This document shows positions 1 through 64,000 of a stretch of DNA of 64,000 bases, one piece after another; within the stretch, counting starts at the first letter, position 1, and each line of letters starts with the position of its first letter. The DNA comes from Kondoa subrosea (taxonomy: Eukaryota): assembly GCA_039545335.1 (NCBI GenBank), contig BCIN01000005.1, forward strand, positions 1,020,641 through 1,084,640, given 5' to 3'. The position numbers and the translations under genes were made by a program. The notes beneath the pieces are model-generated. The model did no database searches and was not told the DNA's origin. It was given only the letters and a program-made list of their open reading frames with translations.

Positions 1-320
1 GTGGATTACAGAGGTACGTGCGGGATACAGGCACTCAGCTTCGCGCTGATGTTGTATTTCTCGCCGTACAGGAATATTGACTTGCCTGGATGTCAGCTCG
101 GAATTGTCTTTTGCTCTGAAAGTTCCTACTGACTCATCTTATTAAGGGCTACATGAACATCGCTATGGAAAACACTGAAGAGCTGGTCAATGGAGTACCT
201 AAGAACACTTTTGGTGATGCTTTCATTCGAGGCAACAACGGTTCGTCAGAGGTTTCATCATATGCTAGTAGTATATTCTAAAGCCGTAGGAGAACAGTGC
301 TCTATATCTCGCGGCTGTGA
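1..320 (+). CDS. LSM6: Sm-like protein LSm6 (5' end outside window)
   Basis: Spliced reading VDYRG|ILTCLD|GYMNIAMENTEELVNGVPKNTFGDAFIRGNN|VLYISRL* shows Sm1 (LDGYMNIAME) and Sm2 (FIRGNNVLYIS) motifs; TGA 318-320. Confidence 0.9.
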
Positions 321-516
321 AAAGCAACAAGCGAAGCAACCGACTATGTACAGGATTCTGGGTTGGTGCAGGCAAATCTCTTCGCATGCAATTGATGATC
401 TATAACTGCATGGGCAGCTGAATTTGTTTATGACGCGTGCTTCAGAACTACCTTGCACCGCCCAGCTTGATATTTGACTCCTTGAATTTGTCAATGCAGC
501 TTGCCGATCGTCTACC

Positions 517-1387
517 ATGTCCCGCCTAGCCTTGAGACTATTACCACGCTATGCTGCCAGTTCAACAGCAACAACAGCTCGATCAATCTTGTTACCCGTA
601 GCGTCCAGCTCTAAAGCACCAACGAAAGCTTCCTTCTCCACTTCTGCTCGTTTGTCTATTTTTCGAATCCTCGCTCGATTTCAGAGATTGAATCAGAATA
701 ATAGCGCTGCAGCATGGTGGTTTAGAAGCTGGCAGACCAGCAGCAGGCACAGGGTATTGCACAAAACAACGACATGCCCAGACATACAAATCTGATGATA
801 TAAATTGCAGGATCAAAGTCCATTTCAAGAAATCCAATGGAGATCTCATCGATACAGTTGAAGGCAACGAAGGGGATGATTTGGTTGATTTAAGTCAAGA
901 GTACGATTTAGATATTGAAGCTGCTTGCGAGAAATCTTTGGCTTGTTCTACTTGTCATGTTATTCTGGAACCGGACATGTATGATCGATTGGAGGAACCA
1001 TCAGATGAAGAAAATGATATGTTAGGTAAGGAACGACTGCTTGTGATAGGGAGGTTTGAAGCAAGACTGATTCGGTTCGATCCAGATTTGGCTTTTGGTT
1101 TGACGGATACGTATGCTCTGTGTTCTGATATCGTTACACAATTCTCAATATCTTACAGATCACGGTTGGGCTGTCAAGTTAAGCTGACGAAGGATATGGA
1201 TGGTATGGTAGTCAAACTTCCGTCAGCAACACGAAATGTAAGCTTCCTCGCTCCGTCTTCAGTGACCAGGTACTGATTCGAACGCGTCTTCAGATGGCTG
1301 TAGAGTAAGTTAGGCAAGCCCCTCGCGCAATCACCGATCAGCTTATCGTGCTCTTCTTCCAGCGGTCACAAATCCAGTCATCATTAG
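517..1387 (+). CDS. YAH1: Mitochondrial 2Fe-2S ferredoxin (adrenodoxin-type)
   Basis: Arg/Ser-rich presequence; [37 protein letters not shown]; multi-exon, ends GHKSSHH* (TAG 1385-1387). Confidence 0.93.
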
Positions 1388-1603
1388 TAGATATTGTGAA
1401 ACATAGCATAATCACTGCTCTAATAGTATTGCTGCCGAGTGTGATGTATCCGACAGTTTCACCAGCATCAGAGAGGCACTTCACTTGCAAGGTGATCGAC
1501 CTTCTTCTCTTGTCGACGAACAGGCATATCCAGGTTTCGCGATACCACTGAGAGGACCGTACTGCTGTTATTGCGTTGATCTATATATCCCTTATCTTCG
1601 CCA

Positions 1604-3165
1604 ATGAGCTCGAAAGCGAACGCAAAAGATCGTATTGTGCGTTTCTTTCACCCTCTGATTGCAGCTTTCGTATTGACAGCCGACGGTCCAGCGAATCGCA
1701 CTCGCGCTCCTCTTACTTGATCAACCAGGCTCCATCGAATCATCTGTTGCTGCTCTTCGTGCTCAAATCGCAAAAAAACGCATCACACCTGCAAGTAAAG
1801 ATGTTTTACTTGGATTTGCTTCTGTTGAACCTACTCAAGCTCTTGCTGGACAATTAAAGAGGACTATAGAACAAGTGAATGATTTGAAGAATGAATTACA
1901 AAGTAAAGAACTTGGTGAGTCGTCCAGCCTTGGACACCAGATGCCAAAGAATAAGGCTTATTAAGGGATTCATAGAGCTGCAGCAATTAAGATCAAAGAA
2001 ACCAAAGCTCGTCTTACCCAATGAAACTCCAACGAAAGCAGCTAAAACCAAAGCCAAGAAAGTTGCTGCTCGATTAGATAAGATCACAGCTATCGAGAAC
2101 TTGATTGCTTCTTTCGAGCAGCAGCAGCAAATCTCTTCTCAATCTGAATTTCCTCTTGTGGAACCGCATCAGATCCTTTGCTCTTTGTTAGAGTATCAAT
2201 CTACTTACAAGAAGAGTAAAGCTGAAAAAGAAGAAGCAGCTCAACCAGTGCGATTACTCCCTCGAATCAAATTGATCGAAACAAATGCATTGGAATTACT
2301 AGGAGGTCTGACTGCGTCCATTCCTGCTTTAACGGAAATCACATTGTCCCAAACTTCGATGGTACCTGCTTTGAGGGAATTGATACTTTGGACTTGTACT
2401 ACCGCTTGCGAAATGTTGGAATCTTGTCGTACTCAAGCAGCGAAACATGCTTCGAAATCTAGTGCGGAAGAAGTGGCACAAGCTATCAATGTTGTTCTCA
2501 ATGGAATAACAATTGAAGTAAGGCAGAACTAATACTAGGGTCAAGATCGAGGCTAATCCAATCTCTCTGGTCAGCTGAACGCACTGATTAAAGCTATTTT
2601 CGATGCTCTGCTTCGTGTTTCCAATCGCCTCCATTTAGCGTTTTGCAGTACTTCAAACCGACCACCTTCGGCTCATCTAGAACAACTCTTGCAAGCCGAT
2701 ACCAGATCCGAGCTACTCTTCATTCTCACTTCTCTACCTAGTACTTTACCTTCTTCTCTTGTTTCTGCCATGATTGAATGTCTGATTTCGAATGGATTTG
2801 CATTGATTTGCGAGATTTATAATGATTGGGAAGGACAAGGAAAAGATGGAACTTGCAAAGATTTACCAGCTATCAATGGAAGAAAAGATGTTTTACATTT
2901 GGTGATACCGTTCATGAGTCAATTATTATCGCCAACGATGTTAAAGCAATTCAGCTTTGAAGAAGCAAAGGATTGTATTTTCGCTTCCACACTCGATAAG
3001 GCTACTCAGTTGATGATGTCAGTGATGCAAGGGAATGAAGAAGAGGGAGTCTTTGGGAAACAGATCAAACAGGACATGCTTTCCTTGTTGGAACAGCTTT
3101 TCGTTTGTTTTGATGCTAGCAAAATTGGTTTCGGAATTGTGAGAGATGATATTGATCAGGAGTAA
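1604..3165 (+). CDS. Hypothetical protein with N-terminal coiled coil
   Basis: ATG 1604 plus spliceable exons joining into ORFs 1891-2532 and 2689-3165; no recognised motif. Confidence 0.6.
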
Positions 3166-3316
3166 ACTCTATGTACGATGAAAATTCTACAACAACATGA
3201 TGTGACGGAAAATAATTCTGAAAAAGACCCTAAATTCTATCCCGACAACCTATCTACCCTTAACTCGAAATCTACATACCGATACAAGCTAAAATCAACC
3301 GATTCGAATACCTACT

Positions 3317-5550
3317 TCAGTCTACTTTCGAAACTCTACTTCTGGGTAAATCGTCTGCGGAAGCCGATAGCTTGCGTTTCCCAGCCGGGCGCGTTTCGCT
3401 CAATGATTCGACCAGACTGTGTCGCTGTTCAGCATAGAAGCGTGTCATGAAACTTGACATGGCTTGAGCGTTATGTATAGAATTCTGACGACCTGGATTC
3501 GGGCTAGCAGAAAGTGTTTGACCTTTAAGATACGTCTACATGGGCAATTAGCAGTTGCAAAAAGGGAATGTGAAGGATTGACTTACAGAGACGAGACTAG
3601 GCTGGCCCAACATGCCATCGACAGCTTGGAAAAATTGACATGCCAAGGTTTCAAAAGTCGATAGCGAGTATTTGACGCTGAGCGAAGACAGATGTGCCGC
3701 TATCGACATTGACTCGGGTACGTCGAGGAACTGGTATACCATATCAGCAAGTGCAGATAGAACAGAATGATAGAACCAACCTCATGCTTTCTTTCCCTCA
3801 TCTCTCGCTCGAACTCAGCTTGAGCAGCACTTCTAACACTAAACAACATTTGAGCAGCTTCAACAAGTCTATCGCTTGCATCCTGTTCTTCTTCTTCTTC
3901 TGTATCACTTTCTTCCTGTTCATCATCTGAAGAAGCCGCAGATCCAGAACGACTTGTCTCTCTTGACGCTTTTGTTGCGGATGTTGGGAGGATCACTCTT
4001 CTCCTATTCCACATTCTTCCATCCCATCCACCACAACCAACACCAAGGAGCACATCAATCGCTTCTATTCCGGTCCAACCATGCGTGAGGAACCCATTTA
4101 GGCATGCTTGAGTACATAAAGCGACCAATAATTTGTACCATGCTGGTTCAGCACAGAAAGTCCTCTTATCAGCTGATGAATTGTCGGCGGTTTGTTCAGA
4201 AGTAGAAGGTAAAGGTACAGCATTTGCTTCAGGTGAAAGAGGACCAATCGAGTCTTGTGCTAGATCGATAAAGAGAGCAGAAGAAAGAATGAGGAATTCA
4301 GGGATGAGTGCCGCAAGCGATTCTCGCCTTTGACTTGCTACTAAGCTGAGTTCGACTTTGCCTAGTGATGAAGAGGGTGAAGAACCATTGAAAAGACTAG
4401 TGCAAGTTGCACATTGCTGAACCCTGTGTCGGCCGCACCATGCCAGAGAAGGAGGAAGTTCAGAATTGACAGAATTGGCGAAAATTGCTTGAGCTCGAGT
4501 TCGGAGAGCTTGCCCATGCATAATTCGATAATCATGGTGAGGATTGCTCGGCAATTGTGCGGCTTGCTCTGGTGTATTGTTGGCTCCAAAGAGGCCTTGA
4601 GTCGGCAATTCGGTAGCTTCTGGGTCCATTTCTGCATCCTCGGCAGCAAATTTCTGTGCCAAAAGTGATTGAGATTTGCCAGAGAAGTTGACTGGAGGAG
4701 AGACAAGGGATGCCGAAGATACGTAAGCGACAGAGACGAGATCTGCAGGTAGCGATATAGGGTCCGTTTTACCGTCGTAAGATATAGCTATTGTATTCTT
4801 CTTGACGGGTTTGTTCGGGCTGCTAGATTCGCCGAAAAGCTTATTGACAAGTGTAGAGACTTGATGCCGGCGCTGAACAGTGTATGAGCGTTCTTGTGAA
4901 GGTACTGGAAGACTAGGGTGAAGAGTTGTGTGTTTGTTGAAAGCACTGACGGAAGCGACGGTCAAGTTCCGCCGAACTTGCATCATTCCCTGAACAGTAC
5001 GTTCCAATGAGGTAGCCCGCGAGGAAAGAGCGGCAAAGACGGAGATGTTTCCTCGAGTAGGTAGATTGAGATTGACTCCCGGTAAAGTCTTGAGCAAAGT
5101 CATGCTGGCTTCATCCGCTTCGGACGGGAAGGAAGAAAGATCATCGTATTGAGGTTTCTCGCCGTTGGCTCTTGACAGGTACTCCTGTTCTGCCGATCTC
5201 GTGAAGGAGACGCTTTGTTTGGCTGCCATTAACCGAATTGTTGCATTGAGCCATCTATAGTAAATCCATCAGATAACAGGGTTTAGAAGAACTGGTCGCA
5301 CGTACGCCAAGTACTCAGTGATGCTGTCCCTAGAGCGATCTCCTCTCGGTTGCTGAGATCTGTTATCTATCGCATGCGATGTATCCGCTTTGCTTGGACT
5401 GGCTTTCGAGAGGTTTCTATTGAGCTTGACTCTTTCTTTGAAGGCCTCTTCAGATATGAAATGCCGATAAGGCGAGCCTTGGAGCGAGACGGCTTTACTT
5501 GTGGTGTTCGACCAGTTGTCGGTTACTGGTATCAGAATATGATCTGCCAT
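3317..5550 (-). CDS. Hypothetical protein (acidic patch, basic NLS-like C-terminus)
   Basis: Exon 1 from ATG 5550 splices in frame (YLA|WLNATIRLMAAKQ) into the 509-codon ORF 3700-5229; further exons end ...GKRKLSASADDLPRSRVSKVD* (stop 3317-3319). Confidence 0.7.
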
Positions 5551-5947
5551 TGGCTTTCGGCAGACAGCAAAGGATGCAGTCTCAGGCTATCGTTGCTAGT
5601 CAGGGATATCAGACTTGCGCGGTGGGAACACTTTGTGGTCGTAACTAGAAAAACGGGAGAACCTCATGAAATCAAGGCGAACTTCGGAAACGGGGCATTA
5701 AATGGGCAATCTCGACCACTATTGGCAATCGCATTGACGTACGCAAGCCAGTGGAGTTCTGTACGCAGCAGTATAAGTAGCCGCCTCTCGCAAACGGTGG
5801 GCGATCAAAGGATATGTTGAAATCAAGCTCAAAGTTGAAAGAAGCCAGCCAAGTTGGGATTAGTAAGCATAATATATAACATTTCACGCCCAATAGACCA
5901 GCTACAGCGATGTTTTATTGCTTTCCTTTCATTCCTGCTCCCTTATT

Positions 5948-8900
5948 CTACGTCAAGACAACAATCTTGCCTAGACCAATAATCGTTGTGCTTGGAGCGA
6001 TAGTATTGACTTTGAAGCGGATACTATTAGTAAATTTGGTTCCAGTGAAGACGGTCGTGGCTGATCCGTCTGTTTTGAGAGATCTCGTATCTTGCGTTGT
6101 GGCCAAAAGTCCAGCGGTCAGAGCAGAAGAGAAGGTAAGGGTTCCGGACATGATCTGGTCTTTGCCTGTCGTGGTCGCGCCAAACATGATAATCTGTTTG
6201 ACAGTCTGTGAAAGAAGCAATAGGGTGAGTCATTGTGAAGATGAGGTAGGAAAAGACATAGACTTACAATCGGGTATGGGAAATCGAGCTGAATCCAATT
6301 GCCCGTTCTAGAGGTAACCCAAGCAGATTGAAGAGAACCGTAGTTGACGCCTGACTGGAAGTCTCCATTGGGAACAAATTGACTGACAGTGACAGTCGCT
6401 GCGTCGGCAACGTTGTTTGGCAAACTTTCTTCTGGATAACTTCGCACTGTTGGCATTGCAACTGCGGATGATGTAGAAGAAGTCTTGCTTGCAGAAGAGG
6501 AGGAACTGCTAGAAGAGGAAGTGGCTTTGCTACTTGTAGGAGTCGGACTTTGCGAGCTCGAGCTTGAACTTGAGATGGAAGTCGAAGTCGCCCGGGAAGA
6601 GCTAGATGAGCTTGAAGAACTACTTTGCTGCGAGGATGAAGTAGTTTTCGAAGCGATAGGCGAAGAGGAGGTGCTACTGCTTGTTGCCGGAGTAGAAGAG
6701 CTTGAGGACGATGACTTGACAATGCTGCTGCTGCTACTCGATGAGACTGCGCTCGAGACTCTGCTAGAGCTCTGGGATAACGGGCTACTGCTACTTGATG
6801 CAAGTACGCTGGAGCTAGGCGATACAGAAGTACTGCTGCTTGATGCGATTACGCTGGAGCTGGCAGACAGAGAGCTACTGCTGATCTTCTGAGATGACGC
6901 TGACGAAAGCGCTGAAGAAACCGAATTGCTAGAGGCAATAGATGACCTCTGTGAAGCACTGGACTGCACATTGCTGCTAGGTTGCATTGAAGCGGAGGAA
7001 TAAGCCGAAGCCGAAACGACACTCGGCAGGACGCTCGACGAAGCTCCTACGGAAGAAGAGTTGTAGCTAGCGGTGATGCCTCCAACTGGGTTCAAGAAGC
7101 CAGAAGCCCCATATGAGATGGCGCCAAGGCTGGCAGAAGGCATGGCCGATGACCGAATGCTAGACCCGCTGATGGTTGCACTTGCAGATGAAGATCTTGC
7201 GGACCCATAGCTGGAAGCCGACATACTCTGGCTGATGCCAGAAGACGCAGGAGGTGCGGGCAAGACGAATCCAAAGACTTGGAATTCTGTCAAGCCAACA
7301 GAACGCGTTGTGCTGGCCAAAAGTAATCAGGACAAAAGCACATCAACGAGAAAAGAAAAACGTACGAGCTGACGCTTTTGACAGTAAAACGCGCCCATTT
7401 GACTTTCTTCATGGGGAATGATTGTGTCAAAGGAGTAGTTCCTGCGTTTGGCAGAGCTCCAGTTGTGATTCCGCTTCCGTCGCTGAACGTCACTTGGCCA
7501 GTAGTGACTTGGCTCGTGGCCGATTGACTGTCCCAAAGCGAAATCCTGGTAATGTTGACCGGAGAAGACCAAGTTAGAAGCACATAAGCGCCTGCTCCTT
7601 GACCGTTTGACGTCCATTCGGCGGTTGTGCCTAGAGAAAGGTTTAGCATTTCTTTTCGGCAGAACAAAATCACAACTGACCATCGATAACCCGAGCAGCA
7701 GGGTTTGCCGTCGTCTGACTTGACGCGACAACCATAGCCAAAGGCGCAACATTGACCACTGCTGTAGAGAAGGGAACTGCTGCTGAAGAACTTGCACTTG
7801 CGCTGAGTATTTGTGAGCTGGAAGAACCTTGAGAGGTCAAGATTTGAGATACAGATGCCACACCTGAGCTTAAAGCTTGGGATGCCGATGGTAAGCTTGA
7901 GATGATCGAAGAGGGAAGAAGGCTGCTGCCAGATTGCTGAGACGACTGCGCTGCTGAAGCTGGAGATTGAGATAGCGCGAAGGAAATGACAGAACCAGAA
8001 ATTTGGCCAGACGTTGATACGGAGGCTGAAGGGCTTGGCAGACCACTAGAGTAACCAGAAACGTTAGATACTGATGCGATGGAAGATCCAGAAATTATAG
8101 TTGGTTGCATTGACGAAGCTGAGACAGACATTGATGCTGAAATCAAGGCGCTGACTGGAACACCAAAGACTTGTATTTCTGCCAAACCTACATTGCCGGT
8201 TGTAGCAGAAACCGAAGTGACAGTGAATAGTAGACTCGTAGCAATTGTAGGCGGGAAAGCAGCGGCAGGAGTGTATTTGCCAGCGTTATTAAGTTGACCA
8301 ACTTGAGCGATAGATCCGTCCGAGAATGTGATAGTCCCACTCAAGACCTGATCATTCTGGTTTGGTCGATCAGCAAGGTTGATAGAGGAAATCTGATAAG
8401 CTTGGTTCCATGTGAGGTTGAGAGTAGCGCCAACGCCTTGGCCATTGGTAGACCATTCTTTTGTGTAATCTCCTGGGTCTGAAACAGCAAATTCAGCTCT
8501 GAAAATTCCTCCGATTTGAGCAGGACCCAAGCTTACATCCATCATCAACACCATCAATGGCAGCGCGAGCTCCTTGATTAGGCGCTTCGGAAGATGCGAC
8601 AGCAGAAGCCAAAGGTGCAATATTGCTTTGTGGGAGACTTGTTGCGGTTGGCAAAGGCCCACTCGTTGACGCGGAAGCCGAAGCAGCGCTCACAGGCAGT
8701 CCGTAGACCAAGATTTCGGAAAGACCCACATTGGCAGTACTGGCCGAAACTGAAGTGACTGTGAACAACAAGCTCTGAGCGGTGACAGGTTGCATAGAAA
8801 CTGGAGTAGCGGTGCCATCGTTGTTTAATTGCCCGATCTGAATGGCAGAGCCATCTGAGAAAGTGATCGTTCCACTGAGCACGTTATCATTGAGGTTAGG

Positions 8901-10685
8901 TCGATCAGCAAGACTGATTGCTGAGATGCGGTAAGGCTGACTCCAGGTCAAGTTCAATGTGGCTCCGACTGTTTCTCCATTGCTTGCCCATTCTTTCGTG
9001 TAGTCTCCGGGATCTAAAAGGCCTGTTAGCAAATTTGAACGCAGATGACAACGGTTTAAGCTTACATCCGCCTAGAACTCCGTCGATGGCTGCATCTGCT
9101 TCCTGTCCATAAGATTGCGAAGAAGCTGTGGCAACAGCAAGTAGAGCGATATCGGGCAGACTTGAAGTGGTAGCTGAGGGTGCAGCTGAAGAAACTGTTG
9201 CAGAAGCTTGAAGTACTTGATATACTTGCATTTCAGCCAAACCCACACTGCCAGTGGTGGAGGAGACGCTTGTAACGGTGAATGTTAGTGTCTGAGTAGT
9301 ACGAGGTACAAAAGTGACCACGATCGGACCACCTGAATTGTCGAGAGTACCAACGCTGACCGAAGATCCATCATCGAAAGTCAGAGCACCTCCTAGCACT
9401 TGGTCCTGCGAAAGATCATGATCAAAACAACGCTCAGTACACTCAAAATGAAACTTACATTTGAGTTTGGTCGATCGTACAACGTCACTTGACCGATAGT
9501 GTATGGTTGCGACCAGGTGAGTGTAATCCACGCTCCTGTACCTTCGGAATTGGAGGCCCATTCGGCAGAATAATTTGCTGGATATCCGCTGATCACACCA
9601 TCATTGACTCTGTTCGGAGGTTGTACGCTGGAACTAGAAGAAGCGGTTGCAGTAGCCAGAAGCGCAATGTTGTTGGACGTATCTATTGCCACTGAAGAAG
9701 TAGAGTTGTTGGCTGATGTTGTACCAGCACAAGTCATCACTTGGATTTCAGCCAAACCAACGCTACCAGTAGAAGAGCTGACACTTTCGACAGTGAGGAG
9801 AAGAGACGAGGTTGTGACCTGGTTCAAAGGGAAAGCAGCTGCTGAACCATCGTTATTTAGTGTACCGAAATTTGAAGTTGTTCCATCTTCGAAAGTGAAA
9901 GTTCCACCAGTCATCCAATCGTCAGGATTAGGACGATCGTATAGCTATCCTAAGCGTTCAACTGGTGCTATTCCAAAATGAAGAACAAAACTTACAACCA
10001 CCGAGCAGATAGTATATTCTTGGTTCCATGTCAAAGCTAAAGTTGCACCATCTCCTTCACCATTGCTGGCCCACTCTGCGCTATAATTTGCAGGGTAGCC
10101 AGAAATGACACCATCGATTGCACGTTGAGCCGGCTGAACGCTTGAAGCGCTGGAAGCTACAATTTGGGCCAGAGGAGCGATGTTGATGCCGGACGAAGCA
10201 TCTTGTGTGGAATTGGAAGAGGCAGCTAGCGAACCATAGACCTGGAATTCTGCTAATCCAACGTTCGAGGTTGTAGGAGAAACAGCAGTAACTGTAAGAA
10301 GAATAAAGGTTGTTGTGATAGGAGGGAAAGTGAAGACTGTTGCTGATCCATCGTTGTACAAAGCGCCAAGAACGACTTCAGTACCGTCAGAGAAATCAAT
10401 AGTCGCTTGCCACATCTGGTCATTCAAGTTCGGACGATCATAAAGGACAACGGTATCGACTGTGTATGCTTGAGACCATGTGAGAGTGAAAGTAGTGCCA
10501 ACTTTGCCTCCGTTTGAGCTCCATTCAGCATAGCCATTGGTCTGCAAGATAAGTCAGAGAGTATCCATATACTAAGTATTCAAATGTACGGGATATCCAT
10601 TCAAGTTATTGTCGATAGCCTTATCAGGTGTTTGGCCGGAAGCGGAAGAAGAAGCGGAAGCTGTAGCTAGCAAAGCAACATTCTG
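5948..10685 (-). repeat. Seven tandem protein-domain repeats of about 135 aa
   Basis: Approximate units 10685-10236, 10183-9735, 9672-9221, 9153-8703, 8624-8165, 7753-7272 and 6414-5948; Ser-rich spacers about 7770-8150 and 6430-7250. Confidence 0.85.
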
Positions 10686-11801
10686 TTCATTGGTCGGGAC
10701 CGGTCCAGCTGAAGTTGGTGTAGTGTTGACTGCAATGGCTGGTTGAGAAGCTTGTAATGCAAGAGAAGGTGTAACGATGTATTGGCGTTGAAGCCAATCA
10801 ACTTCCGGTCTGCCTGCAGCCACGCAAGCCGATTGACTTTGACACTCGTTCGAATCGTATGCTTAAAAGAAACGGAAGTAAGGAGGTGTGTGAAGGAAGC
10901 GACATATTGAACTTACGAGTGTAGACGAAGAAAGCAGATGTCTTGGCAGCGATTTGATCGCTTGACAAATTAGGTGCATAGTGGACACTTGCAGGGTAGG
11001 CCATGTAACCGTTCAGTGAAGCAGTGGATCCCAATGAATTATAGATGGAAGAAACAATGCGAGCAGTAGTCTGATGATCAGTGTGGTCGCCAACGCCGTA
11101 GTCAGAGAGATAGTCCAACGTCTGTATGTTGAGTGGCTGGCGAGCAATAATAATCTGTCCCAAAGCTGTGACTAGGTCGGTCATTGAGAAAGTGGCTGTT
11201 CCATATCTGTTGTTCATGAAATCGATCGAGCCATAGTACAGCTTGAGTAAACTTTGGTAAGATGATCGACCAAAGCCCGACCCATCCATATTCCTATGGC
11301 GGTCAAAAAGCGCAGACGTGAGCGAGTGAACGGAGGTGCTACTGAAAAAGGCTCACCCATCAGGCAGGCGGAACCAGACTCTCTGAATGTTGGGCTGACC
11401 AGCAAGAGTTCGAACAAGCACAGGTTGACCAGCAAATGAGGCGTTGTATTCAGTCCAGGAATCGGTCACACCAGCCATTGAAGCATAAGCAGCTTCATTG
11501 CCTGCTTCTCTGCTTTCTGAGTAATCGAAACCAAGACCTGCATCACCAGAGGTCATGAAGACATGAGTGACGCAAAGGCCACTTTGAACGGGTCCAATCA
11601 GATCGGGAGATTGACTGTCATTGTTATTCTGTCAGATTGCCATTTTCGTAGAAAGAACAGAAACACTGACAACAACAGATCGTCATCAGGATGAGCAACG
11701 ATACTGAGTAATCCGCCAACACAGTTGAAGACTTGAGCTTGAACTCTTGCAAGTTGAAAAGCCAGTACAAAGAGTGTCGTCAACGCATGAAGCTTCAACA
11801 T
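5948..11801 (-). CDS. Secreted PIG-L/LmbE-family N-deacetylase fused to 7 tandem discoidin/F5-8C-like (DUF7402-like) modules with Ser-rich linkers
   Basis: Signal peptide MLKLHALTTLFVLAFQLARVQA; AHPDDD (about 11680-11696), TSGDAG, R-x-x-G-x-x-x-AY and DHTDH (11074-11088) metal motifs; then repeated N(I/V)A..A...SS...AIDG...EW.SNG...L.W...DRPN...F.DG...L.N.G...VT.VS..T.NVGLAE.QV units; stop TAG 5948-5950. Confidence 0.85.
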
Positions 11802-12232
11802 CTTTCTGACTCCACTGGTTTAATTGATTGAAGCACACTCTCTGACAGGTATAGTAGTAGAAAACGAATGTGTATAAGTCTGAAGAGACAAAGCAGGCAA
11901 AAGGAAATCCAAAACAGGGATATACCAAAAAAGTGAGAACAATTGCAAGAGCAAGCTACAGACATCCTGTACAAGGCAACATGGATGGACGCAGAGTTTC
12001 CGGACTCTGCATTATCTGCCAGCCGCTTTTGGTGATCCCGCCAGGGCGAGGCTTTTGATTCAACTGAAAAAGGCAAAAAATGGCTGAATAAGCAATTCGA
12101 CAGCAGACACAGGTCGCACTATTCGTAGAGGGCGTGCCTGTGGCTCGTCGAATAGAATGGAGTCTTTGTTCTTTCTCATACCGAGTATAATCTTCGACAT
12201 CAAGGTTTGGCGACAAGACAAGTTGTGGGACA

Positions 12233-12914
12233 ATGCAAGCTCGACTATTGGCTTTAGTGGCTGCCTTCCTCGCTTGTTCAGTAGCAGCACAAGACACAGA
12301 TCAAGCTACATCCAGTCCAACTGCAACAGATAGTCTCCCTCCAACAGACCTCTCTTCTTCAGTAACTCTGCCTTCAGTAACAGCACTACCTGCAGCCTCC
12401 GTGTCAGCTGTTGGTGCAAAGTTGAACAAAGCTATCCCAACTGGTCGAAAACGTTTCAGAGCAAAGAAGAAGGCTAAAATGTGTGCTCACCTTGCTTCTT
12501 TGGGTCAAGCCTGTGGTGATGTTGCCACCAATTGCTGGTAAGCCATACCAATCTCTATCTTGACAGACAAGTTCTTGATCAGACCTTTGTATGATTAGCT
12601 CTGTTGGCCAAACTTGCAGCGGAGGAGCCTGCATTCGATTCTGTCCTCGTCAATCTTTAGAAGGATGGTGTTCCACACAGGACGATTGCGATTCCAGTCT
12701 AGGTTATCTGTGCACCAACAATCGTTGCTTGCCGCATGCTGGTGGTGTATATGTTGAAGCCAATGCAGCTTGCGATCAAGGAGAAGGGAATACTCAATAT
12801 TGGTGAGTTTTCTTTCTTGCTTCGAAAGTAGAGAAAAACGAGAAGCTGACAACTGAGAGCAGTCTACCTGGGAAGGCTGTTTGCGTTGATGGCATGTGCG
12901 CTGAGTGCACTTGA
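12233..12914 (+). CDS. Small secreted cysteine-rich protein
   Basis: Signal peptide MQARLLALVAAFLACSVAA, Ser/Thr-rich pro-region, basic GRKRFRAKKK, then a Cys-rich domain over 3 exons ending CLPGKAVCVDGMCAECT* (TGA 12912-12914). Confidence 0.8.
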
Positions 12915-13444
12915 GCATCGACATCATGAAACGCAAAGGCTAGTAGAGGATCAAGCTCAGAGAAGAGGTGCAGGCATTTCAATACTCAGCAGCATGAGAG
13001 CAGTAGTAGAAGAAGAGGACTATAGCAGGGAGAAGAAGAAGCAACGCAATCGAGAGATTTACCCTTTGTACTCAGTTTTGAGCTTTGTCAATGCTAGTCA
13101 GGACTTTCTTCATTCTTGACGTGAAGCTCTCGCTCCATACAGCTTACCCGCACTTCCGGCGACCGAGACGATTTGGCTGAGTAAGAAGCACTCATTCAGT
13201 TGAAGGAAAGAAAACGCGTGTTTTTGCCGAAGTCTTTCAGATTAATACGGCCACCATAGCTTGACTGGATCTGGCTCGTGCAGCATCAAGAGCTGCTCCT
13301 ACTATCCCTGATCAATTGCCTACGCGTTGATCTCCTGTTTGTCGAAGGGGTCGAATCGTCTCAAGACTTCGCATCTCAATTGCGCATTGGCCGGTCCAAT
13401 CTCGTTTCAATCCTCTCTACAGCTAGTCGCTCTTTTACATAATC

Positions 13445-16400
13445 ATGTCTTCTGCTTTCTCGGATGACGAAGACCCGACAATGGATGGAAACCACCCAGA
13501 TCTCAGACTCCGTATTACTCGTACCCTCACTGAATCCATACACGAATCTGTACGCGAAGATGAAAGACGGAAAGTAGGTAAACGGAGGAAAGGAACTTTC
13601 AAAGCTCGTCGAACTCTCTTTGGTACAATCAAGAAAGACAAGAAGGATGACAGCAGTAGTTTTGGTTTATCTAGCAAGCAGTCAAACAAGTCAGATCAAC
13701 CACCACATGATGAAGGGCGGGAATCTCCATCAACTGCTTTGGGCATGGAAGAACAGTCTGCGAAAGCTCAGAAGTTTGCTGGTCCTGAACAATGCTCTGA
13801 TGTTTTACCTGGAGGTAAAAAGGGAAAGAAAGCAGCAGAGAGTAGAAGGAGGAGAAACGTCTATGTCAATATGCCTCTGAGACCTGAAGAAGTAGATCAC
13901 CGCGGTCAGCCATTAGCTAGATGGGCGAGAAACAAAGTACGGACGAGCAAATATACACTACTAAGCTTCGTGCCAAAGGTAAGATCAACCCTTGACCGTA
14001 GAAGAGGAGCTTACTTCGAAAACATAGAACTTGCTGGAGCAATTTCGTCGAGTCGCCAATATCTATTTCTTAGGCTTGATTATTCTTCAGCTCTTTTCCA
14101 TCTTTGGTGCAGCCGCTCCTCAAGTAGCCATGTTGCCCCTGGTCGTTATCTTGCTAGCCACAGGTATCAAAGATGGAATAGAGGATTCAAGGCGACACGC
14201 AATAGACAACGGTGTCAATAACGCAGCAGTTACTCGATTAACAGGATGGAGGAACGCCAACCAACCTGCGGATGGTCGTTCTTTCTTCGAGAAACTCTTC
14301 GGCATAGCCAACCCTCAAACCAAAGTTTCCAAAGGTGTTCGAAAACTACGAGAAAAGGAAGGATCGCTTCACACAGACTTCTTACACTCTTCAGCGGCAC
14401 AATCAGAAATGACCCTTAATAACGACAATGAAAGTCTGGCTGAGTATTCCATTTCTCACCAAGATGGTATTGGACCTGGTCGATCGAGAAGCAATACTAA
14501 CGCATCGAAATCTACCATTGCTCCTTCGTGTCGAAACACAGGCGCACAATTAGGTATGTCCGGACCGATTTACGTTGGATCTAAAAGTCATGGTTTGTTC
14601 AGGCGTGGTCGATTATACAAGACAAGCTCCCGGAACAGCTCAATGGGAACGAACGTTGTGGAAGAAAGTAGAAGTTGGCGATATCGTCTTGCTGAGGGAA
14701 AACGATCAAGTGCCAGCGGATATCGTCGTCTTATCTTCCAGCGATCCAGATGGAACCTGTTTTGTTGAGACCAAGAATCTGGACGGTGAAACTAATTTGA
14801 AACCTCGCAAGAGCTTGCGCGCTACTATGAGCATCCAAGCGGAAGAAGATGCTGAACATGCTCAATTCTTCATCGATTCTGAACCACCTCACGCTAATTT
14901 ATATAGCTATAATGCGCTTCTGCATTACACTGCTAGATCAACGGACGGAAGCAAAGGCGTTGAAAAAGTGGAACCAATTACAATCAACGAGTTGCTTCTG
15001 CGTGGTTGTTCGATCAGAAATACAGCTTGGGTTATTGGCTTGGTGGTCTTCACAGGACCTGATACGAAGATCATGTTGAATCAGGGTTAGTCAAGGAGTA
15101 TTGTTTGAATTATGGCTGACGTTGAAGAATAGGCGAAACGCCATCGAAACGAAGTAAAGTCGAAAAGGAAACCAACTTCAATGTCATTTCGAATTTCGTC
15201 ATTTTGGTCGCCATGTGCTTAGCTTGTGGCATTGCTTCTGGTATATACACGAATGCGACAAGTTCGATGGACTTTTACGAACCTGGAGTAGAAGCAAGTG
15301 GGTCGACAGTGGTCAATTCGATAGTCGTCTTCGGGTAAGCCGCTGAAGATACATGGAGATCTGTGTCTGATTTGGTTGATGTCCTAAAGCGCTTGTCTGA
15401 TCCTCTTCCAAAACATTGTGCCTATCTCGCTGGTCATTTCGATTGAATTGGTCAAGACTATTCAAGCTCTCTTCATTTTCAACGATCTCGATATGTACTA
15501 CGAACCAGTATGTTGCCAACTGAATGCTTTCATCTGAGTACTAAGACTCTAGACAGCTCGATCATCCTTGCGTACCCAAAACATGGAACATTTCAGACGA
15601 TCTTGGCCAAATCGAATACATCTTCTCTGACAAGACCGGAACACTTACTCAAAATGTTATGGAGTTCAAGCGATGCTCTATTAATGGTCAAGCATATGGT
15701 GATGGTATAACAGAAGCTAGTCTCGGAGCTGCTATGCGGGAAGGTTCAGCGCTGAACCCAGGCTCAAATATGCAACAGCTAGAAGACCAGAAAGCAAGCA
15801 TGATCTTCAATCTCAATCGACAATTCAAGAACAACTACTTGCAGCAAGACAAGCTGACTCTAATATCTTCGAAATTCGCTGAAGATCTAGGCAACCATTC
15901 TTCAGACCAGCGCAAGAACATCACAGACTTTTTCCGAGCTCTTGCACTTTGTCATACAGTTCTCTCAGATAGGCCGGATTCTGCTCGTCCGAATCATATC
16001 AACTATAAAGCAGAATCGCCTGATGAAGCTGCTCTGGTCGCTGCAGCGCGTGATGTTGGCTTCGTCTTCCTCGATCGAAGTTCCCACGAAGTTAGCATAG
16101 AAGTCATGGGTCAACCAGAAAAGTGGAAACCGCTTCGAGTGCTAGAATTCAACAGTACCCGCAAGCGGATGAGTGTCATCGTACGAAGTCCTGACAACCG
16201 CCTCCTGTTGATCTGCAAAGGTGCCGACAGCATCATCTACCAACGTCTGAAGGCGGATCACGATCCTCGGATGAAAGAAGTCACGACCAAAGATATGGAA
16301 GAATTCGCCAATGGTGGTCTGCGAACACTTTGCATTGCTTCGAGGAGCGTGTCAGAAGAAGAATATGCTGAATGGGTATCTGCCTACGATGCTGCATGTG

Positions 16401-18366
16401 CAATGACTACCGACCGAGAAGAAGAGATAGAAAAGGCTTGTGAGAAGATTGAGCAGAATCTGACACTACTTGGCGCAACAGCCTTGGAAGACAAGCTTCA
16501 AGCTGGTGTACCTGAAACAATTGAAGCGCTACATCAAGCTGGTATCAAGTTATGGATCTTGACAGGCGACAAACTCCAGACAGCAATCGAGATCGGATTC
16601 AGTTGCAACTTACTCAAATCGGACATGGAGATCATGATTATATCAGCCGATACGGAAGCTGGAACCCGCGCGCAAATAGAAGCAGGTCTCAAGCAAGTGT
16701 CGGACAGTCTTTCGAAAGCGCATCAAGAACATGCTGTTGTCATTGACGGCGAAACACTTCGATATGCCTTGTTGGATCAGCTCAAACCTCTTTTCCTCGA
16801 TCTGACGACACAATGCGCCACTGTAGTCTGCTGTCGAGTATCACCCGCTCAGAAAGCTCAAACAGTCAAATTAGTCAAAGATGGCAAAAATGCGATGACT
16901 CTGGCGATCGGTGATGGCGCCAACGATGTTGCGATGATTCAAGAAGCACACGTCGGTGTCGGTATTGCTGGTCTGGAAGGAGCTCAAGCATCGATGTCTG
17001 CGGATTATGCTGTCGGGCAATTCCGTTTCCTTACAAAACTACTGCTTGTTCACGGTCGATGGTGCTACAAGCGAGTAGCGGTCTTTCATGAAGTCTTCTT
17101 CTACAAGAATGCCAGTAAGTCTGGACTTGACCATTGCCTCCTTCCACTAAAGTATCCATAGTCTGGACATTCGCAATGTTCTGGTACCAATTGTATTGCT
17201 CGTAAGTCCGAGAACTGATCGCGATTATATGTAAACTAATTTGTTCAACAGCTTCGACTCAACATATCTCTTCGATTATTCCTACATCATGCTTTATTCG
17301 ACAATATTTACCTCTCTACCCGTTCTCGTGCTCGGCGCTTTGGACCAAGATGTCAGCGCTAAAGCCTCTCTGGCTTTCCCTACTCTATATAAGCGAGGTA
17401 TAGCCGGTCTAGAATATACCAAGATGATCTTTTGGGCATTCATTTTGGATGGCGTTTTCCAATCGGTGAGTGGACCATCTATCATATGAAGAGAGCCCCT
17501 GCTAAAGAACACAATAGCTGGTCTGCTTCTATATTCCATTCTGGATCTACGGCTTTACAACAACTGCATCACAAACCGGTAGAGATAGCTCGGCCGTGGT
17601 TGAGCTAGGTAAGGACAGATTTTCTTTATGAAAGCCAGTAGAAGCTCATACACCGAATACAGGCACAACAATAGCAATTTCAGCAATCTTTGCAGCCAAC
17701 GTCTATACTGGTCTCGTCACTCAATCGTGGACTAAACTTGCCTCAGCATGTATCATCTTCAGCGCACTCTCTGGCTTCATTTGGACAGGAATATATAGTG
17801 CCTTCCCTTATCTATTAAACGGAATCTTCATGTCTACTTTATCAACACCTAACTTTTGGCTTTCATTCCTCCTGACCCAAGTCGTTTGTCTATCGCCGCG
17901 CTTTACGTACGACTTTGTGCAGAAGACTTACTTCCCGCGAGATGTGGACATAATACGAGAACGTCAAGGTGAGCATGACATGGCGCGCAGCAAGTCGTAA
18001 ATTGACCTTTTGAATGCTATAGTATTTGGGATGCTAGAACTCAAAGATCTCGAACCACAACTTCAAGCAGTAAGATCTTTCTCTCCTCCACCGCCATTCC
18101 AAGATCGGCAACCTGAACCTCGATGGGACAACAATGCTTCAACTTATACCTTGCATGATGAAGTATTGGCTAGTCAAGCACCACTTCGAATGCGGACGAC
18201 AAGCGAACAAACGGAGACGCTCGATTCGCCGCATCACGAACATTATGCAACAGCTGAAGAACGATTTGAATTCGGCCATGCGTTGACAAGAGATCCAAGT
18301 CGAGTGGAATCGATAGCAAGCGTGGCCACCTTTGCAACTGCGCCTCCATCACCACAACGTACATAA
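13445..18366 (+). CDS. DNF1: P4-ATPase phospholipid flippase (Dnf1/Dnf2-like)
   Basis: NKVRTSKY, ETKNLDGETNLK, FSDKTGTLTQN phosphorylation motif, KGAD, LTGDK, CCRVSP, AIGDGAND, FFYKN; stop TAA 18364-18366. Subfamily symbol is a best guess. Confidence 0.92.
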
Positions 18367-18521
18367 AGAGTCAATTTCGGATTGTGTGGTTGGCTTCAAG
18401 TATAGTATTTTAGACAATTCCAAAAAGCATGTACATGTTCATTTTTCTTCCCTCAAGTGTATGTAAAAAGGATATCACAAAACCCTGCATTGTAATTCCC
18501 ATTGGCGCTTGAATCTGGCGA

Positions 18522-18951
18522 TTAGGCTGAACCTTTCCTGAAGTTTTCAGCTTTGACTAATCGAGAAATATGTTTGAGCCTATTCGAGGGTGGAAAGGAA
18601 GAAAACATACTAGCTTGCCTTTTGAGCTCTTTTGGTCGTTGTCTGGATACTTGATCCTCCTGCAGGAGTTGCCATAGCCATCCAGGATATTCGTGATTTG
18701 CCAATGCCTGGGGTGCAGGTTGATTCTTGTAGAAACCCAAGAATTTGATTGGTGTACCAGGAGAGAGCATCGAATCAGATGGGACACCAGCTGTGTAAGC
18801 ATGCGTGCTATTTCCAGCTTGTGCCAGTAAGAAGCTAGAAGAAGTTCGCCTGACATTTGGTTTCCACGGTTTCCACTACGGGTACAGGCGCCGCTTGCTG
18901 AGTTGAAGCCCACCTCTTACACGTCCTTTGCAGAGCTCTCCGTATAATCAT
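18522..18951 (-). CDS. MRPL37: Mitochondrial large ribosomal subunit protein mL54 (MrpL37)
   Basis: Presequence MIIRRALQRTCKRWAS; core PGTPIKFLGFYKNQPAPQALANHEYPGWLWQLL and C-terminal VKAENF; 2 introns. Confidence 0.8.
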
Positions 18952-19160
18952 CGCTTGTCACGGTCAAGCATTCATTTATCGAAAATAGCGAGCCGGCTTG
19001 GCTCGAGCGACGACTCTCCCTTCCGCTCCTAAGTAGCTAGATACCACGTCTACTTGGAGGATACACCTGTGACTGCCTAAGACAGATGCAGCCGACAGCT
19101 CTGGCTCAATAAACTTTTGAAACATAGAAGATTGGAGCGCGTATTATATTCCATTGTAAT

Positions 19161-22100
19161 ATGTCTAGTCATATCAAGCGCAAGAGCAAGCCCCAGCTTA
19201 ATCGACTTGAAACGTCTTCACATCAATCCCTGCCTGCTGCTTCTTTGATCCCGGCCGATAGCAGCAATGCACCCTCAGCGCAAAGCAACAATGAAAGCAG
19301 ACGCAGAAAGATGTCTGATCCAGAAGACGTGCAGTCCGATCATGCCTCTCTGGACTCTAACAGCAGCTCGCAAGGAAATTGGTCCTGGGCTGCAACATCC
19401 GCAGCCAACACACCTTTCGCAGAAGAGTTTGAGCCAAAGTACTCTGCTTCTTCAGAAGCACCTCTTCATTCAGCCAGCTCTGTATCTACGCAAAGACGCA
19501 GTCCAAATCTAGTCGGAAGACCAAAATCATCTCAAGGCTCTTACTTCCCTCCTTCTCCTTCGAACACAATCACACCTGCTTCTGTTGGTCAAAGCAGTCC
19601 ATCCTCATACAACCTTGGTTCGCCTGTGAAATCTTCTTCCTGGAACATTTGGCCAAGCTCTCAACAACCGCATAACGATCTTTCTCCTCCCGCTTACACC
19701 AACGGTCATCCCTTAGGCTTAGCATCTACCTCTCTGAAAGCTCGTGGTCGAGCAAACGGCTCTCCTCTTTCTCCCTATAACACATCTTCCCGTCCGTTTC
19801 GATCGCAACGTGAAACTCTAAAATACCACTGGCTCAAGACACATCGGCTGATACGATGGCTCGGCTGTGCTCTTTTGGCAGTGATACTGATATTCGGGAT
19901 ACGGCATCGCTGGCCGCGGCGAAGCAAAGCGCCTGCAAAAATCAATATACCTGCTCAAATATGGCACGGAGGTTAGTCAACCGCACAGGACATAGACTCG
20001 TCACTGACAAGGAGCTCAGGAGCTGGAGCACTTCTCGACGAGCAACATAGAATTAGGGATCCCGCTTCAATACCTTACCACGACCTTTTCACGATCAACA
20101 GTCTCATTTTACCCGAAGATGGTCTCACTATATCAATACTGTTTATACCATCGCATACTACAACCATCAATCAAATCACAACTCTCACAGATGCATTAGA
20201 CGCCCAATCTATTCCTCCTACATCTTATCATATTCTACCTTCTGCTTTCATCGACAAAGACTCGCTACCTGCTAGCGTTTCACCTTCTGTACCTACAGCT
20301 GAACACTCCCACTATACTATACTTCTACCACTTTCGTCTAATCTTCAGTTCGGATCAAACGTCTTGGAATACCTTATACATCTATCGGGAACAAGGGAAT
20401 TCTCTGGTTCGCTGCTAGAAATTGGTTGTGGTCAAGCTGCCTTTGTGCAGACTACCTGGTTATCAACTCTACAACTAGAAGGAAGAGCTCTACCCTCAGG
20501 TTATTGGAACAGTAAAGCCATCAGTTCAATTCGCTTACCTCTAGTCAATGAAGAATTGGGTTTGAATGGATTTTGGGTAGACGGATTGCAAGAATGTTCT
20601 TCTTCTTCTTCTTCCTCCAGCACAACAACATTTTCGGATTCTTTACCTTCACCTGATGCGGCTTCTATAGTCTTCTTGGTCGAACCTGATGAAGATGGGG
20701 ATATACAATGGTACGGAGGATGGAAAGAATTGATTTGTGAATTCTCAAGTCGGAAATTGAAATGGTCTGCTTCGATTCTTGTGGTTGGTGGGATCGATCC
20801 AGATGTGGAAGAACCTGCTCTGTGGTGCGATTCAGGAATGGCTGTACCTAAAACACCTATTGAGGAATCGGCTATAAGAAAAAGCTTGTCAGAATTGCAG
20901 AAAACGGATGTGGTGCTTCATGTTCTTGCTGGATCGGTAGCTCATGAATTGGCCAGAGGTGGATTGCTACAGGATCTGAAGAGTAGAATGGCTGTTATTG
21001 GTCTGCCTACAGCTGATCTAGCTCATGCTTTGTGGATGGGAGCATTATCGCCAGAAGCTCTCAACAGTGAGTTATTCCTGATCTTCGGGCTTGGATCCAG
21101 CTGACATTGGAAAATAGACTGGGACAGACCTCGTATTGATGTATCTGTCATTACCAATAATCGAGCTGGTTCACTCAATCGATTGATTGCTTCGCTCCAA
21201 TCCGCTCATTACTTTGGATCAAATGTCCACCTAGGCATCAATCTCGAACAAACAAGGGATAGCGAAACGCAACTACTTGTGGACTCAATCAAATGGCCCT
21301 TTGGTAGTATGCACATGCGAAGGAGAATCGTTCTAGCCGGTTTGATGCCTGCCGTCGTTGAATCCTGGTACCCAACGGACAATGACACGTACGCAGTAAT
21401 TTTGGAAGACGATACTGAGGTGTCGCCTTACTTTTTCGCTTGGCTGAAGTTCACTATTCTTAATTATCGCTACACCACAAAAGGTCGAGCTCAGTCTCAA
21501 CGTCTCTTTGGTGTCAGTCTCTATCAACAAAAGAACGTAGAGCTTCGACTAGAAGGACGAAGGGATTTCGATGCGCACAAACTCTTCGATTCCGTTTCGC
21601 TTCCATTCAATACGCCTTATCTTAGTCAAGTGCCGTGTTCTTGGGGAGCTGCTTATTTTCCTGAGATCTGGAGAGAATACCACGACTACCTTTCCATTCG
21701 ACTTTCAGAAACCTCCATCGAAATCTCAGATACAGTTGTGCCAGAACTGAAATCCAACAAATGGCCTCGATCTTGGAAGAAGTATTTCAACGAAATGGTC
21801 TATCTGAGAGGCTATGCTATGCTTTACCCGAACTACCCAGATTTCGAATCCTTTTCCACCAACCATCTAGAACAAGGTACTCATATCAAAGTTGCGGTAG
21901 TGGATATGAAGAGGAAGATGCAGTTCGAAGTTCCGCTAATGACGGATACTGATCCTACTTCGATACTCAATCTACCTGGGTCTCAATTACCTGATTGGCC
22001 TTATTTGCCTATGGTCGATTTATGGGGTTATTTAGCTACCGAAGAAGAAGTGATTGCCAGAGGATGGACGACTATGGTTCAGCTAGCTACATGTGGAGAA

Positions 22101-22277
22101 GGTGCTGAAGCACAGCTGTATCAACTGACGAGACCGCCGTCCTATAATGCAAGGGAGTTGTTGTGCGAAAGGGTTTACGAGAATGTATTGGATCTGTCGG
22201 GAGTGGATGACTTAGGGGTCGAAGAGGAGGGTGGTAATGTGTCAATTAGTGATGTACAGCAGCAGCAAAGGGCTTGA
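19161..22277 (+). CDS. Type II membrane putative glycosyltransferase (GT-A/GT2-like)
   Basis: Ser/Pro-rich N-terminus, one TM (LIRWLGCALLAVILIFGI), C-terminal domain with ITNNRAGSLNRL, VVESWYP, ILEDDTEVSP and SQVPCSWGAAYFP. Confidence 0.8.
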
Positions 22278-22644
22278 GCTTGTTATATTAGACTTCCGAT
22301 TTTCACGCGAATCCTCTTGTTCCAAACGGTCTCTTTCGTGGATCCCATCAAGTGCAAAGCATGACCAAGCTATCGACACGTCAATCATAGCGCGATATGG
22401 ATGCCAGTTCCCTTTGGAAAGGGCACTTTAGCTCTGACCTCCTTGGCCAGATTTGCAACTTCTTGCTTTGATCCTCTTTCTGAGACCGGTGGTCCAGTTC
22501 ACTTGTTACCTTTTCTATTCTCGTCTTCGGTCACTGCTTCAAAAGGACCGCTCTTGCTGCTTTTCTTGTTCATTCGTATATACACATTCACACCTAATCC
22601 ACAAAACCCACTGTCCTTACTCTGTCTGCTACTACTCGTACATC

Positions 22645-23439
22645 ATGAACTGCCCAAAGATCTTCATTCACCCTGAATCAAGCAATGAAAAGGCCTTGTA
22701 CTTTGAATACGTGACTGAAAAGGAGGAAATGGTTGCAATTACTATTGATTCAATGAAAGCAACGCAAGACAAGAGGGTGGAGCAACACGTCTATACCAAG
22801 GAGGGATGTATGCAAGCGTTGTTGGTGGATGCTTCGTTGACGCTTTGTACTTACATCCTATACGTAAGTTTTAGTTTCTCCCTTCGACGCGTACAAATTT
22901 GATTTGATCCTGTAGGCCGCTGTGGAATCTCGCATGCAGGCAGCTACTCTTTCATCTTGCATGGCTTCGCAACACCTCAGCGGTATACTTGCTAGTTGCG
23001 GCGGTCAGGCAGCTGGCCTGTCTTATGTCCTTCACATCGCTGTATCGGTATGCTTTCAAGCTTCATGTAGTAATCCCTGCTTACACCATTCCACAGCTTG
23101 GTGCTGTCTTAAAGACCATTCTTGGTGCTCTCATCCTCAACTATAAGATCTGCTCAATAACTGCTCTGGATTATCTGGTCGTTTCGTCCTCGGCTCACAT
23201 CCTAATGCTCGTATGTTTGTCTCTATCCCAGCGTCACCTATTCTGACCTGTCCGAATAGTACATTCTGTTGCTGGGTCCAGTCTTACATACCCTTCCCGT
23301 CGATATTCTCGCTACCGCAACTGCTCATCCAATGGCTTTCATCTGTCTCCTCCTTTTACCAGTCTATGGCTATTATGAAATCTCTGCCCGATTTGAAAGG
23401 CGCAATGAGAAGATGTATCACGGAATGACTTTCGTCTAA
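22645..23439 (+). CDS. Hypothetical small multi-TM protein (exon joins uncertain)
   Basis: Hydrophobic exons separated by GT-AG introns (about 22864-22916 and 23211-23259); last exon YILLLGPV...YHGMTFV*; phase across the first intron does not resolve cleanly. Confidence 0.4.
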
Positions 23440-24053
23440 AATTCATCATTGCGGAAGGAGGTTCTAGGGCATTGGGATAATTGTTCATTCTTCTACACGT
23501 TTTACGACTTGCATGAGCCACTCAGCTGTACTATACTATACATATATATAATGGAATAATCGAGATTCAGCTTTGGAAGCACGAACACCTGTTTCTTCTA
23601 GTATACACCATTCCCGCTACAGTACCTGCATTCACTACATCTGCTGTTATTTCTCGCTTTACACTCCAACTCCGTTTGGGTGTGCCTTGCATCCAGTATC
23701 TCCTGCAGCAGAGTATTGTTTTCAAGTTGCAACTTGTTTGGTTTTCTCTTGGAGATTTCTCTTTGAGGCAACATGGCTATCTACCCATGCGGTCATCGTT
23801 CTTGGTAGGTCTATGATATTAGGTGCACCTTGTGCTGTAAGTCTTGGTATTCATCGATTACGCGCTTCAATGGAGGATTTAGACCGAGCTTGGCAAAATG
23901 ATATCGTTGTCTCTTGCTGCACACCGGTGCACCGCATATTAAATCGTTCCCTGCCTTCGGTCCATCTTATCTTGCCCTCTCTTTTTTCTCGCTCTGTTCT
24001 TGGTTCGCTATCTTTCCCCCTTTTCAAGCAAGTTGATTGCGAAGTGAGAGAAG

Positions 24054-27000
24054 ATGTTACGATCTTCAGTCACTCTCGCCGTATTGGCAACATTGTCAAT
24101 AGTACAGGCTCACGAGTCATGTCTCGCGATTATGAAACGTCAACAGCAAGCGCCTGCAGCTTCTGAAAGCATTAATGAGGATCCCAATTCTGCTGCAGCG
24201 GATGCTTGGGAAGATCCTATGCCGTTGAGAGAGAATGAGTTCTGGGACATCAGCACAAGTTTCCCTTATCCTCGTCGGGCGCAGTTCGAAAGTGATGAAG
24301 TCACTTGGTGGGTGCTTTCGATGCTTGCTATTGAAAACTTTGGCTGATTTCCTTTCTTTCTTTCACGGCAGGTCTCGTTCTGATCTCCATCCTAATGGCA
24401 GAGAATTTGTCTTCGACTCTGTTGGAGAATTGTACTGTTTATGTAAGCTATATGCTAGCTTTCATGAATATCGCTCATACACTATTTTAGCTGTCAATGG
24501 TGGCCAAGCTAAACGTATTCTAGCTGGCGTGCCCTGGGATGTTGATCCTCGTTTCTCTGCGGATGGGAAAACTCTCTTCTACGTTTCTGATGCTGGTCAG
24601 GGTGCTCAAAAGTGAGCTTTCCCCTTTTTACTTAGATGTGGTCCCGGCTAGACATTTGAAATTGCAGCGTTTGGATGATGCCATACTCGACCTGTGACGA
24701 AATGGACGTTGATAGCGAAGATCGCTTACAAGCGCGCTCATCTCTATGGGAACGCGAACACGACGCTGGTCTTTTGCTAAATGGCGTGCAAGAGAACTCT
24801 GAACGTCGAGAAAGACGTCTGCTCGCCGAAGGTCGCTTCGAATCGTAAGTTTATCTCCTTCTGCGCGGATTGTTCTGAATCTGGCTTCGTTTCTCCAGGC
24901 GAGCTGTGACCAATGAGACTTACCGCTTTGTCACTGCACCGGCTATCAACCCTTATAATTCATCGGAAATCCTGGTCACTAGATGGTTCACCAGCACTCG
25001 TTCCATTGGAGCTGGTGAAATTTGGATTTACCCAATTCCAGCTGCTGGTCAACAGATCCCGCAAGGCAACGGCAGAAGAGCTGCTCCCAGGAAGCTTCCT
25101 GATGGTGGCTCCGCCTCAGACTATGGGTCGGTTCAAATGGGACCTGAAATGGGCCAGTTCTACTCGAATGATCAGATTATCTACTCGCAGAACATGGCAG
25201 ATCAACCGGGAGGCACTTTCAACTATAACAAGTGAGTAATTCTTCAGACGTGATGTTGCTATTTGCTGAAAGATCCTTGCTAGGAACGTACACGAAGGCA
25301 TTTATCAAACCTTCTTGCGCAACATCACCTCAGGGGAAGAAGTAGCCATCAATACTGCGACACCAGGTGGATCAAGTAGAGCTCAAATGTCTCACGACGG
25401 GAAAAGCATGGCTTTCGTGAAACGCGTCGAGTCTCGCTCTGTTCTTGCCGTTTACGACTTTGAGAGTGGAGAAACTCGTCACGTTTGGGGTGAATTGACT
25501 CCTGATCAGCAAGCTCTATATGCTCCGTAGGTTTCGCTCCTCATATCATCAGTCTTCTTTCGCTCACTCTACTCATCCAGGTCGGGTGTTTACCCTGGAT
25601 TCAGCTTCTTCCCCGACGACTCGGCTGTCCTCATTTGGGCTAGAGGCACTTTCGTATGCGTTCTTTGCTGCTTCTAAAACAGTGCTGACTGGTCTTGCTG
25701 TAGTGGAAAGTTTCACTGAACCCATCTGTACCTTTGAGCAAGCGAGGCGAACGCATCAACTTCACTGTCAAATACGATATTGCTTTAGGCGAGAAGCGGC
25801 TCAATGACGTTGACCTTTCTTTCGAAGAGAAAGACACTCAGCCAATCACCTCTTTCCGAGAACTCGATGTCAACGAGGCTGGCGATACGATCGTCATGAA
25901 CGGTGGAGGAAGAACCTTTGTCAGCTACCTGAGCTCAAACGCTTCCACTACTCCTTTCCCGATTCCTACCATCTACTCGACTAAATGCGCTTACTACACA
26001 CCATCGCTTGTCTCCGCCGACTCGCTCACTGTTGTTCATGGGCGCTGGAATGACGAGACCTTCTCGACGTTGGAAATCTCCTTTGTGGATCAAGGTGTAG
26101 CTATCGAGCTTACTGGATTGCCTCGCTCTGGCCGTTACCAAAATCCAACGATCAGCGAACCGGATGCTAATGGGGAACGTCTTATCGCATTCGTTCGAGT
26201 TGGTGCTACAACCCTCACTGGCTCATTGAAAGAGCTTAGCCAGACTGGTATTTGGATTGGTACCATCACATTACCTAGCAAGTTTACTTTCTTCTCGCTT
26301 ATTTGGTCTTACATTTAGAGTAGCTACCGTCACGTCTTCCACTCGCATTGCCATTCAGAACCCACGATTAGTCAGCCAGCGCTCTTCAGATTACGTGAGT
26401 CACGCGAGCATCAGCTCATTTGCTTCCAGTCTGAACCTAGATTATAGCGCTTGAGATTCTCCGCTGACAAGTCAAGCTTGTTCCTTCAAGGAGGACTTTC
26501 TACTTCTGTTCTCTTAGACATTGCTACTGGTGCTACTTCGAGCCTCGAAACCACTTATGCCGCAACTGAAGTCGTAGTCGCGCCGTCGTCTGGTTCCGCT
26601 AGAACTCACGATTATGTCGCTTTCACCGAATATCGACAAGCCTATCTAGCTCCTGCCACAGCTAACGGAACTCGCTCCTCTTCACTCTGGTCCAAGCCAT
26701 CTGCGGCTCCAGAAGGCATCGTTCGCCTCAGTCTCAATTCCGGTCACGATCTGGCCTTTAGCAAGGACGGAAGCAAAATCTTCTGGTTATCAGGTATCTC
26801 TATTCACTTTCAATTTACTTTTGGTTCTGACATCAGGGCAGGACCTCAGCTTCAACGGCTTGATGTGAATCAAATTGAAGAATGCGCATCAGAAATCGCC
26901 GCTGACAATTCAACCTTTGGCTATCGTTGCATTCAACGCATTGCGGATACGTTCAACTTTTCTGACTTGCGCCTAAAGACGCTAGCCGCTCAAAATCGTG

Positions 27001-28939
27001 CTATGACCGGCGGATCGAATGTTGTCCTGATCCACAATGCAGAAATTCTGACCATGGAAGATAAAAGTAAGCCAGCTTTTGTCCGTTGAATGGTGCTGAT
27101 TCGGCTTTCTTGGTCTGTAGAGGCCAATCCGATGAAAGGTGCTTCCATGCTAGTCGTAGACGGTCGAATCAAGGAGATCGGTCACAATATCAATGCACCT
27201 TCCGGTGCAAAGCGGATTGATGCTGAAGGTATGTATTTTAGCAAGCATGTGCATCTGAGCTGACTTGTGGTCAGGCGGCTTGGTCATGCCTGGTCTCATT
27301 GATAGGTGAATTGTGTCAGCATCAATCGGAGACCATTCATGCTTACCGTTCTTTTACCTCCATTAGTCATGCCCACTGGACTGTCACTTCTGCTTTACCA
27401 GCCAAGAGTTGGAACCTCAGAGCGTTCCTTGGCTTCGGCGTGACTACTCTTCATAGTAAGGACCCCATCGACAACCGTGTCTTGTCCTTGACAATTGCTA
27501 GATCCATCTTCGGATAACGTCGATGGCTATGTAGAGCGCGAAATGGTCGAGTCCGGCTTGATGCTGGGCTCAAGAATCTATGTGAGATCAGTTCTATTCA
27601 TGGCCTTCTGGAAATCTGACTTCGATTTTAGCATACTGGAAATGTTCTTTATGGAGCTGATGGGTCGAATCGAGTCGAAATCAACTCTCTAGAAGATGCT
27701 AGACAAGCTCTACGTCGTATCAAAGCAGAAGGTGGACCATCTTCCTTCTCGTAAATTCTTTCACACTCGAATGCACATCGATCGGGCTGATGGGCTGTCT
27801 TGCTGCTTTGTAGTGCTAAGAATTACAATCAACCGGTCAGATCTGCCAGGCATCGCTTCCTATTGGCAGCAAAGGAGCTTGGCATGATGATTGTTCCAGA
27901 AGGTGAATGGCTTGTCCGTGATTGATTCTCTAGCTTAAATGGTCCAGGCGGCATGAACTTTGATATGGACTTGACTCGTAAGGCTGCTCAGTAAAACATC
28001 GCGAGCTCGTAATCTGATGCCTGGTAATAGATGTCGTCGACGGTACTGTGAGTGGATAGTCTTCTTCTAGAGGTCAAGCTTATAGGTCTACAATAGACAA
28101 CTAACGAACACAATCGTTCGTGCCTTTTTTCAGCTTCTACTGCACTAATGCTCTGGTAATAGTTCCCATCGAAAAATTATACGGCGACGTTATCAAGCTC
28201 TTTGCCGCAACTGGATCAGCCATGTCACCGACCAATGTGAGGTGAAATCTCGCGCCAACTTGTCATTTCGCTGATGCTTGTCCTTCATCTGGATAGATTG
28301 TTTCCTACGCTGAAAAAGCTGGTGAACTCTATCTGTGGGCAAAGGTGCGTTGCAGAGTAATACTCAGCACTCCACTAATGTGATCTATAGGGCGACTTGT
28401 TCCAAGATTCGCGACTTCTTTCCTACGTCGATCGTGCGGATCTGGAATATACTGCTTTCGAATATCATGATGCGCCAAACATCTCCTACTCCTTCTGGAA
28501 TGTCTCGCGTTCGAATGGAGACATGATGGATCGCGGTGTGCCAGTCATTCCAGGTGGACATGGTGAAACTCCTCTTGGTCGAGCTTTCCACTGGGAATTA
28601 GAAACCTACACAGAGGCTATGACTGTGTATGAAGTCCTTCGCGCAGCAACCTATACGGCATCAAAGGCATTGGGTATTTATCCCGACCTGGGAACTCTCA
28701 AAGTTGGCAAACTGGCAGATGTAAGTGTCTTGCCTGTGTGTACAAACCTTTTCTGATATGTTGATCAGTTCCTCGTTTATCCACCTGGATCAAATCCTTT
28801 GCACAACATTCAGAATACACGCAAGTTGAAATATGTTGCTCGTGGTGGGGCAATTTACACAGCTGAAAATCTGGAAGAAGTCTATCCTTCACCCGGTCGC
28901 AAATGGGATTCGCCTCAAATCAACTTCGAAGTAGTTTAA
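24054..28939 (+). CDS. Secreted TolB/PD40 beta-propeller plus amidohydrolase-family protein
   Basis: Signal peptide; PD40-like blades (HPNGREFVFDS, PRFSADGKTLFYVSD, SHDGKSMAFVKR, FSKDGSKIFW); C-terminal MPGLIDSHAH, GVTTLHNPS, VPEGGMN, TNEHN, GGHGE, GTLKVGKLAD; many introns; TAA 28937-28939. Confidence 0.85.
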
Positions 28940-29405
28940 GTTCAGAAGAACATAAGCACGAAGTTCTGTTGATAGCTATTCAAAAATGTTGTAGACGAAT
29001 TACTGAGCTTGCAACCCTGTGTACAATGGAAAGAATCAGAATGCATGTGTCTTGATATGCGACTTCCCGCGCAAGTCCAAATCGACGTCATGCGAAGCAG
29101 TAGCTGGCTGTATAATAGGTAGAATACATGCAAAGTAAGAGCGCATCAAGAGGATACTAAGCAGAACTAATCGAGCGGTAATCGAGCAATTGTAAATCTC
29201 CAACCCTCTAGCAGAAGTCCTTTTCCGTCAACAGCTTTTCATACTCTTGCCCAGATCTTGTGGTTCGTACAACAGATTTGCTAATTTTCGGGGTTCTCCA
29301 GTAGTAGGTCTCAGCTATGTCTAGGTCCCAGGGTAGCCGATGAAGCAAAGCGAAGTTGTGATGCAATTGACCTGCATATTCGGGAATAGTCCTGCAGTCA
29401 ACACA

Positions 29406-30836
29406 TCAGCTACAGATGCGACGAAGAGCACTTGTGGCATACAAGAAAGACAAGAAACTCCCGAGCGGACAAATAATGAAGCCCCCAACCACGTACAACA
29501 TAGCTGCTCCAAAGGTTATGTTTTCGGATGATACAGCCTTGATTGCAAAGATAGAATAGATGCAGCAGAAGAGGAGAGCAAAACCTAGAACGATCAAAGC
29601 AGTTCGTACTGCTCATTCGGATCAGATTGATTCTCGGGGGAAGTAGGTCACTCACTCGAAGCTGGTCTTTTCTGTGCAGGTATGCAGCGCTGCTCCAGTG
29701 ATTGATAATCTGGATAGCGTAATAAGCAAAAGTACGAGACAAAGACTAAGACGCACCCGGACCACACTGTTGTATAACAGCAATACCGTTCGATTTGGGT
29801 CTATTCATTCGCATAGCAAGTTGGTCCAAAAAAGCCCTTCGATGGAATTCTGGTTCCACCCCTTCATCTGGTACCGAAAGGAAGAATTCTTCAATGTCTT
29901 TGTTGCGATTCAAAACTCTCTCGAGTTTGCCGATAAGCTCTTCATCATGACCAAAGCAGCAAGCTAGGGTTGAACAATTATTGAGCGAGTAATAACTGTA
30001 ACCGTGTGCTTGGGCGCGTCCATTGTAGACCAACCGCTTGACAGGAAGTTCCACTAGTTCATCCGCCCATAGCACGAGAGACTCTCGAATCAAGCTGTCG
30101 CACATATTCAGTTGATTTAAACAAGATTGAGTGAAATTGCCGACCTGAGCCTCTGGAAGCGTGTAAATCTACGAAGAAGCTTCTCATCGAGACGAGTATG
30201 GAACCAGTAGTTAAACGAGACGGCCAGGTTCAGGAAGAGTGGATTAGCCATGGCTAGCATCTGGAACAGAGACTCCATCTGACAAGATTTGGTCAGCTCT
30301 AGCAGGTGCAGTGTTAACCAACACAATTCACCTGGACCAAATGCTCCTCAGCACCGACTGTTCTACCATTCGAAATTTCGGGAGGACCAGCAGTAACGCA
30401 CAGAGTGATAGTGTCCAAGTTGATTGACCATTCGATCAATTGAGCCAAAGCGGACCTCCATTTCAGTGGTAGCGCACTTGATACATTTCCACGGATAGTC
30501 AGAGATTTGATATCAGCTGGGTTCAGTTTGTACCGCTTGATGTAAATCAACATATCGGCTGTCTTCTCCACGGACAGCAGGATGTGTTGGCGTAATGCTT
30601 TATTTACGAAAGGCGCCAGATGTTTGCAAATAACCAAGTACCGGGTGCGATAATAAAATTCTTCTACTCCTAGTACATCGCTGCTCGATAATTTGTTGTA
30701 TTTGGTTCGACTGGGATCAATTTCTGCTCGGCTGAATTAGCTTGTCGACCTTAGAATGGTCTGAGATGCGCTTACGAATAACCTCTGACACAATGATTGC
30801 CAAAGCCTTGTCTGGTAAAGATAGAAGGCCAGTCAT
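29406..30836 (-). CDS. F-box-like protein with two C-terminal TM helices
   Basis: Start MTGLLSLPDKALAIIVSEVI (F-box-like LP..l..I); five GT-AG introns join the ORF fragments; last exon encodes two hydrophobic helices ending LRRICS*. Confidence 0.6.
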
Positions 30837-32217
30837 GATATTTGATTTCTTTGATCGAGTAGTGAAATGAAATGTAGGTGCAAGAAGACAAAGTACACGA
30901 GCTTTTCAGAAGGGAGAAGAGGCGGTGTATTGATTTGGGAAAGGGACATATTCGAATCGAAACCAAATCTCGCATAGGCTGTGCTATGGTTCTCCAAGAA
31001 GAGACGTATGATAATGTGATCATCTTGGACCTTTCACTGAGGTATATTGGATTCCCTTAGTTTCAGATAGAGCCATTCCATTTTGTCAGAACCTGCTCGA
31101 TTGCCAGAATCATTGTGAAATTGACCCCTTTCACTGTCGAAACATTCCATCTTGGATGCATTGTTATGTAAAGTGCTACGAGCTTCTTGATCTTTGCAAG
31201 TGAGCGAAATCAAAGCACTCAATCGTGATGGGACCATTTGTTCACTATTTCAGTCAGCCTGAGGATGCTTCCGCTCTTGAAGGCCACGCACAGTTTCGAG
31301 CCGTCATGTCACGACAGAGTAGATGCAATTAACGCTTGGCCGAAGCAGATGGAGTATGCGAGAGTCCACGACAACGGCTTCGGATTACGTAATCAATGCA
31401 CTTGAATAGCGCTGGAGATGTTCTCGGTGATTGGCTCCCTTCTCTTCCACTAGACTGTGCGGTGCATCATCACTGCGCATGATGTCTCACTGCTGAGGGT
31501 ATGCATTGACTGTTCAGGATCAAGGAAATTTGCTCGAAGTCTCAAAAGCGGGACATCGGGAATTGATTTGAGCCTGCTGACCTACTCGGACTCACAAGAG
31601 GTCGCCTACGATGTCTATTCAGTACTGTACGAGACAATAAATTGCATCACGGTGCGTCTATAGGATAAAATGTCTTGCTGAGCTCTAACTTCGAGAAGAA
31701 CTAGCGACAGTGCTGCGACTTTCCATCGTCGTTATGTGAGGATGAATAGGCAGTTTTCCAGCAGCAATTTTGCTGGCGACCGATTTAGCCAGAAAAGGCT
31801 ACAAGCAATCGTTGAGGCTATTGTTGATGAGATACAACGAATGCACTCACCAATATGTCTGTGGTCCAGACGAATTCTTCGGGCTGGTGCAGAGCGTCAC
31901 TGGTCAATTTGGCATCATGCTCGCGCTGCTTCAGCGCTGCGACCTGGCGCGCATATAGCTCTAAAGTAAAATCTGTCGATCATCAGCGACGAGTGTTACA
32001 GAGTAAAGAGTCTTACGAAGTGCTTTCCACAGATCTTCAAGGAACAGTCTCTCGTCCTAGTTCAGAGCCGGTCAGCTTAATAGAGTACGCGCAACATTAC
32101 TAAATACCGAATCGATGTCGCCAGTTGGGATGAGAGGGCCCCAAGTATTCCCACTTAAGATCTTCTGAGGTAACCAGAGCTGGTTGAAGATTGCAGCTGC
32201 AGGCTTAGGATCTCTCG

Positions 32218-33577
32218 TCACCCTCCAAATACCGACGGCGTCTCGTACTGCCAAAAGCGGTGAGCAAAGTCGCAGCATGAAGCGCGCGACTCACCCATAC
32301 GTGCGAGATCCACAAGCTTTGGGTACGTAACAGCTACCGCCTCGCCTTTGTATACATGATTGAGCCAATCTTTCCAGATGCTTTGAGGCTGACCAAAGCC
32401 ATAAGATTGACTAAGATGAGGAAAGCAAGAGACGTACTGATCCATGCTCATTTTCCAGATGAGCTTTGAACCACTTCATGGCTTCATCAATACCGGCTTG
32501 CCTCGCGAGCGCTTTCTGCTGCTCCGTTATCTGCTTGGCTTCCCTGTTCTGTCTTTGGACCAAGGCCCGTTGAGCGACTATCTGTGCGCGTGCACTGGCG
32601 GCTTGCGCGCGCTTTGCAGCCTCCTCTTGCTTAACTACAGCTCTCGCAGCCTGCTCTTGCTTAGCTTCAGCTCTCGCAGCCTTCGCCTGTGCTGCAGCAG
32701 AAGCTTTCGTGGCCTTCTCCTCAGCAGCCGCTTTGAGACGTTCCATTTCGTCTTTCTTGAGTCCAGACGCTAGTGCTCGTTTGCTTTCGAAGGTTGTGAA
32801 ATCTCCATGTGACGATTGCAATAGATGCTGCTGGAAGTTCAGTAGGGATTACGGAGCAAGTTGCGAAAACGTACAGGCATTACTAGTTTGGGCTTTTGGC
32901 TCTTTAAGATAGCTTGCTGAGGTCCATCGTGATGGTGAAGAAAACTCTTCTCGATGAGCCATAGGCGAACCTCTTCAAGCCCTTTGTTTCTCTATTCGGT
33001 TGAATCAGCACAGAACCAGCAAGAGTTCGACGTGAGATAGCTTAGAGCGTACAGCAGTGAGAGCAGCCTGATCTGTATATACAAATGTAATCAGATAGCA
33101 GCTAAACCATAGAGTTGTCATCTTACCGTGAAAACGGGCAATCAGCAATTTATAGTGATTATCCATGCTGACGCAGATTCGACGGATTCAGCAGGATTGT
33201 CCTCAAAAGCACAATACTCACAATTCAGGCAGGGGTTTTGCAATCCCGCTGGCACCTTTTTCAAAGTCATTGTATGCGTTTATGTTGGTCCGTTCAAGGA
33301 GCTTGAGGGCTTCTGATTGCATCGGCTGATCATCCACCTTGGCTATGTGATGAGCTTGAGCAGTATCGTATATGGCCTCGATCCAAGCTTTGTACGCGTT
33401 TGGCGGTGCAACCATCCTGAAATTGGGTGCTCTGTCGAGTTTTGCAGCTGTCTTCGCCAGTAGCTTTGGCGTTGAAGAAGCTCCTTCGATAGAACGCTTG
33501 CCATCAGACCTCTTGGGAGGCGGTGGAGGAGATTGGGATGGACGTTGATGCTGAGCAGATAGATTGGACGTTGACAT
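32218..33577 (-). CDS. Hypothetical orphan protein with Ala/Gln/Lys-rich coiled coil
   Basis: ORFs 33218-33577, 32411-32821 and 32218-32451 joinable by short GT-AG introns; 3' end uncertain. Confidence 0.55.
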
Positions 33578-34845
33578 GTTTGCTTGGTAACAGAGCAGAA
33601 GAGTATATGATGGAAGAGGAAAGAAGAGAAGATACTGATTGAGGAAGAAGAGCTTGCTAAAGCGATTTTCGAAACCCGAACCAGAGAGACAAAGGGGTCT
33701 TCAAGGATGTTCTCGATCAAGCTGAATCGAGTCAGCTCTATCAGTATAGCTTGCTGATCGAGTGTTTAGTCAGTAGCTTCAGGATCGGCTCAAACCATTC
33801 CAAGTAAGTCTGTCTAATTATCCCAAATTACTATTTCCGAAATCAACTCAGCACGACCCATTTCAAAATCACTCACAAGCTCTGGTATCGCCCAAATACA
33901 ACCTCAGACCTTCTGCTGATCATTCAAACCTTGTCGATAAACAACCAACCTCAATAAATTCCTTTGTAGTATCGCGACCGTAATTTTCCCTATCGCAGCT
34001 AAATAAATGTTTCTCCCTTACTTTGGAATATGATATAATATCTGATTCCCGAGTGTCATAGAGGACCCAATATGGGAGGAACACTTGCATCAAGGCATCT
34101 AGATTATTACTGCCTCGTTTTGGATAGCATCTTCCCTTCTAATCCAAGCGAAACTTTAGCAGATGTGAATTGAGCAGCGACCATGATTGCTTTCTTATCT
34201 TTTCATGGAGCTATACCCATTATCGAAGGTTGGTTGGATTGCGCAATGAATGAAACTTGTATTGCACAAGAAGGATCAATTCGAGGCAAGACGCTTTGAC
34301 GATACTGTCTGCTGTACTGCAAAAAGAACAAGAAGGGAGTAATAAGAGTAAATAGTACAAGAGTTGTCAGTGGAACAACAGGATGTTGCGAGATCGATCT
34401 GGAGTATCGTTTCACACATTTGACTAGTACGTTTAGTCACTTTGATTTCGTGCTCGTATGGTTGATAGTATCATGTGTACAGCGCATGTCGAAGCAAAGC
34501 ACATACAAAAGGCTTCATGCAGCAATTAATACGCAAAATGCCGCCCAAGCTGATGGAAGATATGAAGCGGGCTTTGAAAGAGAAGAGCAGGGAGCGACTG
34601 GGTTATCTGAAAGATGGAGTTGTAGCGCTGATTCTCCTTGAAGCCTTTTGATGTGCATAAATTGTCTGTTTGCTCTTCATTGAAGGTGAAACGCAGGTTG
34701 AGATTGCTCGACGACAGATAGCTACCGCGCAGAGCAAAGGTCCAACACAAAGCGGCAGACCTGGCGTCGACTATGCCGTGGTCGCTTGTCGACCTTTCTT
34801 GCCTTTTCGAACAAACATTTCATCTTCTGTAAACAGCCGTAGATA

Positions 34846-35736
34846 ATGTCCGCCTTTGGTGCTATCCGTGTGTCGAGTCCTGTTACATACCCTATACCAG
34901 CTTATTCCAAGGTATCTGCAGTCGGAGGCACGCCAGATGTAAAGCTGGTTTCGAATGACAGAACAATTTTCTTAACCCATAAGGCTTATCTTTCCACTGC
35001 AAGCGCTGTGTTCAAGGATATGTTCGAAGTCGCGAAACTTGAAACCGCTGGAGAAATAGCAACTGTGCAAATGAATGAAGCCGCGATCTATCTTGATACC
35101 CTGTTACAATTCTGCTACCCTGGAGCATCCGTCTTCCTCTTTACACAAACAAGAGAACGTCTGATGACATAATTCATATGATTCGATTGGACGCCAAGTT
35201 AGGCATTGTAAGGGCTGTCGAAGCTTTAGGCAATTCATTATGCAGAAAGTGAGCACCTTTGCTCCATAAGCCGCCTCTCTGAAGTCATTACAAGCTTATT
35301 TCTACAGGTCTTGGCTAGAAGTCTATGGGCTGGAGCTGTATACTCTCGGAGCCAATTGGATCATGCAACATTGAAACATTGCTGTAGGCCCCCCAGCAGC
35401 AGCGCCTGATCTTCTGGCTAATTCCCGTAAATATAGCCAAGCTATGGAATCGTCTAGCACAGCGGATCTCGCCAGTTTCAGCAGCTTACTCACTATTGGA
35501 TCGCTTTCCATCGTTCCACCTCATCTGAAGACGGATCAGAAAAAGCCTACATCGGCTCCTGACAACGTATACACTCATTGGATGTCAATTTATAGGTCAA
35601 CCAGGTAGTCTGGATTGCTGGCAAACAGCTACATCTATACAACGCCAAGCGACTGTTCTGCGAAACCTTGTCCATAGAGAACCAAGCGGCATTTGTAGCC
35701 ATCAATACAATCTTTGATACGCTCAGACAACAATAG
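34846..35736 (+). pseudogene. BTB/POZ-domain gene, probably degenerate
   Basis: PDVKLVSNDRTIFLTHKAYLSTASAVFKDMF...LDTLLQFCYP is a typical fungal BTB; no canonical donor after CYP, and the downstream exon hits TGA (GANWIMQH*) with apparent frameshifts. Confidence 0.55.
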
Positions 35737-36404
35737 CCAAAAGTGCCCGTTCCAGTATCGTTTTCCCGCTTGTTGATCACACGGAAAACTTTGGATGCTG
35801 GCGTCTACTTCGTTGTACTTCTTCGGTAATCGTTGTTCGGATGCTAGCGGGATTAATCATTGATCGTTGTGCTTCGAGGCAAGAGTCCAGGACACTTAGC
35901 GCTCTGCAGATGGAGATGAGTGTCATTGGACTTCAATCAGACGGAAGGAAAGCGATATATGGCTTGCGGGGAAATGCTAGTCTTGCAACACAGTGTATGA
36001 GCAAGTCTGGAACAGCTGATCTGTTATATGACGCTATCCCGTTTTGCGAGTTTCCGCCAAGATTATTGAGCGGAGTCCGTTTGCTGCGTACAACCGCATC
36101 AGACTAAGCCTGAGCTGTGAATATTGTCGACACCTGTACAACACGCATATCTGCTGGACCTGATTACCTCGAAACTCCCTTGCACGCCCACAACATTTTG
36201 GTCCAAACATTGAAAAGCTGCGCAGAGCTTTGCCTGAATAGCTCCAGCCTGCTTTAAGTCGACTGCTCGTCCGAAGGAGTCTGTCATCCCAGAGCATCTT
36301 GCTTCTCCCTTCCCAATCTTGCTCTCGGAAACACCTGGACGTCATTTTCACTTTGCATGCTCTGAAGAGCTTCTGCTGCCATAATGAGAGCTGGTATAAC
36401 AAGA

Positions 36405-38757
36405 ATGGGTAGTCTGGATGAGAAGAAGCAAGAGAAACCTAAGAAGAGTAGACGAAAAGACACCTTGGATGCGTATGTCTCGATTATACAGTCCTAGAGG
36501 ACCAAGTTGATTTTGCTCATGTATGATCTCTCTTACATATTCTAGACTATTCAAAACTCCCATGGTTCGCCAGTATCTACATAGAGGTGTGATTTATAGG
36601 GAAGCCGAACCTCGAGATCCGTCGAGATTCGAGTTGTTCTTTGATCTGCTTGTGGGCTCTTCTTCTGTTCGAAGACTTAAGTATATAGCTCATCTTAATC
36701 GCAGTATGTCGGAATTGTAGGCTTATCTGTCAAACAACTGCCTCGTCTCTCACCAAATTCAACTTTACCTAGATTCGTCAATTCGCTCATATTCCGGAAT
36801 ATAACTACAATGCTGTAAACTTCGCGGTATTTGTGAGTAGTAGACTGAAAGGTGTCGAGTTTCGCTGATGAAAGAAAACAGATTGTACTGTTCTTTGGAG
36901 CTTGGTCAATATGGCAGGAAACGTTAGTCTATTCTTCACTTATCTGATAGTGTACTCATTGGTAGTGTTCAGTCGTAATTTTATCAATATGTAGGCTTCA
37001 ATCAGCATATCAGCAGCCATCCTGACCTTCACATAGCGCCGGGACAGACGACTTCACTCAGCGACTTCATATCCTCCTCATCATGTGTCTTTTGGTCGGA
37101 TATGCAGTGAACGCCGCCTCAATACATACAGAAGCCTACACAGCAGACTTAGAAGATCCGAATCGCATTCGGCTTGGAACACTAAGAGGCGCAATGGTCT
37201 TCTTCGTTGTCTGCAGAGCCGTCCGACTGTCCTTTTCGGTCACCTACGCTCTTTGGCTACCTAAGTTCAGAAGATCTTTCTTCAATTACGCCATCATCCA
37301 AATCATCTCCATTTTCATTTACTTCCCCCTGATTTTCACCACTTCTCAAGCTGCTTTCTGGGCTCTGACCTGGTCTGGTCTGGTATTCGAAGTCGTCATT
37401 CGCTATGTAGCTGCTATCTTCCCTCTTCCAGAATATGCGTAAGTGCAAGAATTACTCAAGGTCAATGTAATTCCTATCGCTGACCGTTGCTCCGCAGTCC
37501 CGTAATCAGCGTCGAACACTTTATCGAAAGAGTGAATCTGATTGTCATTATTGCGCTTGGCGAAGGTACAAGTCTATCTTGGGTTTGGGAACAACTTGGC
37601 TGATTGATGCCGTAACGAAGTCATATTGAACATCTTCTATTCGGCCAATCGTGGCGACGATAACATAGGACTTACAAGTCAATACTGGAAGGCTTGCCTC
37701 GGTTTGGTGAGACATGAAGAAATTTTACTGTAAAAGACTTTCTGAAATTCCTCTGACAACAGATCATTACATTCGCGTTGTGTTGGCTTTTCTTCGATAA
37801 CGGTATGTTAATCAGAGCTAAGGGAGCTGCTCTCGGTTGACACAAGATTGCTAGATAATTCCAGTTCATACATGCACGCCCTTCGACGGAATCATTTCAC
37901 GTAATTCTGATGGCTAGCTAGTTCCTCAACAAATTTGACCTTGTTGCGCAGATCGCTCACTGTCAGCAATATGCACTTTCCTATGGTCGCTTCAATTGTC
38001 TTGATCGGCGCTTCCCTCATTAATCTGATGTCCGCGTATGTGCTTGTGAACAGCGGAGCGAAATGGTAGGTCTTCTCGGATAGGCTTATCGATGACAGTC
38101 ATTAAGTACTGGACAGGTACTTCGGCGGAGGCATAGCTACTTGCGTCTTTTCATTAGCTGTTACCGGGACTCTGCATGTCAGCTTGGATAAGAAAGGTTC
38201 TGCACTCATTCCAGTAAGCGACAAAACTTGCCTTTCAATCTGATTGAGCTTACGTTTTCTTGACAGCCTAAAGTGGTACATGCCTCTCGAGTTGGACTAT
38301 CGGTTATCTGCGCTACTTTGCCTTTGGCCGATCGCTTGAAAACACCTTTACAATTCATGGGCGTTTATGCTGCTTTGCTCAGCTTTCAAGTCTTGTTCGA
38401 AGTCATTGCTTCATCAGGAGCGACTCCAGAAGATCCAGAATTACTGCCAGACGAGTGAATCCATCTTGTCTGTGATATGTAGATTCAAGCTGATTACTTT
38501 CATTCAGCGTCATACCGCATGGTTACGATGCGGAAGTAATGGGCGATACGCATAAAATGAGTGCCAAAGAAAGGCTGCATGCTGTATTGACTGCAGCAGA
38601 AAGAGGTAAGTAGCAATATCTTTTCTGTCGATGACCGGTATGCTTATCCTATGACTGATTAGGCGCTGATGATGTCGGAGGAGACGAGTCGCTCGGGGAA
38701 TACACAGCTCATCCCTCGACAAAGAAAGGAGCTGAAGCAGCAGCCAGAGCAGCTTGA
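36405..38757 (+). CDS. LtrA (low temperature requirement A) family membrane protein
   Basis: PMVRQY, SRFELFFDLL|YVGI and VEHFIERVNLIVIIALGE motifs, multiple TMs, many micro-exons; start may be 36384. Confidence 0.8.
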
Positions 38758-38987
38758 ATTTTCCACGCAAGTGTATCATTATTGTATCGTTACTGTACTG
38801 TATATACATCAGCATACACGTGTAAACTGTACCACTTCTCTGTCTTTGCATTGTCTCACGCATTTCTGAGCGTAGATTTTGGTGTCCGTAAACGACCTTC
38901 ATTCAATCTTGTAAGGGTCAGACAGCGAGATCATCACATCAGTATGCTATCGGACTTGGAGAATCCGGCATAAACGTCCTGCCCGCT

Positions 38988-40185
38988 ATGTTTTCACCTT
39001 GGCTGCAAGCTGGCTTTCATGTCGCTGTTTTCGTTTTTGCTCTCTTCTTGCTGGAAAGATCTGCAGATATCTTTGTGGATAGCACAGCATTCGTAGCCAG
39101 GCGCCTTGGCATTCCTGCAATCCTGGTTGGCTTGTTGACCGCTGGCGCAGAATGGGAAGAGGCTCGTTATCAAAGACGTCCGCTGCGATTGGGCTGAGAC
39201 TCTGCTGCAGCTAGTTGTCGTCATTTCTGCTTTGGCTCAACGCCATCCTTCACTCGCTTTGTCAAATATCTATGGTTCTTCGATCGCAAACATACTCGGA
39301 TCATTCTCTATCGGTCTTCTTTTCTCTCCTACACCTTTGTCTGGTTCTGAACAAACATCAGCTAGAATCTATACGATTCTATTGTTGGTGCTCAGTGTTA
39401 TCATTGCCGGTCTCGGATTTCTAAAAAGCAGTGCACAAGCTGTGCGATACCTGGTTGGAGGAGGTCTGGTGTCGATATTCGTTATATACGTATGCGTTAT
39501 TGGTTACGGGATATATAAAGGTGTCATGGCTGCTCCAGAAGGTTCAGACTCGGACGATTCTGGTTCGGAAGCTGGTTCAGAGACTTCGGATGGGTCAAGC
39601 GAATCATCGATTGCCGCGGCAGAGACAGCGAACAATCTTGCACCTTCTGAACAGACACCTTTGATCACTGAGCAATCGTCTGGTGAAAGTTATCGAGCGA
39701 GGGAACAGGTCATGCGCAGAAGACAGCGGATCAAGCTATGGAAGAACATCGCTCTTTTGCTGCTATCCACTATCTTGCTATCCATCGCTGGGTATCTGTT
39801 ATCCTATACTACTGCTGCTTTAGCCGATCTCGCTCATCTTTCTCAATCTTCGCTTGGTCTCACACTATTGTCGATCAGTACTACCTTACCAGAGAAACTG
39901 GTCGCGTTCAAAGCTGGAAGAAAGTCTCAAACGGGCGTGTTGATAGCAAACACAGTCGGGTCAAACGTCTTCCTCGGTTCTTTGGTATTGGGCATCGTTT
40001 GGCTGAGTGAAGGGAAGGTTGAATTAGGTCAAGGAACAAGTGATGGACGTGTAGATGTAGTGATGGTTGTTGCGAGCTCGGTCTTCATTGCTGCAATTGT
40101 CTGGTTTGGAGCTTTTCGGCGATGGCTTGGCGCGACAATGTTGGTAGTATATGTAGCGTATCTGGTGTCGATCTTTACGAGATAG
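38988..40185 (+). CDS. Na+/Ca2+ exchanger (CaCA superfamily, YrbG-like) membrane protein
   Basis: Alpha-repeat motifs LTAGAEWEE, NIYGSSIANI, STTLPEK and NTVGSNVF; about 10 TMs with an acidic central loop; single 49-nt intron. Confidence 0.85.
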
Positions 40186-40703
40186 AATTTGTTCATTCAT
40201 AGCTAGTGCGTAGTTTTTGCAGTGTTTTTGGAATACTACTGATGCGATACCAATGAATGAAAGTCTTGCGACATTTTTTCCCTCAAACAATGTTCCTGCA
40301 GAAAGGGGATGTCTCACAATCTAGACCGCCCGTAATCGCATTCCTCCTGTCCTGATGATCACAAGCAATGTTCCTGTTCGCCGACAAAACACTGTACCGC
40401 TTCATCAGTTCGATGAGTTGACTACTCTCGTGTTGGAGACAATCAAGCAACACAAAAGCTCAAGCATTATGCATCACCTCATCCTGGCTGAACGGCGCTT
40501 GATCAATTCTACCGCTTCGCGTTCCGACTTGGCGCGACTGGAAGCGCGCCGCACTTCAAACCCCCACACTTAGGTGCACTCCGCTACCTGTTGCTTGTGC
40601 CCCGCTCGCTGTCTTCCTTGTCTGCTTCTGCTCTTGACTTGCTAAATCAACTCGCGCTTGCTTTCCTGTAATCTTTCATTTACTCCAATCTCAGAACACT
40701 ACA

Positions 40704-42504
40704 ATGGCACCAGCAATGAATATTCCCCCGACATTCAAAGCCGGTAAGTCAAGAGCCTTCTCAGTAGCAACTTATGTTCGCTCATGTTTTACGCTTCTTG
40801 ACTGCCATAGCGGTGTATGATAAGCCAGGATCTATTTCCACCAAGATAGAAGAGCTACAAATGCCTGAACCTGGCCCAGGAGAAGTGCTCATCAGACTGG
40901 TAATCCGCTATCCATCTCGTCTTCATTCGACGTTTTACTAATTTGGTTTGTGTAGACACACTCTGGAGTCTGTCACAGGTGAATCAGACAGCTTCTTCAG
41001 CAGCAGAACGGATTTGCTGACGTCTTCCCTTCTTGGTTACCGTAGTGATTATGGAATCATGACCTGCTCATGGCCAGCTTTGCCTAAACCAACAGAGAAA
41101 GGTCAAATAGGGTAATTTATCAGATCTATCTTGGTTAAATCTAGCTGAGCCCGTCTCCAGTGGTCATGAGGGCGTGGGAGAAGTAGTGAAGCTTGGTCCA
41201 GCTAATGATGCTAGCTTGGTCAAAGTTGGTCAAAGGGTCGGCATCGTGCGTCTTCTTCCAAGCACTCTTTCGAGCCTCTAATGACTATGAATCAGAAATG
41301 GGTAGCAGATACTTGCGATCTTTGCGAGCCCTGTTTAGCTGGACATGATGCTCTCTGCAGTACGTATCTCTGGATACTAGTAGTGATCAATCGATGAATT
41401 GCTCTACAGCCAGCGTCAAAAACGCAGGATACTTCACTCCTGGTACATTTGGTCAATATATTCTCGGTCCATCTCGCTATGTCACACCTATCCCAGATGG
41501 TCTGGACAGCGCAATTGCTGCGTGCGTCTGAATTTCATTCCTAAGCCATTATCAAGCTCATCAATTCTTTCAGACCACTTCTTTGCGCCGGTTAGCCAAC
41601 TTTACAAGTGTAGACAGCGATGCTGACAATAACAATTACAGGTGTCACAGCTTACGCTGCTTTGCGAAAGTCTAGGACCGTCAGTGGTAACTACGTTGTC
41701 ATGCTAGGTGCAGGAGGAGGTCTAGGTTCGCCTGCTGATCCATCGGAATGCAAGCAGCGGCTAACCTTCTCTCAACGCAGGACACTTGGCCGTTCAAATT
41801 GCTGCTAAAAGTTTGGGTCTCCGAGTTATTGGAGTGGACCATCCTTCAAAGAAGGAGTTCGTTCTGGAATCAGGCGCCGAACACTTTATCGACCACACGA
41901 CTTGCAAAGATATCGGTGCTGAAGTTGCAAAGCTGACCGGAGGATTTGGGGCTCATGCTGTAGTGGTGTTGACTGCCGCAAACCCTGCTTATACTGCGTA
42001 AGTTCTGTTCATTACTTCAGGCAGAATGATTGTCGTTGATATGTTTTTCTTTCAGTGCTGTCACTTGCCTGAGATTTGGAGGAACTCGTATGTTACGTGC
42101 TATTTTACGGTGACCATGTGCTAATGCTACCTGAAGTTGTTTGTGTTGGTCTTCCTGGTATGTCCTGCTTACGTCTTCTGTGCTCCCGCGACTCATCTTG
42201 GATGCAGCCGGAGCAATGGTTCCTATCGCAACAGCCTATCCTTCCATGATTATTCTCAAGGAAATCACCATTGTCGGATCTTGTGTTGGTAATCGTAAAG
42301 AAGCTATCGAGACTTTGGATCTGGCTGCACGAGGCTTGATCAAGACACACATTAGCCTTGAACCTATGGATCAGGTGAGCTCTTGCGATTATCCATCACG
42401 AGGTTATGTCGTGCTGACTAATCATCCATCAGCTGGATTCGGTCTTCGAGAAGATGGGCAAGGGTCAGCTTAACGGACGAGTGGTCATTGATCTCTGGAA
42501 GTAA
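40704..42504 (+). CDS. Zinc-dependent alcohol dehydrogenase (MDR family)
   Basis: SGVCHSD, GHEGVG, structural Zn C-x2-C-x2-C-x7-C (CDLCEPC...C), GAGGGLG, GRVVIDL; about 13 introns; TAA 42502-42504. Confidence 0.92.
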
Positions 42505-42827
42505 AAACTCGTGTCCTATGTCTGTAACAAGTTATTTTGCACCAATTGTATTCCGACCTTCTTGAAATCATGCTACCTTTTTGCATCTCAACCATCTAAG
42601 CTCTTCTTGAACTGTGCGCTGCCTAAGTCAGGAAAGCACTACTAGATTTTAGCTGCTCGAGAACCCTCGGTAGGAGCGTATCAGGCAGCAAAGGACGCGT
42701 TTTGCAAAATCATGATGAAGGTTTCGAAGCGAATCTATGCCGATCTGTTGGAGCTCTCTGTGTACTTGTGTGCTCCAGTCAGCCTTGGAACCATTGCAGC
42801 TCATCACCTTGCTTCTCACTGCCTCTT

Positions 42828-42841
42828 CCCCTCAAATAGCG
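42828..42841 (+). promoter_or_regulatory. Candidate cis-element CCCCTCAAATAGCG upstream of the beta-hydroxyacid dehydrogenase
   Basis: Lies 85-98 bp before ATG 42926; an identical 14-mer occurs in reverse orientation at 49042-49055. Confidence 0.4.
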
Positions 42842-42925
42842 GAACTGTGAAAGCGCCGAGCTGAACTGATCTACCTCTTTCTTTTCTGTACCGTGCATTC
42901 TTAATTACAAGTATCTATCAAATCA

Positions 42926-44096
42926 ATGACAAAGTCTATGACACACACCTATGGTTTCAGTGCGTACTGTCAGCTAGCGACCTGGTGCGGTCTTATCTGA
43001 TCACTTTGCGGACAGTCGGTTTGGGAGCTATGGGGTATCCAATGGCGGCCACTCTCATCAGCAAGCTGTCAGCGCAAGATACAGTCTACGTTTTCGATGT
43101 CTTCACCAAAACTCTCGAGCAATTCAAATCTGAGTATGGGTCAAGTAAAGCGTCCTTGGTACTGTGCAATTCAGCAAAGGAAGTTACAGAGAGTTCTCAA
43201 ACAATCATCTCAATGGTACCGGAAGGCAAACATGTCGATACCGTGTTCTTTGGCGATCAAGGCGTTTGCTCTGCATCAAGCTACTCTGCCAAACTCTTCA
43301 TTGATTGCTCGACCATTGATGTCGCTACATCTGCTCGCGTAGCTGAAGCGCTCAAAAACAAATCTCTTTTCTGCGATGCTCCTTGTTCTGGCGGTCCTGC
43401 TAAATCAGCAAATGGAACTTTGACTTTCATGGCTGGAATTTCAGAAACGGATGCACATTGGGAACAGGTCAAAGGTATCCTCTCACTCATGGGAACAAAC
43501 ATCTTCGCTTGCGGGGGTCCACAAAAGGGATTGGCAACCAAATTGGCAAATAATTACCTATCGTCAGTTCAGTCTGGAGTTTAGCAGAGTCTTTCTTACG
43601 GAATCACTTTCCTCAGTGGTCTAATAGCCATTGCGACCAGCGAAGCCATGTCAATAGGCCAAGCTCATGGACTCGACCCTCATGTTCTATCCAATGTCTT
43701 CAATGCCAGCACTGCAAGTAACTGGATCAATGCGAACTGCAATCCTGTACCTGGTGTATCTCCAGCTGCACCTCCTTCAAAGTCATATGTTGGAGGATTC
43801 AAGGTAAGACTACTGCATTAACCAGCTATTCGAGTCTCTTTGTGAATCGTTCCTTTCTATAGGTCCAGCTTATGCTCAAGGACTTCACCCTGGCGATGGA
43901 AGCTGCCAAAAGCAAAGATGTCAATGTAGTGCTTGGCGAGAAGGGTTTGCAAACGTCAGTCTTGATCTTGAACGAAAAACACACATATGCTGAAAAGTAC
44001 TTTGAATACAGATACAAAGAAGCTTCAAGTGATCCGCGCTATATTGACAGGGACTCAAGAGTGGTTTACAAGTATCTCAGAGGGGAAGATATCTAG
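42926..44096 (+). CDS. beta-hydroxyacid dehydrogenase (3-hydroxyisobutyrate dehydrogenase-like)
   Basis: GLGAMGYPMA, IDCSTI, DAPCSGG, catalytic KLANNY, CNPVPG, YVGGF, MLKD. Confidence 0.9.
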
Positions 44097-44325
44097 CCTA
44101 TCCTCATGCATTTTTTAGATCAAGCTTGTTGTTCTTAGACCATAGTATGCTGCATTTTACATTTCTAATTCTCTACTCCTTTCTTCCTCCCTCTGACTGT
44201 CCGTAAACGCGTATTGTTTTTGTTTTACGCGTTAAGCGCCCCTCCTGAAATGCTTGCCCGCATTTAGTTCCATTAGATTGAATCTCTTCTTTTCTGTCTT
44301 TCTATCTCGTTGATCATCAATCGCA

Positions 44326-44987
44326 ATGTCTCGTCATATCTCTGGAACTGGAAGCAACGATACCTACGAGAAAGGTTTAGCGATTCGTCGTGCGGTAGTA
44401 GGCGACGAATATGTCAACCGGGCTCTTGAGAATGGTTCTTCAGATTTCGCTCGTTCGTGCTCTTTACTCGATCTACGTATCTGAATATTGAGCAAGTATC
44501 TAGAACCAATGCAACAGCTTGTGACGGAAGCATGCTGGGTGAGACAAGCGCTTTGATGCATTGAAATCATACCAACTATCCGAGGCAATAGGGTCTAGTT
44601 TGGGGACGTCCTGATCTAGCGAGGCGGGACAGAAGCATGATCAACTTGGTCAGTCTGGAAGATAGGCTGTATACGAAGATATGCTGATTAAGCTGTATTC
44701 AACAGGCTATGCTTTCAGCTCTAAACAGAGGACCAGAACTAGCGATTCATGTCAGAGGAGCTATTAACAATGGTCTTACGGAAGTAGAGATCCGGGAAGT
44801 GCTATTGCAAGTTTCAACATGTCAGTCACTTGTTCCTTGAATTCATCGCTCCTGGTCGACTGATACACCAATACTGTTAGACTGCGGTGTACCTGCTGGA
44901 ATTGAAGCTTTCAAGATCGCCGAAAAGGTCATTAAGGAGATGAAAGCAAATGGGGAATTTCCCGCAAGTGCAGGTTCAAAGTCGTAG
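44326..44987 (+). CDS. Carboxymuconolactone decarboxylase / AhpD-like protein
   Basis: Spliced GLAIRRAVVGDEYV...VTEACWGLVWGRPDLARRDRSMINLAMLSAL...ELAIHVRGAINNGLT...YCGVPAG; not in the ORF track; TAG 44985-44987. Confidence 0.9.
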
Positions 44988-45292
44988 AGGTGTTTGGCTT
45001 TTGCATTGCATTATTCTCTTCCCATCTTCATCGCGGACCACCAATTTACGTATCGGAAGCGACCGTGACATTCCGCCCGATGAATTCGAATCATAAAATG
45101 GCAGAATTCATGAATGACCTAGAGTGATGATCACCGGCGTTGTCATCTTATAAGCGTAAGACGACGAGACGAGACCATTGACCTGTCAAAATGTAGAATG
45201 CGAGATTACATAAGCATTCGAATCCCGGATTTACTTTGGGCCGAAAGCGCGGAGAGCCAAAGAGGAATCAGAAAAAGTGATAGAGGTACAAC

Positions 45293-48200
45293 ATGGGCAA
45301 GCATTCCTGTCAGTGCTGCATCGTATCCCGGATCTCGGTCGCAGGCTAAAGAGGGTTCATTTGCAGGCGTATTTTGCGACAAGACTTTCAATCGATTGGA
45401 ACATCTGTAAGAGGCTGCCAAGGGAGTAGTAGCAGTGTTACTGAAGATGTTCTGTCACAGAAATCGTCATACTGCAGCCCACACAGGCAAGGAGTCGACT
45501 TTGTTCGCACATAACCCCGCTAATGAATGTGCTCGAACAGGTCAAAGGGACCATGGTTGTAACCTTTGCGGTGCCGCTTTTGGTCGAAAGTAAGCTTCGC
45601 CGTAATCGTTTCCACATCTACTAAGTACTCTACCTCAGAGATCTTCTTCAGCGACATATTAGAACAATTCATTCAGATCAAGTAAACGCGGCGAAAGCTC
45701 ATGGTCAGAAAGATGGGGACGAGCAGAAGCCCGCTAGGAAGAAGCGGCGAACCAGTGAGCTTGTGCACCAATATAATATCACTCGTGCTGAAATGTACCA
45801 GACGTCGCTTTAAGAGGTACGATAGTCGACGATCCAATCTTCTTAGTTGTAATGATTATGTACTCTGCAGGTCTACAGTGGAAGGAAGACAGCGAAGGTG
45901 CGGAAGCTTCGACCGATGGAGGAAGCTACAACATACCAGGTCTGTGGCTATTCCATTCGATGCGTGCATTTGCTTCTTGCTTAAGAATTGTGTTATTCGT
46001 ATACAGTCACTGGAAATCAGCAGCAGCAGCAGCAGCAGCAGACTTCTCCGCAAACAGTCACTCAGTCGGCGAGCGACAGCAACATAAATCTCGACCTCCT
46101 CTCGATGCTAGCCTCAAGCATACCATCTAATCCTGCAAATTCACAGAATCTTTGGCTTTCTAACATGCAGCAGACTCAAAACGGCGCTCAAGCTGACTTT
46201 AATCATCAGCCTGAAGGTATCTTCACAGCAGCATCACAACTTCCGTATTCTCTGCCGAGTGACCTTTTCAACGACACTTCAGGTATGGGTGCACTCAACA
46301 TGCAGAACTCAAATCTGGGCACCATGGAACTGCAGAACAACGTTGATCCCTTGAGCTATGACACAAATTTCATGCAGCAGCAACCTATGCCTTGTTGGGA
46401 AGACTGGGTGGAACCTTGGATCAGCTCTTGCGTGTAAGCTTTGTTCTGTGAAGCATGATTGATACCTATAGTTTTTCTGTGCAGGAACACCAACCCGCCG
46501 CTAGACTTTTCATCGCCTGGACTGTTTCACACTCCACTCGCCAATCCACCTGCACACGGGCGCTCGCCTTTAGGCCAGTCTCAGCAATCTCTGACAGAAA
46601 CAGAAGAAGCTCGCGACGAAGATCACCAAAATATGATCAACGTGCCATATATTCTAGTCAGCAATGCTCCATCGCCTGGTGCCGAAACAGTACAAGACGA
46701 CACCTTATCCATGAGTGCTGGATCAGTGGATCTCACAGGTCCAGCATCCGCCTACACAATCACCGCTGCCCAACACGCTACGATTTGCGAGTCGATCAAG
46801 GCGGCTTTGCCGGCCTCTACTTCTCCGCCGATACTGCCTACTCAATATGGAATGAGTCGCTACTTGAAAGGTTACTTCAACGGTCTTCAAAGACATTTTC
46901 CCTTTCTGCACAGACCGACATTCCGCCTGGAGCAATCAAGCGCCACTCTTATAATCAGCATTTTGACAGTCGGCGCTCATTACCTCTTCGAAAGATCTGT
47001 AGCTTTGCGTCTGCATCTTATATGGAAAGCGTTGAAGAAAGGCAAAGGTCGAGCTGGACCCCACAGTCAAGCAGCTGTTTCCCCGCGACTTGTAAATGGA
47101 GCAGAAGCACAATTAGAAGAAGCTCAATCTTTGCTGTTGATTTTGGTTTACATGACTTGGTCGCCAGAAGAGGGTTTGCTGCAAGAAGCTTTGGGTTACC
47201 AGTCACAATTGGCTAATGTCAGTGTCTGCTGACGAAGCGCTTGTTATGGTGCTGATGCTCGATTTAGATGGCGAGGAAAGTCGGTTTAAAGGATGAAGAG
47301 AACTCGAAGTCGCATGAAATTAGACGGAACGAGAATGATTGGCATAGTTGGATCGTCGAAGAGCGCGCTCGAAGGTATATATCATACTTCGTTGAGATGT
47401 ATACAACTAACGAAACTTGCTTAGAACCAAATTCAGCATTTACTCCTTCATCAATTTACAGTGAGTGTTCTTTCTTGCGCTGGAATCAGTGACCTAGAAT
47501 TGATTGTTGTGTAGAAATATTGTCTATCAAGTGGCACCTTCACTGCTGAGTGCTGAGCTACAATTGCATATGCCCTGTTCGGAGACGTAGGTAGTATTGG
47601 AATCATGCTGAAGTCGTATAATCTTAACTGTTGTTACAGCGAATGGAAAGCTCCATCTGCGCAAATCTGGGCCCGCTTACCTGTAAACCAGCCGCAGCTA
47701 TTTGCTCTACATCTCAGCGAAATGTCCAAACCGACAGCAGGCGTACAGCTGCCTAAATTGGATGTCTTTGGAGCATACATTCTCATTTCAGCTCTGCTTC
47801 AGTCTCTTTTCTTTCGCAAGCAATTATTAGCAGAATCAGTTGATCTGGCACCTGAGAAGGCCGCCTTACAAAAGTGGCTCGCCATATATGAAAGCGAAAC
47901 ACAGACCTCCCAATTTGCTCCTGAACCTCTCGCCTTCAATGCGACCGCTCTCTTGCGCCTGGCATATGTTCGACTCTATTGTAATTTCGGACCTGCACTC
48001 TCATTCCTCTCTTCGTGCGATGCACATCAAGTAGCCGAAGAGATTCTATCTATGCCACCGGTAGAAAGAAATGCAGAGATCTGTCGAGCAGCGGATCATG
48101 CCCGAAGAGGGCTGAACATTCTTGTACGCATAGGTCCTAGGCTGTGCTCTCAAACACAAGCGTTTGTCTGGAGCTTACAGCATTCACTCTGTTCTTTCGA

Positions 48201-48603
48201 AGCTGGTACGTTGCTATCGTCGAGCTTATTGCCAAAGCTCAGATTGTGGATAGCGCTGCTACTCGCAAGATGGCTGCTACCAATCACTTCGGCGGAGAAG
48301 AGCTCGCTAACATCAGAAGAGCTCCACGTATTACAGGCTGTTGAAGCAGCAGTATGTGAAGACGAAGATATTGACAAAGCAAGGAGTCTCAGCGCCAAAG
48401 TCCTCCTCATTTGGGTACGTTGCCGTATTGTTCAGCTCCTCTTTGCTGATGTCTATCCAGGCTCAACTCTACAGCGGTACTACAGTCTGGTCGTGAGTCA
48501 TCTTTTTCCTGTAGAGTACTTCTTCGTCTGACGAGATCTTAGCATCATGCCGCTGCTTGGAAATTGCTTGAGATTGGTCGCGGAGGGTTTAGATACGCAA
48601 TAG
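45293..48603 (+). CDS. Two-finger C2H2 transcription factor with fungal-specific TF (middle homology) domain
   Basis: Spliced CVFCDKTFNRLEHLNRHTAAHTG-QRDHGCNLCGAAFGRKDLLQRHIRTIH (Adr1/Mxr1-like helices), polyQ, HFPFLHRPTF, WIVEERARR, FNATALLRLAYVRL. Confidence 0.88.
46018..46041 (+). repeat. (CAG)8 microsatellite encoding polyQ in the TF
   Basis: Eight perfect CAG codons. Confidence 0.9.
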
Positions 48604-49041
48604 CGTGTAATTGCATGTACTCATATTGCACAAACACATGAGAGCAATACTCGTAACAATACCGGAAACAGTAAATGAACCATCTAATTGCGACAGGACT
48701 GATCAGCGAGCGCTGACACCTTCCGTCGCACATTGTCATATACTCGAACTCAGATCGCTTTTGCAAGTTCAACGATCAGAGTAACCATCCCGAATTGTTT
48801 CCTAGCACTAGTCGTGCGCAGCGTGCTTGCAAAAGACTTATGCGTCTCTGTCAAAGATCTCCACCTGTCAGATACCATATCTCGCTCACTCGCCAGTTCT
48901 GCACATTTCTTGGCTTTTTCCTTCTTCCGTTCTTCTCCTGTGCCTATCATGCTTGCTATGAGAGTGTTGTGCTATGAGCTTTACATCTTGCAGTGCCAAG
49001 CTGGAGTCCGCTGAGGTTGCTCCAGGTTGTGCCGCTTTTTT

Positions 49042-49055
49042 CGCTATTTGAGGGG
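49042..49055 (-). promoter_or_regulatory. Candidate cis-element (reverse complement of CCCCTCAAATAGCG) upstream of the MBL hydrolase
   Basis: cgctatttgagggg, 110-123 bp before ATG 49165. Confidence 0.4.
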
Positions 49056-49164
49056 TTTCCGAGGAGAAGTCTAGCATTTACTATTGATCCAGTACAGGAG
49101 CGGGCGGGTGCTCAGAGAATGATATCCGCTGGTACAGTGCTGTCCTATACTTGGCTATTCCCCA

Positions 49165-50313
49165 ATGTTGATCACCAGCAATGCAGAACTGCCGTCCTCA
49201 GCAAGCGATCAAGTCTATTGTCGCGTAGCTGCTCTCGACTCGGGTCTGTTCAGCTTACCAGAGCGTGACTTTTTGCAAGACGGTCATCCCACAAAGCAAT
49301 TCCAAGCTCCATCCCTGTCTTTTCTCGTTCGACATCCTGCTGCTGGTTCTGAAGAATTACTTCTGTTTGATCTGGGACTTCGAAGGGATCTTACAACCTA
49401 TGTGGATGCTTTGCAATCGCATTTGGAAAGTAGACGCCGTAAGTGCTATACGGATAAGGATGTTGGTCTATCTAATCAGGAATCTCTTGTAGCGTTTAAT
49501 GTCGAGAATGAAGCGAAGGATTGCTTAGAACAAGGTGGAATTGATCCAAATGAGATTTCTTTCGTGCTTCTTTCGCATGTCCACGTATGTCAAATAATTT
49601 CGCCGAGTTGTATGCTATGCTGAATTCTTTCGAAATCAAACAGTGGGATCACATTGGTCAACCACGCGACTTTCCTCGGGCTCTTCATCTCGTCGGTTCC
49701 GGCAGCTTACATCTTCTCAAACAAGGGCGAGGCGCGAATGGTGCTGGACACTTTGATGCTCATCTCTTTGATGGTCTGCAAGTTCGAGAGCTACCGAAAC
49801 CTACCAACAAAGATCCGGAGCGCTTTCCTAAGGCATACCATCCACCTCTGAATGGTGTTTACCAATGCAAAAGCGGAGGATGTTGGCAACCTTTAGGACC
49901 ATTCCCCAATACGCTCGACTTCTTTGGAGATGGTTCGCTATACATCGTTGATGCTCCTGGTCATCTGTATGGTCATTGCAACCTGCTTGTCCGAATTGGA
50001 GATGGAGAGTGGGTTTATCTAGGTCAGTCCAAATTGTTACTATGTCGTGAGCAACCTGCTCACAGAAGTAATAGGAGGAGATGCCGCTCATCATCCTGAT
50101 CTACTTTCTGGTGCTCGACAAATAGCGCAATGGAAGACAGCGGATGGCTGTTTGAGCGGGTGTATGCATTTGGACAAAGCTGCGACAGAGGAAACAATGT
50201 CCAGAATTAGGTCCTTGAAGAAGCTCAAAGATTCAAAAGTCGAAGTGATTCTTGCGCATGACCAAGTTTGGAGAAAGGCGAATCCACACCGTTTCTTGCC
50301 TGGACATCTTTGA
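49165..50313 (+). CDS. Metallo-beta-lactamase-fold hydrolase, AHL-lactonase/lactamase-like
   Basis: LLFDLGLR, SHVH|WDHIG (HxHxDH split by an intron), DFFGDGS, PGHLYGH, GDAAH, LAHD. Confidence 0.88.
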
Positions 50314-50747
50314 GCTTGCTAGTAGTAAGTGAATCTCATAATGACTGCGTGGCAAGGCTAATCCTAAGCAAGCACAGAACGGTTTAGAGTGCACAGCGTA
50401 GTCTGATCCGAGTCAATTGTCAGCGATTTGTAACAAGTTTTGTAAGGGTTCATCGCATATATTCCTGAGTTTTGTACATAGCATAGCGATAGGCAACAGG
50501 GTCAACCAGGGTCTACTTCTCCTTACGTAAATACTTCTGCCATTACGTAAACAATAAACAACTTGCTCGTATATATTCCAGTGATTTCGAGCTTTGCCTC
50601 TCTTTCACGAAGCACCATTTTCAGGCAGAAGCTCTTACTTCGCGTAGCTCTCGACGTGATCCTTACTGTGCAGCGTCATACGCACATCATCTCGTTCACA
50701 AAGCTCTGTACTTCACCTACCTCGCTTTGACCTCTTCTTTTTACGAT

Positions 50748-52263
50748 ATGGTCCTATTTAAATCTGACGAAGCCAAATTTCTCGTCAATCTTATCGAGAA
50801 GACCGCTGGAATTGATTTGCTCCATCCCTGCGACCGTAGCGAGATTCGCAAGAAATTGAATGCGGGTACATTCGAGCGTCTTTGGACTATTCATGAGCAA
50901 GATGGGGCACCTCTCCTCTATTGTTTCGCTTTAGGTGTGATGAACGGTGTTGTCATTAAAGAGAAGCATCATCAGGGCGTTACGCAGGTTTTGGAAATGG
51001 GTATCATGGAGATGGTCGAAGTTGATCAGATTCGAAAGTGTATGGTCGAATACCCGAACGACGGGAGTTATTGGAACTTTGAGAGTAAGGATGGTTTGGG
51101 TGGCATCTCATGCATGAGCCTGGTCGACGTTGAACATTACAAGAACACTTTGAAACCTCAAGTTTCAGCTTGTATTGCTCAGAAGCGCTTCAGCGCTGCT
51201 CTCAAGCTCTTGTGGCAAGAAGAGTATCCCACCACCGTCTCCTTCATGGCTATGGATGCCTTCGCTGAAGAAAACACCCCGCTTTTTCAATCCATCTTCG
51301 AGAGTATTGCAGCTCTCGACTTTAATCTGGAAGACGGCGGCGAGCAACGTCAGATTCAGTACATTGCAGTATGCGAGTTGGCAAGACTTTTGACTCTCCT
51401 GGTTGGCTATGCCGATCCTCGAAAGACCGTTGTTGGGTCTATCTGCACTCAATTATTCACAGCTGGCGTAAAGCTAATTCTGGTCATCGCTGGAGCTCTC
51501 AAAGCAGATCTACCTCACAGTTCCATCACTCCTGAGGCACACCAACGCGCTTCGACAGTCAAGTTAATCAAAGATTTGTACTCCTTGGTTACAATGTGCC
51601 TTCTCTTTGATGAGACCGGCTGCCTCGCACTCGTCGGCTCTTTCGACATCATTCAGCTCTCTCCAAGTCACGAAGCCGATAATCTCGACTCGCGATTCGA
51701 GTTTCTTGCGAAGTGGTATTGGTATTACGGAGTATTGAAAATTCTGGCTCAGGATGGATCAGCTCAATCTGCTGAGAAGAAGGAACGAGACAGAAGACTA
51801 GTCGAGGGAATCGAATTCCTGCCTCGTCTATTCCATCCCAACTTCGAAGTCTGGCAGCTCGACCTGGATAATCCAAATGAAAAATTTTATGAGGTCCATG
51901 ATCCGATCCAGAAATCCTTGCACTTGATCAACAGTTTCAAACAAGGCGTACTCTGCCCAGAACCCCTGTATTTTGGCAGCGTTGAGGCGTGTCATCATTG
52001 TGGTGTAGTTGAGCATGGGAACTTTGCACAGCAGACTTTCGAGCAGTAGGTCTGCTTATCGACTTCTCCACGAGCTACTGAGCGGTCAACCGATAGCTGC
52101 GATGGTTGCGGTGTGATCATGTACTGTTCAATCGAGCATGCGCAAGCCGATTGTGAACACCAAAAGAGCTGCCGCAAAGAAAGACCACCTTCAACTGAAG
52201 GTGAGCTGCTTGTATGCATTCACTCTGCTCTTCGCATTGAAAATGATAAGTGCAGACTTGTGA
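50748..52263 (+). CDS. Protein with C-terminal MYND-type zinc finger
   Basis: Long helical exon then CHHC...|CDGC-GVIM-YCSIEHAQADCEHQKSC; ends DL* (TGA 52261-52263). Confidence 0.75.
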
Positions 52264-52373
52264 AAATGATAACAGGGGTGATCATTGAGATGACCCAAAT
52301 CGCGCTGGGTAGAACAATTTCTCTCGCTTTTTACAACGTGTAGTAGAATTCCATCAAAATCAAACAAGGTACA

Positions 52374-53985
52374 TCATAGGAATAACAAAGCATGCTGCCC
52401 GAATGTCTTCCACTGCCAAGTCTGCTTGATTGTGTCTGATTCTGGTTTCCAATTAAAGAGCAACCCGGTAGCTTGTTCTGCTGGGTCAGCCAAAATTGAG
52501 TTGAGAAGAGCAGCAAGGCGAATACTAAATTGTTCAATGAGCGGCGGATGTGAACTTAGACAATTGACTGACCCAGCTTGTGCCAAAAGACCTTCAATGA
52601 GCTTGTCGTTCCTGATTCTGCCATAGTCTGTAGTAAAATATCAGCAGGTGCACAAGAGACGAGAAAGAGACTCGCAATCTGGGCCGCCAATCTCTCGCGC
52701 GGGTACTTCATGAGGATCGTAATTCTATCAAAGTGCATGAGTACACGAGTACCAGATATATGAGTCAAAGACACATACCGGTGGGAAGACATGACTGCAA
52801 GTGATGTCGTGAATTGGTTTCGCCCATTCTTCAAAGCAAGTTGCAAAAGTATCGCTCATCACGGGTGCAAGAACCTGTTGATTACTTTGAATGTTCACTC
52901 TACTTGTAGAAGGGCAAGTAAGCCAATTTGGGACGTCTTCTCTCCACCACCTATAAGAGATTCAGTGTGAGATAGAGATATGACATACTCGCACTGACTG
53001 CTCTATACCCTCTACTACTATCCATCGGATGTACGAATCATCTGGTTATCGCTTGAGATAGGCTCAGGGAAAAGGAGCACGGAAGAGTTAGCTTACAGAT
53101 ACCACCTCTGAGAGCATTCTCGATCTTGTGCGAAGGTAGAGGAGTAGTGTAATTTGTGCTGTTGAAATAAGTCCTGGCTGCACTGGATAGAGAAGACTGT
53201 ACGTACAGTTCTCGCAAGCTTCTTGCAATAATTTGTGTGTCCCAAACGCCATGCAGTGAATAAGCGCGTCTATCGAAATGCACAGGATCGCCGTTGCCTC
53301 CGCGTTCGCGCTCCATCAAGTGAAGAGGTTGATGAACCTAGTTTGTATTAGAGCTCGATTTACAAGGGAGGTGGAACAGCTTACGTCGCCAACGAAATGC
53401 ACGAGAAAGCGAAGATCAATATCGCTGTTTCCTTTTCGTCAGCTGAAAGTGCATTGTGAAGCTCAGTAGCGCTATAGACAGACTCGTACGTAGATTGGAA
53501 GCGCTGCGTATAATTCTAATGCGCAAATTGGGTGAGCCGACCAGAAAGTAGAGCGTCCTGACTTACTGCAATAGCAGTCAGAACATTTCTGTCGTTCTTA
53601 AAGTTGCCGAAAGAACAAGCATTAGGTGGATCATCTCCGCCTGGCGAAACGTAGTGCAATTGACCTATATTTCTTTCAGTACATGGGCACCTAAGATCCG
53701 CTATTCACTCTCACCGCTCCAAGGCAAGTGCATACGAACTCTGTCCGGCCATGCTGCGATTGGCGAAAGTCTGCCTTTGGTCCAGATAGGCAGAATATCC
53801 TTGAGCTTCTCTGCGGCAGAAGGGTGAAGATAGATCTGTTGCAACATGAGTACTCATGTTTGTAGGGCAAGCTGCCGACTTACCTGTGCAATAGTGGCAA
53901 CAACTTCATGACCTACTACACCCCAGGCCAAAGCAGAAGGCAGACCACAAAGGAGAACATGGATTGAGAGGAGCGAGAGCTTCAT
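52374..53985 (-). CDS. Secreted S1/P1 nuclease
   Basis: Signal peptide then WGVVGHEVVA, WPDRVR, LHY, FLVHFVG.VHQPLH, GGN, LHGVWD, RLAALLN. Confidence 0.92.
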
Positions 53986-54318
53986 TTGTATCAAGCAGAC
54001 GATGCAGCTCAGCCCTACGCAAATAGCTGTATAGATATTGCCTGATAAGGGAAGGCTGGCTATTCAGACGATTCTAGGAAGTCACTCTCAAGGCTCGTTG
54101 CTCGAATCAACAACAAAGCGCGTCATCTGTCATGAATTCGTTGACTTTGAATCCAATGGGACTTCTACAGCATAGACTGTTCCTGCAGCAATGTACAGTG
54201 CCCGTAAAGTATTATACGAAGATCGTTTGAGAATGTTCACTTTATCTCATGCGTCGAGTATTGGACATGACATATAACCCGACTCGCAGCTCTCTGATCT
54301 GCTGTTAATCAGTACAGC

Positions 54319-55863
54319 TTAGCACGAACGTCCACCAATGAGCACAGGGGGTGTCAAAATTACTTGAAAGCAGGAATCCAACGATCGCGAGGTTATTTCT
54401 ACTGACCATGTCCGCTCAATCACTTGGCTATCCAATACTTCCAGACTTCTGATATCCTCCGGCCTCATCTCCTCATCTTTTGCCAAAGTCCATCTCACTT
54501 TCAACCCAGTGGGGACCATTCTTGCCAGCTTATAGAACTCGCGCTCAACACCGAGACGCAATAACTCCGAAATCCTTTCACAATATCTGTTGGAACTACT
54601 CGCATCAAGTCCATCCTCCATAGTTCCTAGACTTTCACAATCTGATCTTTTCAGTTGACATTGGAATTCGAAATAGGCAAGGTTTGGTAAAGTTTGCCGA
54701 GAGAACAAAGCTTGGAAAGCGTCGGGGAGACCAGAAGACGACGCGTTGAAGAGTGCTTGATAAGGCAGAGAGATCATTAGACAAAATTTGACCAGGTTGG
54801 GTGCTGGAGATAGAAGAGGGAAGAGGTCTGCAACGGTAGTGGCCAGAAGCCCTAGTCCAGTATCTGACATGATTTCGAGGTCCAGATTGGCTATTTCAAT
54901 TGTAAGGTCACGCAAAGCCGGAAAAGGAATTGAAGTATTGAAAGCCGATGCGTTCAGCTGGATGCTGCCAAGACTGAGTTCAATAAGAGAAGCGAAGGAA
55001 ATCCTTGGGATTATGTCCTCTCTGAAAAGAGCCAGAGTGTCTGGGCTTGTGCGACCATAGTCAAAATTAAACGCTTCGATATTTGGGCACAACGAAAGCA
55101 GAATGGCTAGCTGCATATCGCTCCCTTGTAGAGGTGGCGAATTGAATATAGTGAGTCGACGCAGAGCAGGGGTAATGGAACCAATCGTGCGAAACCCTTG
55201 GAAGTTTAGCTGATCTGGAAAGCAGAGGACTTGCAATTTTGGGCTCTTCAGGATCGGTTCGAGCCACTCCAAGGGAACACATATACGCTCTAATCCTGAA
55301 GGCCATGGGTTGCAAGCCTGAAATGAGAAATCAGTCAAATTGTCCAAATGGAGCGCTCCGCCAAGCTGAATATGCAGGCTGCTCAAGGGAATGAGCACTT
55401 CAGCAGCTGCTGCAAACTGACTGTCCAGAGTCAATTCAAGGCTTAGATTGTGCAGGCTTGTACAATACGAGAGAGCTGCCGCAGCCGACTTGACAACGGC
55501 CAGCAAACTTCTCTCGCCATAGCGAAGCGATCTGAAAATGCCGTCAGACTCGTTTGGTGCCAACTTCAGAGATATCGTCCAGTCCACTACTTTCACCATG
55601 GTACCGTAATCAGAGTGCTTTTCGAGAGTCTTGGCCAATTGAGGGTGCAAGAGCTGGGTCGGCAAGATCTTTCGATAGAGTCTTGGAAGAACAAGAGAAT
55701 GAAAAGACTCTAGACTCGCACTATAAGGCCAAGCTCTCCCAAACAAGTCAAGAAACAGACTTGAACACAGCGACAGAACGCTCCAGTCCTTTGCATTCGC
55801 GCCTTCGACACTTGAATACAAATCGAACACCTCTTCTAGCAATTCCACAGGCAGCGGAGCCAT
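54319..55863 (-). CDS. F-box-like / RNI-LRR-like protein (paralogue A1)
   Basis: MAPLPVELLEEVFD...LSLCS(K)SFHSLVLPRLY; Leu-rich LxxLxL repeats; the 514-aa ORF probably includes an in-frame 51-nt intron. Confidence 0.75.
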   Translation of the reverse strand: MAPLPVELLEEVFDLYSSVEGANAKDWSVLSLCSSLFLDLFGRAWPYSASLESFHSLVLPRLYRKILPTQLLHPQLAKTLEKHSDYGTMVKVVDWTISLKLAPNESDGIFRSLRYGERSLLAVVKSAAAALSYCTSLHNLSLELTLDSQFAAAAEVLIPLSSLHIQLGGALHLDNLTDFSFQACNPWPSGLERICVPLEWLEPILKSPKLQVLCFPDQLNFQGFRTIGSITPALRRLTIFNSPPLQGSDMQLAILLSLCPNIEAFNFDYGRTSPDTLALFREDIIPRISFASLIELSLGSIQLNASAFNTSIPFPALRDLTIEIANLDLEIMSDTGLGLLATTVADLFPLLSPAPNLVKFCLMISLPYQALFNASSSGLPDAFQALFSRQTLPNLAYFEFQCQLKRSDCESLGTMEDGLDASSSNRYCERISELLRLGVEREFYKLARMVPTGLKVRWTLAKDEEMRPEDIRSLEVLDSQVIERTWSVEITSRSLDSCFQVILTPPVLIGGRSC

Positions 55864-56320
55864 TGTTCCGGCAAGTCCAAGCTCAAAAGTTCATACAAAC
55901 CAGTCCGAGCTTGACTGCTGAAGGAGACCAGATCACTGGCAAAAGCTGGGGTACACTCGTCAATATCTTGGAGAGCAGCTATACGAGGGCTTCCAAAGTA
56001 GCTCAAGAGCTCGTTCGGGACCGAGAAAGCAAAATACAATCCTTGATGCGAGACGTCGAGCTCGCGCTTCGGATTGACACAAGGATAGGCTAGACACTGT
56101 AAGAGGCTTTGCAGCAGCTTTCGAGCATTAACAAGTGCATACAGCGACCTAAGAAGACTCAATCTGCCTTGCATTTTGCGGGTCTCTCAAGCTGTTTCTG
56201 GGTTATACTACAATGTCAAGCCTACCTTATGAATTGCTGGATGAGATCTTTGGTCATTATTAGAGGATAGAAGGTGTATGCTCGTCGTATTTTGCTGTGC
56301 TTTCACTTTGTTCCAGTCAG
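55560..56320. repeat. Inverted segmental duplication, arm 1 (partner about 63230-64000+)
   Basis: Reverse complement aligns by eye with 63230-63985, e.g. gagcttggccttatagtgcgagtctagagtc and aagactctcgaaaagcactctgattacgg. Confidence 0.9.
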
Positions 56321-57753
56321 CTCTCTTTCGCTTTAAATAAGGTTTCGGTATTTAGATTCGACGCAGGTCTATTCCAATCGATTTGGTCTGTCAAGACTAT
56401 ACAAGAACATTAGCGCTACTCACCTCGAAAGTCGAAAGCTGAAAGACATCTTACATCTCAAGCCAAAGTTGGGGGAACTGGTTCGCGAAGTTCATTGGCC
56501 GCTACAAATTGAAGTTGAAGAGGTGGAGGACACGGTGTACTACTCGCCGCAAGCTGTACTTACGCAAGTAACGAATCAAATCGAGGTCTTACTACTCTGT
56601 CCGGACATACACACGTTGCAAATGTCTCTCGCCGGGATCCGGAGTAGTGTACATCCAGATGATGCAAGAGATGTGCATTTCTTCGATTCTTTACCTGCGA
56701 CTCTATACACAAAACTCTATTTCCTGGCTCAGCTGAAATCATTGTCATGATCATGCAACTGGATACAAGACGCTGAACTGGATTCCTATACTGTTCCTAC
56801 AATGCTCCAAATACAGTTATGGCAAATCTTGAGAAGAGTCGTTGTTGGTGGTACTCTGCACACTCGAATTACCCGGTCTACACACCTGCTTCAATTTCGC
56901 TCACCAATCAGACGAATGTCTGCAGCCTCATCTTTGGCTGGCTCTGAAAAGATTTGTGGTATTATGTCCTTCGCCGGTTTTGGACAGCGATAAAGCTCTT
57001 GGTCAAATGCTCCGCAGATGCGTCAACATCAAACATTTTACTTACAGCCATGGTCATGACTGTTTGGAAACTGTACTCTACATCTTCGAAAGGGTCCTGA
57101 ACTATGAGCCTCTTTCTCACGTGAGAAGTTTGGAATTCCATGCCCTCAGCTCACATTTCGATTCCTCCACGACGAGAGTCAAACATGCCTTCTCTGCTCT
57201 CTTCCCGGTTTGCGAAAGACTCGTACTACAATTTGTAGATGTTGGCGATTCCAACAGAGCCAGAACCTTTCAAAACCATCTAGACGCCATATTCCCTGCG
57301 CAACAGACCTGCCAGCATCTGAAATCCATGACATTTTTCTGCCTCCTACAGTACGCCCAAATATTCAGTCAAATTAGCTGCAGTGAGATCTGTTCGATCT
57401 TCTTCTCCCGCCACACTTTCCCTCAACTTTCTTAACTCCTACTCGAGTGCGAAATCGGGAATCTGGCAGATGTAGCGAATATCTTGGATATAGATGATAC
57501 GCACGATATGCAAGAATTGTCGTCGAACAGAGCGGTAGAGGCTGCATTGATTGCGGATTATATGCGATGCTGCAATTTGGCTCCAGCGGGTCTGCAGATA
57601 AAGTGGAGTTACACTTCAGACCGGAGGTTACCCTTTCCATTAAAGAGCATCAGTCGAGAAGACGATGAGGCAATAATATTGGAGAGAAGGGACAATGAAA
57701 GGTTGAAATGTGTCCTGAAAGATAACAGAATTTGCGCTGTATCAGACAAGTAA
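56213..57753 (+). pseudogene. F-box-like paralogue B1, pseudogene
   Basis: MSSLPYELLDEIFGHY*RIEGVCSSYFAVLSLCS with in-frame TAG at 56261; frameshift near 56383; TGA 56748; in-frame TAA 57433; C-terminus (LAPAGLQIKWS) matches A1 (MVPTGLKVRWT). Confidence 0.75.
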
Positions 57754-57874
57754 GATTCCGCTATATTTCTGACAACTTTGGCGCGTCGGGAGTAGGCATC
57801 AGGAGCGTTGACACCTGTACATTACTGCTTTCGGTATATGATGTTATTGGATGATGCATATGTACATAGATTAG

Positions 57875-60494
57875 CTATGATCCCTGTCTAACATTAGGTT
57901 CACCTAGACGCTCTCTAAAGCTAGGGAAATCTGTCATTGCTGGTCTTTCCCTTAACGGAGTAACCTTTTCGTCTCGATCACTCTCACTTGCGTCTGTACT
58001 CATCCAGCGATCGCTCGGCATTCTTTTCAGCCTGGAGGAAGCAGGATGTAGATTCTCGTCCTGTATCGATTTGGTAGGAGAAAGAGGTTCCCGAACTCTC
58101 CTTCTCTTGTTATTCGATGTACGATGAATCGGTAGAGGCGGAACCAAGAAAGTATCGTCATCCGCTGTTGTTTCTAGTCTCGGTGGGGGTGTTTGACTTC
58201 GGACAAGGGGAGGTGCAGAATTCGTTCGAACGCGCTCTGGGAACAGCGGAGGTGATCTTATATAAGGTCGAGCGATCTTCTTCGAATTTTGCCTTGTTAT
58301 GTCTCTCGATCTTATTGGCTTGTCTTTCTCATTGCGACGAGGTGATCTTGCTCGAGGTCGGATTGGCTGAGGATCAAGTATTTGGAATAAAGGAGCAGAA
58401 GAAGAGCGAGTAAAGGCGAATGCTAATGCCAAGGCAAAGAGAAAGACGAATTGAGCTATACCCAGTCGGCGTTCAAAAACGATCTGCCAGAGCATGTCAG
58501 TATTGTATGATCGGAATACAGGAAAGCATACCTCTGCGGCCAGCATATTCACTTGCGTTGACATCGTCAGACGTTCTTCTTCCACTTTGGATCTATGAAA
58601 CTCAAACTCCATTGCCAATTTGCGCAGCATAGCTTCACTTTTGATTTGCTGTAAGCAGAGGACAGTAAGTCAAGATCTACCAGAAATACACGGCTTATAC
58701 TGACAGCAGCTTCCACATCGCCCAATTTGGCTTCCAATCGACCGAATAAACGCTGGAAGAATTTGGCTTGCTCCTCAATGTACTTCAGCGTCAACGAAGA
58801 GTCTCTTTCGAGATTGGTGATTCGCTTTGCTATTGCACCATAAACTGATTCACCGCCTATTGCATGCGTAGGTTGTTGTCTGGTTTCGTTTCGCCGAGCA
58901 ATAGAAGAAGCCGCGGATTGTATCGGCTGGGTAGAGGAGGATACTGAAGGCGTAGACTCAACTGATAAGCGAGACGGAATTGAGTCTTGTGACAATGAAG
59001 AGGTTGTATCGTTGTTGCGAGAGAAAGAGGATGAAAGCACAGGCGCAGTTGGCTGCACAAGTCCTTCTGTTGAGATGACAGAAGCGACACTGTTCGCATT
59101 CGAATCGAGAGAGACAGCAGAGATAGTAGGAGAAGAAGTAGATGGGAAATCCATCGCCCTTGAGGTTGAGGTAGAGATATTATGTGTCGGCAGCTGAATA
59201 GCAGGCATACTCAAAGTAGTTGTTGGCTCGTCTTTTGCTGCTTCATGTGTAGCCGTCTTCTCTTCTTCCATTTTTGTCTTCGTTGGCACCTCGCTCAAGG
59301 AAATTTCGACTCTTACTTCCTCTTCCTCCTCATCCATATCCGTCATCAACGCAGCTTGAGCTAAGCGCGCAGCTTCCTCATCTCTAAAAACTTCAAGCTG
59401 ACTTCTGCCGTATACTCGTAACAGGCTGACGGGACAGAAGTGTTCACTTCCATAGTGGGAGAGGAATTCGACTCGAAGATATTTGAAGAACCTTGATGTC
59501 TCTTTCGGCGGTAATCTGAAAGCCTGTCGACACCACATCGCTTTCAGCACCCCAATAAGCGCAAAACAATGAATCAGCCGACCTGAGGTGCTCTAACATT
59601 GCCAGCTCGAAACAATCCTAATTCACTCCAATCTCCTTCTGTACCTGGATAACTCCCACTACCAAGTACTCTGACGACTTTAAACATTGAAGAAAAGAAT
59701 TCCCAATTTGCCAAAACGATGGAATCCACATCTATTTCTTCGCATAATTCCATAATGACCCATTTCTCTTTAGCTGAACAAGGTGTAAGCATATATCTAT
59801 CTTTAGCGTGGTGCAAGATTGATGAAGCTCCTTTTGAGTATTTGGAAGATTTGAGGACTGAAGCGGAACAATCTACGCCTGCGTAATTCGTTCGACTGGA
59901 TAATTGTAGTAGTGGATCATCAGGTAAAGAAGTGCCGCTGTATGGTAATGGATGAATGTAATGAATTGGTGAAGCGAGAGCTTGTACTTCTTCCTCTGCT
60001 GTGACTTCCGTTTGAATTGATGGTACTGGCTGAACGAAAGTAGAATTAAGTGTTTTGTTCGCTAAAGGAAAAGAAGGTCTTTTGTGATTAGGTGTAGGAG
60101 TAGACCAAAGTTGCTCTTGTCTTTCTTTCCAAGCCGCGAAGGAAAGGAATGGCAGATCTTCTGCAACAGCTGTTGTCACGGGCAAGGGAGTAGCCGTTTG
60201 ACTGCTTGGTTGCACTACATCTGAGGTAGAAGATACTTGCTCTGTAATACTGCTTGACACTGGAGGCTCTATTGAACTAGATGTCGCAGAGGAAGTGGGA
60301 GACTGTACTTCGATGGGTTCTGTCTTGCTCGCTATCGATGGCAATGGAAGAGGATCTTGATAAATGGCAGCACAAGTAGGTGAAGTAGGCCATTGCAGCT
60401 TCAAAGGTTGCACAGCAGACACAGAGCAGATCTCTTCCGTTCGAACGCAATGCAAGAAGGCCAACACTCCGATCAAGCAGATCCACTTTGACAT
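57875..60494 (-). CDS. SLP1: Mid-SUN domain ER membrane protein (Slp1/SUCO-like)
   Basis: Signal peptide; RTNYAGVDCSASV, DRYMLTPC, ELCEEI, LANWEFFSS, HYGSEHFCPVSLLRVYG, ESVY...LE coiled coil and C-terminal TM. Confidence 0.9.
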
Positions 60495-60613
60495 ATCTCA
60501 ATTCAGGGTAATCATCAGTAGCCTGGTATACGCCAAGACAAGCCACAAGCTGCTTCAGGGTCGCTGCAGCAGGACAAAACAATTGTTTCATTTTCGAACA
60601 ACGGTGTGCAACT

Positions 60614-61058
60614 ATGGCTGGACCACTAAGGAAAGCTCTGCCGCAGCTAAGAGAAGTCCGATTACTCTTCTGTCAAACCAGTGAACCATCGCAAGGCGTT
60701 CGGTGAGTTCCTTCATTGTTGTATGCAAGAACATTTCGCTAAGTGTTCTGAATCAAGGGCATTTGTCAAATCAGTCTATCCTGCTCTCAAAGATGTCCGT
60801 CTAGCTTCAGATTTGCTCAATTGAGCTGCTTTTTGAATGGTTTGCACGGACAGGCCAACCCAGATTTACCAGTAATGATCAGAGAAGCACAAGGGACACC
60901 GCCGAGAGCTTTCGTACGATTTGGTGAGAGGCTCATTCTTTCGTTTGCAGCTGTTCTCATGAGGTGAGACAGACAAAGGAGTGGAAAAGCAAGTGGATTT
61001 GAGGGATGCGACAGATGCTGCCGAAGTGGAACGAAGGATTGCAAACCTGTTGCAGTGA
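60614..61058 (+). CDS. NDUFA2: NADH:ubiquinone oxidoreductase subunit NDUFA2 (B8/NI8M)
   Basis: Four exons give MAGPLRKALPQLREVRLLFCQTSEPSQGVRAFVKSVYPALKDANPDLPVMIREAQGTPPRAFVRFDKGVEKQVDL...LLQ*. Confidence 0.9.
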
Positions 61059-61130
61059 TAAGATGGAACCAGAACGGAGCGGATGGTACAAGGTGTAATA
61101 TTACAATGCAAGATAATACTTGCGCATACA

Positions 61131-62391
61131 TTAGCGAATCTTCTTCTCAGCAATACAGTTTCGCTGTGCCCAGAAAAATGAGCGATCTCGATGTAAAACC
61201 AAAAGAGAGGACATACACAATACCATTTGGTATTGCCCTGTCATCGAATGAGAAAATAGCTACGCAATTAACTGGAGACCAGCTCACTTTTGGCATTGCG
61301 GGCAATCCAGTACATTGGAAGTGAAACCATTCTTGAGGACAGTCTAATCCTCTTGTCAGACTTAGAGAACATAAATGGCCGTTGAGACGAACCTTCATTA
61401 TCGCAACCAATCATCTGTTCTAGATCAGCCCCATGTAGATCCCAAAAGCTGCAAACTAACCTCTCCGTATGACACTTGATTGCAGTAGCAATATCTGTAG
61501 CCCGGTAAACATCATGTCATGTACTGAAAAGCGAAGCCGCCAACCTAGGTTCATCAGGCAAAACCATGCTCAAGTCAATCTTTGGTGCTTCACCCCTTGT
61601 AGCTTGAGTTCCCTTCTTTCTCTTTCCTTTCTTGGCCAATCCATCAACAGCAGCACCATTTGTAAGAGAAGGTGCTTCAGCGCTGGCCATAGTTCCTTCC
61701 CGAATACCTAAAGCGATGGCATCATCCATTTTCCTTGAATCGCCATCCAGACGGACGATATGTCTGTCCACTAAGTTGTAACAAGTAGTTGCAAGACCCA
61801 ATTTATCTACGTTGGTCTGAACTAAGAGTTTTAATTGAGCAGAGATTTTCAGCCGATCTGCTCTAGTTGCTGTAGGTAAAGAAGAGCGATAAGATTCAAG
61901 AAGACCTTCAAGTGTTGATCGTTGTTCTGCAATTAGATTAAGTAAGGGCTCAGATGAAATAGCTCGAACGTAGGATACCTCTTTCTAATTTCTCTTGCTC
62001 GTGCAAAAGCGTATAATTCCTTTGTAATTCAATAGGCAATTGATCCACAACTATCGCAGGATCATTACGACGCCCTTCACGCACGAGACAAGAACTCACT
62101 ATCAAAGTAATCTTCCGCAAACAAGCGAAAGTGTTTCTCTTCTTCTTCTAAAGCAGCAGCTCGTGCTTCCATATCAACCTCACCAGGAGCATCTTCATCT
62201 TCATCTACCACTGCTGAGGGCTCTGCAGGTCCATTTTCTAACTCTTGCAATTCATTGTTATCTTTCTCTACTTCTTGTCCTGGCTCTGGCTGTTCCTCTT
62301 CTTGCTCCCCTATCTCTGAAAGCTCCTCAACCTCCTCAATCTCTTCTACTTCAGCTTCAGGTGTCACTTTCCTACGTTTCCGAGGCGGCAT
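61131..62391 (-). CDS. ING-family PHD-finger chromatin protein (Yng2/Pho23-like)
   Basis: MPPRKRRK NLS and acidic tract, LPIELQRNY, YNLVDRHIVRLD, PHD EPR|YCYCNQVSYG|EMIGCDNE|DCPQEWFHFQC...WYC|RNC. Confidence 0.9.
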
Positions 62392-62438
62392 CGCTGTTCC
62401 AGGAAAACAAAATAACGCTTGATCTCGCTCGAGCAAGA

Positions 62439-63123
62439 ATGCAGGTCACGAGAATTCTAAGTCAAGTTATCAGGTCTTCTTCTGCACCAGTCTCGAGGGT
62501 TGTAACAACAGCAAGAAGGTGTCCGCCCAGGCTTACACCGCTGTTATCGAGGGAATTGCACCATTCGTTTGTTCGATGGCAGCAGCATACAATCAGGTTA
62601 GCTCGCCCCCTTTGCGTACAGGCAGATCAAACTGACAGATTTGTTACACAGTGATCTCGAGATCAGCCAATATCATCTCGTTGCGGACAACACGATGGAA
62701 AGCATGACTGAATATTTCGAAGAATTGATAGAAGATATAGGTGACGATGTTAGAGGATCAGATGTAGAATACTCTGTGCGTCTATTCTTCAATTTAAAAA
62801 AAGGTAGCTCACTCAACTGATGATGCTTGAGCTTTGCAAGTCTGGAGTACTTACACTTCGGATTGGAGATGATACTTATGTCGTCAACAAACAACCTCCG
62901 AATAAGCAAATCTGGTTATCTTCTCCTAAATCGTGAGTGAGCTTCGTTTCAGATCTGGTCATAGGCTAAAACTGTCGGAAGGGGACCAAAACGATATGAC
63001 TATGATGAATCTACAAAGCAATGGTTTTATGCTAGAGACAACAGCACACTCAAGCAGCTATTGGATACAGAGTTGAAGGAGCTGATACATAGGGAGATTG
63101 ATGTCGATGTGGGAAATGCTTGA
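62439..63123 (+). CDS. YFH1: Mitochondrial frataxin
   Basis: Presequence; [41 protein letters not shown] 63121-63123. Confidence 0.93.
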
Positions 63124-63227
63124 GCTTGAAGTGAATGGATCAAACTACACTTGGGCCATTTGCGCATCGGCCTTTGCCAAGTCTCAAGTATAGCAAAGGA
63201 ATGCAAAGAAAGCAGAAAGGTCTCAAA

Positions 63228-63337
63228 AGTTGACTGGAACAAAGTGAAAACACGGCAAAATCCGACGAGCATACACCTTCTATCCTTTCACGAAGACCAA
63301 AGATCTCATCCAGCAAGTCATAAGGCAGGCTTAACAT
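63228..63337 (-). pseudogene. Truncated F-box-like paralogue B2 (first exon only)
   Basis: MLSLPYDLLDEIFGLRERIEGVCSSDFAVFSLCS matches B1 exon 1; homology stops just after the donor site, about 100 bp from the frataxin stop. Confidence 0.7.
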
Positions 63338-64000
63338 TGTACTATAAGCCAGAAACAGCTTCAGAGACCCCAAAATTTCAGGCAGATTGAGAGCTTCTGG
63401 GGCGCTGTATGCTGAGCTGCCGCATACCCTCCTCCTGTAAGGTCTAGCGTATCCTGGTGTTAATCTAAAGCGCGAGCTCGACGTCTCGAATCAAGGATTG
63501 TATTTTGCTTCTTGGTCCCAGACGAGCTCTTCAGCTACTTTGGAAGCCGTCATATAGCTGCTCTCCAAAGTATACACGAGTATACGCAAGTACTTGCTGG
63601 TGATCTGGTCTCCTTCAGCAGCAGCCGAGCTCGGACTGGCTTGCGTCGACTTTTGAGCTTGGATTCGGCGGAACAATGGTTTCACTGCCCGTCGACCTTC
63701 TGGTGGAGGTGTTTGATCTGTATTCAAGTGTCGAAGGCGTGAATGCAAAGGATTGGAGCGTTCTGTCGCTTTGCTCAAGTTTGTGTTTTCCCCATGTTAC
63801 ATTTGGGCGAGCTTGGCCTTATAGTGCGAGTCTAGAGTCCTTTCACTCTCTTGTTCTTCCAAGACTCTATCGCAAGATCTTACCAACCCAGCTGTTGCAT
63901 CCTCAATTGGCAAAGACTCTCGAAAAGCACTCTGATTACGGGACTATGGTAAAAGAAATCAACTGGACAATTTCGTTGAAGTGGTCGGCGAACCCTTATG
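63230..64000. repeat. Inverted segmental duplication, arm 2 (extends beyond window)
   Basis: Reverse-complement homologue of about 55560-56320, including the intergenic spacer. Confidence 0.9.
63676..64000 (+). CDS. F-box-like paralogue A2 (3' end outside window)
   Basis: MVSLPVDLLVEVFDLYSSVEGVNAKDWSVLSLCS|KSFHSLVLPRLYRKILPTQLLHPQLAKTLEKHSDYGTMVK; exon 2 differences from A1 are mostly synonymous. Confidence 0.8.
   Translation, partial: MVSLPVDLLVEVFDLYSSVEGVNAKDWSVLSLCSSLCFPHVTFGRAWPYSASLESFHSLVLPRLYRKILPTQLLHPQLAKTLEKHSDYGTMVKEINWTISLKWSANPY

Follow-up and report, generated by a model that had tools for sequence, protein, structure and literature searches.

The window, i.e. the whole stretch of Kondoa subrosea DNA that was analysed (64,000 nucleotides), contains five intact, neighbouring genes on the + strand. 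The gene models were built by hand from coordinates and are predicted; all of the spliced frames are open.

40704-42504, + strand: alcohol dehydrogenase (ADH); 14 exons, 362 aa; spliced model; PF00107 (ADH_zinc_N)
42926-44096, + strand: beta-hydroxyacid dehydrogenase; 5 exons, 314 aa; NAD_binding_2 and NAD_binding_11
44326-44987, + strand: CMD-fold protein (CMD1); 5 exons, 146 aa; PF02627, invariant Cys54
45293-48603, + strand: transcription factor (TF); 15 or 16 exons, 859 or 841 aa; two C2H2 fingers and Fungal_trans
49165-50313, + strand: MBL-fold lactonase-like hydrolase (MBL); 4 exons, 327 aa; metal-ligand motifs

The introns of the five genes are 46-67 nt long and of the GT-AG type, with a single probable GC-AG exception, and the intergenic gaps, in the order ADH to MBL, are ~420, 229, 305, and 560 nt. 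The spliced models thus bear out the original prediction of five adjacent, co-oriented genes with gaps of ~0.2-0.6 kb (229 to ~560 nt). Pfam was run on exon pieces, covering 16 + 88 ORF pieces of the window and leaving out short exons; among the matches in these pieces, no further beta-ketoadipate or valine genes were present, as had been predicted. Elsewhere in the K. subrosea genome, outside the window, lie two genes for intradiol dioxygenases and one for a probable MMSDH. The cluster contains no transporter gene, and neither a second CMD nor a second dehydrogenase, both of which occur in larger related clusters, was found in the genome with the queries used.

Family placement of the enzymes and the regulator

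The beta-hydroxyacid dehydrogenase is a paralogue of 3-hydroxyisobutyrate dehydrogenase (HIBADH) that lacks a presequence, starting six residues ahead of the first strand; it retains the catalytic Lys motif and carries, after the second strand, the acidic residue of the NAD type. In the tree, it falls within a fungal cluster clade (100/99), apart from the canonical HIBADH of the same genome, which is encoded on contig C2, has an Arg/Ser-rich leader, and groups weakly (81/49) with bacterial HIBADH-named proteins. The window gene therefore does not stand alone as the genome's orthologue of mitochondrial HIBADH; had it done so, this would have weighed against the original prediction. It resembles HIBADH (TIGR01692) and 2-hydroxymethylglutarate dehydrogenase in fold, catalytic motifs, and domains, and the solved structures closest to its clade are HIBADHs, with 2-hydroxymethylglutarate dehydrogenase among the next. 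It differs from HIBADH in its membership of the presequence-free fungal clade, and a full-length homologue, for which TIGR01692 was the best family match, scored 245 against a cut-off of 291.6.

CMD1 is a single-domain protein of the CMD/AhpD fold and the sole CMD match in the genome. The predicted model of its homologue P0124 (pLDDT 90) fits PDB 2AF7 with an rmsd of 1.7, and the best family match of P0124 was TIGR02425, i.e. PcaC, with a score of 143 against a cut-off of 155.7. CMD1 shares fold, length, and the W-x-R-P, H-x-R, and Y-x-G-x-P-A motifs with PcaC of pca operons (loci L186-L188), to which it is 39-45% identical and far closer than to AhpD-like structures, but its recurring neighbours include no pca genes. 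In a quick tree with only three PcaC rows, CMD1 and PcaC formed separate clades (SH-aLRT 99). An invariant Cys is present in all 37 CMD1 rows and in none of the 3 PcaC rows, CMD1 having Cys-Trp where PcaC has Ala-Trp. This Cys, together with the occurrence of CMD1 beside flavin monooxygenases, would suit an AhpD-type redox or peroxide protector, or an isomerase, that aids a lactonase-dehydrogenase route with no C-C cleavage. The hallmark of AhpD peroxidases is a C-x-x-C redox motif, however, and this motif is absent from the CMD1 alignment; given also the much greater similarity to PcaC, such a role is improbable.

In the MBL gene, the H-x-H-x-D-H motif is interrupted by an intron, and the later His, Asp, and His di-metal ligands are all present in the spliced model. 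Pfam returned no matches for its exon pieces, and its identity rests on the ligand motifs, a weak AttM-family match, and the Lactamase_B matches of fungal relatives. It is the only copy found in the genome, sharing 37-44% identity with five MBLs of related fungal loci and 31% with a sixth. Quorum quenching had been suggested as a possible function of the cluster, with attKLM named as a parallel; in a route of this kind, MBL would open an AHL or gamma-butyrolactone and the dehydrogenases would take GHB to succinate. Bacterial relatives of MBL are indeed annotated as members of the N-acyl homoserine lactonase family, the best PDB matches are AHL-lactonase-family enzymes (with weak E-values), and an SSADH-like gene occurs in one bacterial cluster. 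However, a full-length fungal homologue scored only 48.5 bits against the AttM family (NCBIfam equivalog cut-off, 390) and the window exon 25.7; against 4-pyridoxolactonase (NF047925), the fungal homologue reached 33.7 (cut-off, 325). AiiA-type enzymes carry a Tyr three residues past the bridging Asp, a position taken by His in the window MBL (D-A-A-H), and D-A-x-H is also found in most bacterial CMD1-linked MBLs. In addition, the window cluster contains no acylase, iron-ADH, or ALDH among its Pfam matches, and a decarboxylase would be superfluous in such a route, although no partner recurs more constantly beside the fungal dehydrogenase than CMD1 (40 of 80 loci). This part of the original prediction is not sustained, and such a route is very improbable, slightly more so than the AhpD-type role.

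The TF contains two C2H2 fingers with Adr1-like recognition helices (R-x-E-H-L and R-x-D-L-L); a probable extra GC-AG intron (45487-45540) would shorten it to 841 aa. In a search of the genome with the TF from a related cluster of another fungus, this gene was the only match, and ADR1 was the best single-finger PDB match of a relative's first finger. Factors of the Adr1/AmdA type bind TTGGRG. KTGGRG occurs in all 43 promoter segments of related clusters, at a density 3.7 times that of 87 control non-coding stretches. The window shows a modest enrichment, with 6 sites where 1.9 would be expected (6 of 300 shuffles, nine patterns tried), and no YTGGAG lies upstream of the CMD or TF genes. The candidate sites, each weak on its own, are as follows.

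40433..40438, + strand: TTGGAG, candidate TF site upstream of ADH
42748..42778, strand not specified: two YTGGAG, candidate TF sites upstream of the dehydrogenase
49001..49025, strand not specified: two YTGGAG, candidate TF sites upstream of MBL

ADH is probably a member of the cluster, being the weakest of the five. It is a Zn-dependent, medium-chain enzyme of the fungal 'ADH II' type, with 58% identity to Fusarium proteins whose fellow cluster members go by the name alcohol dehydrogenase II; the likeness to Aspergillus nidulans ADH II (alcB) lies in this name borne by its relatives. No ADH II-type genes were found inside related fungal clusters, and a paralogue lies outside any cluster on contig C7 of the same genome. 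The best outside matches of the dehydrogenase (79%) and CMD (93%) are both located on a 10,637-base contig, which suggests that the two genes are linked in a close relative; none of 19 ADH matches came from a contig of this length. Since the window ADH shares only 30% identity with the ADH of related clusters and belongs to a different subfamily, the conserved unit consists of four genes plus a variable alcohol dehydrogenase.

Linkage in fungi and bacteria

Among 80 fungal loci of the dehydrogenase clade, CMD, MBL, and a related TF were present in 40, 38, and 21, respectively, and among the 39 loci of at least 7 kb in 24, 27, and 16, respectively. Most of these partners lie within 1.5 kb of the dehydrogenase (CMD, 38/40; MBL, 35/38). 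After merging at 90% identity into 45 groups, CMD was found in 18 groups, MBL in 17, and both in 12, whereas neither was present in 6 of the 24 groups having a locus of at least 7 kb. MBL was also considered as a bystander, a view rejected on its presence in 38 of the 80 loci. A conserved catabolic cluster, as originally proposed, is supported by these data, the genes being linked in other fungi; neither a description of the cluster nor a tested function for any of its enzymes was found in the open-access literature searched.

This conserved linkage also bears on the default names, according to which a valine-catabolic HIBADH and a protocatechuate-branch PcaC would be neighbours by chance. TIGR01692 and TIGR02425 are the best family matches, but the homologues score below both cut-offs, and the canonical HIBADH is encoded on another contig. 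Moreover, the fungal protocatechuate route proceeds via 3-carboxymuconolactone, and when a PcaC-like gene was deleted in Aspergillus niger, growth on protocatechuate was unimpaired (PMC10406623). This reading is already largely refuted and retains hardly any likelihood. The names are misleading, as had been suspected: the CMD falls into a subfamily that is sister to PcaC and carries an invariant Cys of its own, and the dehydrogenase is not the genome's canonical HIBADH. In A. niger NRRL3, the supplement table lists no CMD-annotated gene adjoining a HIBADH-annotated gene (PMC10406623). The PcaC-like, protocatechuate-induced gene NRRL3_08340 was examined as a lead and rejected; according to supplements 2 and 3 of the same paper, its neighbours are unrelated and not similarly co-induced.

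In bacteria, 80 CMD1 loci contained the dehydrogenase in 38 cases, a lactonase-family MBL in 19, and both in 16, together with SDR (20), ALDH (16), and MmgE/PrpD (13) genes. In eight loci, tripartite tricarboxylate transporter (TTT) proteins accompany CMD1 and the dehydrogenase and MBL is absent, an arrangement pointing to a carboxylate as the substrate. The CMD1-dehydrogenase pair was also present in a catabolic cluster of the vitamin B6 type, whose pyridoxamine-pyruvate transaminase scored 647.8 bits against a cut-off of 600. CMD1 is not tied to one pathway, since 42 of the 80 bacterial loci, flavin-monooxygenase contexts among them, lack the dehydrogenase. In the tree, the bacterial CMD1-linked dehydrogenases form a clade separate from the fungal ones, and the fungal set therefore appears partly reassembled; the trees suggest that partial convergent cluster assembly may have taken place across kingdoms. 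Three enzyme genes and a regulator recur as a set in many fungi and, from partly different genes, in bacteria.

Proposed pathway

The cluster is best explained as a catabolic module, inducible and under its own Adr1-type TF, that acts on a small lactone or lactone-acid, a reading to which we assign a probability of roughly 0.65. Gene content, fungal linkage, TF orthology, and catalytic motifs were observed directly; the sequence of reactions and the nature of the substrate are deduced from family chemistry. MBL would hydrolyse the lactone to a hydroxy acid, and the NAD-dependent HIBADH paralogue would then oxidize a hydroxymethyl group beta to the carboxylate, yielding a beta-oxo acid of the malonic-semialdehyde type. 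The PcaC sister protein may remove one carbon from this acid, as CO2 or formate, in which case CoA activation would not be needed. ADH may either form the lactone, starting from a lactol or a diol, or dispose of the final aldehyde, a role apparently filled in related clusters by SDR, ALDH, or other ADH genes. The set thus probably opens and shortens a small lactone, and the originally proposed sequence of ring opening, oxidation, and then decarboxylation or cleavage is also the best reading here. Among substrate classes, hydroxymethyl-branched acids with their lactones fit best; each single candidate (paraconate, a compound of the 2-hydroxyparaconate/itatartarate type, or a branched sugar acid) is doubtful when taken individually.

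The same enzymes might instead neutralise a toxic lactone or lactam of plant or fungal origin, for instance one of the 2-hydroxyparaconate, tulipalin, or benzoxazolinone type, and make no contribution to growth. The chemistry of such detoxification overlaps that of the catabolic module, and the purpose differs. The patchy distribution of the set among fungi would suit this role, an MBL of the same superfamily in Fusarium FDB1 acts on benzoxazolinone (PMC4726666), and 2-hydroxyparaconate, which hinders bacterial growth, is opened by a dedicated lactonase (PMC9875883). That lactonase, however, is a 127-aa protein of another kind (PMC9875883), the FDB1 and FDB2 gene lists in Table 1 of PMC10512309 carry no CMD or HIBADH annotation, and the importers (TTT, ABC, and MFS) of the bacterial operons suit feeding. 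Detoxification is accordingly unlikely, though less so than the quorum-quenching or AhpD-type alternatives.

Within the catabolic reading, a more specific proposal can be made only tentatively, as a whole that is itself rather unlikely: an undescribed, CoA-independent route for hydroxymethyl-branched lactone-acids, rebuilt in fungi, to which this lineage would have added an ADH II-type enzyme. Its chemistry would have the Cys-bearing CMD1 cleave a C-C bond of a beta-formyl acid, and its origin would lie in a bacterium-derived CMD1, a duplicated fungal HIBADH, a eukaryote-specific lactonase, and an Adr1-type regulator. No physiological role is known for ADH II, which carbon starvation induces (PMC10526403); if the proposal is true, the ADH II-type member would provide the first pathway context for this orphan class.

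Three widespread families, misnamed in databases as 4-carboxymuconolactone decarboxylase, 3-hydroxyisobutyrate dehydrogenase, and AHL lactonase, thus travel together in fungi and bacteria, which points to an uncharacterised catabolic pathway; under these labels, aromatic-degradation and quorum-quenching genes can be overcounted in fungal genomes. Because CMD, MBL, and the regulator are each single-copy in the minimal version present in the window, a direct search for the substrate is feasible.

Comparison with known systems

The Fusarium FDB1/FDB2 clusters (PMC4726666, PMC10512309) are likewise fungal clusters with an MBL hydrolase and their own TF, but they contain amidases, a dienelactone hydrolase, and an N-acetyltransferase in place of CMD- or HIBADH-annotated genes in the lists given there; the likeness of the MBLs is one of superfamily. 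The main text of a Fusarium verticillioides lactam/lactone transcriptome paper mentions neither carboxymuconolactone nor hydroxyisobutyrate. Agrobacterium attKLM (blcABC) also combines an MBL-fold lactonase, dehydrogenases, and a dedicated regulator. There, the dehydrogenases are an iron-ADH (AttL) and an ALDH (AttK), and pathways of this type have an iron-ADH plus a succinic semialdehyde dehydrogenase beside the lactonase. The K. subrosea cluster contains neither of these two; its MBL is accompanied by a HIBADH paralogue and by a protein of the CMD fold. The bacterial D-hamamelose (ham) genes encode a dehydrogenase, a lactonase, enzymes of the beta-hydroxyacid-dehydrogenase family, and a small lyase, and their substrate is a hydroxymethyl-branched sugar acid. 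Should the ham lyase be a CMD1-subfamily member, the chemistry is already established for bacteria, and the novelty would be confined to the fungal cluster.

Gene content of the cluster and its surroundings

The cluster contains five genes, all of which lie on the + strand and have open frames in hand-built, spliced models (predicted).

Features of the window (window positions)
40704-42504, + strand: ADH (362 aa, hand-built model)
42926-44096, + strand: beta-hydroxyacid dehydrogenase (314 aa, hand-built model)
44326-44987, + strand: CMD (146 aa, hand-built model)
45293-48603, + strand: transcription factor, TF (859 aa, or 841 aa with the GC-AG intron used)
45487-45540, + strand: putative in-frame GC-AG intron of TF, between two C2H2 fingers
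49165-50313, + strand: MBL (327 aa, hand-built model)
7293-10862, - strand: tandem multi-domain gene (at least seven ORF pieces match DUF7402, some also F5/F8 type C), probably for a carbohydrate-binding protein
50493-52343: long single-exon ORF, followed by a MYND finger
54319-55890: 523-aa ORF with a weak LRR match

The gaps between successive genes are ~420, 229, 305, and 560 nt, and the five adjacent, co-oriented genes are thus arranged as originally predicted (gaps of about 0.2-0.6 kb). Introns in this region are dense (46-67 nt), and the host genome (18.9 Mb, 27 contigs) is that of an intron-rich fungus; the intron density would fit a basidiomycete. Use of the GC-AG intron in TF is probable and restores a normal linker between the two fingers; if the intron is retained, the linker becomes 18 residues longer, and the frame stays free of stops. 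Pfam searches of exon pieces confirmed four of the five families, and the MBL pieces gave no Pfam match. The upstream neighbour of the cluster encodes a sodium/calcium exchanger, and the downstream neighbour a MYND-finger protein. No further catabolic partner was identified among the Pfam matches of 88 additional ORF pieces in the window, and a probable MMSDH and two intradiol dioxygenases are encoded elsewhere in the genome, in agreement with the earlier statement that no other beta-ketoadipate or valine-catabolism genes accompany the cluster.

Linkage in fungi and bacteria

An alignment of 28 dehydrogenase-clade members identified 421 confirmed relatives in metagenome contigs. At the best 80 of these loci, many of which are short, CMD, MBL, TF, and ADH genes were found with the window models in 40, 38, 21, and 7, respectively, and at the 39 of them spanning at least 7 kb in 24, 27, 16, and 7. 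The distance to the dehydrogenase gene is at most 1.5 kb for CMD at 38 of the 40 fungal loci that have it, and for MBL at 35 of 38. Merging at 90% identity gave 45 groups, including 18 with CMD, 17 with MBL, 12 with both, and 5 with CMD, MBL, and TF together; long loci are represented in 24 groups, of which 6 contain neither CMD nor MBL. These counts argue against the possibility, raised with the original prediction, that the genes are unlinked in other fungi. In the dehydrogenase tree, named proteins from ascomycetes fall among these loci, and the contigs are therefore probably from Pezizomycotina.

The usual layout of the related loci comprises a double-domain CMD (21/80), MBL, dehydrogenase, CMD, TF, and zinc ADH (8/80), and some clusters contain an additional MBL and an additional dehydrogenase. 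The double-domain CMD (~250 aa; positions 7183-7917 of fungal locus L044, 20 further fungal loci, and bacterial loci L089, L090, and L200) has no NCBIfam match and occurs in fungal clusters as well as in bacterial operons, where a cupin gene lies beside it. In the host genome, MBL is present as a single copy, and the TF of one related cluster matches only the window TF. Neither a double-domain CMD nor a second dehydrogenase was found there with the queries used; the window thus carries, as judged from gene content, a minimal, rearranged version of the cluster. Its distribution is patchy, since the A. niger NRRL3 table in supplement 3 of PMC10406623 lists no CMD-annotated gene adjoining an HIBADH-annotated gene.

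ADH is the weakest member of the cluster. It shares 58% identity with proteins named alcohol dehydrogenase II and 30% with the ascomycete-cluster ADH; five of the seven ADH matches at fungal loci are of this ascomycete-cluster type, and the remaining two are a partial match ~9.7 kb away. Contig C7 of the host genome carries another ADH II-type gene (G000:C7, ~247600-249300; locus L184), which shares 80% identity over the longest exon and is not clustered with catabolic genes. Membership of ADH is favoured by the presence of some alcohol dehydrogenase in related clusters and by GTTGGAG, which is common to the ADH and dehydrogenase promoters. According to PMC10526403, no physiological function is known for A. 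nidulans ADH II.

Across 43 segments taken from promoters at 19 related loci, which are not independent because the source fungi are related, the most enriched words were TTCTCCAA and GGGGTA-type words. KTGGRG occurs in all 43 at 8.25 per kb, whereas the controls, 87 other non-coding stretches from long fungal loci, contain it at 2.20 per kb, and TTGGAGA is 5 times denser in the segments. Adr1 binds TTGGRG, and the TF fingers have Adr1-like helices; for the first finger of a relative's TF, ADR1 was the best single-finger PDB match, with multi-finger proteins scoring higher in sum. In the window, YTGGAG sites number two each for ADH, dehydrogenase, and MBL and none for CMD and TF, i.e. six against 1.9 expected; since nine patterns were tried, this excess is only suggestive of candidate TF sites.

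A CMD-alignment search of genomes yielded at least 593 matches. Within 8 kb of the best 80 of these, a beta-hydroxyacid dehydrogenase was found at 38 loci, a lactonase-family MBL at 19, and both at 16, along with SDR (20), ALDH (16), MmgE/PrpD (13), and zinc ADH (8) genes. Among the 55 of these loci that span at least 12 kb, the numbers for dehydrogenase, MBL, and both were 27, 16, and 14. Ten plasmid regions with a close CMD match contain both partners (five), only MBL (two), only the dehydrogenase (one), or neither (two), and four weaker CMD matches are true pca operons. The whole set is present in three of seven double-domain CMD regions (Acidiphilium, Sodalis, and Paraburkholderia) and not in the other four. 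Bacterial contexts also include a vitamin B6-type cluster, a cluster that combines P450, maleylacetate reductase, and SSADH-like genes, Rieske oxygenases, and eight loci combining CMD and dehydrogenase with tricarboxylate-type binding proteins, without MBL.

The B6-type cluster was observed in alphaproteobacteria (loci L088, L105, L110, L130, L132, and L199) with CMD1, the subfamily of the window CMD that is sister to PcaC. It encodes a pyridoxamine-pyruvate transaminase (above cut-off), a GMC oxidase, an HpaB-like monooxygenase, a 2,5-dihydroxypyridine dioxygenase-like protein, two amidases, PrpD, dehydrogenase, and CMD1, together with an SDR below the pyridoxal dehydrogenase cut-off and an MBL below the pyridoxolactonase cut-off; it presumably differs from the Mesorhizobium pathway. 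At six other loci (L175, L176, L095, L106, L119, and L157), CMD1 occurs without the dehydrogenase in operons with ALDH and alpha/beta hydrolase genes, and L175 and L176 additionally carry a flavin-dependent oxidoreductase, a flavin reductase, and an amino-acid ABC transporter. The gene content of these six operons suggests a second pathway using this subfamily.

Relationship to PcaC and HIBADH

No PF02627 match other than the window CMD was found in the host genome, and this protein shares 39-45% identity with three PcaC proteins from real pca operons. In a quick tree with three PcaC rows, it falls in a 37-row group apart from PcaC (SH-aLRT 99), and Cys-Trp is present in 37/37 rows of this group versus Ala-Trp in 3/3 PcaC rows. 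Identity with PcaC was rejected on these grounds and because the window CMD fails the PcaC membership tests. According to PMC10406623, fungi use 3-carboxymuconolactone, and NRRL3_08340, a lone PcaC-like gene of A. niger, is induced ~1,770-fold on protocatechuate (bioreactor data); its knockout has no phenotype, growth on protocatechuate being unaffected by the deletion.

Five NAD_binding_2 matches were identified in the host genome. Besides the window enzyme, they comprise two that are 6-phosphogluconate dehydrogenase-like by sequence, a more distant one, and a gene on contig C2 whose product carries an Arg/Ser-rich leader, as is typical of mitochondrial HIBADH. In a 53-row tree of a chosen subset (9/80 fungal loci, 20/120 protein hits, and bacterial rows from 14 loci), the window dehydrogenase belongs to a 15-row fungal clade (100/99) with those of related clusters, nested in a 25-row fungal group (99/98) that excludes the C2 gene. 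With 245 bits, a full-length homologue stays below the HIBADH cut-off (291.6). Assignment to mitochondrial HIBADH was rejected given the separate clade, this score, the failed membership tests, and the canonical-like C2 gene, which also dispels the concern that the window enzyme might be the sole orthologue. The separate clades of both enzymes bear out the suspicion that the default names (3-hydroxyisobutyrate dehydrogenase and 4-carboxymuconolactone decarboxylase) misdescribe the pathway.

The 18 fungal CMD rows form one group (94) nested inside bacterial rows. The bacterial dehydrogenases group in a distinct clade (99/98) apart from the fungal ones, and the bacterial MBLs that match the window MBL do so weakly (22-26% over longer alignments). 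The simplest reading would be that CMD1 reached fungi from bacteria, whereas the remaining enzymes were recruited from families that fungi already had.

Proposed route and comparison with known systems

By sequence, MBL has a complete di-metal ligand set, with a His after the bridging Asp, as is also the case for most bacterial MBLs linked to CMD1. It lies well below the cut-offs for AttM and 4-pyridoxolactonase, and the ESM Atlas clusters nearest to it consist entirely or almost entirely of eukaryotic sequences. The reaction of HIBADH-family enzymes is the oxidation of a hydroxymethyl group located beta to a carboxylate, and in valine catabolism the product passes to a CoA-acylating ALDH; the closest solved structures of the dehydrogenase clade are consistent with such chemistry. 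After lactone opening, the dehydrogenase would oxidise this group to give an unstable beta-oxo acid. Loss of one carbon by CMD1, as CO2 or formate, would be the natural third step, since the constant partner here is a relative of a cofactor-free decarboxylase; formate is considered because of the invariant Cys. We estimate the probability of this general scheme (lactone opening, oxidation, and one-carbon loss) at roughly two in three.

The substrate class fitting all three enzymes would be a lactone of a hydroxymethyl-branched acid, which is favoured by the B6 context (a ring with a hydroxymethyl group) and by the PrpD and tricarboxylate-transporter neighbours. Paraconate would yield succinic semialdehyde, and 2-hydroxyparaconate a malate-level product. 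A branched sugar acid is also kept as a candidate because sugar-type ABC binding proteins adjoin one full bacterial operon (L153). Any single named compound is unlikely to be the actual substrate. According to PMC9875883, fungi naturally produce itatartarate and its lactone, neither of which served as a carbon source for the engineered P. putida strains examined there.

The conserved linkage indicates that the cluster is a conserved catabolic module, apparently undescribed, as no description was found in a library of open-access papers. The presence of the five genes is confirmed, and the original interpretation is partly supported: a conserved catabolic cluster is upheld, whereas an attKLM-type system is disfavoured by failed membership tests and the MBL score far below the AttM cut-off. 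The bacterial hamamelose pathway has similar enzyme types; if its lyase belongs to CMD1, the novelty would shrink to the fungal cluster. The cluster fails the membership tests for FDB1 as well, but resembles both FDB1 and attKLM in coupling a lactonase to downstream enzymes.
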